From NCBI GenBank assembly GCA_049319825.1, contig JBMORT010000006.1, positions 166,340-230,339 on the forward strand: a stretch of DNA of 64,000 nucleotides. Direction: 5' to 3'. Positions 1-64,000 of the stretch are shown here, piece by piece. The DNA comes from Patescibacteria group bacterium. GTDB taxonomy: Bacteria; Patescibacteriota; Patescibacteriia; UBA11705; DATKZF01. The first letter of the stretch is position 1, and each line of letters starts with the position of its first letter. The notes under the pieces are model-generated. The model worked only from the letters and a program-made list of their open reading frames with translations. It was not told the DNA's origin and did no database searches. Both the position numbers and the translations under genes were made by a program.

Positions 1-2
1 CT

Positions 3-164
3 CCGGACAAGCATTTGGTGGAAATAATCGAAGTGCCTGATCATCCGTTTTTCGTGGGCACGCAGTTTCACCCGGAATTCAAATCGAGGCCGTTTAACGG
101 TCATCCGCTGTTCAATGCTTTTGTGAAAGCGAGCATAGAGAATGCGGAGAAGGGGATGCTGTGA
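3..164 (+). CDS. pyrG: CTP synthase, C-terminal fragment (glutamine amidotransferase domain); 5' end lies outside the window
   Basis: Frame-3 translation ...[53 protein letters not shown] ending at TGA 162-164. The FHPEFKSRP motif is characteristic of the PyrG C-terminus. Confidence 0.8.
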
Positions 165-333
165 ATCTAAATTCCAAAAAACAAATTTCAAATAACAAAT
201 AATTTTCAAATTCAAATGATCAAATGACCCTTTGACCCGGCTGAGGGCGGGCTAAAATGGGTTTTGAAAATTGGAATTTCGATCATTGACGCTTATTTGT
301 CATTTGGGGCTTGTAATTTGTTATTTCACTTAA

Positions 334-357
334 GGGGTCGCTTGCCCCGTTTTTTAT
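334..357 (+). terminator. rho-independent terminator (GGGGTCGCTTGCCCC hairpin plus T-run) after pyrG
   Basis: GC hairpin followed by GTTTTTTAT. It sits immediately 5' of repeat copy 1. Confidence 0.5.
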
Positions 358-550
358 TTGGCCGCCAGTTTCAATCAGATCTCTCGACTCCGCTACGCGT
401 AGCCTGCCCCGAGCCTTGGCCTGAGCGTAGTCGAGGGGCTCGAGATGACAGTTTAGGGCGGCCAAAGAATCTAGCAGATTTCTCCATTGCGCTCGTCGCC
501 CTCGGCCTTGCTCGGGCTCCTCGCTGCAGTCGAAATGACAAAAAGGGGGA
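352..550. repeat. copy 1 of a ~190-bp palindromic intergenic element (GGCCGCC...GGCGGCC core)
   Basis: About 117 nt (352 to ~468) are identical to 1795 to ~1911. The tail diverges and the shared 3' end is GTCGAAATGACAAAARGKGGGA. The element starts in the T-run of the preceding terminator. Confidence 0.85.
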
Positions 551-639
551 TGGCCGCTTGACGGCATTTATCGCTTATGTTAATCTTTACTGAAGTTCTT
601 TGACATACCCCAAATCGGCAAAGCCGAAAGGAGGCGCGA

Positions 640-1425
640 ATGAGCCGAACACTCAAAGTATTTTTGAGTTGTCTAATCGGTTCCGGGATCGGAACATTCA
701 TCGCACTGTCAGTGAATTCATGGTTCTGGTGGACCGGCGCCCTGGTCGGCGGCCTGATCGGATACTTGTCCTATGAATTCAAGAAAGTGGTGGCCGCGAT
801 TCCAAAGGCTTGGAGAGCGGCGAGTAATTGGACGCCGAATCGATTGTTCTGGAAAACATATCTTGCAGTCGGCGGATACATCTTTCATCTTGCTTTTGCT
901 TCTTTGATGGTTTGTCTTATCATGACGACACCGGGTAGCAATTTACATGTATGGATTACATTATCGGCAGTTGCGGCAATTTTCTTTGGTGTGACATTAG
1001 GTGCCGGCGTAGTCGGAGAATGTTCTGATGAGCAGCTTCAGGCAATTCTTAAGCTTAGTAAAAAATTGTATCTCAATTACAATGTGGTTTCCGTGACAGT
1101 ACTGCTGGCATATCATCTAATCATTTCAATCAGATACGTGCCGAGAGCGGTTTGGGTGGCCATGCGAAGCGTGGGCCGAGCCGGAATGGTTTTGGGACGA
1201 TTTTTCAAACATCTTTTCCTTTTCATCCATTCGGAAATCCGGCTGCTGTGCGCCATTGACTCGCTGTGCGGCGTGATCAGCGGCTATCTCATTAGCCGCG
1301 CATACTCGCTCAGCCTTTTGGCAGGCGTGCTGGTCGGCATGGCAGCGGGCGCATTGCTCGGACTGGTCAATTACCAGCTTGTAAGCGTTCGAGTGCTGAA
1401 AGTCGCACCGAAAAGGAACAATTAG
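640..1425 (+). CDS. hypothetical polytopic membrane protein
   Basis: 261-aa ORF with multiple hydrophobic helices and an AAGGAGG-like RBS (GAAAGGAGGCGCGA ATG). GC is higher than in flanking DNA. It lies between the two repeat copies. Confidence 0.6.
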   Translation: MSRTLKVFLSCLIGSGIGTFIALSVNSWFWWTGALVGGLIGYLSYEFKKVVAAIPKAWRAASNWTPNRLFWKTYLAVGGYIFHLAFASLMVCLIMTTPGSNLHVWITLSAVAAIFFGVTLGAGVVGECSDEQLQAILKLSKKLYLNYNVVSVTVLLAYHLIISIRYVPRAVWVAMRSVGRAGMVLGRFFKHLFLFIHSEIRLLCAIDSLCGVISGYLISRAYSLSLLAGVLVGMAAGALLGLVNYQLVSVRVLKVAPKRNN

Positions 1426-1447
1426 GTTTTGAGAATGAGAGGCTGAT

Positions 1448-1762
1448 ATGAAGCAGACGAAAACCACCGTTGTCTCCAGGAAGTATATGATTCAATGCGC
1501 GCTTGAGTGGTTTGGATTCATTTTGCATGTTTTGTTTATTTCAGCATTATGGATTGGAATAATTGGCGGTGAAGTTTTACTCATGTATTATTTGATAAGT
1601 GATTGGTCGAAAATAACCGCTGAGATGATTTTAAGTGGTTGCTGTTTCATGCTGATAGGGCTAAGCGGTGTTGTGATGTTGCTGACATTCTTAAACGATG
1701 ATGTTTTGCAACATTATGCTGAGTTTAAAATGTGGCTACACTCATTAAAGCCTGAGAAATAA
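1448..1762 (+). CDS. hypothetical small membrane protein
   Basis: 104-aa ORF with 3 predicted TM helices. It starts 23 nt after the upstream gene and is followed by terminator 1774-1800. Confidence 0.5.
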   Translation: MKQTKTTVVSRKYMIQCALEWFGFILHVLFISALWIGIIGGEVLLMYYLISDWSKITAEMILSGCCFMLIGLSGVVMLLTFLNDDVLQHYAEFKMWLHSLKPEK

Positions 1763-1773
1763 GTAAAATAAAT

Positions 1774-1800
1774 CCGCAAAGCAAGTTTGCGGTTTTTTAT
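1774..1800 (+). terminator. rho-independent terminator (CCGCAAAGCAAGTTTGCGG plus T-run)
   Basis: Perfect hairpin plus TTTTTTAT. It directly precedes repeat copy 2. Confidence 0.6.
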
Positions 1801-1980
1801 TTGGCCGCCAGTTTCAATCAGATCTCTCGACTCCGCTACGCGTAGCCTGCCCCGAGCCTTGGCCTGAGCGTAGTCGAGGGGCTCGAGATGACAGTTTAGG
1901 GCGGCCAAAGATTCTGGCGGATTTTTCCATTCCGCCCCTCGATGAACTCGGGGATCCAGTCGAAATGACAAAAGGTGGGA
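1795..1980. repeat. copy 2 of the ~190-bp palindromic intergenic element
   Basis: See copy 1. The two copies bracket the two-gene membrane cassette. Confidence 0.85.
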
Positions 1981-1996
1981 TTAGTTTTTTGTGTGA

Positions 1997-2914
1997 TTAT
2001 TCAAACGCCAATTCAATTAATTTGTCCAAAAATTTCGGATAAGAATAGCCGGCAGCGGCTGCTGCTTTGGGAACCAGCGAGGCATCGGTCATGCCCGGAA
2101 TAGTATTTATTTCCAAAAAATAAATTTGATTGTCTGCGGTGACGATAAAATCAGATCTGGACAGGCCGCGGCAGCCTAAAGTCTGATGGGCGAGCAGAGC
2201 TTGGCGCTGGAGCTCTTTGGCCAGCGCTTCATCGATCGGCGCCGGGCAGATTTCTTCGCAGAATTTGGAATCGTATTTAGCTATATAATCGAAGAATTCG
2301 GTTTTCGGCCTGATCTCGATCACGGGCAAGGCTTGCGGATCATTATTGCCCAATATGGCTACTGTTTCTTCCACTCCTTTAATAAATTCCTCGACCAGCA
2401 CAGCTTGTTTGTATTGCTTTATATTCTTGATGGCGCTTTCAAGCTCATCGTCGGTTTTAACAATGTAAGTCCCTAAGCTTGACCCGCCGGCAACCGGCTT
2501 TAGCACCATCGGAGTGTTAAAGCTTTTTTTAATTTGCGCAATGTCGAGTGTTAAATAATCAAAAATTTTTCCTTGAGGCATTTTAATATCTGTTAATTTT
2601 TCCAATAAAGACTTGGCCAGTTGCTTGTTAAGCGCAATTGACATCGCTTCAACATCTGAAAAAGTAAACTTTAACCCGAGAGTTTTTAAAAAACCTTGGA
2701 CAGTCCCGTCTTCTCCGAAAGTGCCGTGAAAAACCGGCATTACTACATCGAATTTTTTATAATCAGACAGAAATTTATCCAGGTCTACAGGAAAATCAAA
2801 ATATTCCTTGTGATACTTTGACTCATCAAGGTTTTCGAATACTTTTTTTGATGAAATGAGGCTGACTTCACGCTCTGATGAATCTCCTCCTCCGAGAACG
2901 GCGATATTTAGCAT
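1997..2914 (-). CDS. ddl: D-alanine--D-alanine ligase (ATP-grasp)
   Basis: N-terminus LGGGDSSEREVSLISSKKV, an ATP-grasp core and a C-terminal PGMT...SL.P motif. Length is 305 aa. Confidence 0.9.
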   Translation of the reverse strand: MLNIAVLGGGDSSEREVSLISSKKVFENLDESKYHKEYFDFPVDLDKFLSDYKKFDVVMPVFHGTFGEDGTVQGFLKTLGLKFTFSDVEAMSIALNKQLAKSLLEKLTDIKMPQGKIFDYLTLDIAQIKKSFNTPMVLKPVAGGSSLGTYIVKTDDELESAIKNIKQYKQAVLVEEFIKGVEETVAILGNNDPQALPVIEIRPKTEFFDYIAKYDSKFCEEICPAPIDEALAKELQRQALLAHQTLGCRGLSRSDFIVTADNQIYFLEINTIPGMTDASLVPKAAAAAGYSYPKFLDKLIELAFE

Positions 2915-3042
2915 ATATTTGGAAATTAGTTGTTTAGAAATTGGAAAATAGTGTTAGAAAATAGAAGTTTGAAAATGGTAATTAAACTAATTTCAATTTT
3001 CCAATTTCCATTACTAATTTCTGTTTTCCAAACAACGATTTT

Positions 3043-4200
3043 CTATTGAAATAATTTAACTTCCGCTTTCCCGATTGCGTCCATAACCAGTGTATCAATT
3101 TCCATATTTTTTTCAAATTTTTCCACATTCTCAAGCTTACCGCGAGTTTGGGGATGCTTGGCCACCAAGTATGAGCAGCAGTCAGCGTAGGGGAGAATGG
3201 AAATTTCATAAGTGCCGATTTTTTCGGCCAGATCAACGGTTTCCTGCTTGTTCATGCCGATTATTGGACGCAAAATAAGAGAATCCGACGCTTGGCTGAT
3301 TAAAATCATGTTTTCCAAAGTCTGCGACGCCACCTGACCTAAGTTATCGCCGGTAACCAAAGCCTTGGCTTTTTCCTTCTTTCTGATTTCTTCTGCCAAT
3401 CGGTGCATGAATCTTCTGTAGACTATCATTCGATAAGAGCTTTCCGTATTGGCGATTATTTGTTTTTGGATGTCGGCAAAGGGGACGGTATAGAGCTTGA
3501 TCGGCCTTTGATATTCTGAAAGCTTGGCGGCCAGCTTTTCAATTTTATCTTGGGCTTGTTTGGAGACAATGGTTTTATTTTGCGCGTGAAACAATAGCAC
3601 CTGAGCGCCGCGCTTCATCATCATATAGGCGGCGACCGGGCTGTCGATGCCGCCGGACATCATGCAGATTACTTTGCCCGAGCTGCCGGTCGGCAGGCCG
3701 CCGGGGCTTTGAATCTTATGTCCAAAAACATAAGCCGTGTCTTTGGATATTTCAATGCCGATCAGCAGTTCCGGTTTGGTGGCGTTTACGCCCATTTTCG
3801 TCTCGTCTTTGATAAATCCACCGACCCGGCGGTTGATCTCCGTTGAATTGAGCTTAAATGATTTATCCGAGCGGCTGGTTTGTATTTTGAAGGTGGATAC
3901 CTTATTTGTTCGGCAAATTTGCAGCGCGCAATTTTTGAGTTCAGTCAATTCGCGCTGGCATTGAAAACCAAGCGCCGCGTTGGCAATGCCGGGAATCTTT
4001 GACATACGCTCAGTCAATTCCATGGCCTGAGTCTGATTTTTAAAATAAACAACAACCTTGCCTTCTTTGGCCAGAATTGCTATATATTCGGAGCGATTTA
4101 ATTGATTTTTAATGTTTTCGATTAAGATTTTTATGAAAAATTTCTTATTTTTTCCTTTTAAAATCAATTCTCCGTAATGAAGGATAATCAGCGGTTTCAT
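3043..4200 (-). CDS. thiI: tRNA 4-thiouridine(8) synthase / tRNA sulfurtransferase ThiI
   Basis: PP-loop SGGIDSPVAAYMMMKRG, an N-terminal THUMP-like region, 385 aa. Confidence 0.9.
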   Translation of the reverse strand: MKPLIILHYGELILKGKNKKFFIKILIENIKNQLNRSEYIAILAKEGKVVVYFKNQTQAMELTERMSKIPGIANAALGFQCQRELTELKNCALQICRTNKVSTFKIQTSRSDKSFKLNSTEINRRVGGFIKDETKMGVNATKPELLIGIEISKDTAYVFGHKIQSPGGLPTGSSGKVICMMSGGIDSPVAAYMMMKRGAQVLLFHAQNKTIVSKQAQDKIEKLAAKLSEYQRPIKLYTVPFADIQKQIIANTESSYRMIVYRRFMHRLAEEIRKKEKAKALVTGDNLGQVASQTLENMILISQASDSLILRPIIGMNKQETVDLAEKIGTYEISILPYADCCSYLVAKHPQTRGKLENVEKFEKNMEIDTLVMDAIGKAEVKLFQ

Positions 4201-4892
4201 ATTGGATATTTGGTGAATCTAATTTTTATCAATTCCCCGAAAGTTTTAAAGAAGTCAAGCGGCTTGACCTTGGATTCCGGAGAATTGATCCAGGTAACCG
4301 GAATTTCCTTGGCTGAGTATAGCTTTTTTTTAGCCAAATATAAAATTTCCATGTCAAAAGCCCAGCGGTTGATTTTTTGCAAGCCAAACAGATCTTTGGC
4401 TACTTCGCCTCGGAAAATTTTAAATCCGCATTGAGTATCTTTTAATTTCAATCCCAAAATTATTCTGATCATTTTATTGCCAATATAAGTGATAATATTT
4501 CTGTGCCATGGCTGTTTCACTTGAATTTCACTGCCGATAGAGTGTCGCGAGCCGATCAGGATGTCATATTGTTCTTTTTTATGCCAAAATTTATCCAGCT
4601 CCTCGATCGGCGTGGAATTGTCAGCATCAGTGAATAAAATATATTTGCCTTGCGCGGCCTCGACGCCGGTCCTAACGGCCGCGCCTTTGCCTTGGTTTTC
4701 AGCATGCCGCAGCAGATTGCATTTTTTTATATTTTCAACGATCGGGATTGTTTGATCGGTTGATCCGTCATCGACCACGATTACTTCATAATCAATTTGC
4801 CGTTTATTAAGATAATGAAAAATTTTCGGCAGAGTAGAGCCGATTCTTTTTTCTTCATTATAAACGGGAATGATCACTGAGAGTTCGGGCAT
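4197..4892 (-). CDS. family-2 glycosyltransferase (dolichyl-phosphate sugar synthase-like)
   Basis: SVIIPVYNEE...VVDDGSTD...DADNS motifs. It overlaps thiI by 4 nt. Confidence 0.8.
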   Translation of the reverse strand: MPELSVIIPVYNEEKRIGSTLPKIFHYLNKRQIDYEVIVVDDGSTDQTIPIVENIKKCNLLRHAENQGKGAAVRTGVEAAQGKYILFTDADNSTPIEELDKFWHKKEQYDILIGSRHSIGSEIQVKQPWHRNIITYIGNKMIRIILGLKLKDTQCGFKIFRGEVAKDLFGLQKINRWAFDMEILYLAKKKLYSAKEIPVTWINSPESKVKPLDFFKTFGELIKIRFTKYPI

Positions 4893-4896
4893 AAAT

Positions 4897-6144
4897 TTAT
4901 TGTTTAAAACGCAGCGCTTCTATCGGATCGAGGTCAGCGGCCTTTTTCGCCGGATATAAGCCGAAAATGAGGCCGACGATAAAGGAAAACCCGACTGCCA
5001 AAATGATCGATACCACTGACAAGCTGAATGCCCAGCTATAGCCGGCTGATTGCGCTACGACGCTCACCAGATATGACAGGCCGGCGCCGAGGGCAAAGCC
5101 GATCGTCCCGCCCAGCAAGGTTATTATCATGGCTTCAAACAGAAATTGCGATAGAATGTCTGATTTTTTCGCGCCGATAGCTTTGCGCAGCCCGATTTCA
5201 AAAGTTCTTTCCACCACAGCAACGTACATTACATTCATAATGCCCACCCCGCCGACCAAAAGCGATATGCCGGCGATGGCGATCAACAGCAATGTGACGG
5301 CGCTGACGATGGTATTTATTAAATCTTGGGCCTCTTTCATGGTGGTGACCTGAAAATCTTCTTTTTCCGGCGTCGCCGCGTCATGGCGGTCGCGCATTAT
5401 ATATTTAATTTCCTCGGCGGTTTCATCGATGTTCGCGGGATCACTGACTTCGGTGATTATCGCCGAGACATAATTTATTCCGAGCATTTTTTTCTGCATC
5501 GTATTGATCGGAATGTATAAAAGATTATCGAAGTCGAAAAACATCACGCCGCCGCGCGGCGCCATTACTCCGATCACCCGATAATTGTCTTTGCCGATTT
5601 TTAAATTTTTTCCGATCACTTCATCGTCGCCAAAAAAACGATCTTTAACTTTCGCGCCGATAACCGCCACCTTGCCCGCGCCGCTGTTCGCTTCTTCGTC
5701 GAAAAAGCTGCCTTCGGCAATATTACTTTTATCGATCTCGATGTAGCTGGGGGATACGCCGTAAATCAGCAGCTGGGCTCGTTCATTGTCTCGCTTGATC
5801 ACTTGTTGTCCGATATTGGCGGCGTAAGCGTTTTTGATGTTGGGAATTTTTTGTATTTCTTTCATGTCATCAATCGTCAGTGTGGTGATCGCCACGCCGG
5901 TGGCCAGGGCGGTGGCTTGTTCAGTTTGCGATTTGCTGGAAGTGGGTACTTTGACTTCAATATTGATCCAGTTATCTCCAAAGGCGGCGAGTTCTCCCAT
6001 GATCAGGCCTTTCATGCCTTGGCCGGCGGAAATTACGGTAATGACCGCCGCTATGCCGATGACAATGCCTAAAATGGTCAGCAATGTTCTGGATTTGTTG
6101 ACCTTAAGGTTGGTGAGGGCAATTTTTAAATTTGAAACAATCAT
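4897..6144 (-). CDS. ABC transporter permease, MacB/FtsX family (YknZ-like), paralog 1
   Basis: N-terminal TM helix, a periplasmic MacB_PCD-like domain and a C-terminal FtsX 4-TM bundle. 415 aa. Confidence 0.85.
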   Translation of the reverse strand: MIVSNLKIALTNLKVNKSRTLLTILGIVIGIAAVITVISAGQGMKGLIMGELAAFGDNWINIEVKVPTSSKSQTEQATALATGVAITTLTIDDMKEIQKIPNIKNAYAANIGQQVIKRDNERAQLLIYGVSPSYIEIDKSNIAEGSFFDEEANSGAGKVAVIGAKVKDRFFGDDEVIGKNLKIGKDNYRVIGVMAPRGGVMFFDFDNLLYIPINTMQKKMLGINYVSAIITEVSDPANIDETAEEIKYIMRDRHDAATPEKEDFQVTTMKEAQDLINTIVSAVTLLLIAIAGISLLVGGVGIMNVMYVAVVERTFEIGLRKAIGAKKSDILSQFLFEAMIITLLGGTIGFALGAGLSYLVSVVAQSAGYSWAFSLSVVSIILAVGFSFIVGLIFGLYPAKKAADLDPIEALRFKQ

Positions 6145-6310
6145 GAAATTGAGTTTACGAGATTACCACGAAGTGGTCACTTGGTGACAAGATCCGACTT
6201 ACAAGATTATACAGATTACAAGATACGCAAGAGTATGCTAATCGAGGTCTTGATATCTTGTATAGCTGTACAGCGATCTGGTCCCGAAGGGATCCCTCGT
6301 AGATTCAAAA
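6145..6310. repeat. TACAAGAT / ATCTTGTA word-repeat array inside the efflux operon (between the two permease paralogs)
   Basis: GACAAGAT, TACAAGATTA and TTACAAGATA occur as direct copies and ATCTTGTATA inverted. A GGGATCCC palindrome is also present. Confidence 0.7.
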
Positions 6311-7552
6311 TTATTCATACCGTAGCGCCTCAATCGGATCGATTTTTGAAGTTTTGAGCGCCGGATAGAGTCCGAATACCAGTCCGATCAGTGATGACAC
6401 GCCCAATCCCAGCGCTATCGATTGCAGCGATACCACGAAATCCCAGTCGTAATTAAGATAGTTGGCGACCGCGGCCACCGCGCCGGAAAAAGCGGTTCCG
6501 ATAATAATGCCGATAGCGCCGGCGACTAAAGTTATTACCACGGTCTCCACCAAAAATTGGGTGATCAGGTGAATGTTTCTGGCGCCGACGGCTTTTCTCA
6601 GACCAATTTCCCTGATTCTTTCATTGACGGCGATCAACATGATATTCATGATGCCGATGCCACCGACGACCAAGGCTAAGCCGCCGACCGCAGCAAGAAA
6701 AAATTTGAGCGCGTCCGTTATGGTAGTGACAATGTCCAGGGCTTGAGCAGAAGATCGGACTGAAAAATCATCGTCGGTCGGGTCATCGATGTTGTGCTGT
6801 TCGCGCAATGTTTGTTTAATTTCTTCAATGCTTTGATCGACATACGCGGTATCGTCAATCTTTACTCTGATTAATGTGACATGGTTCACGCCGAGCAACA
6901 GTTTTTGCGCCGTTGCCAGCGGAATAAAAATTTTATTGTCCTGATTTTCCAGACCGACCACGCCGCGTTCCTTCATTACTCCGATTACCTTGAAAGCCGA
7001 CTTTTCGATTTTGATGGTTTCACCGATCGGATCTTGATCGCCGAATAAATCTTCGGCCATTGTCGGCCCCAAAACGACCATTCGGGAAATGCTTCTTTCC
7101 TCGGATTCGTCGAAGAATCGGCCTCGGGCGACTTCGGCTTCCTCGACGGTGGTGTAGTTGGCCGTGGTGCCGGTATAAGTTGATTGAGCGCTGACGTCTC
7201 GCCAGCTGATGGTGCCTTGGCCGGTAATGTAGGCCGCCGCGGCCAGCGCGTGCTCGACATTTTGTCTTTTTTCCAAGGCGAGCGCGTCTTCGTACTTAAG
7301 CGTGGTAATGATAATCCCGAATACCGACGCCGGCGGGCCGGACTCGTCGCTTGATCCCGGCAGGACGCCGATCAGATCAGTGCCGAAATTTTTAATTTGG
7401 TTGATAATCAGGCTCTGCGCGCCGGCGCCGACAGACATGATGATAATAATCGCCGTGATGCCGATAACCAGTCCGAGCATTGTTAAAAAAGAACGAACCT
7501 TATTCGCTCTTAAATTGTTGAGTGATATTTTTATGGCATCGCGAAATTCCAT
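6311..7552 (-). CDS. ABC transporter permease, MacB/FtsX family, paralog 2
   Basis: Same architecture as 4897..6144, 413 aa, with a C-terminal motif similar to the paralog. Confidence 0.85.
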   Translation of the reverse strand: MEFRDAIKISLNNLRANKVRSFLTMLGLVIGITAIIIIMSVGAGAQSLIINQIKNFGTDLIGVLPGSSDESGPPASVFGIIITTLKYEDALALEKRQNVEHALAAAAYITGQGTISWRDVSAQSTYTGTTANYTTVEEAEVARGRFFDESEERSISRMVVLGPTMAEDLFGDQDPIGETIKIEKSAFKVIGVMKERGVVGLENQDNKIFIPLATAQKLLLGVNHVTLIRVKIDDTAYVDQSIEEIKQTLREQHNIDDPTDDDFSVRSSAQALDIVTTITDALKFFLAAVGGLALVVGGIGIMNIMLIAVNERIREIGLRKAVGARNIHLITQFLVETVVITLVAGAIGIIIGTAFSGAVAAVANYLNYDWDFVVSLQSIALGLGVSSLIGLVFGLYPALKTSKIDPIEALRYE

Positions 7553-7773
7553 AAATTGATATTACAAGATGACGAGATTTACTGTACAAGATGGTACGAG
7601 ATGACTTTTATATCAGGGCGAAATTTATAATCCGAATACCCCGAAATGCGGCTAATGCAGAATTTAAAATTCGAGCTTCGATACCGATAACCATCATTGT
7701 TATGTGCTCCATCACGCGTTCGCGAAAGACGTGATCCATGCTCCATGATACGGGATCCAGGATATCATCGCTT

Positions 7774-8502
7774 TTACTTCACAAACTGTCCGTTTTTGGC
7801 GCTGCGGCGTGCGTGATCATGGTTGTCTTGCATGGCGATGCCATCGCGAACCATGATGATTCTTTCCGCGTATTCGGCCGTGTACTTTTCGTGAGTCACC
7901 AAAATTATGGTGTGCCCCTCGTCGTATAAATCTTCGATTAATTCCATGATTTTGCCGCCGGTTTTACTGTCCAGATTGCCCGTGGGCTCGTCGGCCAGAA
8001 TCAATGAAGGCTCATTGACCAGCGCTCGGGCGATGGCCACTCTTTGCTTTTCGCCGCCGGACAATTGGTTTGACAGGTAATTCATACGATGTTCCAAACC
8101 GACGGCAACGGCCGCTTTTTTGGCCATTGCCAGTTTGTTGCCCTTCTTCTTGCTATATATAAGAGGCAGTTTGATATTATCAATGACTGTGGTGCGGGGA
8201 AGCAGGTTAAAGCTTTGAAAAACAAAACCGATTTCATTGTTTCTCATGTCCGCTAGATCGTCGTCGGATAATTGGCTGACATCTTTGCCTTTGAATTTAT
8301 ATTTTCCAGCAGTTGGCCGATCCAGAAATCCGATGATGTTCATCAGCGTCGATTTTCCCGATCCGGACGGCCCCATAATGGCCACGAATTCGCCTTGGTT
8401 GATGGTGATATTGATGCCATGCAAAACTTTAGTAACAATATCTTCATTATGATATTCCTTTGTAATATCAATCATTTCGATGAGTGGTTTTGATTTAGCC
8501 AT
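7774..8502 (-). CDS. ABC transporter ATP-binding protein (MacB/LolD/YknY-like)
   Basis: Walker [10 protein letters not shown], signature [15 protein letters not shown] and Walker [12 protein letters not shown]. Confidence 0.9.
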
Positions 8503-8769
8503 AGATTTTTAGAAGGCTTGAGGGGGCTTAAGAGGGCTTGAGAAGGCTGAGAGGGAAAGAGGGCAAAACCGTATTGTCGATATTCGGAAATCGTAATCGA
8601 AGTTGGAAAATCGAAATTCGTTTCAAGCGAGTTTCGAATATCGAATTTCCAAACCAATTTCGAGTTTCGACATAACGAATTTCGTCTATCGTATTTCGTG
8701 TCTCGTATTTCGTCTTTCGTGTTTCGTGTTTCGTGTATCACATCTCGCATTTCTTATTCCAACAATCCG
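8503..8769. repeat. low-complexity spacer: GGCTTGAGRGGGC units, then CGAAWTTCG units, then a TTTCGTSTT x8 tandem run
   Basis: Visible directly. It lies between the HlyD-like gene and the ABC ATPase gene, inside the operon on the minus strand. Confidence 0.7.
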
Positions 8770-10587
8770 TTATTCATTTTTTATAAAGGTAATCACCTCA
8801 TCGCCTTCACTCAAACCGGAGACTATTTCGGTATTTGAATCGCCTTTTAGCCCGGTTTCGACCTCGACTTCTTCAATGTTGCCGTTCTTTAAGACGCGAA
8901 CGATTTTTTTACCGTTTTGGGAAATGATGGCGCGGTGCGGCACGGCCAGCACATTTTCTTTTTTATCAGTGGTAATGACAACATTGGCCGTCATGCCCGG
9001 CTTGATATCTTTTTCTGATTTTTCGGTGAAGATCAGTTTGATTTTATAATAAATCACCCCGGCGATTTCCGTTTCCGCCGGCTCAATGAATATTACCTTG
9101 GCCTGAAAAATCAAGTCGTCTCCATAAGCGTCGAGAGTAACCTCGGCGAGGTCGTCCAGTTCGACTTTGGCGATATCAGTTTCAGATATATCCAAATCGA
9201 TTTGGGGACTGTCCGTGATGATAGCGGTCATCGGCGCGCCAGCGGCAACATTTTCGCCGATTTGATGCTCCATTTTGGAAACGACGCCATCGACCGGAGC
9301 GATTATTTGAGTTTTTCTATAAGATGAACTGGCTGAATTTAAATTCGCCCGCGCGCGGTTGATTTCCGCTCTTAGCCCGGCCAAATCAACTTCTCTTGGG
9401 TCGGAGGTCAGCCGGTTGAGATCTGCCTCGGCGGCCAAAAGAGAGCTTTCTTTGGCTTTAACACCCAGCTTGGCCGATGCGATCGCATTTTCAGATTCTA
9501 CGGTAACGGTTTGCAGGTTTTGCGATGCCGCTTGATAGTCCTGATCGGCGAGATTATAGGAATTTATGGCCGAATTCAGGGCTTGTTTATAGGATTCCAA
9601 AGTACTGATACCGCTGCGGACGCTGGTTTTAGCGGTATCAACGTTAGCGACAAGCGCATCCAGCTCTGATTGCTTAAAATCAAAAGCTGTCCCGGCGCTT
9701 TCCAGCACCAGCCGCGTGCTGTATAAACATTTATCTATTTGCAAAAAAGCGGAGTCGACCAGATCGATCGCTTGATCGATATCGTTTTGCGGCGAGGTGA
9801 TTGTCAGTCGCTGATAATAATCATCGGCGTCATCGTAGAGTCGCATTGATTCCGGGCAATCGCGAAACGCATTGTTCCAGACCTGCCGGTCAATCGTTAA
9901 ATATTTTTCAAAATCATCATTAATACCGGGTTCGTCGAAGCCAATGACCGAGTCGGCGGTCTGTAGGCCATTAAAAATCGTCAGCAAACTGTTGCCGAGC
10001 TGGATGAAAATATTATTGTAAGCATCTTTGACTTTTTGGCTCAGCTCAGCCGAGTCGTCAATCAGTTCGAGATTAAGCTTGGCTTTTTCCAAAGATACCT
10101 CGGCGTTTTTAATATTTTGTTCCGCTGATTTGGTAACGGACAGCAAGTCATTTTGGGCGGTTTCCAGCGCCACCGATGCGATCGCCACATTTGCTTTGGC
10201 GATATCGATATCCTGGTTGGTGGCGCCGGCCAATTTTAAATTAAGCGCCGCTTGGGCAGCGTCCAGGGCGGCCTGAGCCGCGCTGACTGATGCCGCTTGA
10301 TCTTGCGACTCCAATTCAGCGATAATCGCTTGGGAGCTGACTTTTTGTCCTATCGAATAATTGATTCGGCCGACAATGCCGCTGGTCTGAAATCCCAGCT
10401 CAATATCCGGGTCGCTGACCACTTTACCGGTCTCGGAAACGGTCTGAAGCAGGGTTTGGCGTTCGGCCTTGACCGTATTGTATTCTTCTTGTTTCGGCGC
10501 CCTGGATTTAGCAATGATAGAAATCACGACGATAATTACGATGATTGCTAAAACAATCCAAAAGCTTTTTCTTTTGAATATTGACAT
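8770..10587 (-). CDS. periplasmic adaptor / membrane-fusion protein, HlyD/MacA/YknX family
   Basis: N-terminal TM helix, a very long coiled-coil hairpin region and a C-terminal beta-barrel/MPD region. It sits upstream of the ATPase and the two permeases. Confidence 0.8.
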   Translation of the reverse strand: MSIFKRKSFWIVLAIIVIIVVISIIAKSRAPKQEEYNTVKAERQTLLQTVSETGKVVSDPDIELGFQTSGIVGRINYSIGQKVSSQAIIAELESQDQAASVSAAQAALDAAQAALNLKLAGATNQDIDIAKANVAIASVALETAQNDLLSVTKSAEQNIKNAEVSLEKAKLNLELIDDSAELSQKVKDAYNNIFIQLGNSLLTIFNGLQTADSVIGFDEPGINDDFEKYLTIDRQVWNNAFRDCPESMRLYDDADDYYQRLTITSPQNDIDQAIDLVDSAFLQIDKCLYSTRLVLESAGTAFDFKQSELDALVANVDTAKTSVRSGISTLESYKQALNSAINSYNLADQDYQAASQNLQTVTVESENAIASAKLGVKAKESSLLAAEADLNRLTSDPREVDLAGLRAEINRARANLNSASSSYRKTQIIAPVDGVVSKMEHQIGENVAAGAPMTAIITDSPQIDLDISETDIAKVELDDLAEVTLDAYGDDLIFQAKVIFIEPAETEIAGVIYYKIKLIFTEKSEKDIKPGMTANVVITTDKKENVLAVPHRAIISQNGKKIVRVLKNGNIEEVEVETGLKGDSNTEIVSGLSEGDEVITFIKNE

Positions 10588-10663
10588 AAAGTAAAATTCT
10601 ATTATATTCTATCAGTTATTTTGATTTTTGTAAAATAAAATGGGTGTATGAAAACAGCTGGAG

Positions 10664-10691
10664 TTGACAATTTTTGTGCTTATTATATAAT
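10664..10691 (+). promoter_or_regulatory. near-consensus sigma70-type promoter (TTGACA-16-TATAAT)
   Basis: TTGACA at 10664-10669 and TATAAT at 10686-10691. It lies ~118 nt upstream of the ATG at 10810. The leader contains the hairpin CATCTTCCCAGGAAGATG. Confidence 0.45.
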
Positions 10692-10809
10692 TCTTATCCC
10701 TGATCGGTGATGTTCATCTTCCCAGGAAGATGAAATAACCGCCGGTCAAAGGAAGCGTCTCCCAGGAGGCGCGGCTTCAGAGAGCTTCTCAAACCAAAAG
10801 GAGGCCGAC

Positions 10810-11874
10810 ATGGCAGAGAAGCAAGTGCCTGAAGAACAGCAGTTTGAGTTCCTTAGACAAAAACTCCTCGGCAACGAGGCGTTCGGCCGAGTCCGCGGAA
10901 CGCTCGGGCTAATCCCGGATGACGAGCTCGGAATTTTGGGAACCGCTCTGGCAGCGTCAGAATCACCGACGAATTTTTGCCAGCGCTGGGACCAGGTCAG
11001 TTCTGATCTGCGCGTTTTCGGCAATATGTTGGCATGTTTCAATCGCGACGGCTGGGAAGCTGCTTCGCGTGAATTGACCAGAACTCTTCTGGACAAGACG
11101 TATCGACTTCCGGGCGAAACCGTACCGCTGCATGAAACAGAGCCGGTGACAGTGGTGGTGTTCGATTTTTCCAGAACGCTCACCATGATTCGCTGGATTC
11201 GTTGCGCGCATTGGGGCGACTTGAATGATTATATTAGAGAGATTAATGATGACAGGGAAAGTGTGGCGGTCAAGGGCGATTGGTTTGAAAGAAATATTCC
11301 GCGACAGCTAACCATTCAGCTATATGAAAGTTTTCCGGATTTGTTTAGGTATATCCGCGAGGGATCCGGGGAGTATGACTACTTGGATTTGGTACAATCA
11401 TACCGTAATCATGCGCTCGGTGATATTGACACGTCACAGTTATCGAAAATCGGATATTTTCTCAGGCTGGCCTGGCAGACATATAATGTGCGTTTTGCGA
11501 TAGCTGGACTTTGTCTCGGTTACTTTTGCCGCACTGATCAAGCTGAAGTTCTGTCTCGCTTTTCACGGCAGCAGCAAAATAGGATCGCCACCTGGACAGT
11601 GCGGCTGCCTAGGGTATTATTAGAGGAGCAGAAAATTTCTTCGTTATGGATCGGATTTCATCCGGAGCAGGTACATGAAGATTGGAAAAATGTCTCTAAT
11701 GTATATGCCAGCCTCGGCTGTTCAAATGGTTATGGAGTTGTCGTAATGAATGGTAAATATTATGATCCCTTACGGGATCACACGAGCCGCTACCATAAGA
11801 AATTCAGCTCCCAAAATGTAACTTTAGACGATATTAATGAGCAGCTGGCGTTCGAGCTGGAGATCGTCAGATAA
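10810..11874 (+). CDS. hypothetical protein (no recognised domain)
   Basis: 354-aa ORF with a strong RBS (AAAAGGAGG-6-ATG) and GC noticeably above its neighbours. Confidence 0.6.
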   Translation: MAEKQVPEEQQFEFLRQKLLGNEAFGRVRGTLGLIPDDELGILGTALAASESPTNFCQRWDQVSSDLRVFGNMLACFNRDGWEAASRELTRTLLDKTYRLPGETVPLHETEPVTVVVFDFSRTLTMIRWIRCAHWGDLNDYIREINDDRESVAVKGDWFERNIPRQLTIQLYESFPDLFRYIREGSGEYDYLDLVQSYRNHALGDIDTSQLSKIGYFLRLAWQTYNVRFAIAGLCLGYFCRTDQAEVLSRFSRQQQNRIATWTVRLPRVLLEEQKISSLWIGFHPEQVHEDWKNVSNVYASLGCSNGYGVVVMNGKYYDPLRDHTSRYHKKFSSQNVTLDDINEQLAFELEIVR

Positions 11875-11982
11875 TATTTTTTAGGAAATGAAAATTCATT
11901 TCCTTTTTTAATTGAAATAATTCTGACTGCCGCTGATAAAAAAACCGCCTCTTTTGCAAAGAGGCGGTTAGGCGATAATGCG

Positions 11983-12999
11983 CTATTTTTTCCAGAAATA
12001 TTTGATGAATTTCCAGCTGTATTTGACAATGACCAGCAATATCAGCAGATACAGAGCGATCTGCACGACGCGAAGGAGCACCGTGACCAGCGTGACCGTG
12101 ACGCCCTGAGCGACGTCGTTTATATCATTGACGAATTTTTTAATGGCCGCCTTCCAGGCGTCTTTTAGATTTTCACCGTCAATGAATTTATCTTCGATTA
12201 TGTTGACGTGAAAGTAAGTGTATTCCAGCCGGTCGAGCTGAACGGCCTTTGATCGCGAGATCATGTCGAGCTGGGAATTGACATTGATGCGCTCCTGTGT
12301 CAGCCTCTCGATAATGGCGATTTTGCTGTCGATAATTTTGGCCAGCGTCTCGACATCCTGGACGCGCGTGGCCAAGGCGGTGATATTGTCATAAGCGGCC
12401 ATGGCTTTGTTCAAAGTTTCATCAATCGACTCCAATTTCTTCTCGAGAATATCAATCTCGCTGGTATAGTCTTCGATTATGTTTTTAATGGTGTAGGTGC
12501 TCTCGGTAAGCTCTTTGGGATCGGTTGAATTGATGATGTCCAGAATCTGGCTGACGCTGTCTTTTTTTACTTTAAAGATGTAATTGCAGCCTTGATCATA
12601 CTCATTGGCGCTCTCGAAGATGACGTCCTCTCGGGCTTTGAGATCGGTGATGAGCGCGCAAGTTTTATCCAGCTCGCGGGTTTCGATCATCGCGTAATAT
12701 TCCGTCACTTCATATTCTTCCGCGTCGCTGCCGGTTGTGGTGCTCGGGACAGGAGCGATATTTCTTTCCGATAATCCGATAGGCTCCATGGCGGGATAGC
12801 CGATTCCACTTTTATAATCGTATCCGGTGGAGCTTTGAGGGTAAACATCATAGCCGTAATCTCTGTTTTTCAAGACAGTATTAATTGATGTGCCAATCAG
12901 GCGGAAAGCGACCACCAGCAAGAAAATGGCGACAATGGCGACGCCGGCGATTTTGAAAATATTCGCGGCGGTCAGATTGTGTTTTTTGAAGAAGTCCAT
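11983..12999 (-). CDS. DUF4349-like membrane protein (TM - coiled-coil - TM)
   Basis: N-terminal TM helix, a central coiled-coil and a C-terminal hydrophobic helix plus basic tail. This architecture is typical of DUF4349. Confidence 0.5.
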   Translation of the reverse strand: MDFFKKHNLTAANIFKIAGVAIVAIFLLVVAFRLIGTSINTVLKNRDYGYDVYPQSSTGYDYKSGIGYPAMEPIGLSERNIAPVPSTTTGSDAEEYEVTEYYAMIETRELDKTCALITDLKAREDVIFESANEYDQGCNYIFKVKKDSVSQILDIINSTDPKELTESTYTIKNIIEDYTSEIDILEKKLESIDETLNKAMAAYDNITALATRVQDVETLAKIIDSKIAIIERLTQERINVNSQLDMISRSKAVQLDRLEYTYFHVNIIEDKFIDGENLKDAWKAAIKKFVNDINDVAQGVTVTLVTVLLRVVQIALYLLILLVIVKYSWKFIKYFWKK

Positions 13000-13223
13000 A
13001 AATTTTGTATATATTAAATTTTAGCTGCTGTATACATTATATCAATTGGCAGGGAGGGAGACAATATCGTTTAAAATAAAAAAAGCCCAGAAGGCTTATT
13101 GGCTTGCCAGCCGTAGCTTCAGCGAAGGCTGGCTCGGGGGCAGGGATTTCCGCCTACGCCCTCGCTAGCTCGGGCTTCGGCGGACAGGCGAACCGGTTTA
13201 TCGTCGGGGTTCTCATCCCTGTA

Positions 13224-13250
13224 AATAAAAAAAGACCCGCAAGGTCGTCT
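13224..13250 (-). terminator. rho-independent terminator downstream of tRNA-Gln (minus strand)
   Basis: Minus-strand hairpin AGACC-TTGCG-GGTCT followed by TTTTTTTATTT. Confidence 0.5.
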
Positions 13251-13277
13251 GGCTCGCCACGTCGTTCGCGAACGACG

Positions 13278-13351
13278 TGGCTCGGGGACAGGGATTCGAA
13301 CCCCGATAGCCAGGACCAAAACCTGGAGTCCTACCATTAGACGATCCCCGA
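13278..13351 (-). tRNA. tRNA-Gln (anticodon TTG), CCA encoded
   Basis: Hand-folded. Acceptor stem TCGGGGA/TCCCCGA, D-stem GTCT/GGAC, anticodon stem CCAGG/CCTGG, loop TTTTGGT, T-arm CGGGG-TTCGAAT-CCCTG, discriminator G and a 3' CCA. Length 74 nt. Confidence 0.85.
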
Positions 13352-13634
13352 ATGTAAGAAATTGGAAATTGGAAACTAGAAATTATAATTTTAAAAATTT
13401 CAAAAACTACAAATATTATACTGGATAAAGAAAGTTTTGTCAAACAATTTTAGCTTTACTTTTCCCTTCGTTTATAGTAAAATTAGACTTGATTATATTG
13501 TGATTTGGATTAAATTATTTAAATTTTCAATTGCGTGATGAGAAAAATTAATAAATAAAAATCTCATTGAAACGCTAACAAGAATAGCTAATGTTCTAAA
13601 TGTTGGCACTGATGATTTAATAAAATAAAAAAAC

Positions 13635-14387
13635 ATGGCAGAACTAACCACAATTGAAAAACAGATTCTTGAAAAGCTCTTTCAAATGGGCGGTGGTTAC
13701 GTTTTAAATTTTTCTGACAGAACAATGGGTGAATTTTTCAGAGACGATGTTGGACTAGATATTTACACTCAGAAATACAATTACGCAAGCGGCTCAAAAG
13801 CCAATCGTATGCGTGGTCTATGGTTAAAAGCAGACAATAAAACGGTAGGAAACTCTATATTAAAACTTATTGAATACATTGAAAGTCAAATTTTGATTGA
13901 TGAACTTTCCCGTGATGATTTTCCCGAAGATAGAATAAAGGCCGCCAAAGAGATAGTTGACAAATTGTTAGGGAAAAAGAGTAAGCCAAAAGATAGTAAA
14001 TCGAAAGCTACTTTTAAAAATGGCAATATTAACATTACTTTACAAAAAGATATTTTTGATCATGTCCAAAAATTATTGAATAGCGGGCATTATTTCAATG
14101 CAGTCGAAGAAGCATACAAAATTGTTAGAAAAAAACTAAAAGATATTACTGGAAAAGAAAAAGCGACGGACGCTTTTAACAGTTCAAATTATGAAAAAAT
14201 TTTTGGCCATCAGCCTGTAGAGCAAGCTGAGAAAGATTTTTTTGAGGGCGTAAAATTTTTACATATGTCTATTCAATTTTTACGAAATGAGAAAGCGCAT
14301 ACGCCAGCGCGTGATTTGGACAAAAATTTAGCAATTCATTATATATCGCTCGCCAGTTTAGCGTATGATTTAATCACTAGAAAGTGA
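13635..14387 (+). CDS. HEPN-domain protein, TIGR02391/Abi-like (putative abortive-infection RNase)
   Basis: The C-terminal domain carries the Rx4H HEPN motif (FLRNEKAHT) in a TIGR02391-like context (GHYFNAVEEAYKIVRKKL). It is the first gene of the AT-rich island. Confidence 0.6.
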   Translation: MAELTTIEKQILEKLFQMGGGYVLNFSDRTMGEFFRDDVGLDIYTQKYNYASGSKANRMRGLWLKADNKTVGNSILKLIEYIESQILIDELSRDDFPEDRIKAAKEIVDKLLGKKSKPKDSKSKATFKNGNINITLQKDIFDHVQKLLNSGHYFNAVEEAYKIVRKKLKDITGKEKATDAFNSSNYEKIFGHQPVEQAEKDFFEGVKFLHMSIQFLRNEKAHTPARDLDKNLAIHYISLASLAYDLITRK

Positions 14388-14393
14388 ATTATT

Positions 14394-15422
14394 ATGGCAC
14401 ATAAACACTTACACAAGGCAGGCCGTGCGAAGAATGATGAGTTTTATACCCAGCTCGTTGACATTGAAAAAGAGCTTAAATACTACAAAGAACAATTCCG
14501 TGGCAAGGTTGTGTACTGTAATTGCGATGATCCTTTTGAAAGTAATTTTTTCAAGTATTTCGCTGCCAATTTTAATGCATTAGGACTCAAGAAACTCATC
14601 ACAACGAGTTACAATAAATCACCGATTGCAGGTAGACAGTTGCCCTTGTTTGAAATGGAGGGGTTGAAATCTATAAAGCCTATAGACGCAGAGCCCTACA
14701 AAATTGAAATAAATGAAGTATCCGATATTAACAACGATGGCGCGATAAATCTCGAAGACGTTGAACAATTAATAAAGCATGAGAAAAACATCGCAACCCC
14801 CTTGCGTGGTAACGGTGATTTCCGCAGTGACGAGTGTATTGAGCTACTCAAGCAAGCCGATATAGTCGTGACTAACCCTCCATTTTCACTATTCCGTGAG
14901 TATGTCGCCCAGCTTGTGAAATATAAAAAAAAGTTTTTGATTATAGGTAATACAAATGCCCTAACTTATAAAGAGATTTTTAAATTAATTAAAGAGAATA
15001 AATTCCGCACTGGCTATACCAATTTTAATGTAGGTATGTTTTTTGTTGTACCAGACGATTGGGAACATTTTCACCATGTCGATAAAGATGGCAAAAAAAT
15101 TGCGCGAGTCTCAACATCATGCTGGTTTACAAATCTTGAAGTTGAAAAACACAAGGAAGATATCATTCTTTACAAAAAATATACACCCGAAGAGTATCCA
15201 AAATATGACAACTATAATGCAATCAATGTAAATAAATACACAGATATTCCCTATGATTACACTGGGTATATTGGCGTACCAATCACTTTTATCGATAAAT
15301 ATAATCCTGAACAGTTTGAAATAGTGAGATTTCGAAAAGGTAATGATGATAAAGACTTATCAATAAATGGAAAATATACCTATTTTAGAATTATTATAAA
15401 AAATAAGAAAGTTAAAAAATAA
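14394..15422 (+). CDS. DNA N6-adenine methyltransferase, EcoRI-methylase-like family
   Basis: N-terminal KNDEFYTQ...VVYCNCDDPFESNFFKYF and catalytic motif IV TNPPFS. The resemblance to M.EcoRI is recalled from memory, not searched. Confidence 0.7.
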   Translation: MAHKHLHKAGRAKNDEFYTQLVDIEKELKYYKEQFRGKVVYCNCDDPFESNFFKYFAANFNALGLKKLITTSYNKSPIAGRQLPLFEMEGLKSIKPIDAEPYKIEINEVSDINNDGAINLEDVEQLIKHEKNIATPLRGNGDFRSDECIELLKQADIVVTNPPFSLFREYVAQLVKYKKKFLIIGNTNALTYKEIFKLIKENKFRTGYTNFNVGMFFVVPDDWEHFHHVDKDGKKIARVSTSCWFTNLEVEKHKEDIILYKKYTPEEYPKYDNYNAINVNKYTDIPYDYTGYIGVPITFIDKYNPEQFEIVRFRKGNDDKDLSINGKYTYFRIIIKNKKVKK

Positions 15423-15423
15423 T

Positions 15424-16533
15424 ATGAAAATAGAGCTTCATCAAATTCCAATTGGCAAAGTCATCGCCGGTTACAAGGATAGCGCCGAAGAAGGTGTCGT
15501 GGCTTATGACGGTAAGCTTGATATTCGCCCAAAGTATCAGAGAGAATTTGTGTACAATGAAAAACAGCGCAATGCCGTGATTGAAACCGTTAAGCAAAAC
15601 TTCCCGCTCAACGTAATGTACTGGATGGTTCGCGAAGACGGTGGCTATGAAATGCTGGACGGTCAGCAACGTACCATCAGTATTGGGCAGTATGTGAATG
15701 GTGACTTCTCGCTCGAAAATCGTTTTTTCCATAATTTAACACCTGAAGAACAAGATCAGATTTTGGATTATGAATTAATGATTTACTTTTGTGAAGGTAC
15801 GGATAAGGAAAGATTAGATTGGTTTAAAACAATCAATATAGCCGGTGAAAAATTAACCGACCAAGAAATTCGTAATGCGGTTTACACAGGGCCGTGGCTT
15901 TCTGACGCTAAATTGAAGTTTAGCAAAACACAGTGTGCGGCATATCGTTTAGCGACCGACGGCGGAAAGTTAGTCAGCGGTTCTCCAATCCGTCAAGAAT
16001 ATTTAGAAGCCGCGCTTTCATGGATAAACAACGGCGAAGTTGCGGATTACATGGCGAAGCATCAGCACAACAAAAATGCTAATCAGTTGTGGGAATATTT
16101 CCAAGATGTCATTGCGTGGGTGCGTAAAACTTTTCCAAATTACCGAAAAGAAATGGCAAGCGTAAATTGGGGCGAATTATACAACAAATTCAAAAAAAAG
16201 AAGCTAAACGCCGAAAAACTAGAAGCCGAAATTGCCAAGTTAATGCAGGATGAGGATGTAACAAAAAAATCTGGCATATATCCTTATGTACTCACAGGAG
16301 AAGAAAAACACCTTTCTATTCGCGCGTTCACCGACAAAATGAAGCGGGAAGCATACGAGCGGCAAAAAGGTGTTTGCCCTTGGTGCAAAAAAGAGAAGAA
16401 AGAAAAACAAAAATGGGAAATTGAAGAAATGGAAGCCGACCATATTAAGCCTTGGCACGAGGGCGGAAAAACAACCGCAGAGAATTGCCAAATGTTATGC
16501 AAACAAGATAACCGAACTAAATCGGGGAAGTAA
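15424..16533 (+). CDS. DUF262 (ParB/GmrS-like, DGQQR motif) N-domain fused to a C-terminal HNH nuclease
   Basis: DGQQRT motif and a C-terminal CPWC...ADHIKPWHEGGKTTAENCQMLCKQDN HNH motif. The start is 2 nt after the methyltransferase stop. Confidence 0.8.
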   Translation: MKIELHQIPIGKVIAGYKDSAEEGVVAYDGKLDIRPKYQREFVYNEKQRNAVIETVKQNFPLNVMYWMVREDGGYEMLDGQQRTISIGQYVNGDFSLENRFFHNLTPEEQDQILDYELMIYFCEGTDKERLDWFKTINIAGEKLTDQEIRNAVYTGPWLSDAKLKFSKTQCAAYRLATDGGKLVSGSPIRQEYLEAALSWINNGEVADYMAKHQHNKNANQLWEYFQDVIAWVRKTFPNYRKEMASVNWGELYNKFKKKKLNAEKLEAEIAKLMQDEDVTKKSGIYPYVLTGEEKHLSIRAFTDKMKREAYERQKGVCPWCKKEKKEKQKWEIEEMEADHIKPWHEGGKTTAENCQMLCKQDNRTKSGK

Positions 16534-16640
16534 AAATTGGAATAGGGTGTGTATAATTTTCTTTACATGACTCTTGACAAAAAATTCTACATCGCTTACA
16601 ATGGAGGTGTAAGTATTATTAAATAATTTCCATTAACACT

Positions 16641-16853
16641 ATGGATAGAAAACGAAAAGCAGACCACGAAAAAATAAAGAAAATTTTAGAAAAACGTGGT
16701 TATAAAAACGGTGAACCACCACGTGGATATGAGGTGCACCACATCAAACCACTTGCAGAAGGCGGAAAGGATACACCTAAAAATATTCGGGTAATAAAAA
16801 TAATAAAACACAAACAAATACACGCTAATCGTAAAGAAAGAAGTAAAATTTAA
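16641..16853 (+). CDS. mini HNH endonuclease (70 aa)
   Basis: The motif EVHHIKPLAEGGKDTPKNIRV...H resembles the HNH core of the upstream gene (HIKP-EGGK-T--N). Confidence 0.6.
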   Translation: MDRKRKADHEKIKKILEKRGYKNGEPPRGYEVHHIKPLAEGGKDTPKNIRVIKIIKHKQIHANRKERSKI

Positions 16854-16855
16854 TT

Positions 16856-17623
16856 ATGTTTGGAAAATTTATCCAACATCAACGTACCAAGCGAAATATG
16901 ACACAGGAATATCTTGCGTCAGAGCTTGATATGTCTCGTCCCACTTATTTACAGATTGAACGCGGGGAGCGAGAGCTTACGATTTCCGAAGCAAAAAAGC
17001 TGGCGGCTCTTTTTGACATGCCGCTTGAAAATTTTCTTGCTGCCAGAGAACCAAAACGAAGTGTTGCCATTGAAAAAGAATCGGTAAAAAAAACTGAAGA
17101 CTTGCAGATTCGCGTTACAGAAAAAAACCTTGATAAATTCAAGCAGGTTTTGCTTTATGTTTTGAATAAGGTTGGTGGCAAGCCAAATGTTGGTGAAACA
17201 GTTTTGCATAAACTTCTTTATTTTATCGATTTTGACTACTACGAGAAGTTTGAAGAAAACTTAATGGGTGCAACTTATATCAAAAATCATCACGGTCCCA
17301 CTTCTATCGAGCTCGGCACAATTATAGAGGAAATGCAGACGCAGGGTGAGTTAGAAGCTGTAAAGAGTCAGTATTTTAAGTATTTACAAAAAAAGTATCT
17401 GCCGCGAAAACGTCCTAATCTCGATATTCTTTCCGCGCGAGAAATTGAGCACATTGATGATGTACTTGCTCGTCTTTCAGACAAAAATGCTGCGGAAATA
17501 GAAAATTATTCACACGAGGACATTCCTTGGAAATCTGCGCAGGACGGCAAGCCGCTTTCTTACGAGAGCGTTTTCTACCGCGACGAGCGATACTCCGTAA
17601 GAAACTATGACGATAAACTTTAA
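16856..17623 (+). CDS. HTH-XRE + Panacea/SocA (DUF4065) domain protein, PanA-type antitoxin candidate
   Basis: N-terminal XRE HTH (MTQEYLASELDMSRPTYLQIERGER). Panacea-like core VGGKPNVGETVLHKLLYFIDFDYYEKFEENLMGATYIKNHHGP. Starts 3 nt after the mini-HNH stop. Confidence 0.65.
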   Translation: MFGKFIQHQRTKRNMTQEYLASELDMSRPTYLQIERGERELTISEAKKLAALFDMPLENFLAAREPKRSVAIEKESVKKTEDLQIRVTEKNLDKFKQVLLYVLNKVGGKPNVGETVLHKLLYFIDFDYYEKFEENLMGATYIKNHHGPTSIELGTIIEEMQTQGELEAVKSQYFKYLQKKYLPRKRPNLDILSAREIEHIDDVLARLSDKNAAEIENYSHEDIPWKSAQDGKPLSYESVFYRDERYSVRNYDDKL

Positions 17624-17951
17624 TGAGCTTCCCGAATTTCAAAAAGAATTCAAGCGGCTTGGCAAAAAATATAAATCTCTCCCCGATGACTTGCAAGAAT
17701 TCTGCAATGTGGTTTCTGTTGTTCCGCTTGGCAATAGTAAACATTTTAACATCATTACCCAAACTAAACTTTTTTGCATTATAAAAGCTCGCTTGTTCTG
17801 TAGATATTTGAAAGGAACCTCGCTCCGCATTATTTATTCTTATTTTGAGCAGAAACAATGTATTGAATTTATTGAATTATATTTTAAAGGTGATAAAGAA
17901 ACCGAAGATCGTGATAGAATAAAAGAATATTTGAAAAATAATCAGAACTAA
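17607..17951 (+). CDS. RelE/ParE-superfamily toxin-like protein
   Basis: 114 aa with a ...KARLFCRYLKGTSLRIIYSYFEQKQCIEFIELYFKGDK pattern. It overlaps the Panacea gene by 17 nt. Confidence 0.45.
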   Translation: MTINFNELPEFQKEFKRLGKKYKSLPDDLQEFCNVVSVVPLGNSKHFNIITQTKLFCIIKARLFCRYLKGTSLRIIYSYFEQKQCIEFIELYFKGDKETEDRDRIKEYLKNNQN

Positions 17952-18113
17952 CCCCACCCACCACCCTATAATTTTGTAGCCCCGCAAAAAAATCAGATCG
18001 CTCCCCTGCAGTCTTTTTTCATTTGTAAAAGTAAATCAACAGAAACTTATCTCGGCTTGTCTCGCTTGTTCAGTATGCTATAATCAAATAGCCTAATCAT
18101 TAACAAAAAATTT

Positions 18114-18512
18114 ATGAAAGGATTCTTCGCAAACATTGAGCGGGACACGATGGAAAATGAAAATTTCCGCAAAGTATTATACACCTCAAAGCACAGCCAG
18201 CTGGTTTTGATGGCTTTGCAGCCAAATGAAGAAATCGGCATGGAAGTGCATCCGGACAATGACCAGTTTTTCCGGTTTGAAAAGGGAACTGGCAAAGTCA
18301 TTATTGACGGCAATGAATATGAAGTCACTGACGGCTCAGCCATCGTGGTGCCGTCCGGCGCTCAGCATAATGTCATAAACACATCAAATGCTGAGCCTCT
18401 TAAGCTGTACACCATATATTCACCGGCGCATCATAAGGACCAAATCGTGCGCGCGACCAAAGAAGAAGCCATGGCGCAGGAAGCGGAATTTGACGGGATG
18501 ACCACTGAATAA
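18114..18512 (+). CDS. cupin-domain protein
   Basis: Cupin motifs GMEVHPDNDQFFRFEKGTGKVIIDG and VVPSGAQHNVINT. The true start may be the internal Met at about 18150. A TGCTATAAT extended -10 lies upstream. Confidence 0.75.
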   Translation: MKGFFANIERDTMENENFRKVLYTSKHSQLVLMALQPNEEIGMEVHPDNDQFFRFEKGTGKVIIDGNEYEVTDGSAIVVPSGAQHNVINTSNAEPLKLYTIYSPAHHKDQIVRATKEEAMAQEAEFDGMTTE

Positions 18513-18549
18513 TATAAAATGAAAAAGCAGCCGAGTGTCGGTTGCTTTT

Positions 18550-19137
18550 TTAATACTTGGAGAAGTTTGTTCCTTTTGGCAGCGGCGACTGAACTTCGAT
18601 CGCCATGCCGGTTGGCCGTCCGGCTCGATCAGCTTTGAATTTAGCGCGGAAATATTGGCCGAAGAGGCGTGATTGGGCGGCCAGGCGACGGGAAATATGC
18701 CATTTGGCACCGCCGTAATCGGACGATATTGGCTTAAAGTAGAACAACCCATCGTGTTTGATCAATTCCCCGGCCACCCAGCAACAAGCAGGAGCATTGT
18801 CTTTTCCCATGGCGATCAAGTCGATCAGCCCAAATATCCGGCTTCTGATTTCCAGCTCATTATCATCGCACAAGTGAGCGGGTTTTCGGGAAAGCTCATA
18901 GCCGCGGGCAATGGCAGCTCGGGCATTATGGAAAGATTCTTCTTTTGTGTTGCCTCGGCCCCATGTCCGGTCGCGGATTTTACAGAGCACGATATTCTCC
19001 GTATCTTTTTCAAAATCGATTTTGGTCATTTTTGAAAAGTAATATCTCCGGCCGTTTACGCCAATCCGGATTCGGGATATAGATTTCATGAGTGCCTCCG
19101 CCTCCGATGTTATCTGAAGATTGTAGCTACTGAGCAA
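18550..19137 (-). CDS. hypothetical protein (weak HNH_2-like PAHLCDDNELEIRSRIFGLIDL segment)
   Basis: 195-aa ORF. The nuclease resemblance is weak and unverified. Confidence 0.45.
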   Translation of the reverse strand: MLSSYNLQITSEAEALMKSISRIRIGVNGRRYYFSKMTKIDFEKDTENIVLCKIRDRTWGRGNTKEESFHNARAAIARGYELSRKPAHLCDDNELEIRSRIFGLIDLIAMGKDNAPACCWVAGELIKHDGLFYFKPISSDYGGAKWHISRRLAAQSRLFGQYFRAKFKADRAGRPTGMAIEVQSPLPKGTNFSKY

Positions 19138-19328
19138 TGTTTTGTCAATCGGGAATGACTATTTGGAAAATAGTCTGAAGAGCTTAAACAATTTTTGAAA
19201 ATTTGTGCTATAATGTTGGAGTATGCTGAATTTCGAACCAGAAAGCCATCGTTATTCAGCAATTTACAATTAATGATTAGCCATCAATTTGTAATAATTT
19301 AAAAAATAACATTCGTAATATCGTAATT

Positions 19329-19679
19329 ATGCAGAACCTACAAGAAATTTTTGAAAGAATTCAAAAAGCCAAAGACAAGCAAAAAGAATTGAAAAAAATG
19401 TATAAAGAATCGTTGGAACAGACCCCGGGCTATAAAGACGCGGTCGAGGAAGCCAAATCGTCCCGCGATAAAAAAAAGCAGCTGGAAAATCAGGTGCGCC
19501 AGGATTTCGCCAAAGAGTTCGAAGAGCTTGAAGACCTGAAGGCGGATATTCAAACTGATATTGAATTGATGTCCGACTTGGCGCTGAACAAGCTAGTGAA
19601 AGGGGAGGCGGTCGAGATCACCGATAAAGACAACAATAATTACGAGCCGGTGTTTACGGTCAGATTCAAGAAAATTTAA
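19329..19679 (+). CDS. hypothetical coiled-coil protein
   Basis: 116-aa K/E-rich helical ORF with an extended -10 (TGTGCTATAAT) upstream and a bidirectional terminator downstream at 19687-19706. Confidence 0.5.
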   Translation: MQNLQEIFERIQKAKDKQKELKKMYKESLEQTPGYKDAVEEAKSSRDKKKQLENQVRQDFAKEFEELEDLKADIQTDIELMSDLALNKLVKGEAVEITDKDNNNYEPVFTVRFKKI

Positions 19680-19721
19680 TCAAAAAAACCGCGACTTAAG
19701 GCGGTTTTTATTTTTAAAAAA

Positions 19722-21662
19722 TTATTGGCTTTGGTATGTTTTGATGAATTCCAGAGTTTTCTTTTGAGTCTCCATTGCTTGTTGGGCAGACCGCTCATGT
19801 GGAGCAATCAGTTCCGACATCGACGATTTATCTGATAAAAAATTCATTTCGTCCAGCGCCCGTCGAGCCGCCGCGACATGAACTAAAATTTCATCGCAAG
19901 ACGAAATGATCGTCTGCGTCCAAAAAATTTCCTGCAGGGCGGGCAGCTGAGCTTTAATGTTTATCGACCTTTTTGGCACCTTTTCTCTCCATGCAGAGAG
20001 CAGAAAGGCGCCGGTCGCGCTGATGTGGCCTTTTTTCAAATCATCTTCCCAATCGTGCGCGTCGTCGTTCAACTGTTTGGCGATGATGTAGTGTTTAAAA
20101 AATTCCATCAAATTTCTTATTTCCGGGCTCTCTTTTTCAAATCCTTGCAGCAACAGGATGGCCACCGGCCCGAGCGCGTGGCCGAGCGATCGTTCGGCCA
20201 GTTTGGAATAATCTTGAAAATCGGGCAACTGGTCGGGAATATGCAGGGTGGCGTCCACCACCAGCGCGCGGCAGTTTTGGATTTCCCATGAATTGGCATT
20301 GTCCAGATTTTTCATAGTTTCATGAAAGATTTCGGCGATCTGCTTATTTTTCTCGGACAGCTTCAGGTAAATGCCGGTAAGCTCGCGCAGGCAGAGTGTG
20401 CCGGTGGGCAAGAGCCGCGGATCGCCTTCATCGTCCAAAAAATCATCAAATACGGTGTAAGCGGTCCAGCCGAGCAGATTAGCCACTCCCAGCTTGACGA
20501 TATCGCTGTCATCGATTTTATTTTTTTCGGATAAACATTGATAAAAATAATAAGGCAGCAGCACCACTTGTTTGTCTTGGTCGGCGCGGATCATCTTTTC
20601 CAAAACCGGCAGAGAAATTTTTTCCGTATCGGCGGGGAACATCTTTTTCGTGTCCGCGATGATTTTTTCGTAGATGCCAATTTGTTTTTCATCGACGTGT
20701 ATCGTTTTTGTTGAATTAGCGGCGGATATAAATTTAAATAGCGCTTCCAGGCAAAAGGCGCCGGTCAAAGCTCTCGCTCCGGAAAAATGGGTCTGGCCGT
20801 CTATGGCCGGATCAATGCAGAAAGCCTGTGCCGGCCAGGCTCCGTTTGCCTGAGCGGAAAGTATGAAATCAACGGAATTTCGGTGCGGCTTAAGCGCTTC
20901 TCCCAGATTGGCCAGGCTGGAAATCGCCAAGGCGGTGTCTAGGGAGTTCTCGTTCCATGAGCCATTTTCTTTTTTATTTTTTAAAATATAATCGATTAAA
21001 GCATTTTTTTTGCGGCCTCGATAAAACCTTGAGATAAAATAAATAATCGGCCAGGGAGTCGGGTAGTATGGGGATGTGAATTTTTTTTGATCAATGGAGT
21101 CTTCCGCCATGATCACGATATTGGGAAGTTCGACATCATTTAACGATAGAAAATACGCGACGTTGCTGTTCACTGCCAAATCAATGTCTTGCCAGACCCG
21201 ATCTTCGGTGGCCGGAACCAGCCAAGTGCGGTAAGGGCCGCCTTCTTTGGATTCGACGGCAGTCAACAGGGCGACGATCATCGCCAATGCTTGCCCGTCA
21301 ATTATTTCCGGATCATATTTTTGCAGCGCGGCCAAGGCGCAAAATGTGTCGTCCAGGTCATCCGGGTAGGGCAGTAAGCGGGCTTCTTTAGAATCGCGCG
21401 CCCAGTAATTAAAAGACCAGTGGTCGCTTTTATTTTTACATAAAAATTCAGCCAGTCCGGATTTTACCGCCTTGAGAGTTGAATTTTCGTCTAGCTCGTT
21501 TAAGGCGGATAGAATCAGCGCGCTGGTAAAAATCGGCTGATATGTTTTCGCCCGGGTAAAGTCGTCGGCATCGGCTGTAGAAAAACCAAAAAATGAGCCG
21601 TCAGAGTTTTGCTCATTTTTAAGATATTCGATTCCGTTTTTAATGGAGTTATGTATGTTCAT
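19722..21662 (-). CDS. two-domain isoprenoid protein: N-terminal prenyltransferase/squalene-hopene-cyclase-like alpha-toroid fused to a C-terminal DDxxD isoprenoid-synthase-like domain
   Basis: N-domain has QW-like repeats (EQNSDGSF, KENGSW) and a DLDDT motif (cf. the SHC DxDDTA motif). C-domain has VFDDFLDDEGD (DDxxD-like) and NDDAHDWEDD (NSE/DTE-like). The ATGA overlap with the histidine kinase stop indicates translational coupling. Confidence 0.55.
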   Translation of the reverse strand: MNIHNSIKNGIEYLKNEQNSDGSFFGFSTADADDFTRAKTYQPIFTSALILSALNELDENSTLKAVKSGLAEFLCKNKSDHWSFNYWARDSKEARLLPYPDDLDDTFCALAALQKYDPEIIDGQALAMIVALLTAVESKEGGPYRTWLVPATEDRVWQDIDLAVNSNVAYFLSLNDVELPNIVIMAEDSIDQKKFTSPYYPTPWPIIYFISRFYRGRKKNALIDYILKNKKENGSWNENSLDTALAISSLANLGEALKPHRNSVDFILSAQANGAWPAQAFCIDPAIDGQTHFSGARALTGAFCLEALFKFISAANSTKTIHVDEKQIGIYEKIIADTKKMFPADTEKISLPVLEKMIRADQDKQVVLLPYYFYQCLSEKNKIDDSDIVKLGVANLLGWTAYTVFDDFLDDEGDPRLLPTGTLCLRELTGIYLKLSEKNKQIAEIFHETMKNLDNANSWEIQNCRALVVDATLHIPDQLPDFQDYSKLAERSLGHALGPVAILLLQGFEKESPEIRNLMEFFKHYIIAKQLNDDAHDWEDDLKKGHISATGAFLLSAWREKVPKRSINIKAQLPALQEIFWTQTIISSCDEILVHVAAARRALDEMNFLSDKSSMSELIAPHERSAQQAMETQKKTLEFIKTYQSQ

Positions 21663-23128
21663 ATAGATTTTTCGATCGTTCCATGAATAGTGAATATCGA
21701 GCCGCGGCCTTTTTCGCTGTTAACCGAGATCGATCCGCTAAAATCGTTTTCGATTATTTTTTTCACGGTGGTCAGTCCGATGCCCGTGCCCTTGCCGATC
21801 GGTTTGGTAGTGTAAAGCGGCTCGAATATCTTTTCCAGATTCTCCGGCTCGATACCGCAGGCAAAGTCCTGAATGGATATGGCAAATCTGGCATCTTGTT
21901 TAGTCAGCGTGATAATTATTTTTTTGCCGGGCGTGTCGACTCCTTCATAGGCATCAATGGCGTTAGATATCAGGTTGGTGATGATTTGATTGAATTTGAG
22001 CGGATTGCCGAAAGTAAAAATTTCTTTTTCGGCATTGAATTCAATGCTGATTTTTTGTTTTCTGGCTTGATATTCCAGGACATCAATCGAATTTTCTATT
22101 TCTTCATTTAACGAGAATGTTTCTTTTTGTTCTTGCTGGCTGTATTGCTTTTTAATCGCTTGAATGAATTTTTCCAGTTTTCTGCTGGCGCTGAGCGCTC
22201 GTTGCAGGCACGATTTGGTTTCGCTGACATTTTCTTTTTGGTCATCGTTGACCTGGCTGAGATTAAGCGAGATGGCGGTCAGGGGACTGGCCAGATCGTG
22301 GAACAGCCCGGATGACAGGCGGCCGAATTCCGCGAAGCGGTCCATTTGGGTCATTTTTTCGATCTGTGCCTGCTTTAATTCTTTGGTGCGCTCGTCAACT
22401 CTGATTTCCAGCAGGTCGCGTTCTTTTTTTAATTCCGCTTCTGATTTTCGCGCGCGGCGCAAGGATTTTTCAATTTCTCGGTTAAAGAGCCAAGAGACGA
22501 TTGAGATGATTATTAATGTCACGACAATTATGATTATGTCTTCTGTTTTAGCAGTCGAGTCGTCAGCCCAATATAAGTCGGGATGAATAATATTTTTATC
22601 TTGTAAATAAGCAAGAAAAAATAGTATAGCTGATATTATCAATGTGATCACATAAGCGAATTTGGTATTGATTAATATTCCAGCCATAATTATGACTAGT
22701 GCGTATATTAACAGGCCTAATGGTAAATCCACTCCCCATATCACAAGGTTGTATGTTGCGGCTATTAAATATATAATTATTAAAATGTATGATGCCAATC
22801 GAGCGTATCCTTTTCTAGATAATAGATAGAGAGAAAAAAAACCAATAAAAATAAAAAATAGAAGGGCTGGAGGCGCGCCATAGTAGTTCGGTCTAAATAT
22901 TAGATATCCGCGAACCGTAATTAAAAACGCAAGAAAGGATAAAAAGGTTGAGCCGGAAACGATTATGTTTAAAATAAATTCCCGTCTGCTTAGATCTTCA
23001 TTTTTAGATTTGGGCTGTATTTCAGATAATAAAAAATGGACACACTTCTTTACTAGCAATGAAATGCGTTTTATCGTCTGACCTTTATTATCAGTGGATG
23101 TGTCCATTTTTTGTATTATTGGTACCAA
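21659..23128 (-). CDS. sensor histidine kinase (multi-TM sensor, HisKA H-box, HATPase_c)
   Basis: Six or more N-terminal TM helices, H-box FHDLASPLTAI and a G-box GTGIGLTTVKKII. The 5' end may be the TTG at 23128 or the ATG at 23107. Confidence 0.85.
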   Translation of the reverse strand: MVPIIQKMDTSTDNKGQTIKRISLLVKKCVHFLLSEIQPKSKNEDLSRREFILNIIVSGSTFLSFLAFLITVRGYLIFRPNYYGAPPALLFFIFIGFFSLYLLSRKGYARLASYILIIIYLIAATYNLVIWGVDLPLGLLIYALVIIMAGILINTKFAYVITLIISAILFFLAYLQDKNIIHPDLYWADDSTAKTEDIIIIVVTLIIISIVSWLFNREIEKSLRRARKSEAELKKERDLLEIRVDERTKELKQAQIEKMTQMDRFAEFGRLSSGLFHDLASPLTAISLNLSQVNDDQKENVSETKSCLQRALSASRKLEKFIQAIKKQYSQQEQKETFSLNEEIENSIDVLEYQARKQKISIEFNAEKEIFTFGNPLKFNQIITNLISNAIDAYEGVDTPGKKIIITLTKQDARFAISIQDFACGIEPENLEKIFEPLYTTKPIGKGTGIGLTTVKKIIENDFSGSISVNSEKGRGSIFTIHGTIEKSI

Positions 23129-23333
23129 GGTTTGGCGGATCCAGCCAAGCTCACGGCCAAAGCGCTTAATACACCCATGTTTCTGGCGCTTTTGCTGGTC
23201 AAGAGCTTTTTAATCAAATTTTTCATATTAATCTCCTGCTGCTTTGATGATCAAAGCATATTAGTTTGGCTGAGCCCACGACCTTTTTTGAATAAGCCCA
23301 GCAATTGTATCAGATGTTTTATAAAAAATAAAG

Positions 23334-24371
23334 TTATTTTTGCCGATTGACCACGAATTCGATCGCTTGCTCTATCAGCCGTTTAGCGGATTGATCCGGC
23401 AGATTTTTTGAGTATCCGCTGAATAAATCCGATGCCTGTTTGGCATATTGCCGCGCCAGATTTTTCGCGTAATCCATGCTTCCATATTTATGCATTAGCT
23501 CAAGCACTTTTTTGATTTCGTCTTCGGTTTTTGATTCTCGGTTTTTTACGAATATTTCAGTGATCGTTTGTTTCTCTTTGGCGTCGGCGCTTCGGAGCAG
23601 GTGGCCGAGTATCAGCGTGCGCTTGCCTTCCCAGATGTCGCCGGCGAATTCTTTGCCTTGGTTTTGCGATGTTTCGGTGACATTCATGACGTCATCGAAT
23701 ATTTGAAAGGCCAGTCCGAACGGCAATGTCCATTCTTCGATTTTGTTCATTGTTGAAATTGATCCGTAACCGGCGATGATGGCGGCCAGCTGCGTCGGCG
23801 CGGTGGTGGTGTAGGCCGCTGTTTTTTTCGATACCATGTTCAGGTATTCAACTTCGGAGACTTCAACGATTTTATTTTTTATCCAATTAAGCTCCATGAA
23901 CTGCCCTTCGGTGGTGGTCATCAGCGTTTCATTGAATTTGTCAAAAATTTCAAACCCGGTATCGCCGCGGTGATTTCTTGCAATATCGCCGATCATTTTC
24001 CACATTATCAAATGCAGCGCGTCACCGGCGTTAATGGCCGCTTCTTCGCCGTACATCAAATTCAGTGATAGCCGGTGCCGACGTTCCAGCGAGTGGTCTT
24101 CCACGTCGTCGTGAATCAGCAGCCAGTCTTCGGAAATCTGCAGCGCCGCCGCAATCGGCAGGGCGTCCTGCTCGCGGCCGCCGTGGAGTCTGGCCGAGAG
24201 CATCAGCAGCGCCGGTCGAAAATATTTGCCTTGCCGATGGGGATATTCATTGATCATCCGGTGATACGGATAGTTCGATTCCGCCGGCAAATATTTTTTT
24301 ACCTGATTCCACACCGCCTTTTTGTTTTCATCCAAAAAATTCAATAATTCATTTTCAGTTGTAGTTTCCAT
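23334..24371 (-). CDS. trans-polyprenyl diphosphate synthase (GGPP/FPP synthase family)
   Basis: FARM LLIHDDVEDHSLERR and SARM FQIFDDVMNV motifs. 345 aa. Confidence 0.9.
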   Translation of the reverse strand: METTTENELLNFLDENKKAVWNQVKKYLPAESNYPYHRMINEYPHRQGKYFRPALLMLSARLHGGREQDALPIAAALQISEDWLLIHDDVEDHSLERRHRLSLNLMYGEEAAINAGDALHLIMWKMIGDIARNHRGDTGFEIFDKFNETLMTTTEGQFMELNWIKNKIVEVSEVEYLNMVSKKTAAYTTTAPTQLAAIIAGYGSISTMNKIEEWTLPFGLAFQIFDDVMNVTETSQNQGKEFAGDIWEGKRTLILGHLLRSADAKEKQTITEIFVKNRESKTEDEIKKVLELMHKYGSMDYAKNLARQYAKQASDLFSGYSKNLPDQSAKRLIEQAIEFVVNRQK

Positions 24372-24460
24372 AATTACATTTTACGGAGTTCATTATAAAT
24401 TTTTAATAAATTTTTTTTAAAAATAAAAATGCCTTAAATAAGGCATTTTTAAATTATATT

Positions 24461-25135
24461 TTATCTTTTCACGTCCAGCTTGTAGCCTCTGCCCGGTATG
24501 GTGTGGATAAGTTTAGGTTTGCTTTTGACATCAATTTTTTTTCTCAGGCTTAAGATGTGAGATTCAATGGTGTTGGAAAACGGATCAGCGTCCACGTCCC
24601 AGACATGCTCCATGATCATGGCGCGCGACAGCACCTGCTGTTTATTCTTGAGCAAATATTCGAGAAGCATGAATTCTTTTCTTGTTAAATATATTTCTTT
24701 TTGTCCGCGCTTCACCAAATGCTTTTTAGGATCGACTGTCAGATCTTCAAATTCCAAAACTTCGTTTTCAATCACTCTCGGCCGCCGGAGCAGCGCTCTG
24801 ATTCTGGCCAGCAGCTCTTCTATTGAATACGGCTTGGTTAAGTAATCGTCGGCGCCCATATTGAAAAGCTCGACCTTGGTCGGTATCTCCGTTTGCACCG
24901 ACAAGACGAGTATCGGAAAATTTTTACCGGCTTCCCTGATATCTCGGCAGACCTCCTGGCCGGATTTATTGGGCATGATCAGATCCAAGATGACCAGATC
25001 ATAGTCATTGGTTCTGGCCAAAAAAGAGCCTTTTTCGCCATCTTCGGCCGTGTCCACGATAAAGCACTCGGATTCTAGCCCGGCTTTTAAAAATTCTCTG
25101 ATGTCTTTTTCATCTTCGACTACTAAAATTCTCAT
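24461..25135 (-). CDS. OmpR-family response regulator
   Basis: Receiver MRILVVEDE...DLVILDLIMP plus a winged-helix trans_reg_C domain. Confidence 0.9.
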   Translation of the reverse strand: MRILVVEDEKDIREFLKAGLESECFIVDTAEDGEKGSFLARTNDYDLVILDLIMPNKSGQEVCRDIREAGKNFPILVLSVQTEIPTKVELFNMGADDYLTKPYSIEELLARIRALLRRPRVIENEVLEFEDLTVDPKKHLVKRGQKEIYLTRKEFMLLEYLLKNKQQVLSRAMIMEHVWDVDADPFSNTIESHILSLRKKIDVKSKPKLIHTIPGRGYKLDVKR

Positions 25136-25278
25136 ATGATTGATGCGGAAAAAAGATTATTGATATTATAATGGAAATTTTTTTATAAAACAAATACAAA
25201 TGATTTAACATTTTTTTATTTTTTATTTAGGGTCGATTTGGTTTAATTTCTTTATTATTATTTAATTGAATCGATAAA

Positions 25279-25998
25279 ATGATTAGCAGAAAAAAATTAA
25301 AATTTTCCATGTCCATATTATGCGTTGTTGGATCGGCCGATATTTTTGAAAATAAGTTTGGCGTGTTTCAGCGAACCGGAAACAGCACGGATATGATAGT
25401 TTGCGGCCGCCGCGCCGCCAATCAACTCATTAGCGATATTAACGGCCGTCTGAAAAAGTGCTACAATATCATAATTTTTGATTGCCCGATTGATAATGAC
25501 ATTGCCAAACACGTGATTAAGCGGATCAGAAGCGTCACCGATACTCCGATATTATTCGCGTTGTCAGAAAAAGATCCGAAATTCGCTGCTGAAATCATCG
25601 ATTGCGGGGCGGACATGGTGATCGGCAAAAAATTCAGCTCTAGCGAATTGATCGCGCGAGTGAATTCATTGATGACGCGGTCAACGCGTTTGAATTTTAA
25701 ATTTTGCTGGGCGGAAATAGGACGATTGAGAATTGATTTGAGGAATCGAATCGTGGAGGTTGAGGGAAAGACCGTGCATCTGACAAAAGCGGAATATCGA
25801 TTATTGTCCCATCTGTTGATTAACTGCGGGCGTATCGTTAAGAAATCCGAGCTTATCAAATATCTTAATAAAAGCGATCTGGAGCGGGCTGATCATCTTT
25901 TAAACATGCATATATCTAATATTAGAAAAAAACTTGGCGGGATAGTGGAAATTTCATCGATTTCCAAGGAAGGTTTTTATATCAAGGAGACAAAATGA
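25279..25998 (+). CDS. OmpR-family winged-helix regulator with a degenerate (pseudo-)receiver domain
   Basis: The C-terminal trans_reg_C domain is clear (VHLTKAEYRLLSHLLINCGRIV). The N-domain is receiver-like but the acidic pocket and Asp spacing are non-canonical (IIIFDCPIDN). Confidence 0.6.
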   Translation: MISRKKLKFSMSILCVVGSADIFENKFGVFQRTGNSTDMIVCGRRAANQLISDINGRLKKCYNIIIFDCPIDNDIAKHVIKRIRSVTDTPILFALSEKDPKFAAEIIDCGADMVIGKKFSSSELIARVNSLMTRSTRLNFKFCWAEIGRLRIDLRNRIVEVEGKTVHLTKAEYRLLSHLLINCGRIVKKSELIKYLNKSDLERADHLLNMHISNIRKKLGGIVEISSISKEGFYIKETK

Positions 25999-26038
25999 AT
26001 TTGGGAGGCCCGCGATTCGTGAAATCGCAGGCCGCCGG

Positions 26039-26245
26039 TCAGCCCGTTCGTTTGAGCAGAATTCGATCGCTTTCATCCCAGCCAAGAACCAAATCCTCCG
26101 GATCCAGCCGGCCGATCATTCGGCGGCTGATATGTGGACAACTTTCTTCGGCGGTTTGGCAGAAAGTACAGCGTCCGATGAGAGCTTGTCTTGGACAGGG
26201 TGGATTGTTTTCCACCAAGAAACAAGCGTACATGGCCGTTTTCAT
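26039..26245 (-). CDS. small Cys-containing protein (68 aa), hypothetical
   Basis: Strong RBS (CAGGAGGTTCGC-ATG). Codon usage resembles neighbours, unlike the overlapping plus-strand ORF. Contains CPRQ...CTFCQ...CPH cysteines. Divergent from the HD-GYP gene. Confidence 0.45.
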   Translation of the reverse strand: MKTAMYACFLVENNPPCPRQALIGRCTFCQTAEESCPHISRRMIGRLDPEDLVLGWDESDRILLKRTG

Positions 26246-26437
26246 GCGAACCTCCTGCGTGAAATGGCGATTTACTTACAATATATATCTATTTTATAAA
26301 TTGAAATATAAGAAAAAAATAAAGTTTTTATCACGAAAAAATTGAATAATATTTCATATTTTTTTTATTTGGCTGATATTACTATTTGATTATAGTGAAA
26401 TCAGATCATTGACATGCAAAAAAGGAGGGGAGTGGAA

Positions 26438-27403
26438 ATGGCGGGACCAGGCAGAGTCAACGGCGATTTCAATGACATGTTCAAATTTTTGCCTGAAGCG
26501 ATATTGGTAATCGACCCGCAGGGAAATATTTTGGCCAGCACGTACAATCTCAATGGATTATTCGGCTACGCGTCAACAGCCAGTTTGAGCGGCATGAGCC
26601 TGTTTGATTTTGTGGCGCCGATTGAGCGGACGCAGGTGGAAATCGATTTGAATCAGGTGATTGGCGGCGAAGACGGCTGCGATCATTTGTATCTTCATGT
26701 CCGAAAAAATCAAACACTGTTTTCCGCGCGCTGGAAGGTGAGCGTCTGTCGGGACGAAACCGATGATCCGAAACTGCTGCTGATATCGATCAGAGAAAAA
26801 AGCGTTTATGCGAGTGTCGAGCAAAATAATTTGATTGAAAATGTCATTCGAGCGGTCGCGTATGTCATCGAGATGAGAGATAAATACACGGCCAGACATC
26901 AGCGACGAGTGGCGCAGCTGGCCCACCAAGTCGGCCGGATTATGGCTCTGCCGCGAAGCGAGATCGTTTTGATTCACATGGAATCGCTGATTCATGATAT
27001 CGGTAAAATTTGCGTGCCGGCGGAATATCTAAGCAAGCCGGATCGATTGACCGACGCGGAATTCGGAGTGATCAGAGCTCATCCGTCCGCGGGTCGCGAT
27101 ATTTTGGAAACCCTTGATTGCCCGGCGTCGATGATCGCGGCCGTGTTTGAGCACCATGAACGGCTCGACGGCAGCGGATACCCAAGAGGTATCGCCGGCG
27201 AACAAATTTGCGCATCGGCGAAAATATTGGCTGTCTGCGATGTGGTGGAGGCGATTTCGTCTCATCGGCCGTATCGGCCGGCGCTGGGGCTGGATCGAGC
27301 GCTCGAAGAAATCACCCAAGGTCGGGGCGTTCTGTACGAAAGCCAATTGGTCGACGCTTGCGTGGAGATATTCACCAAAAATAATTTTAAGTTTTGTCAG
27401 TAA
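26438..27403 (+). CDS. PAS-domain HD-GYP phosphodiesterase (c-di-GMP signalling)
   Basis: HD-GYP core HQRRVAQLAHQVG...HDIGK...HHERLDGSGYPRG with an N-terminal PAS-like region. I place the start at ATG 26438, preceded by AAGGAGGGGAGTGGAA. The ORF-track start at 26414 lies inside the RBS. Confidence 0.85.
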   Translation: MAGPGRVNGDFNDMFKFLPEAILVIDPQGNILASTYNLNGLFGYASTASLSGMSLFDFVAPIERTQVEIDLNQVIGGEDGCDHLYLHVRKNQTLFSARWKVSVCRDETDDPKLLLISIREKSVYASVEQNNLIENVIRAVAYVIEMRDKYTARHQRRVAQLAHQVGRIMALPRSEIVLIHMESLIHDIGKICVPAEYLSKPDRLTDAEFGVIRAHPSAGRDILETLDCPASMIAAVFEHHERLDGSGYPRGIAGEQICASAKILAVCDVVEAISSHRPYRPALGLDRALEEITQGRGVLYESQLVDACVEIFTKNNFKFCQ

Positions 27404-27410
27404 GGTTGTC

Positions 27411-27689
27411 GTGGTTGCCGAACCCGCTACGGTAGTCGATACGGATCTTTCTTTATGCGAGCAGTGCGACCGCGCATTGGTTTGCGCGGTGTGCGGTCGC
27501 CGGCTCTGCCACCCAATCGATGCGGTCAACTGTTTCGCCGCCGAACGTTACAGCAGCCTGTTCGAAAGCGAATGCGTCGATTGTTACGAATCGTATCAAG
27601 AGGCGCTTAGAAGCTGGACCTGCTTTAGCTTCGGCATTTCTCCTCGGCGGTCCGATCAAAATTTGAAACTTATAAAGCAAGATACATAA
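27411..27689 (+). CDS. possible small Cys-rich (zinc-ribbon-like) protein, GTG start
   Basis: CEQCDRALVCAVCGRRLCHPIDAVNCFAAERYSSLFESECVDCYESY has 9 Cys. TAAGG lies upstream of the GTG. It sits directly downstream of the HD-GYP gene. Uncertain. Confidence 0.3.
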   Translation: MVAEPATVVDTDLSLCEQCDRALVCAVCGRRLCHPIDAVNCFAAERYSSLFESECVDCYESYQEALRSWTCFSFGISPRRSDQNLKLIKQDT

Positions 27690-27743
27690 ATCTTGCTTTT
27701 TTAAAATTATTAATTTTTTTGATATACTGATTATAAGAATCTT

Positions 27744-28583
27744 ATGAAAAAAACAAAAATAAAAAAATGGAATTTCATTTACGTTTTGTTTCTTATCATT
27801 TTAACTTTGTTTTTGCCGTTATTGGTTTCGATTGATGTCAGCAGCATCTGGCTGATCGCGTTGGGCACTTTTTTGATGTTTATTTTCGTGCTCTGGCACG
27901 CATTGCTGAAATTCGGAGTGAAAAATTCCATGATATTTTTAGGGCTGAGCTTGATAATCAGCTTCTTGGCCGAATATTTCGGAGTCAACTGCGGGTATAT
28001 GTTCGGCGGCGGCTATCATTATGCCGATTATTTGATGCCCAAACTGCTTGGCGTGCCAGTGCTGGTGATCATCATGTGGCTGGCGATCATTTACATTTGC
28101 TACCAGCTGGCCGAGCATATTACTGATTTTAGTTTTAAAAAACAGACGCCGCTTGGCCGAAAATTTATTGTCAGCGCCGCGGCTTCTTTGCTGACCGCGC
28201 TGGCTGCGGTCGCCTGGGATCTGACCATGGATCCGCTGGCGGTTTCCGCCGGCTGGTGGACTTGGGCAGCGGATCATGCGGGATCGCGATTATTAGGAGT
28301 GCCGGTCGGCAATTTCATGGGCTGGGTGATCGTCTCTTTCGCCATCGTTTTAATTTACAAATTATTTATCGAAACAGAGACCAAGGAAAAGGAAAGCCGC
28401 TTCGAATTCGCGCCGGCGATCGCTTATGGACTTTTATGGCTGGATACCTTTGTCTGGGCGATTCAATATGATCGAAGCGATTTGGCGATTTTATCGGCCA
28501 TGGTCATGTGGCCGCTGTTACTGATCACGGTTATAAAATACTTGGTTAATAAATTCAATTTGCCGAAGCAATATAAGCGATGA
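27744..28583 (+). CDS. polytopic membrane protein, possibly DUF422 / carotenoid-biosynthesis-associated membrane protein family
   Basis: 6-7 TM helices with WDLTMDPLAVSAGWWTW and GVPVGNFMGWV motifs, which I recall as typical of PF04240-like proteins. The family assignment is tentative. Confidence 0.45.
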   Translation: MKKTKIKKWNFIYVLFLIILTLFLPLLVSIDVSSIWLIALGTFLMFIFVLWHALLKFGVKNSMIFLGLSLIISFLAEYFGVNCGYMFGGGYHYADYLMPKLLGVPVLVIIMWLAIIYICYQLAEHITDFSFKKQTPLGRKFIVSAAASLLTALAAVAWDLTMDPLAVSAGWWTWAADHAGSRLLGVPVGNFMGWVIVSFAIVLIYKLFIETETKEKESRFEFAPAIAYGLLWLDTFVWAIQYDRSDLAILSAMVMWPLLLITVIKYLVNKFNLPKQYKR

Positions 28584-28599
28584 AATTTTTTAATCCGAT

Positions 28600-29931
28600 A
28601 TGCCCAAAAAAAACAATCAAGCCTGGGTTGTCGCCGTCACTATGGGTTATGGCCATCAGCGCGCCGCCTACCCGTTGAAGGATATCGCCTGCGACCAAAT
28701 CATTACCGCCAATGATTATCCCGGTATTCCCAAAAAAGATGAAAAGGTCTGGCGCCGGAGTCGGTCTTTTTATGAATTTGTGTCGCGGCTCAAGCATATT
28801 CCCGCTTTGGGCACCAGTATTTTTAATTTTTACGATAAACATTTTCAATCAATCGATCCGTTTTATCCGCGCCGCGACTTATCCGCCGCCTCCTTTCAGC
28901 TCAAGCAGATTTATCGATTGATGGCCGGCGGCTGGGGCCGGCATCTTGTCGATTATTTGAATTGCGCCGATATTCCGATGATCACCACGTTTTTCGTGCC
29001 CGCTTTTTTTGCCGAGTTCCATCATTTTAGAAATGACATTTACGTGGTGGCCACCGATACCGATGTCTCCAGAACCTGGGCACCGCTCGAGCCGAAAAAA
29101 AGTCGGATAAAATATTTCGCGCCGACCAAAAGAGTGGTTGATCGGTTGGTAGAATACGGTATTAAAAAAGAAAATATATTTTTAACCGGTTTTCCGCTGC
29201 CCAAAGAAAATATCGATGGCCGGAACATGACCACCCTCAAGCGTTCGCTGGGTCGAAGGATCTGCAATCTTGATCCACAGAACATTTATCGTCATAAATA
29301 CTCAAATACCATCAATGACAATTTGCCGGCCGGCTGCGTGCCCAAAACCTCGAGCGCGCCCCTGACCATCACTTTCGCGGTCGGCGGCGCCGGCGCTCAG
29401 CGTGAAATCGGCGGAGCGATCGTTTGGGCACTGAAAAATAAGATAGCCAAGGGCCTGGTGAAAATAAATTTGGTGGCCGGAGTCAGAAATGAAATTTATA
29501 AATATTTTGAAGCGGTTTTAAAAAAACATCAATTGATGAGCGATAAAAGCAAGGCGAATATCATTTATTCGACAGATTTTCAGCAATACATCAAGGAATT
29601 CAATCAAGCATTGATCACCACCGATATTTTATGGACCAAGCCCAGTGAATTGTCTTTTTATTGCGGACTCGGCATTCCGATTATCATGGCTCCGCCGGTG
29701 GGCGCGCAAGAAACATTTAACCGCATGTGGCTGGCATCGATCGGCGCCGGTATGGATCAGCTCGATCCGCAGTATGCCAATCAATGGCTGTTCGACTGGC
29801 TGGATTCAGGCTGGCTGGCCGAAGCGGCCATGGAAGGTTATCTCGATGCCCATAAATTCGGTACTAAAACCATCGAGTCGATCATTTCCGGCAAGATCAA
29901 GAAGGCGGAGGAGTTGCCGCAGCTAATGTAG
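28600..29931 (+). CDS. GT-B fold glycosyltransferase (MurG / MGDG-synthase / UgtP-like, GT28-type)
   Basis: N-terminal TMGYGHQRAAYPL glycine-rich loop and a C-terminal MurG-like donor-binding region SELSFYCGLGIPIIMAPPVGAQETFN. Confidence 0.65.
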   Translation: MPKKNNQAWVVAVTMGYGHQRAAYPLKDIACDQIITANDYPGIPKKDEKVWRRSRSFYEFVSRLKHIPALGTSIFNFYDKHFQSIDPFYPRRDLSAASFQLKQIYRLMAGGWGRHLVDYLNCADIPMITTFFVPAFFAEFHHFRNDIYVVATDTDVSRTWAPLEPKKSRIKYFAPTKRVVDRLVEYGIKKENIFLTGFPLPKENIDGRNMTTLKRSLGRRICNLDPQNIYRHKYSNTINDNLPAGCVPKTSSAPLTITFAVGGAGAQREIGGAIVWALKNKIAKGLVKINLVAGVRNEIYKYFEAVLKKHQLMSDKSKANIIYSTDFQQYIKEFNQALITTDILWTKPSELSFYCGLGIPIIMAPPVGAQETFNRMWLASIGAGMDQLDPQYANQWLFDWLDSGWLAEAAMEGYLDAHKFGTKTIESIISGKIKKAEELPQLM

Positions 29932-30192
29932 GCAGTAGGCAATAGGCAGTAGGCGATAGAGTTTGTTGTATAAAAAATTTGACCATCAAATTTATGTTGG
30001 AAGCGTTTAAAAAAATGACGTTTTTAACTGTTTAAGCCGAGCGCGCGCTCGGTTTTTTTTTGAACTTGATAAAAGGCGCGGTTTTGTGTAAGATACCTTG
30101 ATTTGGCCAAGACTTCGATTTAATATGGTTAAATTCAGTGTTGGCCAAATCGGCTCGCACCTTGACAATCGATCATGGAGAGGAGTTAGGCC

Positions 30193-33100
30193 ATGAGAAG
30201 ATTGGTCGCCGGCACAGTGATCCTGCTTTTCATTATTTTGAAGAGTTCCCAGAGTTTGGCCGGTTATGATTTTATCGTTGTTGAACCAGCCGCAGCGGAA
30301 TATTCTCCCGGAGAAGAAATTACTTTCCATTTCGCATTTTACTTTATCCAAATGGGCATCACTTGCGCCACCATCAGCGGCAGTGTCTATAATGAAAGCG
30401 GCGGTCTGATCGACGCGGCCACGCAGGGGATCGCCAGCGATGGCTCGTATCATCTTTACGCGTACGCGAACGCTCCCAGTGGTTACGGAGTGCACATTTT
30501 TGAAATGATGTTTCATGTTCAGCTTTGTCCGGGATGGCAATTTTCAGACGGTAGCACCAGTATTTCTTACTCCGAGGACATTTTGATTGAGATCGCTGGT
30601 TCAGCAACCAATTCGGACGTCGAGAGCGATATTGATTTGTATGATGAAGATATTTGGGAAGAAATCGGTGACGGAGACGATGTCTTTGAGGTCGGAGAAA
30701 GAATTTGTTTTGAAATCGAGCTGGAAAACGACAGCAGTTCCGATTCGTATGACATCGATGCGGTTTACACCTACAGCAGCGGAGCTGACGTGGATTGGAA
30801 TGATGATGACTGCGGCGTTGATTTCACGTTATCGGAATTGGATGAAGATTGGGTCGATGATGATTTTTGTTTCACTGCCCGGGAGTTGGGCAGAGTCAAG
30901 GTGGAGATTTATGTGAAATTGGAAGGTGCCGCCACTTTGTATAACGTTGATTCTTTTCATATTGATATCGTCTGTCAGCCATCCTGGAGCTGCACGAACT
31001 GGTCAAGCTGCGCCAATTGCTTTCAGACGCGCGTTTGCACCGATTCGCATAATTGCGGCACGACCAGCGGTAAGCCGGCCGAATCCCAGTCTTGCGGTAT
31101 TTTTCCCAATCAGTGTGATCCGTTCGGCAGTCTCTGCGACGGCAACGTGGCCTACGACTGCTTGTACGACAGCTACAATTGCTACTATTACAAATCCAAT
31201 CAGCAGACCTGTCTTTACGGCTGCAGCTTCGGTGAATGCGCGTCCGCGACCGAATGCGCATACACAGATTGTTACTTGGATGATTTGTGGTGCCATAACA
31301 GCGCCGGCATTCGAACGTATATCGGGCAGGACTGCGGAGCACTGCAAGAAGTTGAATATGAATTCATCTGCGATGGAATCGAGCGTTGGGCAATCGCGCA
31401 TGAAACCAACAGAGGTTGTCAATCTGGTCAATGCTATGTCAGTTTGCATGACAGTTCGTATTACTTGGAAACATGTTCCCAGCAATGCGCGAATGGTCAA
31501 TGCGTAAATCCCGATTGTTTGTACACCGCTTGCCTGAATAATGATTTATGGTGCTACAATTCTGCCAATCAGCCGCAGTATCTGGCTGAAGATTGCGGCA
31601 ATGCCAGCGGCACGTCCACGATCAGCGCCGTGTACTGCTCGGAGACCGGAGATTTGGTGAAGCTGAAGAGTTACTCCACCCGCTGTTGCGCCAATGGCGC
31701 TTGCGGCTGGTGCTTTCAATATAATTACGAGCAGGTGCAGGTGGAATGCCCAGCCGGTTGCGATCCGGACACTGATCAATGTTTGGCCTGCGTGCCGGCA
31801 TTCGATTGCTATCAGGCGCAGGTTTGTTTGTCGGATGATACTCAGGAGTACCAGTGCGACGACTTGCTTTGCGGCCAGCCGTCTTACACGGAAATCAGGC
31901 CATGCCAGTATTGCGATGAAAAGTGCGCGCTGGGAGAAAGCTACTGCGCCGGAAATACGGCGTTCACTTGCGTGTCGGTCGGCGGCTGTGATACTGATTG
32001 GCAGTCCGCCTTCTGCGGTTACAGCGAAGAAATTGAGGGAGAGCCGTATTGCAGCGGAAACAATGTAATGAAAGACACTACTGCTACCGATCGCTGGTGC
32101 GCTGACGGAGCGTGCCAACAAGAAATTTCGATCAACGCTGAGGCAATCGCTGATTGCGGTGTTGATACCTCTTTTTCAACCATGCCGTATTGCTTGAACG
32201 ATGACGTTGTATTTGATGACGTCGAAATTTTCAGAGGTTGCTCGAGCGGATCATGCTATGAAGATGAAACCAGCGAATCGCAGATTTTAATGGCATGTGG
32301 CGAGGATACGACAATCAGCGGTGTTAAGTCATGCAACAGCGATGGGAACGCAACTTTTGGCGATATTCACATTGTCAGGGGTTGTGAAAACGCTCAATGC
32401 CACGAGTACCCGATTCAGGATTATTTTGCGGAATTTGTTTGCCCCTGTGGCTGTGATGACGGCGATTGTCTGCCGTGCGACGGCTGCGACTATTTAGACT
32501 GCGGAACCAGCGAGTTCCACTCAACTCTTCCTTACTGCCATCAAGGCAAGGTTGTGTTTGATAATATCAATATCGAGCGCGGCTGCGCTGATTCAGCATG
32601 TTTCGCTGTTGACAACAGCCAGTATTATCAATTGCTCGATGATTGCGGCACCGATGAAATCAATACCAATGTCGCTTTTTGCCGCGATGGTAATATCGCG
32701 GTGGGAAATTCCGGCTATATTCGAGGCTGCAGCGATGCCCAGTGCTATGAAGAATCGATTGACTATGTGGCTTTTATTATCTTGTGCGAATGCGGATGTT
32801 CCGAAGCAGCTTGCCTGCCGTGTTATGAAGCATGCGTCAGTTTGCGTTGCAATCCGGAAGACGGCAATGTCTGGTGCTATGACAGCTGGGGACAGGCGAC
32901 ATCTCTGGAAACAGATTGCGCTCAGAATGAGGTTTGCCTTGGCGGAATTGAATACGATGCCGAGTGCGTTGAACTAATTGCCCCGGTTTGTGATCAGTTT
33001 GGCGTTGGTATTGATCAAACAATCTATCGAGCAGCAGACCGTTTTCCTCTGACTCGAACATTAACCTTGGAGCTTAAGGGATTTTTTGTATATGATGTAG

Positions 33101-35655
33101 ATCATTTTGAATGGTTTATTGATGGAGGCTTAATTCCTGACATTACCTTTGTGCCAGATTACGAGTTTACTTTTAATGACTACGGACAATACGTGTATTT
33201 TGTGCGCATTGTCCATAAAGAAAATAGTTGCATAACCGAGGGCTTCATCAATATTAATGTTGTTAAGCCTTATGAGTTGTTTGACATTTTTGATCTGGAT
33301 GTTATTTTTGAAAATCAAGAGCAAGGCAAGCATATTATTTCACTTGAGCTTCCTTCCCATGATTTCGTGGTATTTAAGGTTAACGGCGGGGCAGGACCGT
33401 TTACTTTGAGCTGTTTTTACGACATGGGCAATCCTGACCCAATCGAAATTTATGCAGCGAAAGATCTAGGAAATGTCTATTATTTATTCAATCAGGGCAC
33501 GCACATCCCTTGTTATTCTGGAAACACATTGTATTTAGATGAGGGCATTTGGCATGTCCGGATTGAAACTGGGGAAGTGATAAATAATATCATCACTTTG
33601 GAATCAAGCTTTCATCTTGACCATGAGCGTTATGCAACACAAAAATACCGAAAAGGACGGTTTTATTGGGGAGCGCTTTCTGGTGTGTGTGAGAATGATT
33701 CCGATGTCTTTTGCACCACTGGAGATATTTTAAATTTGCCAGCGGGTTTTATTCCTGTAGTAGGCGATTCAATTGATGTTTTTCAGGCAATTATAAATAT
33801 GGGCATTTACGCCCAAAAGGAGCTGGATTTAAATATTATTCGGTTGAATTCTGATTCAGAAAAGCAAGAATTTTTGCAGGCCGGAGCGTTTGCCTCAATT
33901 GCCGCGCTGACTCCGTTTATCACTAACAAAATGGTCAGGTTTGTGGCTGATGGCAATTTGTTAAATCTGGTAAAAAATGAAAAAGGTACCAGAGGAGCAA
34001 TTGACTATATCAGCTATCAGCAAGTGGCTGCCAGAGGAAGCTTGAGAATTGACAATAATGAGTTTCATCAGGATATTTTATCAAGCGAATACAATTCGTT
34101 CTCCCTGAAATTAAAAACATTTTCTGACGGAGTTGATCCGCTGTTCAAATTTGATGAAAGCTTAAAAGAAATTATGGATGAAATTGATGAGGCTGTTATT
34201 GATGTAAAACAACAAATTAAAAACAGCAATGACTTGCCAAGGATCCAGGAACACATTTTGCAGGAGTTTGGTGAAGAAGTGGACATTGATCATGTTCCAG
34301 CCACTGATTTAATCAGATATTATGATACAGATCCTGAACTAACACTTTCAGGAACTTTAAGCGAAGATGTTGCATATATCAGAGAAGGCATTGCCTCGCT
34401 TTTTGCCAGGGCAACTGCTAATCAAGCTGACATGATATTAAAGCCAGCTGGAGCTTTTGAGCGGATTGACAATGTTTATGTGCTTTTTCCCTCTAAATCA
34501 AATCTTAATCAGGTATTTCCATTGCAGGTAGGCATTAAAACGCCTTATGACCCGGTAATCGTAAGAAAAGAACATGCCGGCAGATACATTGATCTTGAAA
34601 CAGGATTTGTATATGTGGAAGGCATTAATACCTTTATTACAAAAGAGATTGATTTTGTTGCAGAGATTGAAGGCACGAATGAAATAATTGCTTTTGAATT
34701 CAAATGGGGGCGTTCAGATGATAAACAGGCAGCAAGAACTTTTGCGACTTTAAAGAAGTTATTCCCTGATAAAAAGATAAATGTAATAAACAATGCTAAT
34801 TTAAGAGATCCCACATTAACTGGAAACAGATTATGGGCAGAATCAAATATTGATTCTGATTATGTGATATATACAAATGATCCGAGTTCAATCACTCCCA
34901 CCGCAGACTTTCAAATAAATACGCCCTTTGAAATTTTCTGCGAGAATGGGCAAAATCTTGTGCCGATTCGGATTACAGCCACCAAACTGATCGACAGCTT
35001 GTGGTGCGTTAATCAGGAGAGTCAACAGCGGTACGATCAGTTTTACGAAAAAGAAGGGGAATATGTGTTGGCGGTCGCGCCAGCCGATCCGTACGGGATG
35101 GTCGCGTACAGCTGCCAAGCCACCAGCGCCGACGGCGATCAAGCGTCGGACGTGGTCACATTAATCGGATCGAAAATTCATATTCCTGAAGATGAAGACG
35201 CCAATCACAGGTTTGTCATGGCGATCGCCCCGCGATTTCCGTTAGCCGGGGAAAAAATCGAGATTGAGATTTACTCGCTCGATAAAAGCTGTTTAACCGA
35301 TGTCGATTGTCAGATTAGCGGCGCCGCTATCAGCGATAAAAGAATGAAAGTCAGACTTAAAGTGGATGATATCGAATTTCAGCATGATGGCCAGGTCACT
35401 TATGACTTCTTGGATTGCCGCGAGTATGATTTCATGTTCAATATGATCAAATCCGGACCGAATATTGTTTCCTGCACCGGCCGGTTCCTGGACGGATATT
35501 CGTTGACGCTGGAAGAAGAGGTGAATGTTCCTGTCGATCAAATCCAGCGTGTTCATAAAAGTTCTTGCCAAGTCGGGCAAGGCGTTGGCCAGCCGCTCTG
35601 GCTGACCTTGCTGGCGCTGTGGCTTTTGCCCCGGCGCCGAAAGTCCAAAATCTAA
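30193..35655 (+). CDS. giant (1820 aa) secreted Cys-rich repeat protein with C-terminal sorting-signal-like tail
   Basis: Signal peptide MRRLVAGTVILLFIILKSSQSLAG. There is an acidic region, about 700 aa of tandem Cys-rich modules (recurring ...CG.D....C......RGC..AQC...), a Cys-poor aromatic-rich region and a C-terminal tail ...CQVGQGVGQPLWLTLLALWLLPRRRKSKI. A strong RBS GGAGAGGAG precedes it and terminator 35664-35691 follows it. Confidence 0.85.
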   Translation: MRRLVAGTVILLFIILKSSQSLAGYDFIVVEPAAAEYSPGEEITFHFAFYFIQMGITCATISGSVYNESGGLIDAATQGIASDGSYHLYAYANAPSGYGVHIFEMMFHVQLCPGWQFSDGSTSISYSEDILIEIAGSATNSDVESDIDLYDEDIWEEIGDGDDVFEVGERICFEIELENDSSSDSYDIDAVYTYSSGADVDWNDDDCGVDFTLSELDEDWVDDDFCFTARELGRVKVEIYVKLEGAATLYNVDSFHIDIVCQPSWSCTNWSSCANCFQTRVCTDSHNCGTTSGKPAESQSCGIFPNQCDPFGSLCDGNVAYDCLYDSYNCYYYKSNQQTCLYGCSFGECASATECAYTDCYLDDLWCHNSAGIRTYIGQDCGALQEVEYEFICDGIERWAIAHETNRGCQSGQCYVSLHDSSYYLETCSQQCANGQCVNPDCLYTACLNNDLWCYNSANQPQYLAEDCGNASGTSTISAVYCSETGDLVKLKSYSTRCCANGACGWCFQYNYEQVQVECPAGCDPDTDQCLACVPAFDCYQAQVCLSDDTQEYQCDDLLCGQPSYTEIRPCQYCDEKCALGESYCAGNTAFTCVSVGGCDTDWQSAFCGYSEEIEGEPYCSGNNVMKDTTATDRWCADGACQQEISINAEAIADCGVDTSFSTMPYCLNDDVVFDDVEIFRGCSSGSCYEDETSESQILMACGEDTTISGVKSCNSDGNATFGDIHIVRGCENAQCHEYPIQDYFAEFVCPCGCDDGDCLPCDGCDYLDCGTSEFHSTLPYCHQGKVVFDNINIERGCADSACFAVDNSQYYQLLDDCGTDEINTNVAFCRDGNIAVGNSGYIRGCSDAQCYEESIDYVAFIILCECGCSEAACLPCYEACVSLRCNPEDGNVWCYDSWGQATSLETDCAQNEVCLGGIEYDAECVELIAPVCDQFGVGIDQTIYRAADRFPLTRTLTLELKGFFVYDVDHFEWFIDGGLIPDITFVPDYEFTFNDYGQYVYFVRIVHKENSCITEGFININVVKPYELFDIFDLDVIFENQEQGKHIISLELPSHDFVVFKVNGGAGPFTLSCFYDMGNPDPIEIYAAKDLGNVYYLFNQGTHIPCYSGNTLYLDEGIWHVRIETGEVINNIITLESSFHLDHERYATQKYRKGRFYWGALSGVCENDSDVFCTTGDILNLPAGFIPVVGDSIDVFQAIINMGIYAQKELDLNIIRLNSDSEKQEFLQAGAFASIAALTPFITNKMVRFVADGNLLNLVKNEKGTRGAIDYISYQQVAARGSLRIDNNEFHQDILSSEYNSFSLKLKTFSDGVDPLFKFDESLKEIMDEIDEAVIDVKQQIKNSNDLPRIQEHILQEFGEEVDIDHVPATDLIRYYDTDPELTLSGTLSEDVAYIREGIASLFARATANQADMILKPAGAFERIDNVYVLFPSKSNLNQVFPLQVGIKTPYDPVIVRKEHAGRYIDLETGFVYVEGINTFITKEIDFVAEIEGTNEIIAFEFKWGRSDDKQAARTFATLKKLFPDKKINVINNANLRDPTLTGNRLWAESNIDSDYVIYTNDPSSITPTADFQINTPFEIFCENGQNLVPIRITATKLIDSLWCVNQESQQRYDQFYEKEGEYVLAVAPADPYGMVAYSCQATSADGDQASDVVTLIGSKIHIPEDEDANHRFVMAIAPRFPLAGEKIEIEIYSLDKSCLTDVDCQISGAAISDKRMKVRLKVDDIEFQHDGQVTYDFLDCREYDFMFNMIKSGPNIVSCTGRFLDGYSLTLEEEVNVPVDQIQRVHKSSCQVGQGVGQPLWLTLLALWLLPRRRKSKI

Positions 35656-35663
35656 AGTAACTT

Positions 35664-35691
35664 AACCAAGAATCATATTCTTGGTTTTTTA
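35664..35691 (+). terminator. rho-independent terminator after the giant Cys-rich gene
   Basis: Hairpin AACCAAGAAT-CAT-ATTCTTGGTT followed by TTTTTTATT. Confidence 0.6.
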
Positions 35692-35986
35692 TTAAAATTT
35701 TTCACCCCCAGTGTCAGGCGAGAGGAGCTAGCTTGTGCATTTTTCCAATTTCGCCTTGCGGCGATCCCGACAGGTCGGGACAAAAGTTTTTTGGGGGGGG
35801 GCTTCAAATGCGTGGCGACGATTGCGTTTATGCATCGCGCGTCGGGCAATGAAGCCCACCCAAACCCCCTTTGCTGCCCCCGAGCGTAGCATTCGTCAAT
35901 ATGCAATGTCTTGCAAGATAACAACCGCCGGCATTGCTGGTGGGTTTCATTGTTTTTTTTGTTCCTTTTCCTTATAATAATGGTAT

Positions 35987-37255
35987 ATGAAAAAAACACT
36001 GCATCAATTGCCTTCCGGCGCGAAATTGATTTTAGTCCCAAATAAAAGCACTCAGGCTGTTTCCGTGATGGTCATCTTCGGCGTCGGCTCTCGGCATGAA
36101 CACAAAAAAATCAACGGCATTTCCCACTTTATTGAACACTTAATGTTTAAGGGCACCACTAAGCGCCCGACCACGCTGGATATTTCAAAGGCGCTGGATC
36201 GAGTCGGCGCCGAATTCAATGCCGGCACGGCGAAAGATTGGACCGCCTATTACATCAAAGTCGATAATCAGCACGTTGAGCTGGCAATGGACGTAATTTC
36301 GGACATGATCATGAATTCTAAATTCGACCAAACCGAAATCGATCGGGAGCGGGGAGTGATCATCGAAGAGATCAACATGTACGAAGATAATCCGATGATG
36401 TATATCGAGGATTTGCTGGAGCAGGTTGTTTTTGACGGCAATACGCTCGGCTGGCAAATCAGCGGTCCGCGATCGGTAATCAGAAATGTCAGTCGCCAAG
36501 ATATTTTGGATTATAAGAATTTATTTTATCAGCCAAACAACGCCGTCATCTGCGTGGCCGGTAATTTCCCCGACGATATTTTGGCTAAGGTCCGGGAATA
36601 TTTCACTTTTCCCAAATCAACCGATAAAATTCCGGATTTTCAGCCGTTCGAGTTTAACCAAAGTGAGCCGCGGCTGAAAATTAAAAACCAAAAAACCGAA
36701 CAAGCTCAGTTGGCGTTTGGCTTTCCCGGATACGGCTATAAAGATAATCGAGTTCACGCCTTGTATTTATTGGCGGTCATTTTAGGCGGCAACATGAGTT
36801 CACGACTTTTCATTAATATCCGCGAGCGACAAGGCTTGTGCTATTTTATAAGAAGCTACATCAATATTTATCAAGATACCGGTTGTCTGGTAATTCAGTC
36901 CGGATTGGATACAAAGCGCATTGAACAGTCCATTGAGCTTATTTTGGAGGAACTTAAGAAAGTCAGCGAAGAAGGCGTCAGCCAAACAGAGCTTAGCGAA
37001 GCCAAAGATTTTATAAAAGGCAAGGTTATTTTGCATTTGGAAAATTCGTCCGACCTGGCGGAATGGTACGCCAAGCAGGAAATATTGACCGATGAATCGC
37101 TCTCACCGGAAGATAAGTTCAAGCTGTTTGACCAAGTGACGGTCGAAGACATCCAAAAGGCGGCCAAGGAAATTTTTCGCACCGAATGTATTAATCTGGC
37201 GCTGATCGGGCCGTTTGACGGCGGGGATCAGTTTAAAAAATTATTAGATTTGTAA
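35987..37255 (+). CDS. M16-family zinc peptidase (insulinase/pitrilysin-like)
   Basis: Inverted zinc motif HFIEHLMFKGT (HxxEH) and a two-domain M16 architecture. 422 aa. Confidence 0.85.
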   Translation: MKKTLHQLPSGAKLILVPNKSTQAVSVMVIFGVGSRHEHKKINGISHFIEHLMFKGTTKRPTTLDISKALDRVGAEFNAGTAKDWTAYYIKVDNQHVELAMDVISDMIMNSKFDQTEIDRERGVIIEEINMYEDNPMMYIEDLLEQVVFDGNTLGWQISGPRSVIRNVSRQDILDYKNLFYQPNNAVICVAGNFPDDILAKVREYFTFPKSTDKIPDFQPFEFNQSEPRLKIKNQKTEQAQLAFGFPGYGYKDNRVHALYLLAVILGGNMSSRLFINIRERQGLCYFIRSYINIYQDTGCLVIQSGLDTKRIEQSIELILEELKKVSEEGVSQTELSEAKDFIKGKVILHLENSSDLAEWYAKQEILTDESLSPEDKFKLFDQVTVEDIQKAAKEIFRTECINLALIGPFDGGDQFKKLLDL

Positions 37256-37354
37256 ATTGTCTCGATGCCAATGTACTAATGAATACTAATTATGCGAATT
37301 GGCAAAATTAGTATCATTAGCATAATTCGCATATTCTCATCGATACATTCATAT

Positions 37355-38074
37355 ATGAAAAAACTATTCATCGCCAACTGGAAAATGAATCTTGGTTTTC
37401 GACAAAGCGTGGCTTTGGCTCAAAAATATAAATTATTGGCCGATAAGAAATTTAAATTGGCGATCGCGCCCGGTTTTCCGATGCTCAAAGCCATCAAACA
37501 GCTTGGCTTTGATGTGGCCGCTCAAAATTGCTCGGCTTGGGCGTCGGGCGCTCACACCGGTGAAGTATCATGTGATTTGCTAAAGGAACTCGGCTGCCGC
37601 TATGTGATCATCGGCCATTCGGAGCGGCGGATTGAACTTGGGGAATCGAACGAATTGATAAATAAAAAAATGGCGCAAGCGGTTTTATCGAAATTAACTC
37701 CAGTACTCTGCTTTGGCGAGAAAAAAAATCAGCTGAAAAACAGGGAAAAAGTGATTGTCGAACAGATTAAAACCGCGCTCAATCTGGTCAAACCCACCAA
37801 ATTGATATTGGCCTATGAACCGGTTTGGGCCATCGGCAGCGGTTATAATTGTTCGGCCGACGAAGTGAATCGGGTATATCAGTTTGTTCGTGATCTGATC
37901 GTGAATTTATCCGGCCAAACATTTTTTGATAAAAATGTTGACTTTCTTTACGGCGGCAGCGTCGATTCGAAAAATATTAAGGCATATGCCAATCAAAAAT
38001 TTTTAGCTGGTTTATTGGTGGGCAAATCCAGTTTGAATATAAAAGAAACGGTGAAAATGGCCAATTGGCTTTGA
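37355..38074 (+). CDS. tpiA: triosephosphate isomerase
   Basis: FIANWKMN, IIGHSERR and AYEPVWAIGSG motifs. The start is placed at MKKLFIANWKMN. The ORF-track ORF begins earlier at 37292 in the same frame. Confidence 0.9.
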   Translation: MKKLFIANWKMNLGFRQSVALAQKYKLLADKKFKLAIAPGFPMLKAIKQLGFDVAAQNCSAWASGAHTGEVSCDLLKELGCRYVIIGHSERRIELGESNELINKKMAQAVLSKLTPVLCFGEKKNQLKNREKVIVEQIKTALNLVKPTKLILAYEPVWAIGSGYNCSADEVNRVYQFVRDLIVNLSGQTFFDKNVDFLYGGSVDSKNIKAYANQKFLAGLLVGKSSLNIKETVKMANWL

Positions 38075-38149
38075 CAAAATTTGGATAAATTGATAGCCTG
38101 AAAAGCAAAGGTTAATTAAGATAATATGGTTATCTTTTTTTTATAACAT

Positions 38150-39040
38150 ATGCTGCTGACATGGATTTTAATCGGAATCATCGCCGCTTGCCTGGGAGCA
38201 ATCGTTTTTTTGATCATTCGAAAAATTCCGCAAGTCAAGACGCTTGATATTTCTACCGTTCCCAAGGAAAAGGAGCAGCGGGTGAAAGAAAAAATATTGA
38301 TTGACCGTTTGAGAAGAAAAACTTCTAAAAGCAAGGAAGTGATGCTTAAAGGCCTGTTACCTTCATTCGCCAAATTTTCGGAAGGTTTGAAGAGCATTTA
38401 TCGCAAGGCTCAGGACCTGGAAAAAAAATATAAGCGCGAGGAAGTTAAATCCGAAGATGTAAATTCTCCGGAGTTCAAAAAGAAAATTGATAAATTGTTG
38501 TCCGATGCCGCCGATGACGCCAAAAGAGAAGAGTTTGAAGAAGCGGAAAAGAAGTTTATAGAAATAGTCAGTATCGCGCCACAAGAAAAGAGAGCCTATA
38601 AAGGACTGGGTGACTTGTATTTCAAGAAGAAAGAATATAAGCAGGCACTGGAAACTTATAAATTCGTTTTAAAATTGGATATCAAAGGCAGCGAGGAGGT
38701 GGTGCGCGAGGAAAACGGGCAAAAGGTTCAGGTGTTTTCCAACAGCATTGATTTAGCCGATGACCATGTGGATATCGGGGAGGTGTGCCTGGCGCTTGAA
38801 AAAATTGATCAGGCCGTTGATTCATTTAAAAAGGCGGTTTCACTCGAGCCGAATAATCCTCGCAATTTGGATTTGTTGATCGATGCCAGCATTAAATCGG
38901 GCAATAAAGTTTTGGCGGTGGAAGCGTTGAATGCTTTGAAGAGGATTAATCCTGAAAATCAAAAACTTCGCGAATACGATGATTTGATCGTCGAAATGAA
39001 GCTTTCGAAAAAAAACAAGGGCATGAATTATTTGTGGTGA
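38150..39040 (+). CDS. TPR-repeat membrane-anchored protein, hypothetical
   Basis: N-terminal TM helix, a K/E-rich coiled region and TPR-like units (YKGLGDLYFKKKEYKQALETYKFVLKLD). Confidence 0.55.
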   Translation: MLLTWILIGIIAACLGAIVFLIIRKIPQVKTLDISTVPKEKEQRVKEKILIDRLRRKTSKSKEVMLKGLLPSFAKFSEGLKSIYRKAQDLEKKYKREEVKSEDVNSPEFKKKIDKLLSDAADDAKREEFEEAEKKFIEIVSIAPQEKRAYKGLGDLYFKKKEYKQALETYKFVLKLDIKGSEEVVREENGQKVQVFSNSIDLADDHVDIGEVCLALEKIDQAVDSFKKAVSLEPNNPRNLDLLIDASIKSGNKVLAVEALNALKRINPENQKLREYDDLIVEMKLSKKNKGMNYLW

Positions 39041-39166
39041 TATTGTTTTTTTATAACGGATATTTTATAATTAATACTGCTGGTTTTTTGACGTTATCGC
39101 TCCCGCCGACGCTCTGCTAGCCTTGGCGGGCAGGCAATTGGCAGAGTTTCGAAATTTACAAAACAT

Positions 39167-39242
39167 GCCGTTGTAGCTCAGTTGGTAGAGCAACTCCATG
39201 GTAAGGAGTAGGTCACCGGTTCAAGTCCGGTCAACGGCTCCA
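39167..39242 (+). tRNA. tRNA-Thr (anticodon GGT), CCA encoded
   Basis: Hand-folded. Acceptor GCCGTTG/CAACGGC, D-arm GCTC-AGTTGGTA-GAGC, anticodon arm ACTCC-ATGGTAA-GGAGT, T-arm ACCGG-TTCAAGT-CCGGT, discriminator T plus CCA. Confidence 0.9.
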
Positions 39243-39249
39243 TTCAAAA

Positions 39250-39510
39250 ATTGCAAAACCCTAAATGAAAAATGCAAAGAAAGAGTATAAAACTTAAAGA
39301 TCCCGTGTCCCTGAGGGGACTTTTTAAAACAGCGACAGCTGGCCTTTCTGCGGCGGCATTCTCTATGGTAAGTAAGTACGTCATCGGTTCACCCCGAACC
39401 AGAGCCTCGCTATGCTTGGCACGGTTCAGGGGAGTAGTCCGATCGTTGGATTTTAATTAAGAATTACAAGTGAAATTGTTGATTCTCGTTGAAGCGAGAC
39501 GTTTTTTTTT
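39250..39510 (+). ncRNA. candidate structured non-coding transcript between tRNA-Thr and the giant gene, ending in a terminator
   Basis: The region lacks a convincing ORF and is moderately GC-rich. It has local hairpins (GTCCCTGAGGGGAC, GGTTCACCCCGAACC) and ends with a rho-independent terminator TCTCG-TTGAAG-CGAGA plus T9 at 39484-39510. No known RNA family was recognised. Confidence 0.3.
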
Positions 39511-39676
39511 AAAAAAAACAAATAAAAAAGGCCCAGGCGCAGGACTTTTTATGTATAAAATATTTATCAACAAAGACGCTGCCATAGCGACAGCAATAAA
39601 TTGAATTTTATGTTATAATAAATACAGTTACTAATGATGAATAATTATTTGAGTTTATCTTCTAAAAAAAGGGAAA

Positions 39677-42600
39677 ATGCTTTCTACAGTTTTTAAAATT
39701 AAAATTTTGAAAAAAAGTTTTTATCGATTTAAAAAGATAATATTTGTAATGTTGTCGTCTTTTATCGTTTTTTTTGCGTCTTTTTTGCAATTTGACATTA
39801 ATTCAGCCATGGCTGCCGATTCCGGATTTCAAAATCCCACGGCCAATGCGGCCGTGACCAGCGGCGCCGGAGACAATAACGGTTATCAGACAAGCCCCAC
39901 CAATGCTTACGCTGACGGAGGAGGAACGGCCATTGACTCAAACAGCGGCTCGAACACCAATGATACTTGCGCCAGCGCCGGAGCGGACAAGCACATTTGG
40001 AGCAATTTTAATTTCAATATACCGCTCGGTTCGAGCATTGACGGCATCGAGCTGCGTCAGGATTTATCGGTGGACAGTCTCAGCGATAGTCCTTTTACAT
40101 GCGTTGCTCTGTCGTGGGACGGCGGAACAACTTGGACTGCCTATAAAATCGCGTCTTTAAGCACCACCTCCGAAACGACATACACCTTTGGGAATGGAAC
40201 TGACAATTGGGGCAGATCGTGGAGTGGGGGAGAATTAAGTAACGCCAATTTTAGAGTGATGATCGCCAATGGAGATACCAATAACGCCAGATCCAGACGG
40301 GATTTTTCTCTTGATTGGATTGCTCCAAAAATTTATTATACTCCACCGACCCTGAATCAATCTGGCTATCGCCTATTTAATAATGCCGATTCCGCCAATG
40401 TGGGCAGTCCGTTGGCCGCGCTTAATTCGGCAGCTCAATTATCTTCGGGAAATGATAATTTCAGGTTGAGGCTGCTGTTGCATGACAGCGGGGTTAATTT
40501 GCCTCTGGCCGGTGATAATTTTAAACTGCAATATGTCGATAAAGGCGTGGGTACTTGCGCCGCTCCCAGTGGAGGCACTCCGGCCTCATACACTGATGTC
40601 ACCGCCGCGACAGCGATTGCTTACAGCAATAACCCGACACCGGCTGACGGCAGCGCTTTAATTGCCAATGCCAATGATCCCAGCCATGGTGCTGACGCGG
40701 TTATCAATCAGACATACGAAGAATTGAATAATTTTACAAATTCCCAAGCTCCGGTCGCGGTTGGTCAGGATGGCCTGTGGGATTTTTCTTTAAAGGATAA
40801 TACCGCGCCGGACGATAAAACATATTGTTTCCGAGTGGTGAAATCAGATGGATCTTTATTAAACGCATATTCGGTTTATCCTGAAATAATGACCGCTGAA
40901 GGCCCGCCCGTGTTAATGAGCGTCGTTGCCAGCGATCCGGACAATTGGGACAGCGTTCTCAGCAATTGGGATAGGCTGACTTTGCTTTTTAATAAAAGCA
41001 CCAATGCTCCGCAGGCCGGAACCAAGACCCAAATTGACGGCTTGATTAATTTTGCCAATCCGCTGGGTGCGAATTATTCAGGCATTTGGCAGACAACTAA
41101 TTTTATCGATGATACGTTGCGAATCACGGTTATCAGCGCCCTAGGCGGCAGTTTAAATATCGGCAATTTGATTTCAATAATCGCGGACGGCACTGAAGAT
41201 TTGAAAAATCAATCGGAGACATCTCCCGCTTCAACGACTTCCGGGAATGTCACCGGTAATTGGGGCTTCCAAAAGGCCTATTACGCCTGTGATGCGGTCG
41301 ATCAGGTATCATACATGGATGTCAATCTCGGAGCTTCTTCAAAGACCTTGTTGGGTAATCTTGGCGCGGCCAACGTTGAAGCCATTGTTTATGATTACAA
41401 TACGCAGACTTTATACGGCGCCAACGCCGGTCAATTGGGCACAATCAACCAAAGCACCGGTGCTTTTTCCGCCTTGCCGAATCCCATCGGCTCCGGCAAC
41501 GGCTCTCTCGGGGTTTTGGCTTTCAATGATGTTGACGGTCTGGCATTTGACCCTTGGACCAGCGTTTTATACGGCACGGTCAGGCGTGATCCGGGCAAGG
41601 ATTTATTGATAAAAATCAATCCGGCTACCGGCGCCAGAATCGCGAATGCATTCGGTACCGGAGTGGATTATGTGGTCATTGATGAAACGGGGGTGTTTGA
41701 CGATGTGGATGATATTAGCATCAACCCCCTCGACGATAAAATGTACACCATTGGCAATCAAGGTCATTTAACGGAAGACCAGCTTCTAATCATCAATAAA
41801 TTAACTGGTGCGATCAGTGTTCAGGCGAATTTCGGCATTATTCCCGGTTATGACATTGAAGGCATGGCCTTTTCCAGCGATGGTCGAATGTGGGGGACGC
41901 GCGGCGTGCCCAATGAATTAGTGCAGGTTATTTACAACACCAACCCTCCAACTATTACCGGCAATGTCAGTTTGGCTCCGGGTTGCGGCGATCCGGAAGG
42001 AATAGACTTCCAGATTACTTCTACCAACACGGTTACCGGAAGGGTCTGGGATGATTTGGACACGGACGGCGTTTTGGACGGCGGGGAACCGGGGTTGGCC
42101 AATGTTACCGTACGGTTATACAAAGATTTAAATAGCAATGGACTGGCGGACAGCCTCGATCTTTTAATTCAATCAAAAGTTACCGATGTTAGCGGAAATT
42201 ATACATTCAAATTTTTGGCTCTTGACGATTTTGTTTTGGAAATCGATGATTCTTCTTTGCCTTCCGGCTACGGGCTGACCACGGATAATTTGGAGGTAGC
42301 GGCTTTCACTTCGATGGGGGAGCTTGATGAAAATAATAATTTCGGCGCTGTTGCCGGTTCTGATTGCGACGGCGACGGCATTCCTGATTTTATTCAGGGG
42401 GTCGGAATAAACGATTTCGATGGAGACACGGTAATCGACAGCTGTGATTTGGACGTGGATAATGACGGCATATTGAATGCGATGGAAAGTTCCAATGATC
42501 GGGATGGTGATTCAATTCCAAATTTTAGAGATGTGGATTCGGATAACGACGGCATCCCTGATGCCAGGGAAGCCAATAGCGGCGTTGCGCCGACCGGTTA

Positions 42601-45600
42601 TAATATCAGTTTGGGATATATGACCGGCACGGATACGGACGGTGACGGTTTACTCGATCAGGTGGACAGCCTGCCGGCCGTTCAGTATGGCGCCAGCGCG
42701 TCTACTTTGCCGATACCCAATACCGATTCGGACGCAGTCCGCGATTTTCTTGACGGGGATTCTGATAATGACGGCATTTTAGACATCATCGAAGCCGGCG
42801 GCGCTGACAGCGATGGAGACGGCGAGATAGACAGTTTCACCGATGTCAACGGTGATGGGTATCATGACCCGCTGAATACATCACCGTTACCGTTACCCAA
42901 TACCGATATTTCAGGAAAGCCTAACTATCTTGATTTGGATTCAGACGGGGATGGTCTGCCTGATTTTAGAGAAGGTCAGTCAACGGCCAGTTACCATGTG
43001 CCGCTGATAATAAGTGATGCTGATGGCAACGGTATCATTGACGCTTATGACAAATCAGCGGGCGGGAATCCTATCGTGCCGGTGGATACAGACAGCGATG
43101 GCATTCCGGATTATCGCGATTTGGACACCGATAATGACAGTCTTACGGATATCAGTATCGGCGAGGGACACGCCAGCGCCACTTTGGTCGGAGCGGATAC
43201 CGATTCGGATGGTATTGATAACGGTTTTGATACCAATAATTCTCCCTCATATTATTTTTTAAATAATACCGCGGTGACCGATAATCCGCCGCCAAATACT
43301 TTCGGCACTTCAGAGTATAACTGGCGCGAGTTTGACGCCGTGCCCTCAGCTGATTTATCTTTGGATAAATTGGTAGACAATAGCGCGCCCAATGTCGGAG
43401 ACACCATTACCTATACCATCACCGTTTCCAATGCCGGGCCGAATAACGCCACCAATGTATCAGTCGTTGATTTATTGCCGGCCGGAGTGACATATTCGAG
43501 CGCGACGCCTTCTCAGGGCAGTTACAATAATATTTCCGGAGTATGGACTGTTGGAACGATTAATAACGGATCGACCGCCAGTTTGCAGATTTCAGCCACG
43601 GTGAATGTCGGAACCGGCAATTCAACAATATCAAATTCGGCTCAGGTTTCAGCGTCTGATCAGGCAGATCCCGATTCGACTCCGAATAACAATATGCCGC
43701 TCGAAGATGATCAAGACAGTGATGACATCGACGTTCAGGCGGCCGATTTATCTTTGGTTAAGATTGTCGATAATGTCACGCCAAATGTTGGGGATATTGT
43801 GAAATACACGATAACCGTTTCCAATGGCGGTCCGGATACGGCCACAAATGCGGTGGTCAAGGATATTTTGCCGGTTGGTGTTACTTATTCCAGTGATAAT
43901 CCGTCGCAAGGAAGTTATAATTCAGGTACGGGCCTATGGACGATTGGCACAATAAATAATGGTGCTAATGCTGTTTTGGAAATCAATGCGGATGTTGATA
44001 CCGGAACGGGCGGCACTACTATTGATAATACCGCTGAAGTATATTCCGTTGATCAAGAAGATCCTGATTCGACCCCAGATAATAATGTCCCTGCCGAAGA
44101 TGACCAGTCGAGCGTTTCAATTACGGTCGAGTCGGCCGATGTCGCCATTACCAAAACGGACGCGGCAGATCCGGTGACCTTGGGCAATAACATTCAATAC
44201 GATGTGACAGTCACCAATAACGGTCCGTCGGACGCGACCAATGTTGATGTGACCGACACATTGCCGGCGGGGGTGACGTATGTCAGCGCCACGCCAAGTC
44301 AGGGAAGTTGTTCGGAATTGGCCGGAACAGTGACGTGTAATTTGAATACCATCAATAATGGCAATAGCGCGACCATCACCATAATCGTCACGCCAACCTC
44401 CAGTGGAAGTTTTACCAATAATATTTCAGTGACGGCCACGGAAAGCGATCCGACGCCGGGCAATAATTCAGATAGCGAAGATACGACAGTCGGAGACGTT
44501 GCTGATTTGTCTTTGACCAAAACTGTCGATATTTCAAATCCAAACGTGGGGGACATGATTACCTATACTATTACCGTTTCCAATGCCGGCGCGGGAAATG
44601 CGACCGGAGTTTCCGTCAAAGATATTTTACCGGCTGGCGTTACGTATTCGAGCGACACTCCTTCTCAGGGTACTTATAATTCGGTTACCGGTGTTTGGAC
44701 ATTGGGCAGTATCGCTAACGGCGCCAGCGCTATCTTGCAGATCAGCGCCATTGTGGATGCAGGCTCTGCCGGAAGCAGCATTGCCAATATTGCTCAAGTA
44801 TCAGCGTCAGACCAGCCCGATCCTGATTCTACCCCAAATAACAATGCTCCGGCCGAAGATGATCAGGACAGCGCTTCCATTACCGTGCAATCAGCTGATT
44901 TGTCTTTAACAAAAACTGTTGATAATGCCGCGCCAAATGAGGGAGATACCATTCAATACACAATTATTCTAAATAATAGTGGACCGGACAATGCGGAAAA
45001 TGTTTCCGTGAAAGATTTGTTGCCGGTCGGAGTGACATATTCTTTTGATATTCCTTCTCAGGGAACATACGATTCAATCACCGGCATTTGGAACATCGGT
45101 AATGTTATTGGTTTAGCCAGCGCCACGCTTCAAATAAGCGCCACAGTCGATATCGGCTCAGCTGGAATTCCCATTGTTAATACAGCGGAAGTGATTGCCA
45201 GCGATCAGGAAGATCCTGATTCGACTCCGAATAATGATGTTCCGGCCGAAGACGATCAAGACAGCGTCATTATAAATTCCAGCGGCGCGGATTTGGAATT
45301 AACCAAGACAGACAGCATTGATCCGATCTACCTGGGGTCAAATATCCTTTATAATATTGCCGTTCTAAATAATGGACCGGCAGACGCCACCGGCGTGATC
45401 GCCACTGACAGCTTACCGGCCGGAGTGACATATGTCAGCGCCACTCCGAGTCAGGGAGCCTGCGCGGAAGCCGCGGGGATGATTACATGCAATTTGAATA
45501 ATATCAGCAATGGCAGCAGTGCGACGATTGCCATTACGGTTATACCGTTGTCTGACGGGATTTATGCGAATAGCGCTTCAGTGTCAGCTTCGGAATCAGA

Positions 45601-48109
45601 TCCGCTGCCCGCCAATAACAGCGATAATGAAAATACGACGGTCGATCCGGTCAGTGATTTATCATTGACAAAGATCATTGATAATAATAATCCAAGTATT
45701 GGAAATTCGATTAAGTATACTTTAACTCTATTAAATTCCGGTCCCAGTCAAGCGACTAATGTGTTTATTAAAGATTTATTGCCGGCGGGCCTGACTTACG
45801 TCGGTAATACACCGTCTCAGGGAACATATGATTCACTGACAGGCGAATGGACGGTCGGAGTCGTTAATAGCGGCGCCAGCGCCACTTTGGAAGTGAGCGC
45901 GACGGTTAACAGCGGCACGGCCGGGCAAGTGATTAATAATACCGGAGAAGTTATTGCCTGCGATCAACATGATTCTGACTCGACTCCCAATAATAATCTG
46001 CCGGCTGAAGATGACCAAGCGAGCGTTAGTTTAACCGTAAAATCCGGTGGCGGCGGCGGTGGCGGTGGCGGTGGCGGATCTGTTCCTCCGGCAGCCTGCG
46101 TGGCGATTTCCGGCGCGAATTCATCATTAAAAATCAATAATGGCGCTGAAAAAACGGATAGTTTAAGCGTACTGTTAAACTTGTCTTATTCCACCGCTAC
46201 TTCGGTGATGTTTAGCGAGAATTCCGATTTTACCGGCGCTTCTTCTCAGCCGGTATCGGGCAGTTTGCCTTTTTCACTCAGTTCGGGAGCGGGAGAAAAA
46301 AAGGTTTACGCCAAATTATCGAATCAGTGTTCGAGTGTTACTGTTGCTGATACCATTTTATATGAATTGCCCGAATCCGAGGAATGCATCGTTAATTGTG
46401 ACCAAATTACTTATAAACTTTATATTGTCAATCCAGACGGTACCGAGAGGCACGCGGGAACCAATTATGTTCAGCAGGAGCAAGTCGCGGACGGCATTGT
46501 ATTATATAAATTCGAAGACAAAGGCTTGGATTTTGATTATAACGACGTCTTTGTTCAGGTAGACGACCGCAATTGTTCCGGTGTAAAGTTTAGCGTCACC
46601 CGAGAGCTGGAAGCAAGCTGGCACCATCAGATAGGAGTCAATATTTTTTACCAAGGGAAGCTGTCAAAACATATTTTACTCTGGTCGGATTCTCACACTT
46701 CATTCGGAAATGAAAGGACGTATGATTTTTCAACCGACCAGAGTCTCTGCGAAGAGTCAATCGAGCCGATCGAAGAGCCGGAGATCGAGCCTGAACCGGA
46801 AGTGCCAGTCGAGTGCGTCGTTGACTGCGACAAAGTCAAGTTTGATCTATTCATTGTCAATCCCGACGGCACCGAGAGACATTCTGGTACCAGGTTTGTC
46901 GAGGAAGAAAAGGTTTCCGACGGTGTGATATTATATAAATTCGAAGATAAAGGCGAAGATTTTGATTACAATGATGTATTCGTGCAGGTGGACCGTCGCG
47001 ATTGCGCCAATGTGATTTTCAGCGTTACCAAAGAGCTCGAAGCCAGCTGGCATCATCAAATAAAAGTCAGATTATCCGGCAATGGAATAGTCGGCGGCGC
47101 CATCACTCTGTGGCCCGATTCCCACATGTCGTTTGGCAATGAGCGGTCGCTCGATGTTTCCGCCGATCAGAGTCTTTGCCAGCAGTGCGTAACTGATTGC
47201 CAAAGAGTGACTTACGATTTATACATTGTTAATCCTGACGGTACCGAGAGGCGCATGAACAGCCGTTATGCTCAGATTGAAGATCAGGGCAATGGCGTGA
47301 TTTTGGTGAAATTTGAAGACAAGGGAAATGACTTCGATTACAATGACGTTTTAATAAAAGTTGACAAGAGCACTTGTGAAATTATCAAAGTGACTTCGCT
47401 TCAGCTGGAAGCCGGTTGGCATCATCAGATAAAAATCAAGCTGCTGTATGACGGGATCGAGCGAAATGACGTTTTGCTTTGGGCTGATTCGCATCTGTCA
47501 GTGGATCAGTCGAAAGAGGTGAATTTGACCGATTACTCTCGGCTCTGTGAAGTTGATTTGCTGGATAAAGTGGAACAGGCCGCGGTTACAGTTTTTGAGC
47601 ATATTAATTTTTTGGGCAGGTCTCAGACTTTCGTCGCCGGTCAAAAAGTGCCTGAGCTGACTGTTTTTTCTTTCAATAATTTAATATCATCCGTGAAAAT
47701 CGTAGGCAATGCGGCGGTAGATTTTTTCACTGAGGCGTTGTACTCTGGCAGATCAGAGCGTTTTAGCCAAGACGACTTTGATTTAAGAAATAATTCTATC
47801 GGAAACGATACGGTGACGTCGCTTCAAGTGTCTTTACGCGCTCAAAATATTCCATCCGCATCGGCCGCAGCGCTCCGCTGCGGCGGAAATGTTGTCTTCA
47901 GCGAAATGACAGCCGGCGATCAGGGATCGAATGTTGTCTCGCTTCAGGAATTGTTGAAATGTTTGGGATTTTTTCCCCAAGGTCAGCCAGCTACCGGATA
48001 TTTCGGACCGGTTACGGAGAATGCGCTTAAAAATTTTCAGCTGTCAAATGGGATTGAGCCATCCGGGTATTTGGATCAGGCGACCCTGAGCGCGATCAAT
48101 GATTTATAA
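39677..48109 (+). CDS. giant (2810 aa) multi-domain surface protein / putative adhesin
   Basis: N-terminal signal/anchor helix. Aspartate-rich Ca-binding DxDxDG(I/L)xD repeats are TSP3-like (about aa 880-1200). About 8 tandem DUF11 repeats follow (LSLDKLVDN...VTYSS..PSQG...G.W..G). Then come a poly-Gly linker (GGGGGGGGGGGS), 3 tandem DUF4114-like repeats (VNPDGTER...FEDKG.DFDYNDV...WHHQI) and a beta/gamma-crystallin-like domain (VFEHINFLGRSQTF). The C-terminus is a PG_binding_1 domain (LQELLKCLGF...GYFGPVTENALKNFQ). Confidence 0.9.
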   Translation: MLSTVFKIKILKKSFYRFKKIIFVMLSSFIVFFASFLQFDINSAMAADSGFQNPTANAAVTSGAGDNNGYQTSPTNAYADGGGTAIDSNSGSNTNDTCASAGADKHIWSNFNFNIPLGSSIDGIELRQDLSVDSLSDSPFTCVALSWDGGTTWTAYKIASLSTTSETTYTFGNGTDNWGRSWSGGELSNANFRVMIANGDTNNARSRRDFSLDWIAPKIYYTPPTLNQSGYRLFNNADSANVGSPLAALNSAAQLSSGNDNFRLRLLLHDSGVNLPLAGDNFKLQYVDKGVGTCAAPSGGTPASYTDVTAATAIAYSNNPTPADGSALIANANDPSHGADAVINQTYEELNNFTNSQAPVAVGQDGLWDFSLKDNTAPDDKTYCFRVVKSDGSLLNAYSVYPEIMTAEGPPVLMSVVASDPDNWDSVLSNWDRLTLLFNKSTNAPQAGTKTQIDGLINFANPLGANYSGIWQTTNFIDDTLRITVISALGGSLNIGNLISIIADGTEDLKNQSETSPASTTSGNVTGNWGFQKAYYACDAVDQVSYMDVNLGASSKTLLGNLGAANVEAIVYDYNTQTLYGANAGQLGTINQSTGAFSALPNPIGSGNGSLGVLAFNDVDGLAFDPWTSVLYGTVRRDPGKDLLIKINPATGARIANAFGTGVDYVVIDETGVFDDVDDISINPLDDKMYTIGNQGHLTEDQLLIINKLTGAISVQANFGIIPGYDIEGMAFSSDGRMWGTRGVPNELVQVIYNTNPPTITGNVSLAPGCGDPEGIDFQITSTNTVTGRVWDDLDTDGVLDGGEPGLANVTVRLYKDLNSNGLADSLDLLIQSKVTDVSGNYTFKFLALDDFVLEIDDSSLPSGYGLTTDNLEVAAFTSMGELDENNNFGAVAGSDCDGDGIPDFIQGVGINDFDGDTVIDSCDLDVDNDGILNAMESSNDRDGDSIPNFRDVDSDNDGIPDAREANSGVAPTGYNISLGYMTGTDTDGDGLLDQVDSLPAVQYGASASTLPIPNTDSDAVRDFLDGDSDNDGILDIIEAGGADSDGDGEIDSFTDVNGDGYHDPLNTSPLPLPNTDISGKPNYLDLDSDGDGLPDFREGQSTASYHVPLIISDADGNGIIDAYDKSAGGNPIVPVDTDSDGIPDYRDLDTDNDSLTDISIGEGHASATLVGADTDSDGIDNGFDTNNSPSYYFLNNTAVTDNPPPNTFGTSEYNWREFDAVPSADLSLDKLVDNSAPNVGDTITYTITVSNAGPNNATNVSVVDLLPAGVTYSSATPSQGSYNNISGVWTVGTINNGSTASLQISATVNVGTGNSTISNSAQVSASDQADPDSTPNNNMPLEDDQDSDDIDVQAADLSLVKIVDNVTPNVGDIVKYTITVSNGGPDTATNAVVKDILPVGVTYSSDNPSQGSYNSGTGLWTIGTINNGANAVLEINADVDTGTGGTTIDNTAEVYSVDQEDPDSTPDNNVPAEDDQSSVSITVESADVAITKTDAADPVTLGNNIQYDVTVTNNGPSDATNVDVTDTLPAGVTYVSATPSQGSCSELAGTVTCNLNTINNGNSATITIIVTPTSSGSFTNNISVTATESDPTPGNNSDSEDTTVGDVADLSLTKTVDISNPNVGDMITYTITVSNAGAGNATGVSVKDILPAGVTYSSDTPSQGTYNSVTGVWTLGSIANGASAILQISAIVDAGSAGSSIANIAQVSASDQPDPDSTPNNNAPAEDDQDSASITVQSADLSLTKTVDNAAPNEGDTIQYTIILNNSGPDNAENVSVKDLLPVGVTYSFDIPSQGTYDSITGIWNIGNVIGLASATLQISATVDIGSAGIPIVNTAEVIASDQEDPDSTPNNDVPAEDDQDSVIINSSGADLELTKTDSIDPIYLGSNILYNIAVLNNGPADATGVIATDSLPAGVTYVSATPSQGACAEAAGMITCNLNNISNGSSATIAITVIPLSDGIYANSASVSASESDPLPANNSDNENTTVDPVSDLSLTKIIDNNNPSIGNSIKYTLTLLNSGPSQATNVFIKDLLPAGLTYVGNTPSQGTYDSLTGEWTVGVVNSGASATLEVSATVNSGTAGQVINNTGEVIACDQHDSDSTPNNNLPAEDDQASVSLTVKSGGGGGGGGGGGSVPPAACVAISGANSSLKINNGAEKTDSLSVLLNLSYSTATSVMFSENSDFTGASSQPVSGSLPFSLSSGAGEKKVYAKLSNQCSSVTVADTILYELPESEECIVNCDQITYKLYIVNPDGTERHAGTNYVQQEQVADGIVLYKFEDKGLDFDYNDVFVQVDDRNCSGVKFSVTRELEASWHHQIGVNIFYQGKLSKHILLWSDSHTSFGNERTYDFSTDQSLCEESIEPIEEPEIEPEPEVPVECVVDCDKVKFDLFIVNPDGTERHSGTRFVEEEKVSDGVILYKFEDKGEDFDYNDVFVQVDRRDCANVIFSVTKELEASWHHQIKVRLSGNGIVGGAITLWPDSHMSFGNERSLDVSADQSLCQQCVTDCQRVTYDLYIVNPDGTERRMNSRYAQIEDQGNGVILVKFEDKGNDFDYNDVLIKVDKSTCEIIKVTSLQLEAGWHHQIKIKLLYDGIERNDVLLWADSHLSVDQSKEVNLTDYSRLCEVDLLDKVEQAAVTVFEHINFLGRSQTFVAGQKVPELTVFSFNNLISSVKIVGNAAVDFFTEALYSGRSERFSQDDFDLRNNSIGNDTVTSLQVSLRAQNIPSASAAALRCGGNVVFSEMTAGDQGSNVVSLQELLKCLGFFPQGQPATGYFGPVTENALKNFQLSNGIEPSGYLDQATLSAINDL
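43330..46030 (+). repeat. DNA-level tandem array of about 8 DUF11-repeat coding units (~375-390 bp each) inside the giant gene
   Basis: Recurring nucleotide blocks such as GATTTATCTTTG..., CCGGATTCGACTCC/CCTGATTCGACTCC and GAAGATGATCAAG are visible by eye. Boundaries are approximate. Confidence 0.6.
46370..47560 (+). repeat. 3 tandem DUF4114-like coding repeats (~390-420 bp) inside the giant gene
   Basis: TGTGACCAAATTACTTATAAACTTTATATTGTCAATCCAGACGGTACCGAGAGGCAC recurs as ...GTCAATCCCGACGGCACCGAGAGACAT and ...GTTAATCCTGACGGTACCGAGAGGCGC. Confidence 0.65.
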
Positions 48110-48198
48110 GATTTTAACTGATAAAAAAGAAGTTTTTTTCGCTTCTTTTTATTTTTTTTTGACGCGTGATATAATTAATGATGAACCGGGCATAAAAT

Positions 48199-49503
48199 AT
48201 GATTTTATTTGACTATAAAAAAAATTGCGGATTAAATTCTAAACGAATTGAAAAGACCGCGGGCGAATTGTCAAGCTACAAAAATGAATTAAAAATGATT
48301 TCTAAAAAAAGAGATTATCTCTCGGCGGAATCGTCAATCCGGCTGCCGGCTGATTTATATATTGTAAAGCATGTCAAAGCTTTGGCGAAAAGGTTTGACG
48401 GCAGAAGCTTGAAATATATCATGCTGGTCGGCATTGGCGGATCAAATTTGGGCGCCAAGGCGGTTTATGAAGCTCTTTACAGCAAATTCGACTGGCTTGA
48501 TGAAAAGAGGATGCCTAAAATTATTTTCCTGGATACTGTGTCTTCGGAAAAAATGAAATTGGCATTTACTTTATCGAAATCAATCAAGCGGCCGGATGAA
48601 TTGCTGATCATTGCCACCAGCAAATCAGGAACGACCGTGGAGACGGTTGCCAATCTGGAGGTAATTGTCAATCATTTTCAAAGAAAATTTAAAAATATCC
48701 GTGAGCGAATCGTTTTTATCACTGACCAGGATTCTGCGCTTTGGGATATGGCAATAAAAAAAGACATTCACAAGCTGCCGATTCCCGCGGCAGCGGGCGG
48801 ACGCTATTCGGTTTTTTCCGCGGCCGGACTTTTCCCGCTTCATCTGGCGGGAATAAATATTGACGAGCTGCGCCAAGGAGCGCGGCAGGCGGTTAAAGAC
48901 TGCACCTCGGGTTTGTTCGCTAACCCGGCTTTAGTCAGCGCCGCGCTGACCTATTTGCAGTATAAAAGAGGCTGCGTCATTTTCAATAATTTCTTTTTTA
49001 ATCCCGAATACGAGTCGATCGGCAAATGGCAGCGTCAGCTGATGGCTGAAAGCCTGGGCAAAAAGAAAAATTTAAAAGGAAAAGTCGTCAGAGCCGGCAT
49101 CACGCCGATGGTTTCCGTCGGATCGACAGACCTTCATTCCATGGCCCAGCTTTATTTCGGCGGACCGAAAAATATTTTTACCAATTTTATTTACAGCAAA
49201 AGCCGGGGCGAAATTTATCTGCCCAAAAATTTAAAATTTGCCGGCTTGGCCGAGGGCATTAACGGTAAAAGCCTGGAGAGTTTAATGACCGCGATTTACA
49301 GCGGGGTAAAGACAGCTTATCAAAAAAATAAAATGCCTTTCGCGGCCGTTGAGCTCGCCGCGACTGAAAAAAACATCGGCTATTATCTGCAATTTAGAAT
49401 GATCGAAATGATGTATCTGGCAAAATTAATGGATGTAAACGCCTTTGACCAGCCCGGAGTGGAAGATTATAAAAGAGAAATAACGGAATTGTTGAACAAA
49501 TAG
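48199..49503 (+). CDS. pgi: glucose-6-phosphate isomerase (short form)
   Basis: PGI signatures AAGGRYSVFSAAG and VNAFDQPGVEDYK, plus an N-terminal IGIGGSNLGAKAV motif. 434 aa. Confidence 0.8.
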   Translation: MILFDYKKNCGLNSKRIEKTAGELSSYKNELKMISKKRDYLSAESSIRLPADLYIVKHVKALAKRFDGRSLKYIMLVGIGGSNLGAKAVYEALYSKFDWLDEKRMPKIIFLDTVSSEKMKLAFTLSKSIKRPDELLIIATSKSGTTVETVANLEVIVNHFQRKFKNIRERIVFITDQDSALWDMAIKKDIHKLPIPAAAGGRYSVFSAAGLFPLHLAGINIDELRQGARQAVKDCTSGLFANPALVSAALTYLQYKRGCVIFNNFFFNPEYESIGKWQRQLMAESLGKKKNLKGKVVRAGITPMVSVGSTDLHSMAQLYFGGPKNIFTNFIYSKSRGEIYLPKNLKFAGLAEGINGKSLESLMTAIYSGVKTAYQKNKMPFAAVELAATEKNIGYYLQFRMIEMMYLAKLMDVNAFDQPGVEDYKREITELLNK

Positions 49504-49557
49504 GCTTTGTTGTTGACATTTTATGCCAATTTGATATAATACTGTCTATTAAATTAT

Positions 49558-49643
49558 GGGTCGGTACCAAAGTGGTCAACTGGGGCAGACTGTAAATCTG
49601 CTGGCGCAAGCCTTCGGAGGTTCGAATCCTTCCCGGCCCACCA
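49558..49643 (+). tRNA. tRNA-Tyr (anticodon GTA), type-II long variable arm, CCA encoded
   Basis: Hand-folded. Acceptor GGGTCGG/CCGGCCC, anticodon arm GCAGA-CTGTAAA-TCTGC, long variable arm TGGCGCAAGCCTTCGG, T-arm GGAGG-TTCGAAT-CCTTC, discriminator A plus CCA. Terminator hairpin GCTGGCAGGCCAGC plus T-run at 49666-49689. Confidence 0.9.
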
Positions 49644-49883
49644 GCCTTCGCTCCTTCGGAGCTTCGGCTGGCAGGCCAGCTTGCTTTTTAGCTAAGTTGG
49701 TAAATTATAAATTCAGCCAAGAGGCTGTTTTTTTTAATAAAAACAAGGACTATTTGATAACGGCAATAAAAGATGAAAATGATTGCCAACAGGTAATTAT
49801 TATGTTATTATCATGAAGTCCTTTGACATTTAAATACGCTTAGCGGCTGTTGAGACCTTGAAATAAAGGTTTCAGCAAGCTGA

Positions 49884-50957
49884 GTGTCCGAACCCGAACG
49901 GAGCAGGAGCATGGAATGCACGGGTCGTAGTGTCTGCTGGACGCTGATAGTTGCGGTTATCACTTGCGGATGTTCGGTGTCGACCACGAGAGGCGATGCC
50001 CAATTGGAAAAAGACCTGTCATATATCGACGATGCTCAAAGCGATACCATTCCCGTTGACGATTTATTGTACAATTATAATGACACTGTCAATGACAGTG
50101 ATCATGAAATAGTCGAAGACTGTGCCGATCCGGGTGATCAAATTGAATTGAATGATTTTGCAACCATTGAAGCGGTGACAGAAATCGATGGGGTGGAAAT
50201 TTCACTGGAAACTGAAGTGGAACCGGATAGCTGCCACCCTGCGTGCCAAGGTCGCCAGTGCGGCCCGGACGGTTGTGGCAGTGAATGCGGTATTTGCTCA
50301 GATGATCAAATTTGCCTTGACGGCCAGTGCGCTTGCGAGAGTGTTGATTGCGACGACCAATGCTGCGATGCAAAGGAAGTATGCTTCCACGGCCAGTGTT
50401 GTCTTGCTGATTGCGCCTTTGCCGAATGCGGCTCGGACGGTTGTGGAGGAATGTGCGGTGATTGCATCGCCGATGAAATTTGTCACCCGACCGATCGCAT
50501 TTGCGTGGCGGTCACCACCAGCGTTCATATCTCGGGAAATCTCGACAAAAGAGATTTCTTTATGGTCGAAGAGTTCGATCCAGCAAATCCTTATGGCAGT
50601 TCGAATTATGCGATGTCATTCAATATTCGCGACGCCTCCAACAAACTTGTTGAGGCGATGATTTTTTTCGGGAAGTACGGAGACAATTTATGGGAATGGA
50701 ACATCGTGGTTGACGGCCAGACTCAATCATCCGGCATCGCCGGTGAAAACATCGTTTTGGGAAACGGTCAATTGTATTTTGATAATGATGGAGAATTGAT
50801 TCCGAACATGGAGCTGGATTTTATTACTGTTAACCCGGCCAATGCCTTGCCGACTACCATTTTCATTGATTTTGGCTATGATCAAGTCAGTTTTTTCAGT
50901 GTCACTCAGTACTCGAATTTATACACTCTGGATGTTGTAGTGTATCCTGATCTGTAA
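49884..50957 (+). CDS. secreted Cys-rich protein, hypothetical
   Basis: N-terminal hydrophobic signal (SVCWTLIVAVITCGCS) and a Cys-dense core (CQGRQCGPDGCGSECGICSDDQICLDGQCACESVDCDDQCCD...CGSDGCGGMCGDC). RBS GGAGCAGGAGC. Confidence 0.6.
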   Translation: MSEPERSRSMECTGRSVCWTLIVAVITCGCSVSTTRGDAQLEKDLSYIDDAQSDTIPVDDLLYNYNDTVNDSDHEIVEDCADPGDQIELNDFATIEAVTEIDGVEISLETEVEPDSCHPACQGRQCGPDGCGSECGICSDDQICLDGQCACESVDCDDQCCDAKEVCFHGQCCLADCAFAECGSDGCGGMCGDCIADEICHPTDRICVAVTTSVHISGNLDKRDFFMVEEFDPANPYGSSNYAMSFNIRDASNKLVEAMIFFGKYGDNLWEWNIVVDGQTQSSGIAGENIVLGNGQLYFDNDGELIPNMELDFITVNPANALPTTIFIDFGYDQVSFFSVTQYSNLYTLDVVVYPDL

Positions 50958-50963
50958 AGTGCC

Positions 50964-52784
50964 ATGTGCCGCGGGCGAAAGCAGGTCGCTTTCAAACCCG
51001 CAATCAACAGCGCCAGGAAAGGTGGAAACCCCATGAGAAAAACGCTGGTTGCGCTGATCGCATTTCTATTTTGTGCCAACGCTTATGCTTATGATGTTCA
51101 TCCGTATCAGCACATGGAAGATCCGATTTTCGTCAATGTCACGGATCCGGTAAACCTTCCCATTCTCGAAGATACCATCATCATGGCCGATGACAGCATC
51201 ATTATTGCCGTTGCCGAGAATCGATCCGGCACGGCAAATGACGGTATTTATATTTATCGTTCGATTGATGGCGGGCAGAGTTGGACATATCAATCAAAGG
51301 TTGGCGGCGGGCAGTTTCCGTAAAGAAAGCATGTCTCGTTCGCTCGCTATGGAAACACCTTGTATATGCTGCATACCAATGTGAATGATTTAACCAATTG
51401 TTCTGAAAATCATCATTATCCTTATTTTTCACGAAGCACCGATTTTGGAGCTACTTGGGTTCACAAAGGCGCAATCACCGCGCTAAGTACCACTGATTGC
51501 GATCACAATTTTAAGGGAAAATTACAATTGCTTGTCAGCCCGGTCAGCCATTATTTGGTGGCCGCATATTCTGGCACACAAACAAAGATCAATCAGGGCT
51601 CAGTCAAGCCCAGGTACATCATCACACGAACCAGTACCGATGGCGGGGATAATTGGTATCCGGAAAATCAATTTGTCTCTCAGTGGGATTCATCTGCCAT
51701 TGAGCTACTTGATTTGGAGTTTGCTGATAATGATTATTTGGTATTGGTTCATGGGGCGTTTGACGCAACCAGTGAAACCGCTCATGTTTACGCGGATGTT
51801 TCCGCCAACTATGGCGTGTATGATTATGATTATGATTCGGCGATTCTAACCAGCAATTATAGCTCCAACCACCATGCGACATCGGTTACCGGTGGGGACG
51901 CTCAATTCTATGTGGATCAATCCGGAAACAAATCCGTCAAAATCGTTTTTTCCACGGAGGACGACTATCGGTACTCGGAATTGAAATATACCACAATCCT
52001 CGGCTGGTATTTTGATGACGTGGATGGACATCCAGGTTATACTCCCAATTATGTTCTTGGTTATACGCCATTGGGAGGAGCGGCGTTATATAATTGTGTC
52101 AAAGATCCTCACTTGACGGTTGGAACGGAAAACGCTTTGGTTTTGAGTTACAGATATGATACTTATACCGATGATGTTGTCGGTTCGAATATCTATTTTA
52201 AGAGAATCGATTTGCCAAGGCTGCTAACCAATCGTCTCAACAATGAATTCGGTTCCCTTGCCTCGTACAATGACCGGCAATTCCGGGTGCTGAGATTCGT
52301 CGGAAACAGACTATACGGATTTTACACCGATTATGGATATCGGGACACAGCCAATGATGTCAAGGAATTGCGAATCGGGCTGACTGTCTCTGATCCGAAC
52401 AAAGAAGACGACATTCCCGGGTATCAGGATAATATCGTCGTTCGATTTTTGGATGATACTGTTTTTTCGGAAACATTGACCGGCGGTGCAGCGGTCGCTT
52501 GGCGATACGGCAATTTCTCCAATCCGTTCCCCGGCCGGCCAGTGAAAGTCGACATGTGGTTGGAGTACACCTCTCTCGAGCCGGGCGGCGGTTCGCAAAT
52601 TTTGGAAAACGTCGCCTGGAACGACGTTTTATTGGACATGTCCAGCCAAGGCAGTATCAGCGTGGAGAAGCTCTATTTCGGCGGTATCCAGGAAGGCACG
52701 ACCTTGTTGACCGTGCACATCGGCGATGTGGACACTCACACGTCGTGGAGCTCCGACTCCTTTGTGTTCACGCTGGCGTTTTAA
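50964..52784 (+). pseudogene. BNR/Asp-box repeat (sialidase-fold-like) secreted protein interrupted by a single in-frame TAA at 51321-51323
   Basis: ORFs 50964..51323 and 51360..52784 are in the same frame and separated only by the TAA. Asp-box motifs SIDGGQSW (before the stop) and STDFGATW, TSTDGGDNW (after) continue the same repeat series. There is an N-terminal signal peptide. Confidence 0.55.
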
Positions 52785-52800
52785 TTTGATTATTCATTAG

Positions 52801-52827
52801 GGACGAAACCATGTTTCGTCCTTTTTT
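52801..52827 (+). terminator. rho-independent terminator (GGACGAAACCATGTTTCGTCC plus T-run)
   Basis: Perfect 8-bp stem plus T6, immediately after the BNR gene. Confidence 0.65.
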
Positions 52828-52918
52828 AATGTTAAAATCGAGATAATCGGCGCGCTTAGATGCGCGAGCCGGTTTATGCTATAATGTAATCAATCAAACC
52901 CCTGATAATAAGAAGATT

Positions 52919-55900
52919 ATGCCAGACAAAAAATTCATTGACGAAAAAATAAAGGCGGGAGTGGAGGAATACGAGGAAGAGAAAAAGGCTAAACAAGAAG
53001 AATTGGCCAAAGAGGCGGATGAAGCCATCAGTGCCATGTTTTCGGCAGAGGCTGCGACAAATGATTCTGTTATCGAGCAATTGAAAAAGATCCCAAACAG
53101 CAAAAAGGATCAGTATTTTGCCGCTTTACTGAGAGTCCATGAACACGCGTTATTTTTTTTGCAGGCGTTCAGCGGCTTGAGCGCGCGTTCGCAAAAATAT
53201 TTGGCGGAATTCATTGAGAAACAGGGCTATATCGATACTTCTCAGATCAATAATATTTTCAATGCTTTTAATGAAATAACCGATCGTCAACTCCGAAGAT
53301 GGATTTTTGAATATGTGCCTCCGCGACAGATATTGAAGTATAAATCAAAACTGCCGGATTTATCTGAGCAGAAATTGCTGTCTTTGGTCGAGGTCCGAAA
53401 TTTTTCCAGAAAAGATTTGGATTGGCCGGTAATTCTCGAATATATAGAATATTTTCCCTCGATCGACAGAAAAACGGTGATTGATAAAATTATCTCCAGG
53501 TATTCGATTGATCAATACATACGCCTATTATTTATAAAAAAGGACGCGCTTGGCATCACTGTCGAGGAATTGCTCGAATTACTATTTTCCAATAAAAATT
53601 TTTATTCAATTTGCGACAGCTTAGATTTGATTGATCCCAAATACCATCAGCAAATAGCCGATACCCTGTGTGAAACTGATAGCGGAGCCGCAGTGGCATT
53701 GAGAAGCGCGGCACTATTTAAAAATGTTGACGGAGAGAAAATTTTAAGAAAAGTGATTAATGATTATAATGAGGATCAATGGGGGTTGGGCAGAATAATT
53801 GATTCTTTTCAATCAGTCGCCAAGGCATGGGGCCGGCAAATTCCGAAAGAGATCGTCGAACAGATATTCGATAAAGATTATCTTGCTTTAGCCGGGAACA
53901 TCGATGAATTGGGCGATAACGCTGACAAAGAGAAACTTGAAGAAAAATTATGGAATAATCGAGAATTTAAAATACTCATAACAACTTGTCGATCTTATGG
54001 AATTGTACCGGACGCAAAATTCGCTGAAAGATTAATTAGCAACGATGGCGCCGTAGAAGTTTTGGACAATATCAAGCATTTCGATTTATTGCCGAGAGCC
54101 GTTTATTTGGAATTGGAAGGGATCTCTCCCAAAAGAACATACGCCTCATTGCATCATTTCGAAGGTTTAAATAAGGACGACGTGTTTCGAGCCATGACAG
54201 GATCGGTTAATGAGGATATTGTGCACAAGATAATAAAAGATTTCCAAAATTTCGAAGGATTGAATCTCGATTACGAATTCGCCGAGCGTTTGATCGGAAC
54301 GGGATACATCGGCGTCTTATACAAATATTTGAACCAATTTCAAGAATTAACCCCTCATGTTATAACTGAATTGGCTCTTTCAGACGCGCAGTTGGTAAAA
54401 TCCGGTGATTCTGATCTGGAGTTTTTTCTCCGTGAACTAAATCAGTTTCAATCTTTAGATGAAAAAGATTATCAATCGATAGCCAATAAAATTTTGCGCA
54501 GCCGCCATCCGCGTTTATTGGCGACTTTCGCGAACCGATTCATCGGAAAAATTCCGGATAAAGATTTTCAGCTCATCGTGGAAAAGTTGATTGGGAAAGG
54601 AGAGGCGGCATCCGTGTGCTGGAATTGGAATAGCATCGCCCGCGCGAAACTTGATTATTCGAAAATCGCCGGATTATTGATAGATGCCGGAGCTTTCGCG
54701 CATGTCGCCGAGCATAGAGAGTTTTATCCAGCGATACAAAAAGACCGCGGGCTCGCGGAAAAAATTTGGGATGGATTTTTAAATTGTAACGAATGGGAGT
54801 TATACCAAGTGTCACAAATGGAAGAAATTGACAGCTTATTTAAAACTCCAATCGACAAAAATTTTAGGCGAGCATTTGAAATCGTCGGATACTCCCTGAC
54901 AAAAGAGATTTATGAAACGATAAAAAAAATAAAAGACGGATCGCTCGAAAAAGATGAAATGGATAATCTGGGCGTCACGGAAATCGGTGATAAAGGCCTG
55001 CGGCAGCTCAATGAACGCTTGAATGCTTTTAAAACGGAAATTTTGAAAGACGAATTCGACCCGTCGATTATGGAGAAATCAACGCTGTTGCGGCAATATT
55101 TCAAGCAATACGTCAATTTTAAAAATAGTCAGTTTGGCGAGCACGGTGACGAGGAATTCGGAGCAATATTGGATGTTTATGTTTATTCCAGAAGGAGAAG
55201 GGATTTCAGGCCGCTTCCTGAATATTTTACACCGAGCGGAAAGGTGATGGTTCTCCAAGCGAACCGGAAGAACCAGGATGCCTTTGAATATTCAAAGCCG
55301 TTCAAGGATCGTTATCAATCAATGAAAGCGTCGCTAGCTGAGGCGATTCGCATGCTTGATAATAAAAATTCCGAGATTGAACTGCTGGCAATGATCGAAC
55401 GCATAAGGATGGAAGTGATAAGTAATTTCCGAGAAAAGTTATCCAAAGCCGCGGATAATCCCCGGGCGATGGGAAATTTACAAAAAAACATCAGCGATTT
55501 AGAGACGCTGAATCTAAATGGCATAAGCGAATTCCAAGAAAATTTTGCAGTTTTGTCGCCATATAAAGAATTTCATAACGCGCTCAGACAAATGGCTTTT
55601 TATTTGGCGCTTCTTAAATTCGAGAATTTTAAAAATCGGGCCCGATCGATCGCCACTCAAGACGAGCCGGATTTTGATGATATCGGTTGGATGATAAATT
55701 TTATCGAAAACATTGTCAACGAAGAAACCTGGGGAGAAATTCTCAATAATAACAAGGCGATCAAGGCATTTCGATCATTGACGAATATTAAAGCATTGGA
55801 GGAAGAATTTTCCAGAGCGCAAAATCAGAAGTCCGATAAAAAGACAGCGCTGGAATTCGTGCCGACGCGAGGGATTCTAATGGAATTTTCCGGACATATA

Positions 55901-56344
55901 TCAGATGCTTGCTGGGCTTCAACGTACAGGAGCATTGCCAGCGCCTTTCCTAATTTTATTGCTGTCATAATCAGGCAAAACATGGGAACAAAATTCGAGA
56001 GGCTGGCCGGCGCCAGCATGTTGATAGAAACGGAAGCGTCCGACAGAACGCCGCTGCTGGTGATCAGAGGATTAAATCCGATAGAGAATTCAATCAATTC
56101 ATTGCAAGTTCAGGATTTTTTTAAAAAATTTGTCGAATATGCGAAAGAGTTGGCTAAAAAAGGCGGCCGAAGATTGGGCATCGTCATCGATGATCACTCT
56201 GGCGGCTCCGCCACCAATAGGCCAGTTTTATTTGAATATTTGGAGGGATTAGCATCGGAATTAACTCCGATCCGTTTACGCACGAAAAGCGATACGACTT
56301 TCAACGGCTACGATATTGTGGACAATACTTTCCTGTTGGACTAG
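52919..56344 (+). CDS. large (1141 aa) predominantly alpha-helical hypothetical protein
   Basis: Long ORF with no recognised catalytic motif. An extended -10 (TGCTATAATG) lies upstream and nagZ follows within 7 nt. Confidence 0.65.
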   Translation: MPDKKFIDEKIKAGVEEYEEEKKAKQEELAKEADEAISAMFSAEAATNDSVIEQLKKIPNSKKDQYFAALLRVHEHALFFLQAFSGLSARSQKYLAEFIEKQGYIDTSQINNIFNAFNEITDRQLRRWIFEYVPPRQILKYKSKLPDLSEQKLLSLVEVRNFSRKDLDWPVILEYIEYFPSIDRKTVIDKIISRYSIDQYIRLLFIKKDALGITVEELLELLFSNKNFYSICDSLDLIDPKYHQQIADTLCETDSGAAVALRSAALFKNVDGEKILRKVINDYNEDQWGLGRIIDSFQSVAKAWGRQIPKEIVEQIFDKDYLALAGNIDELGDNADKEKLEEKLWNNREFKILITTCRSYGIVPDAKFAERLISNDGAVEVLDNIKHFDLLPRAVYLELEGISPKRTYASLHHFEGLNKDDVFRAMTGSVNEDIVHKIIKDFQNFEGLNLDYEFAERLIGTGYIGVLYKYLNQFQELTPHVITELALSDAQLVKSGDSDLEFFLRELNQFQSLDEKDYQSIANKILRSRHPRLLATFANRFIGKIPDKDFQLIVEKLIGKGEAASVCWNWNSIARAKLDYSKIAGLLIDAGAFAHVAEHREFYPAIQKDRGLAEKIWDGFLNCNEWELYQVSQMEEIDSLFKTPIDKNFRRAFEIVGYSLTKEIYETIKKIKDGSLEKDEMDNLGVTEIGDKGLRQLNERLNAFKTEILKDEFDPSIMEKSTLLRQYFKQYVNFKNSQFGEHGDEEFGAILDVYVYSRRRRDFRPLPEYFTPSGKVMVLQANRKNQDAFEYSKPFKDRYQSMKASLAEAIRMLDNKNSEIELLAMIERIRMEVISNFREKLSKAADNPRAMGNLQKNISDLETLNLNGISEFQENFAVLSPYKEFHNALRQMAFYLALLKFENFKNRARSIATQDEPDFDDIGWMINFIENIVNEETWGEILNNNKAIKAFRSLTNIKALEEEFSRAQNQKSDKKTALEFVPTRGILMEFSGHISDACWASTYRSIASAFPNFIAVIIRQNMGTKFERLAGASMLIETEASDRTPLLVIRGLNPIENSINSLQVQDFFKKFVEYAKELAKKGGRRLGIVIDDHSGGSATNRPVLFEYLEGLASELTPIRLRTKSDTTFNGYDIVDNTFLLD

Positions 56345-56350
56345 CTTTTT

Positions 56351-57445
56351 ATGAAAAAGCGATTTATCTTTTTGTTTATCATTGCCGCCGCTGCCGCAGC
56401 GCTTGTTTATTTTTATCAAAATAAAGTAGTACAGCAAGAAGCGCGGCCGGATAAAATCCCTCAAATAATCGACAGCATGACGCTTGAAGAAAAAGTCGGA
56501 CAAATGCTGGTGGTCGGTTTTTGGGGAGAGGACGCTTCCTATGCCGCTGACATGATCCAGACGTATAATGTCAGCGGAGTGATTTTAATGAAATATAATA
56601 TGGGCGATCGCCAGCAATTGATCAAACTGATCAATGACATGCAGAGCATTTCGAAATACCCGTTGTTTATTTCCGCTGATCAGGAAGGAGGCCTCGTTAC
56701 CAAAGTTCAAGTTGAAGGAGTAAAAGAATTCACTGCCCAGTCAGGAATTAAAAGCGCGGAGCAGGCTTATCAGGTCGCGTTTGACCGGGGCAAAGAACTA
56801 AAAGAGCTCGGCTTTAATATAAATTTTTCGCCAATGCTCGATTACATTACCGATAAAAATTCATTTTTATACAGCCGGGCTTTTCGGGGATCGCTTGATG
56901 ATTTCGGCGAGTTTGGAAAACAAATGGTTTCAGGCTACCAAGACGCGGGTATCAGCGCGACAGTCAAGCATTTTCCCGGCCATGCCAATGATTCAATTGA
57001 CTCTCATGAAAATTTACCGGCAATTAATTGGACAAAGGTTGAATTCGATGAAAACATTCCTCAATTTAAAAAAGCTCTTGAAGCTGATCCGGATTTGGTC
57101 ATGGTCGGCCATATCAAGTATCCCAATATCGATCCTGACAATCCGGCCAGTTTGTCGCCGATTATTATTCAGGATATTTTGCGCGGGCAATTAAATTATC
57201 AAGGCATAATAATCACTGATGATATGGAGATGGGGGCGCTCATGGAGAATTATTCAGTCAAAGACGCGGCAATCAAAGCGGTTCAGGCCGGCTGCGACCT
57301 GCTTTTGTATGTCAGCACCAAGGAAAATCAAGTCAAAGCCTATAAGGTCATCTTGGAAGCGGTCCGGCGAGGTGAGATTGAAGAGTGGAGGATCGATGAG
57401 AGCGTGAGGAGAATATTTGAGAGGAAATTTCTGATTTCGAATTGA
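56351..57445 (+). CDS. nagZ: beta-N-acetylhexosaminidase, glycoside hydrolase family 3
   Basis: GH3 N-domain motifs LFISADQEGGLV and KHFPGHANDSIDSHENLP. N-terminal TM/signal. 364 aa. Confidence 0.85.
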   Translation: MKKRFIFLFIIAAAAAALVYFYQNKVVQQEARPDKIPQIIDSMTLEEKVGQMLVVGFWGEDASYAADMIQTYNVSGVILMKYNMGDRQQLIKLINDMQSISKYPLFISADQEGGLVTKVQVEGVKEFTAQSGIKSAEQAYQVAFDRGKELKELGFNINFSPMLDYITDKNSFLYSRAFRGSLDDFGEFGKQMVSGYQDAGISATVKHFPGHANDSIDSHENLPAINWTKVEFDENIPQFKKALEADPDLVMVGHIKYPNIDPDNPASLSPIIIQDILRGQLNYQGIIITDDMEMGALMENYSVKDAAIKAVQAGCDLLLYVSTKENQVKAYKVILEAVRRGEIEEWRIDESVRRIFERKFLISN

Positions 57446-57594
57446 CCTAATTTCTAAATAATGTCCAATTCCCAATTTCCAGTTTCAATTTTTATTCGTA
57501 ATTATTTGTAATAAAACGATCATGGTCGTTATTCGTAATTTCCCAATTTCCAATTTTTCGTTTCCAATTTCCAAAATAAAAACCGGCCACAAGT

Positions 57595-58233
57595 TTATGG
57601 TCGGTGTTTTTTTGCGAGTTCGATCAGCTCGACTCGAGTGATGTCGAACATATCTTCGAATTGTTTATTTGATAAGAACATGTTCTTTTTCTGAGGTGTG
57701 ACCCTCTTTGATCGAAGGAAAATCAATCTGCCGCGAAGAAGTTTGGGTGAAAACATTAAATAAGAAGGATTTTCTCTGATATAGAAATTCATTTCTTCAA
57801 ATAAGCAAAGCAGGGCGATTGTGCGCTCAGCCGTGTAGCCGAGGATTGACGGCAGTTTGACAACCATTTTGATAACATCATCTTTGGCAAAGCCAAATTC
57901 AATCAAATTCTGAAGTAAAGAATTGCTGCGCTCAGCCGTGCAGCTGAGGATTGCCGGCATTTTAATAACCATTTTGATAACATCATCTTTGTCAAAGCCA
58001 AAGTCAATTAAATTCTGAAGCAAGCCATTGGTGCGCTCAGCCGTGAAGCCGAGGATTGCCGGCAGTTTGATAACCATTTTAATCAAGTCGTCTTTATCAA
58101 AGCCAAAGTCTTCCAGGGCTTTCAGATGTTTTACTATGGTTTCGGCCGGAATGATGTATTGTTTATCAATGTCAGCGATATCAATGCCGTATTCAGCTGA
58201 AATTGCAGCCTGTTCCGGGTAATCGGTTGCCAT
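57595..58233 (-). CDS. mTERF-like helical-repeat protein (bacterial)
   Basis: Three or more tandem ~32-aa repeats LQNLIDFGFDKDDVIKMVIKMPAILSCTAERSN / LQNLIEFGFAKDDVIKMVVKLPSILGYTAERT match the mTERF pattern (L..LGF....I.K.V...P.IL..S.E). The repeats are also near-identical at DNA level (~96-bp units at about 57840-58130). Confidence 0.5.
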   Translation of the reverse strand: MATDYPEQAAISAEYGIDIADIDKQYIIPAETIVKHLKALEDFGFDKDDLIKMVIKLPAILGFTAERTNGLLQNLIDFGFDKDDVIKMVIKMPAILSCTAERSNSLLQNLIEFGFAKDDVIKMVVKLPSILGYTAERTIALLCLFEEMNFYIRENPSYLMFSPKLLRGRLIFLRSKRVTPQKKNMFLSNKQFEDMFDITRVELIELAKKHRP

Positions 58234-58554
58234 CGGTTTTTCTCCGGTTTGTTTGTCAATGAACCTGAAAGATTAACATACGAAGCGGCGGCTGTCAAGG
58301 TTGGGAATCTGTTATGTGTTTCATGATCCATGTTCCATGATACGCGCTCCATGATTTTGACTAATTTTTAAGAATATGATATATTTTTGATACATGATTT
58401 CATGGCCTATTGATCCCTGCTCCATGATCCATGATTCATGACTAATTCATTAAATCACACATACTTTCCTTGGCTAATTTATGCCAAAAATTAACATTCC
58501 TCCCACCATGCGGGCAGTTGATTTGGGAAAGTAGCGGTTAAAAGGAACAAATTT

Positions 58555-59286
58555 ATGGAAATCCCAAGTCTTTTGGACATGCTGAAAGCCGGTGTTCATT
58601 TTGGACATCAGTCAGGCAAATGGCACCCGAAAATGAAGCCTTATATTTACGGCCAAAGAAACGGCGTGCACATCATTAATCTGGAAACAACTCAAACCAA
58701 GCTTGAAGAAGCTTTTAATTTCGTTAAGGAAACTGTGGCCAATGGTGGCACGGTTCTTTTTTTGGGCACAAAAACCCAGGCCAAGGAAATCGTGCGCGAG
58801 GCTGCACGATCTTGCGGCATGCCGTTTATCGTCGAACGCTGGCTGGGCGGCACATTCACCAATTCCGCGACAATTTTGAGGTTAATCAAGAAGTACCAGC
58901 GGATGAAAAATGAATTTGAAAGCGGTGATTGGCAAAAATACACGAAAAAAGAAAGATTGGTCAAAGAACGTGAATTAAAGAAGCTCGATGTTTTGATCGG
59001 CGGTTTAGCCGGCATGGATAAACTGCCTGACGCCATTTACATAGTGGACATCAGAGAAGAAAAAACCGCGGTACTCGAATCGAGAAAAGTCAAAATTCCA
59101 ATTGTGGCCATTTGCGATACCAATGTCAATCCCGAATTGACCGCTTATCCGATCCCGGCCAATGACGACGCGGTTAAATCAATAGAGCTGATCACCAATT
59201 TGATAGCGCAGGCGGTGAATGAGGGTAAGAAAGAAGTGAAGCCGGCGGAGAAGCCCAAAGCTAAACCTGAAATGGTTAAACAATAA
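58555..59286 (+). CDS. rpsB: 30S ribosomal protein S2
   Basis: GVHFGHQSGKWHPKMKPYIYGQRNGVHIINL plus conserved central and C-terminal S2 blocks. Confidence 0.95.
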   Translation: MEIPSLLDMLKAGVHFGHQSGKWHPKMKPYIYGQRNGVHIINLETTQTKLEEAFNFVKETVANGGTVLFLGTKTQAKEIVREAARSCGMPFIVERWLGGTFTNSATILRLIKKYQRMKNEFESGDWQKYTKKERLVKERELKKLDVLIGGLAGMDKLPDAIYIVDIREEKTAVLESRKVKIPIVAICDTNVNPELTAYPIPANDDAVKSIELITNLIAQAVNEGKKEVKPAEKPKAKPEMVKQ

Positions 59287-59412
59287 AAAAATAATTTGTG
59301 GTTACGACGTTATGACGTTAAAAACGTTACGACGTTAAAACGTTACGATGTTATAATTGAAAACGTGACGATGATGATTTCATAACCTCATAACCTGGTA
59401 ACTTATATTCAT

Positions 59413-60000
59413 ATGGTCGACTTACAACAAGTGGCGAAATTGCGGCAGCAAACCGGCTGCGGCATCAATGATTGCCGAAACGCGCTGGAAGAAGCCGGTG
59501 GCGATTCAGAAAAAGCCCAGGAAATTTTAAGAAAAAAAGGCGAGCTGAAAGCGGCGAAAAAATCGGCAGAAAGAGAAACCAAAGAAGGCATTGTCTACGC
59601 TTATATTCATCCCAATCAAAAAATCGGCGCGATGATCGAGCTGGACTGTGAAACCGATTTCGTGGCCAGAAACGAAGAATTTCGGGAATTGGCCAAAGAT
59701 TTGGCCATGCAGATCGCGGCCACCAATCCTTTATATCTGAAACCGGAAGACGTGCCGGAAGAAATGGTAAACAAAGAAAAAGAAATTTATCGCGAACAGC
59801 TTTTGGCCGAATCGAAGCCGGACAATATAATCGATAAGATAATGTCAGGCAAACTGGAGAAATGGTACGAAGAGATTTGTCTGATGAAACAGCCGTTCAT
59901 CAAGGACGAGGATATAACGATTGATAAGCTGATTCAATCGAAAATTGCCAAGATCGGCGAAAAGATCGAGATTGATCATTTTGTTAGGTTTGAAGTTTAA
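59413..60000 (+). CDS. tsf: elongation factor Ts (short form)
   Basis: UBA-like N-terminus AKLRQQTGCGINDCRNALEEAGGDSEKA and an EF-Ts core. 195 aa. Confidence 0.95.
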   Translation: MVDLQQVAKLRQQTGCGINDCRNALEEAGGDSEKAQEILRKKGELKAAKKSAERETKEGIVYAYIHPNQKIGAMIELDCETDFVARNEEFRELAKDLAMQIAATNPLYLKPEDVPEEMVNKEKEIYREQLLAESKPDNIIDKIMSGKLEKWYEEICLMKQPFIKDEDITIDKLIQSKIAKIGEKIEIDHFVRFEV

Positions 60001-60127
60001 AATGACGAGTGATTATACAAGATTACAAGATATCGAGTACAAGATTATACTGATTACAAGATGTACAAGATAATTTATGGTATCTTGTATATCTCGTACC
60101 GTGATCTTGTAATCTTGTAGATTCAAT
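60001..60127. repeat. TACAAGAT x5 direct followed by ATCTTGTA x3 inverted (tsf-PSP1 spacer)
   Basis: TATACAAGATTACAAGATATCGAGTACAAGATTATACTGATTACAAGATGTACAAGATAA ... GGTATCTTGTATATCTCGTACCGTGATCTTGTAATCTTGTAG. Confidence 0.75.
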
Positions 60128-60985
60128 ATGAAGAAAGTTGTCGGTATAAAATTCAACAGCTGGGACAAAACATATTATTTCGATCCGGGAGATCTTGAAC
60201 TGGCCAAGAACGATTACGTCGTGGTGGAGACGCAATTCGGTTTGGATTTGGGTAAATTAGTGGAATTCAAAAACATTGAAGACACCGAGCTTAAGGAATC
60301 GGCCGAGATCAAGCCTGTGTTGCGTAAGGCCAACAAGCAAGATTTGGATAAATTGATTGAAATCAAGCAAAAAACGGAGGAAGCGGAAGCATTATGCAAG
60401 AAATTGATAAAAAAGCATGATTTGCCCATTAAATTGGTTGATGTTCATGTTCATCTGGATTTCGGCCGCATGACCTTTGCCTTTATCGCCGACGGCCGGG
60501 TGGATTTTCGCGAATTACTCAAAGATTTGAATAAAAATTATAAAACCAATATCAGGCTCCAGCAGCTGGGAATTCGAGATGAGTCGAAAATGCTGGCGGA
60601 TATCGGCTGTTGCGGCCAGAAAGTCTGCTGTCGGACATTTTTAAAGGAATTGGGCAATGTCACTTCCGAATACGCTGAAATGCAGCAGGTTTCGCATCGT
60701 GGTTCAGAGCGGCTTTCCGGGCTTTGCGGCCGGCTGAAGTGTTGCCTGGCTTATGAGAAAGATCTGTATGAATCGCTGATGAAAAAATTTCCGGCCATCG
60801 GATCCAAAGTAAAAACGAAAATGGGCAAAGGCGAAGTGGTGGGGCAGCATATTCTGAAAGAGACAGTCGATGTCGTTTTAGCTGACTCGGAAAATCACTC
60901 TTCTGTGGAAATCAAACTCGAAGACATCGAACCGGCGCCCATGGAGCGCGCCAAGCATTTTATCGGCAAAGGAAATCGCCATTAA
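60128..60985 (+). CDS. PSP1 C-terminal domain protein (RicT/YaaT-like)
   Basis: PSP1 domain with the cysteine signature GCCGQKVCCRTFL...RLKCCLAYE. Confidence 0.8.
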   Translation: MKKVVGIKFNSWDKTYYFDPGDLELAKNDYVVVETQFGLDLGKLVEFKNIEDTELKESAEIKPVLRKANKQDLDKLIEIKQKTEEAEALCKKLIKKHDLPIKLVDVHVHLDFGRMTFAFIADGRVDFRELLKDLNKNYKTNIRLQQLGIRDESKMLADIGCCGQKVCCRTFLKELGNVTSEYAEMQQVSHRGSERLSGLCGRLKCCLAYEKDLYESLMKKFPAIGSKVKTKMGKGEVVGQHILKETVDVVLADSENHSSVEIKLEDIEPAPMERAKHFIGKGNRH

Positions 60986-61012
60986 AATAAAAAAAATTAT
61001 TTCGTTTGTTTT

Positions 61013-62044
61013 ATGAAAGAAAAATTAAAAAAATTAAAACAACAAATTAAGTCGGAAATCGACAAAGTGGTCGATTTGGATGAGCTTATTAAAATCGAAA
61101 AAAAATATCTTGGCCGAAAAGAAGGCGAGCTGAGCACCGTGCTCAAGCAATTAAAGGATTTTACCAACGAAGAAAGAAAGGATATCGGCCGTTTGGCCAA
61201 TCAGATAAAGGAAGATCTGTTGGTATTGGTGTCGTCCAGAAAAAAGAAGTTAACTGAAAAATCGGTCGCAAAAAGTCTGGAAAAAGAGTGGATCGACATT
61301 TCTTTGCCGACCGAAAAAAAAGAAATCGGCCATATTCATCCGATTTTTTTAGTGGCTTATGAATTGGAGGATTTATTTAAAAGTATGAATTTTATGGTGC
61401 TGGATGGCCCGGAACTCGAATCCGATTATTTTAATTTTCAGGCGGTGAACATTCCGGCGGAACACCCCGCTCGGGAAATGCAGGATACTTTTTATATAAA
61501 AAACGACAAATCAAAGCTGGTGCTGCGCACCCATACTTCGTCGGTGCAGGTGCGGGCAATGCTGAAATACGGCGCGCCGCTGCGGGCGATTATTCCCGGC
61601 AGAGTATTTCGCTACGAAGCGCTGGACGCCTCGCATGAAAACACTTTCGATCAGCTCGAGGGCATGGTGATCGATGAAAATATTTCCATCGCCAATCTGA
61701 TCGCCACCATGAAAAATTTACTCAAGGGAATTTTTAAAAAAGAAATCACCGTTCGTTTGCGTCCGGGATTTTTTCCGTTTGTCGAACCGGGATTCGAACT
61801 GGACATGAAATGCTCCATTTGCGATGGCGCCGGCTGCAGCGTGTGCAAGCATTCGGGCTGGGTGGAGGTTTTACCCTGCGGGCTGATTCATCCGAACGTT
61901 CTTAAAGCCGGCGGCTTGGACCCGGAAAAATGGTCCGGTTTCGCGTTCGGCTTGGGTCTGACCAGATTGGTGATGATGCGCTATGGCATCGAGGACATCA
62001 GACATTTTAACAGCGGCGATCTAAGATTTTTGAAACAATTTTAA
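61013..62044 (+). CDS. pheS: phenylalanine--tRNA ligase alpha subunit
   Basis: Class II aaRS motifs: FRYEALDASHENTFDQLEGMVID, GWVEVLPCGLIHPNVL, GFAFGLGLTRL. Confidence 0.95.
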   Translation: MKEKLKKLKQQIKSEIDKVVDLDELIKIEKKYLGRKEGELSTVLKQLKDFTNEERKDIGRLANQIKEDLLVLVSSRKKKLTEKSVAKSLEKEWIDISLPTEKKEIGHIHPIFLVAYELEDLFKSMNFMVLDGPELESDYFNFQAVNIPAEHPAREMQDTFYIKNDKSKLVLRTHTSSVQVRAMLKYGAPLRAIIPGRVFRYEALDASHENTFDQLEGMVIDENISIANLIATMKNLLKGIFKKEITVRLRPGFFPFVEPGFELDMKCSICDGAGCSVCKHSGWVEVLPCGLIHPNVLKAGGLDPEKWSGFAFGLGLTRLVMMRYGIEDIRHFNSGDLRFLKQF

Positions 62045-62049
62045 TTGAT

Positions 62050-62892
62050 ATGAATGAGGCCAGATTTGCTGCGCTTGGACCGAAGCCGTCGGCGTCGAGC
62101 TTGGCCAAAGCGCGGGAATTTTACCATTTTAAAGAGCGTGTTGAAAACAAAACTTGGGAGCAAATAATCGATGAAGTTTCCTCGTCCGCCGATGCGATTA
62201 TCAGTAAAAGAAAAAAAGAATTGCTCCAAAGCATGAATCCAACCGATTTTTTGGCGTCAATGCCCAAAAGCGGTTTTGGTCAATTGCGCGATTATTCGAC
62301 ATTTCGAGGCTGTATATTCGAATCACTTGTCAATCAGGAAATGAATGATGAGGAAGAAAATGGCCTGCTGGGAAATTTTATTTTACATTGTTTGAAAAAT
62401 CCAAGACTTCTAGGCATAGACGAAAAAATGCTTCAAAATCCCGATCATCTGGGGGTGGTGGTGGATGCCGAGAGAAATATCGCCTATATCAAAGGTATGT
62501 ATGAGGTGAAGATCGCCACCTTCGGCCCCAGGAGCCGCCGGCAGCTGAGCAGTTTTTATAAAAATTTGGCGGTCATCGCCGAAAAGATAAATGCGGAATT
62601 GCGGCGGCTGAAAGAGGAATTTAATTTTGATTTTATTCCCGATGGCGGTGTCGTGTTAAAATCCTTTGAGGAAATCGATAAGTTCGTGGTGGTTCCGTTG
62701 GCTGTTTTGGAAAAGAAAAAACACGCGTTGGAGAAAAAAAGGTTTTCGCTCAAAGAACAAGGCTGGGGGCTGCGCCAATCTGTCTTTACCAATAGAAATA
62801 TCGGTGAATTAACAGCTTTTTTAATGAATTATTACGAGCAGCACAAGGAAGAAATAGATAAAAAAAGAAAATCAAATAAATTAAGTACGTAA
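62050..62892 (+). CDS. hypothetical protein inserted between pheS and pheT
   Basis: 280-aa ORF tightly packed 6 nt after pheS and 2 nt before pheT. No recognised motif. Confidence 0.55.
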   Translation: MNEARFAALGPKPSASSLAKAREFYHFKERVENKTWEQIIDEVSSSADAIISKRKKELLQSMNPTDFLASMPKSGFGQLRDYSTFRGCIFESLVNQEMNDEEENGLLGNFILHCLKNPRLLGIDEKMLQNPDHLGVVVDAERNIAYIKGMYEVKIATFGPRSRRQLSSFYKNLAVIAEKINAELRRLKEEFNFDFIPDGGVVLKSFEEIDKFVVVPLAVLEKKKHALEKKRFSLKEQGWGLRQSVFTNRNIGELTAFLMNYYEQHKEEIDKKRKSNKLST

Positions 62893-62893
62893 T

Positions 62894-64000
62894 ATGAATA
62901 TCTCAATCAATTGGCTGAAAAAATACGTTAATCTCGACGACCTCAGCCCCAAAGAGATCGCCAATAAATTGACGATGTCGACGGTGGAAGTGGAAAGCGT
63001 CGAGCCGGTGGCCAAGATGCTCGAAAACGTTTTCGTCGGCAGAATCGAACAAGTGATGGCTCATCCGAATGCCAACAAACTCCGTCTGGCCGATGTCAAT
63101 TTGGGAAATGAAACGGTCAGAGTCGTTTGTGGCGGCACGAATTTGGAATCGGGCATGCTGGTCGCGTTGGCCAAGCCGGGAGCCAAAATACTGTGGCACG
63201 GCGAAGGCGAACCGGTCAGGCTTGAACCGACGGATATCAGAGGAGAAAAGAGTTTCGGCATGATTTGCGCTGCCGACGAGATCGGGTTGGCCGGAATTTA
63301 CAGCCATCCGTTTGGCCAGATTTTGGATTTGAGCGAAGAAAAATTGACGGTCGGCGATCCGCTGGCCAAAGCTTTGGAATTGGACGATTACGTGGTTGAA
63401 ATAGACAATAAATCGTTGACCAATCGTCCGGATTTATGGAGCCATTTCGGCATCGCCCGCGAATTGGCCGCAATTTTCGGCCGTCAGCTCAAAGAAATTT
63501 CATTTCAAAAAATTAAAGACGGCAAAGGCGTTGATTTGAAAATAAGGGTTGAAAATCCTGAATTATGCCCGGCTTACCACGCCGTGGCGATTGCCAATAT
63601 CAAAGTCGGCCCTTCTCCCAAATGGTTAAAGCAAGCATTGCAGTCGATCGGTCAGAAATCGATCAATAATATAGTCGACGTCACCAATTACGTCATGTTT
63701 GAAATCGGCCAGCCGATTCACGCCTTTGACGCGGCGAAATTGAAAACCCCCGAAGTGATAATCAGACTGGCTCAGAATGGCGAAAAGATAACGACGATCG
63801 ACGAGCAGACCAGGAAACTGTCTGAGCAAATGCTGGTCATTGCCGACCAGGAAAGCCCCATCGCTTTGGCCGGCATTATGGGTGGACGCGATTCGGAAAT
63901 TTCCGACGCCACTTCGACGATTATCATTGAGTCCGCCACGTTCGAGCCGACGACCATCAGAAAGACATCGCTGCGCCAAGGCCTCCGAACCGAGGCATCG
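62894..64000 (+). CDS. pheT: phenylalanine--tRNA ligase beta subunit, N-terminal part (3' end outside the window)
   Basis: ATG at 62894. Translation MNISINWLKKYVNLDDLSPKEIANKLTMSTVEVESVE... gives an N-terminal tRNA-binding (EMAP-like) domain followed by the B3/B4 region. No stop occurs before the window end, so the ORF is absent from the ORF track. Confidence 0.9.
   Translation, partial: MNISINWLKKYVNLDDLSPKEIANKLTMSTVEVESVEPVAKMLENVFVGRIEQVMAHPNANKLRLADVNLGNETVRVVCGGTNLESGMLVALAKPGAKILWHGEGEPVRLEPTDIRGEKSFGMICAADEIGLAGIYSHPFGQILDLSEEKLTVGDPLAKALELDDYVVEIDNKSLTNRPDLWSHFGIARELAAIFGRQLKEISFQKIKDGKGVDLKIRVENPELCPAYHAVAIANIKVGPSPKWLKQALQSIGQKSINNIVDVTNYVMFEIGQPIHAFDAAKLKTPEVIIRLAQNGEKITTIDEQTRKLSEQMLVIADQESPIALAGIMGGRDSEISDATSTIIIESATFEPTTIRKTSLRQGLRTEAS

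Follow-up and report, generated by a model that had tools for sequence, protein, structure and literature searches.

The gene described here encodes a small bacterial protein of the mTERF helical-repeat superfamily that carries three tandem units of 35 residues; this membership is strongly supported by the sequence comparisons and by the predicted model. On balance, the protein is probably a small pTERF-type mTERF protein which would bind specific double-stranded DNA and work as a transcription regulator or polar roadblock. The open reading frame listing of the window, the 64,000-nucleotide stretch of DNA that was analysed, revealed an ATG-to-stop frame of 212 residues at 57595..58233 (-), in agreement with the initial annotation. 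The product is identical to the NCBI protein ACOZBH_03215 (P0001), a 'hypothetical protein' of a Patescibacteria group bacterium, and the contig carrying the gene is a 365-kb contig of a metagenome-assembled genome (MAG). This frame is a real bacterial gene, since it has bacterial neighbours (rpsB-tsf-pheST on one side and a GH3 gene on the other), GC and GC3 values matching those of the neighbouring genes, a syntenic orthologue, a whole-gene dN/dS of 0.13 against that orthologue and a conserved promoter block. No paralogue of the gene was found within the window. The features are summarized in Table 1.

Table 1. Features of the mTERF gene and its flanks, in coordinates of the window.
Feature	Coordinates	Strand	Basis
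mTERF-family CDS, complete (212 aa + stop)	57595..58233	-	ORF, Pfam mTERF, identical database protein, dN/dS
N-terminal cap, aa 1-35, with degenerate half-unit (YGIDIADIDK)	58129..58233	-	weak partial unit-HMM match
Repeat unit 1, aa 36-70, HLKALEDFGFDKDDLIKMVIKLPAILGFTAERTNG	58024..58128	-	unit HMM 74.9 bits
Repeat unit 2, aa 71-105, LLQNLIDFGFDKDDVIKMVIKMPAILSCTAERSNS	57919..58023	-	unit HMM 78.8 bits
Repeat unit 3, aa 106-140, LLQNLIEFGFAKDDVIKMVVKLPSILGYTAERTIA	57814..57918	-	unit HMM 76.1 bits
C-terminal cap, aa 141-212, non-repetitive	57598..57813	-	Pfam mTERF match reaches aa 191
Ribosome-binding site GGAG, 8 nt 5' of ATG	58242..58245	-	read from sequence
Candidate promoter	58270..58298	-	read from sequence; conserved block in orthologous locus L007
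Terminator-like hairpin over stop codon, T-runs on both sides	57572..57605	.	terminator scan and sequence reading

The Pfam profile PF02536 (mTERF) matched the protein with 80.8 bits (cut-off 23.1; E = 1.1e-22), spanning aa 30-191 (162 residues) and profile positions 143-312 of 314. Human MTERF3 (3m66) was matched by the sequence at E = 4.8e-10. The AF2 model of the protein has a pLDDT of 86.8 and a pTM of 0.78, and DSSP analysis of this model revealed long, medium and 5-residue helices recurring every 35 residues. In the Foldseek search of the model against the PDB, the best 18 matches were all mTERF-family chains or mTERF-type subunits of the mitoribosome, led by MTERF3, MTERF1 and MTERF4 with a probability of 1.0 and TM up to 0.72. 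These results bear out the mTERF identity proposed in the initial annotation. The outcome named there as refuting it, assignment to another helical family with no mTERF signal, did not arise, as the matches of UBA type cover only 16-20 residues. The canonical mTERF motif has a proline at position 8 and hydrophobic residues at positions 11, 18 and 25 (Roberti 2009, summarised in PMC11417379). This pattern is partly kept in the units: the proline (P23) is present in all three, L26 (P+3) and L5 of the next unit (P+17) take motif positions 11 and 25, and the residue equivalent to position 18 is S or T. The Pfam assignments to UBA, FeoA and HTH were dismissed, the matches being local, short and no higher than their cut-offs, and the NCBIfam search of the protein returned nothing meaningful.

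The tandem array was reported by Tandem Repeats Finder at 57818-58110 with a score of 428, 2.8 copies, 86% matches and a period of 105 bp, that is 35 residues, which corrects the period of ~96 bp or ~32 residues given earlier. The consensus read earlier from the units, L.NLI[DE]FGF.KDDVIKMV.K.P.IL..TAER, proved correct. In DNA the first unit is 73% identical to the second and 73% to the third, and the second and third are 85% identical; at the protein level the three units are 66-71% identical. The dS between units is 0.30-1.06 synonymous substitutions per site. With such dS values and DNA identities, the repeats are not near-identical as had been described. The C-terminal cap contains two degenerate mTERF motifs, …NPSYLMFSPKLLRGRLIFL… and …FLSNKQFEDMFDITRVELIEL….

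The evolution of the array was followed in relatives, whose units were extracted with the unit HMM. The closest orthologue (P0002), which comes from another sequencing run, is 72% identical, carries three units in the same order and repeats the rpsB / mTERF / GH3 synteny. The second and third units of the gene are more alike in DNA than orthologous units (70-72%), and dS within the gene is 0.30-0.76 versus 1.9-2.9 for the orthologous second and third units. As units are more alike within each gene than between orthologues, the comparison indicates concerted evolution and not a recent expansion here, and it points to three units kept similar by intragenic recombination. The initial annotation had proposed that the units arose by recent slippage or recombination in this lineage, which is now considered decidedly unlikely. 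The high identity of the second and third units would suit such an expansion, as would the gain and loss of whole units in the family: two loci (L010 and L011) differ by nothing but an indel of exactly 105 bp, with 3 versus 4 units, and other close pairs of relatives have 4 versus 6 and 3 versus 2 units, although short-read assemblies can collapse near-identical units, so that some apparent unit indels may be artefacts, and N-masked gaps lie inside the array at several related loci. The dS between the units of this gene (0.3-1.1) and the same ordered three units in the orthologue speak against a recent origin, and three units are also present in several more distant relatives. Recombination itself does act in the family, as concerted evolution and exact one-unit indels; the recent expansion of this particular gene is the part that did not hold. 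The repeat-number polymorphism that the annotation had suggested checking is seen as these unit indels between close relatives of the family, and the only other assembly with the same gene (L006) is 100% identical over 16.4 kb, so that, being very probably the same population, it is uninformative on polymorphism of the gene itself.

The candidate promoter consists of a -35 element TTGACA (58293-58298), a 17-nt spacer ending in TGT and a -10 element TAATCT (58270-58275). The orthologous locus has kept the block TTGAC…TATGTTAATCTTT, and GGAG also stands 5' of the start codon of the orthologue. The consensus promoter scan did not call this candidate, because its -10 hexamer is weak. The hairpin over the stop codon was called by the scan on the plus strand with 8 pairs; on the gene's own (-) strand its stem has one A·C mismatch followed by TTTTTATTTT, and we infer that it acts as a terminator. 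With its own conserved promoter, ribosome-binding site and terminator-like hairpin, the gene would be monocistronic. The Rfam search around the gene gave only a sub-threshold match resembling an rpsB leader. The motif bound by pTERF1, ACTNNNAGTC, was sought by eye in the conserved promoter region and was not seen there; the TTAGTCA blocks conserved in this region more plausibly represent the -35 element of the rpsB promoter.

The mTERF family was long thought to be confined to eukaryotic organelles, and it is overwhelmingly described from eukaryotes. This would favour contamination of the MAG by eukaryotic DNA, or very recent acquisition of an organellar mTERF gene from a eukaryote; both are extremely improbable and effectively refuted. 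The gene is embedded among bacterial genes of matching GC and GC3 in the long contig, has a promoter and ribosome-binding site of bacterial type, and lies in a synteny seen again in a second organism. The protein carries no N-terminal extension resembling a transit peptide. When the C-terminal cap alone was searched with phmmer, the best 70 matches were CPR-type and low-GC bacterial proteins, with 0 long eukaryote-like proteins among them. The eukaryotic, nuclear-encoded and organelle-targeted nature of the classical family is thus not shared, which concerns occurrence and not fold.

Metagenome data contain hundreds of bacterial mTERF-like clusters, many of them from Bacillota/Mycoplasmatota and a small subgroup from Patescibacteria. 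Low-GC bacterial proteins gave full-length phmmer matches down to E 1e-39; their genomic contexts are bacterial, and a profile built from them matches MTERF1 at E = 3.7e-18. According to a 2026 plant paper, bacteria have no mTERF (PMC12977773), and the prokaryotic mTERF-like family pTERF was named and tested in Nucleic Acids Res 2024 (PMC11417379). The earlier remark that the fold is rarely reported in bacteria agrees with most of the literature, but the pTERF report and the hundreds of clusters qualify it. As pTERF was described in 2024, the gene adds a member to a little-known family and is not a new kind of thing. Across the eight bacterial loci inspected, no gene neighbour recurs that would point to a pathway, and the rpsB/GH3 synteny is kept only by the closest orthologue. 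Among the relatives' neighbours are RNase Y, TruB and IF2 at one locus, rpsF-ssb at another and L21 at another, and one low-GC relative lies two genes from an SpoU/MRM3-like rRNA methylase, rimM, trmD and rplS. A phage or plasmid origin was rejected: tblastn returned nothing when phages were searched with the 212-residue protein, or phages and plasmids with a low-GC relative.

The protein was compared with pTERF through the published description and through low-GC proteins with 35-residue repeats as proxies, the source of the E values down to 1e-39. The published pTERF proteins have 3-11 uninterrupted tandem units and are mostly from Bacillota; pTERF1 (MBQ3414883.1) comes from a Clostridia MAG, has a period of 35 residues (TR_35) and binds its motif with a Kd of 1.87 nM, and pTERF2 binds a different motif (PMC11417379). 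The likeness extends to the prokaryotic MAG origin, the strictly tandem 35-residue units, the unit number lying within the published range, the Pfam mTERF motifs and the predicted three-helix unit. Repeats and C-terminal cap are also common to the proxies, low-GC Bacillota/Mycoplasmatota proteins of that type. The protein differs in its Patescibacteria origin, in having only three full units, in the distinctive TAERTN ending of the unit and in a nearly neutral pI of 6.2 (29 K+R versus 30 D+E). The pI is 9-10 in most relatives, and a near-neutral value is unusual in a DNA binder. pTERF1 lacks the canonical pattern of proline and hydrophobic residues (PMC11417379), whereas here the proline is retained, as are two of the three hydrophobic positions.

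With the eukaryotic mTERF proteins (human MTERF1-4, plant mTERFs, PF02536) the protein shares, besides the profile match, the MTERF3 match and the predicted fold, the short P-x-[IL]-L helix, whose flanks contact DNA in MTERF1, and similar C-terminal capping motifs. It is bacterial, has no targeting peptide and is about half the size. The eukaryotic motifs are degenerate, whereas its units are regular and tandem; the bacterial units also evolve in concert, and their number varies between close relatives.

The TALE and TALE-like proteins (Xanthomonas TALEs, BurrH/Bat, MOrTL, STAR) resemble the protein in their tandem two-helix units of 33-35 residues, homogenised repeats, few hypervariable residues and varying unit number. 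BurrH matches the protein in a plain phmmer search (E = 3.3e-5). A protein with 33-residue 'SHDGG' repeats (P0016) passes the Pfam cut-offs of both TAL_effector and mTERF, and when it is aligned to the 212-residue protein its RVD falls on unit positions 21-22. The units differ in having K-[LM]-P-[AS] in place of the x-x-G-G loop and an extra short helix, which gives the 35-residue length. Pfam TAL_effector (PF03377) gave no match to the protein at E up to 10, and the Foldseek comparison with the TALE structure 4hpz was insignificant (E = 0.11, TM < 0.2). Without a TAL_effector match, the x-x-G-G loop or a significant fold match, membership among TALE or TALE-like proteins was rejected.

The best sequence match among solved structures is dTor_6x35L with its derived designed 35-residue alpha-toroids (PDB 4yxx, 9h3c and others; E = 3.9e-13), which share the 35-residue period. 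These are designed closed toroids and superpose poorly (TM 0.22, rmsd ~16 Å), and the match reflects similarity of period and helix pattern, not shared function. That this toroid is ligand-free would agree with a protein-protein scaffold without nucleic-acid ligand, a generic helical solenoid with neutral variable surface residues, as would the neutral pI and the weak local matches to three-helix modules of UBA type. We regard the scaffold as an unlikely reading: the UBA matches are short and at or below their cut-offs against the long, high-scoring mTERF match, nucleic acid is engaged by every mTERF-family protein cited here including pTERF1/2, and K21 and R32 are retained in three of three units.

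For the favoured reading, a specific DNA binder, we count family membership, fold, selection and repeat evolution as established, and infer by analogy with pTERF1/2 and human MTERF1 that the protein binds DNA, which residues do the reading and what part it plays in the cell. The N-terminal cap, the three 35-residue units and the C-terminal cap are predicted to form a curved mTERF solenoid, each unit consisting of two helices, the first of them long, and a short P-x-I-L helix. The short helices together make a face that would bind a short specific site in double-stranded DNA, with K21 and R32 of each unit supplying general contacts and unit positions 22, 24, 27 and 28 setting specificity. Three full units would give a short footprint. 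In the ultra-small Patescibacteria cell such binding could make the protein a transcription regulator or a polar roadblock.

The putative reading positions were derived from unit pairs of the same protein that are >=60% identical. Differences between such units concentrate at positions 22/24/27/28 (~61-66% of pairs versus <=20% at most other positions) in both CPR-type and low-GC proteins; the unit pairs are non-independent, so that p-values on these counts are only indicative. Against the orthologue, 9 of the 12 residues at these positions differ, versus 22 of 93 elsewhere. The MTERF1 residues R162, R202, F243 and R251 either read DNA bases or stack on them (PMC4705650; titles of PDB 3mvb and 5crk). 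When MTERF1 was aligned on the invariant proline, R162 fell on unit position 21, R202 and F243 on 24 and R251 on 32. The variable positions thus flank the invariant proline and lie at or beside the motif positions of these DNA-contacting residues. They could also be merely the least constrained surface residues rather than specificity determinants.

Not all eukaryotic mTERFs are DNA binders: several act on RNA or as adaptor proteins instead. A less probable reading than DNA binding, which we hold as possible, is a role in RNA binding or ribosome biogenesis, in the manner of MTERF3, MTERF4-NSUN4 or plant mTERF9; the protein would then bind rRNA or another structured RNA in place of DNA and might recruit a modifying enzyme. 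The fold matches include MTERF4 on mitoribosome assembly intermediates and the ciliate mitoribosomal mS93, and the near-neutral pI suits an adaptor better than a DNA clamp. The gene adjoins rpsB-tsf and relatives lie near the translation, RNA and rRNA methylase genes named above, but in genomes as tiny as those of CPR bacteria housekeeping genes are the neighbours to expect by default, and neither a methyltransferase nor any other partner recurs consistently beside the gene. The putative reading residues change fast between close orthologues, a poor fit to a conserved rRNA target, and the only prokaryotic members tested bind double-stranded DNA in a sequence-specific manner at nanomolar affinity (PMC11417379).

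To the one report of pTERF, published in 2024, we add this gene together with its orthologue and hundreds of bacterial clusters, and Patescibacteria form a second bacterial lineage beside the mostly Bacillota members of that report. In most of the mTERF literature, the 2026 survey among it, the family still counts as an invention of eukaryotes that bacteria lack (PMC12977773). The regular, homogenised units with few hypervariable positions suggest a readable recognition code; besides their proximity to the MTERF1 contact positions, these positions line up with the RVD of TALEs. In a joint reading, speculative and rather improbable, the bacterial 35-residue mTERF-type unit and the TALE repeat would be homologous and the former would serve as a modular reader of bases, with residues 21/22/24/27/28 setting specificity and recombination shuffling and re-numbering the units; on that view nature would have supplied a minimal programmable DNA binder in the 212-residue protein, and the bacterial family would be the source or sister of both organellar mTERFs and TALE-likes. 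A recognition code, if true, would offer small programmable DNA binders and bear on the origin of organellar mTERFs, and in the very reduced genome of the organism the protein would count among few candidates for a sequence-specific regulator.

The 212-aa protein matched the Pfam mTERF family (PF02536) over aa 30-191 with E = 1.1e-22 and 80.8 bits, the cut-off being 23.1. The profile search thus gave an mTERF signal and did not assign the repeats to another helical family. The UBA-type, FeoA and HTH matches in Pfam were local (16-40 residues) and at or below their own cut-offs, and were rejected; the NCBIfam profiles gave nothing for this protein. The PDB sequence search revealed human MTERF3/MTERFD1 (3m66) as the top natural match (4.8e-10). 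The designed toroid dTor_6x35L, which has a 35-residue repeat, ranked ahead of the natural mTERFs as the overall top (3.9e-13), and the TALE-like BurrH was also found (3.3e-5). An AlphaFold2 model built from six homologues was confident (pLDDT 86.8, pTM 0.78) and predicted a repeating pattern of long helix, helix and five-residue helix. When this model was searched against PDB using Foldseek, the 18 best matches were MTERF3, MTERF1, MTERF4 and mitoribosomal mTERF-type proteins (probability 1.0; highest TM 0.72). Superposition was poor (TM ~0.2) for a TALE and for the designed toroids, dTor_6x35L reaching only 0.22 despite its leading sequence match. The Pfam, MTERF3, model and Foldseek results together render the mTERF assignment of the initial annotation secure, and membership of the superfamily is regarded as practically certain.

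Tandem Repeats Finder indicated a single strong array within the ORF (57818-58110; period 105 bp, 2.8 copies, 86% matches, score 428). Placed in register, the sequence resolves into three contiguous units (U1-U3) of 35 residues each, between two caps. The consensus motif proposed initially was correct, while the period of about 32 aa or 96 bp had to be revised to 35 aa or 105 bp. The copies are not near-identical, as first described, but share 73%, 73% and 85% of their DNA and 66-71% of their protein sequence. The dS between units (Nei-Gojobori) was 1.06 for U1-U2, 0.76 for U1-U3 and 0.30 for U2-U3, with dN/dS from 0.2 to 0.47.

Features of the mTERF-type gene and of the surrounding window
Feature	Position (nt)	Strand	Residues (aa)	Remarks
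mTERF-type ORF	57595..58233	-		ATG to stop
N-terminal cap			1-35	degenerate; flanks array
U1	58024-58128	-	36-70	HLKALEDFGFDKDDLIKMVIKLPAILGFTAERTNG
U2	57919-58023	-	71-105	LLQNLIDFGFDKDDVIKMVIKMPAILSCTAERSNS
U3	57814-57918	-	106-140	LLQNLIEFGFAKDDVIKMVVKLPSILGYTAERTIA
C-terminal cap			141-212	non-repetitive; flanks array
Terminator-like hairpin	57582-57605			overlaps mTERF stop codon
Ribosome-binding site	58242-58245	mTERF-gene strand		GGAG
Candidate mTERF-gene promoter	58293-58298, 58270-58275	-		TTGACA, 17 nt, (TGT)TAATCT; conserved
rpsB promoter	58357-58385	+		
TEG147 match (Rfam)	58516-58575			in rpsB leader; sub-threshold, 28.5 bits
Very large ORF	30193-35655	+		1820 aa
Very large ORF	39677-48109	+		2810 aa; adhesin-like domains SdrD_B, CLIPPER, PG_binding_1
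Very large ORF	52919-56344	+		1141 aa; adjoins GH3 gene; no Pfam match on record
Short tandem arrays	169-200, 2919-2976, 8511-8552, 8680-8736, 13358-13384, 29928-29959, 57460-57491, 57537-57574, 58411-58441, 59301-59353, 60016-60071			also L007:1480-1520 (orthologous locus)

The history of the units was analysed using the orthologue P0002, which is 72% identical and comes from a different sequencing run. It also has three units, so the number was already three before the two lineages separated. U2 and U3 share 85% of their DNA (dS 0.30) in the window gene and 82% (dS 0.48) in the orthologue, against 70% (dS 1.9) between the two U2 and 72% (dS 2.9) between the two U3; with only 35 codons per unit these estimates are noisy, although their direction is consistent. 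The units are thus more similar inside one gene than across orthologous positions, the hallmark of concerted evolution through gene conversion inside the gene. The Patescibacteria-like (CPR-type) relatives show the same, with a mean unit identity of 57% within proteins and 42% between them. Across a related gene and its upstream 1 kb, two metagenome contigs (L010:1979-2587 and L011:3001-3714) match at 100% apart from an indel of exactly 105 bp, so that one has 3 units and the other 4. The difference reflects either real polymorphism in repeat number or a collapsed assembly, as short-read assembly can collapse units that are 92-94% identical and N-masked gaps lie inside the array at several related loci. 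Unit numbers also differ in other close pairs of relatives (4 and 6, 3 and 2). On the unit comparisons and indels, the slippage or recombination suggested initially holds for the family, whereas the recent expansion does not hold for the window gene.

The identical protein in NCBI is the hypothetical protein ACOZBH_03215 on a 365-kb contig of a 'Patescibacteria group bacterium' MAG. One flank of the gene carries rpsB, tsf, a PSP1-domain gene and pheS/pheT, and the other a glycoside hydrolase family 3 (GH3) gene and large unannotated ORFs. The GC content of the gene (41.3%) and its GC3 agree with the neighbours. The order of divergent rpsB, mTERF gene and convergent GH3 is retained at the locus of P0002 (L007), and dN of 0.21 and dS of 1.59 between the two genes give a dN/dS of 0.13. 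The window gene is genuinely bacterial and under selection; no second gene of mTERF type was found within the 64-kb window. The rpsB-mTERF intergenic region (58234-58554 compared with L007:524-812) is 83% identical, above the flanking coding DNA at 71%, and contains a conserved rpsB leader and repeated ATCATG(G) elements.

According to a plant study of 2026, bacteria and fungi have no mTERF genes (PMC12977773). The existence of bacterial mTERFs is, however, already published: a tandem-repeat protein screen in Nucleic Acids Research in 2024 named prokaryotic mTERF-like proteins 'pTERF', with members of 3-11 units, mostly from Bacillota MAGs (PMC11417379). In the same study pTERF1 (MBQ3414883.1), a period-35 repeat protein of a rumen Clostridia MAG, bound its ligand ACTNNNAGTC with a Kd of 1.87 nM, and the motif bound by pTERF2 differed from that of pTERF1. 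Compared by description, the window protein fits pTERF in being prokaryotic and in having 35-aa units in tandem, their number within the range of 3-11. Unlike eukaryotic mTERFs it is bacterial, half the size and built of regular homogenised units, and unlike TALE-likes it has neither the x-x-G-G loop nor a TAL_effector profile match. By testable criteria it belongs to the mTERF superfamily, and it would work like its members. Taken together, these likenesses and differences make it a new member, apparently of a hitherto unreported lineage, of a kind that was described recently; the literature search found no paper joining mTERF with Patescibacteria. The protein corrects a belief that is still repeated and provides a compact model of what may be a recognition code.

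With the window protein as query, phmmer was run exhaustively over 1.84 billion cluster representatives and retrieved 988 clusters at E <= 1e-3, of which 322 had E <= 1e-10 and 24 had E <= 1e-30; the best 150 fell into three groups. Group A proteins are short (about 170-265 aa), mostly with the unit ending TAERTN; their named sources are Patescibacteria or Saccharibacteria MAGs or groundwater metagenomes, and one MAG labelled Gammaproteobacteria. Group B is made up of numerous low-GC proteins, 230-850 aa long and built from 35-aa units, one labelled Mycoplasmatota and one cluster having 777 members, on plainly bacterial contigs (tyrS, SpoU methylase, rimM, trmD, rplS; or dnaX, ybaB, recR); its profile matches MTERF1 at 3.7e-18. 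Group C contains long, eukaryotic-looking (algal or plant-like) proteins. The C-terminal cap as query retrieved groups A and B and none of group C among the 70 best matches, so A and B share one architecture. Counted by a single peptide pattern, the strict TAERTN subgroup is rare: 185,579 species-representative genomes contain 3 loci and the JGI metagenome contigs 11. No phage copies were found by tblastn with the window protein, and no phage or plasmid copies with a low-GC relative. Two low-GC bacterial contigs carry adjoining mTERF-family ORFs, of 230 and 131 aa overlapping by ATGA (L004:10001-11085) and of 132 and 229 aa (L005:9198-10690); each pair may be two tandem paralogues or one split gene. 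The L004 pair lies two genes upstream of a SpoU/MRM3-like rRNA methylase, rimM, trmD and rplS.

That TALE repeats resemble mTERF in structure has long been noted (PMC3401100). The exhaustive search with the window protein also found P0016 (E = 1.6e-43), an 886-aa protein of a groundwater contig (L021:775-3435) built of TALE-like 33-aa repeats ('SHDGG / SHGGG / SHHGG') of the form FSKEDILKMVSHDGGSKNLEAVKANRDVLMEFG. It scores above both curated Pfam cut-offs (mTERF 64.9 bits, TAL_effector 48.5 bits). Whole units align with those of the window protein at 32-36% identity, an H-D type di-residue (RVD) falling on unit positions 21-22. Judged by sequence, P0016 may be a bridge from TALE to bacterial mTERF-type repeats, for which the literature search found no earlier claim.

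Unit variation was counted in pairs from one protein that were still at least 60% identical. The differences pile up at positions 22, 24, 27 and 28, on either side of the invariant P23 and of the buried I25/L26; positions 1, 3 and 35 vary to a lesser degree. At these four positions 61-66% of CPR-type unit pairs differ, and the low-GC group has the same pattern. The window protein and its orthologue differ at 9 of 12 such positions and at 22 of 93 elsewhere; the p-values for this variation are only indicative since unit pairs are not independent. A profile alignment was made to the MTERF1 'RFY' mutant chain 3mvb_O, where mutated alanines mark R162 and F243 (chain index + 53 = residue number). 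With the motif proline as anchor, it placed R162 at position 21, R202 and F243 at 24 and R251 at 32; in MTERF1 these residues give direct base read-out or stack on everted bases (PMC4705650; PDB titles). All three units of the window protein have K at position 21 and R at 32, while U1/U2/U3 carry A/A/S at 24 and F/C/Y at 28.

The short-helix face would be the one reading nucleic acid, with general contacts by K21 and R32 and specificity tuned by positions 22, 24, 27 and 28. However, the protein is near-neutral (pI 6.2; 9-10 in most relatives), a footprint of three units is short and the hypervariable positions may simply lack constraint. That the protein serves purely as a scaffold for other proteins is considered improbable. 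Some mTERFs have an RNA-binding or adaptor role, and the gene neighbourhoods inspected revealed no consistent partner; an RNA or ribosome-biogenesis role is considered rather unlikely for the window protein. Sequence-specific DNA binding is given an even or slightly better chance; by analogy with pTERF1 and pTERF2 the ligand would be a short dsDNA site, and the protein may act as a regulator or roadblock.

Many intergenic regions of the window contain short tandem arrays of 7-10 bp units, the unit being different in each, such as TTTCGTG x8, GTAGGCA x4, TGATCCA x4, GTTACGAC x6.5 and TACAAGAT x7. Two AATTTCC x5 arrays bracket an inverted arrangement downstream of the mTERF gene, and in the orthologous locus the corresponding place is taken by another heptamer, GTAGATT x5.
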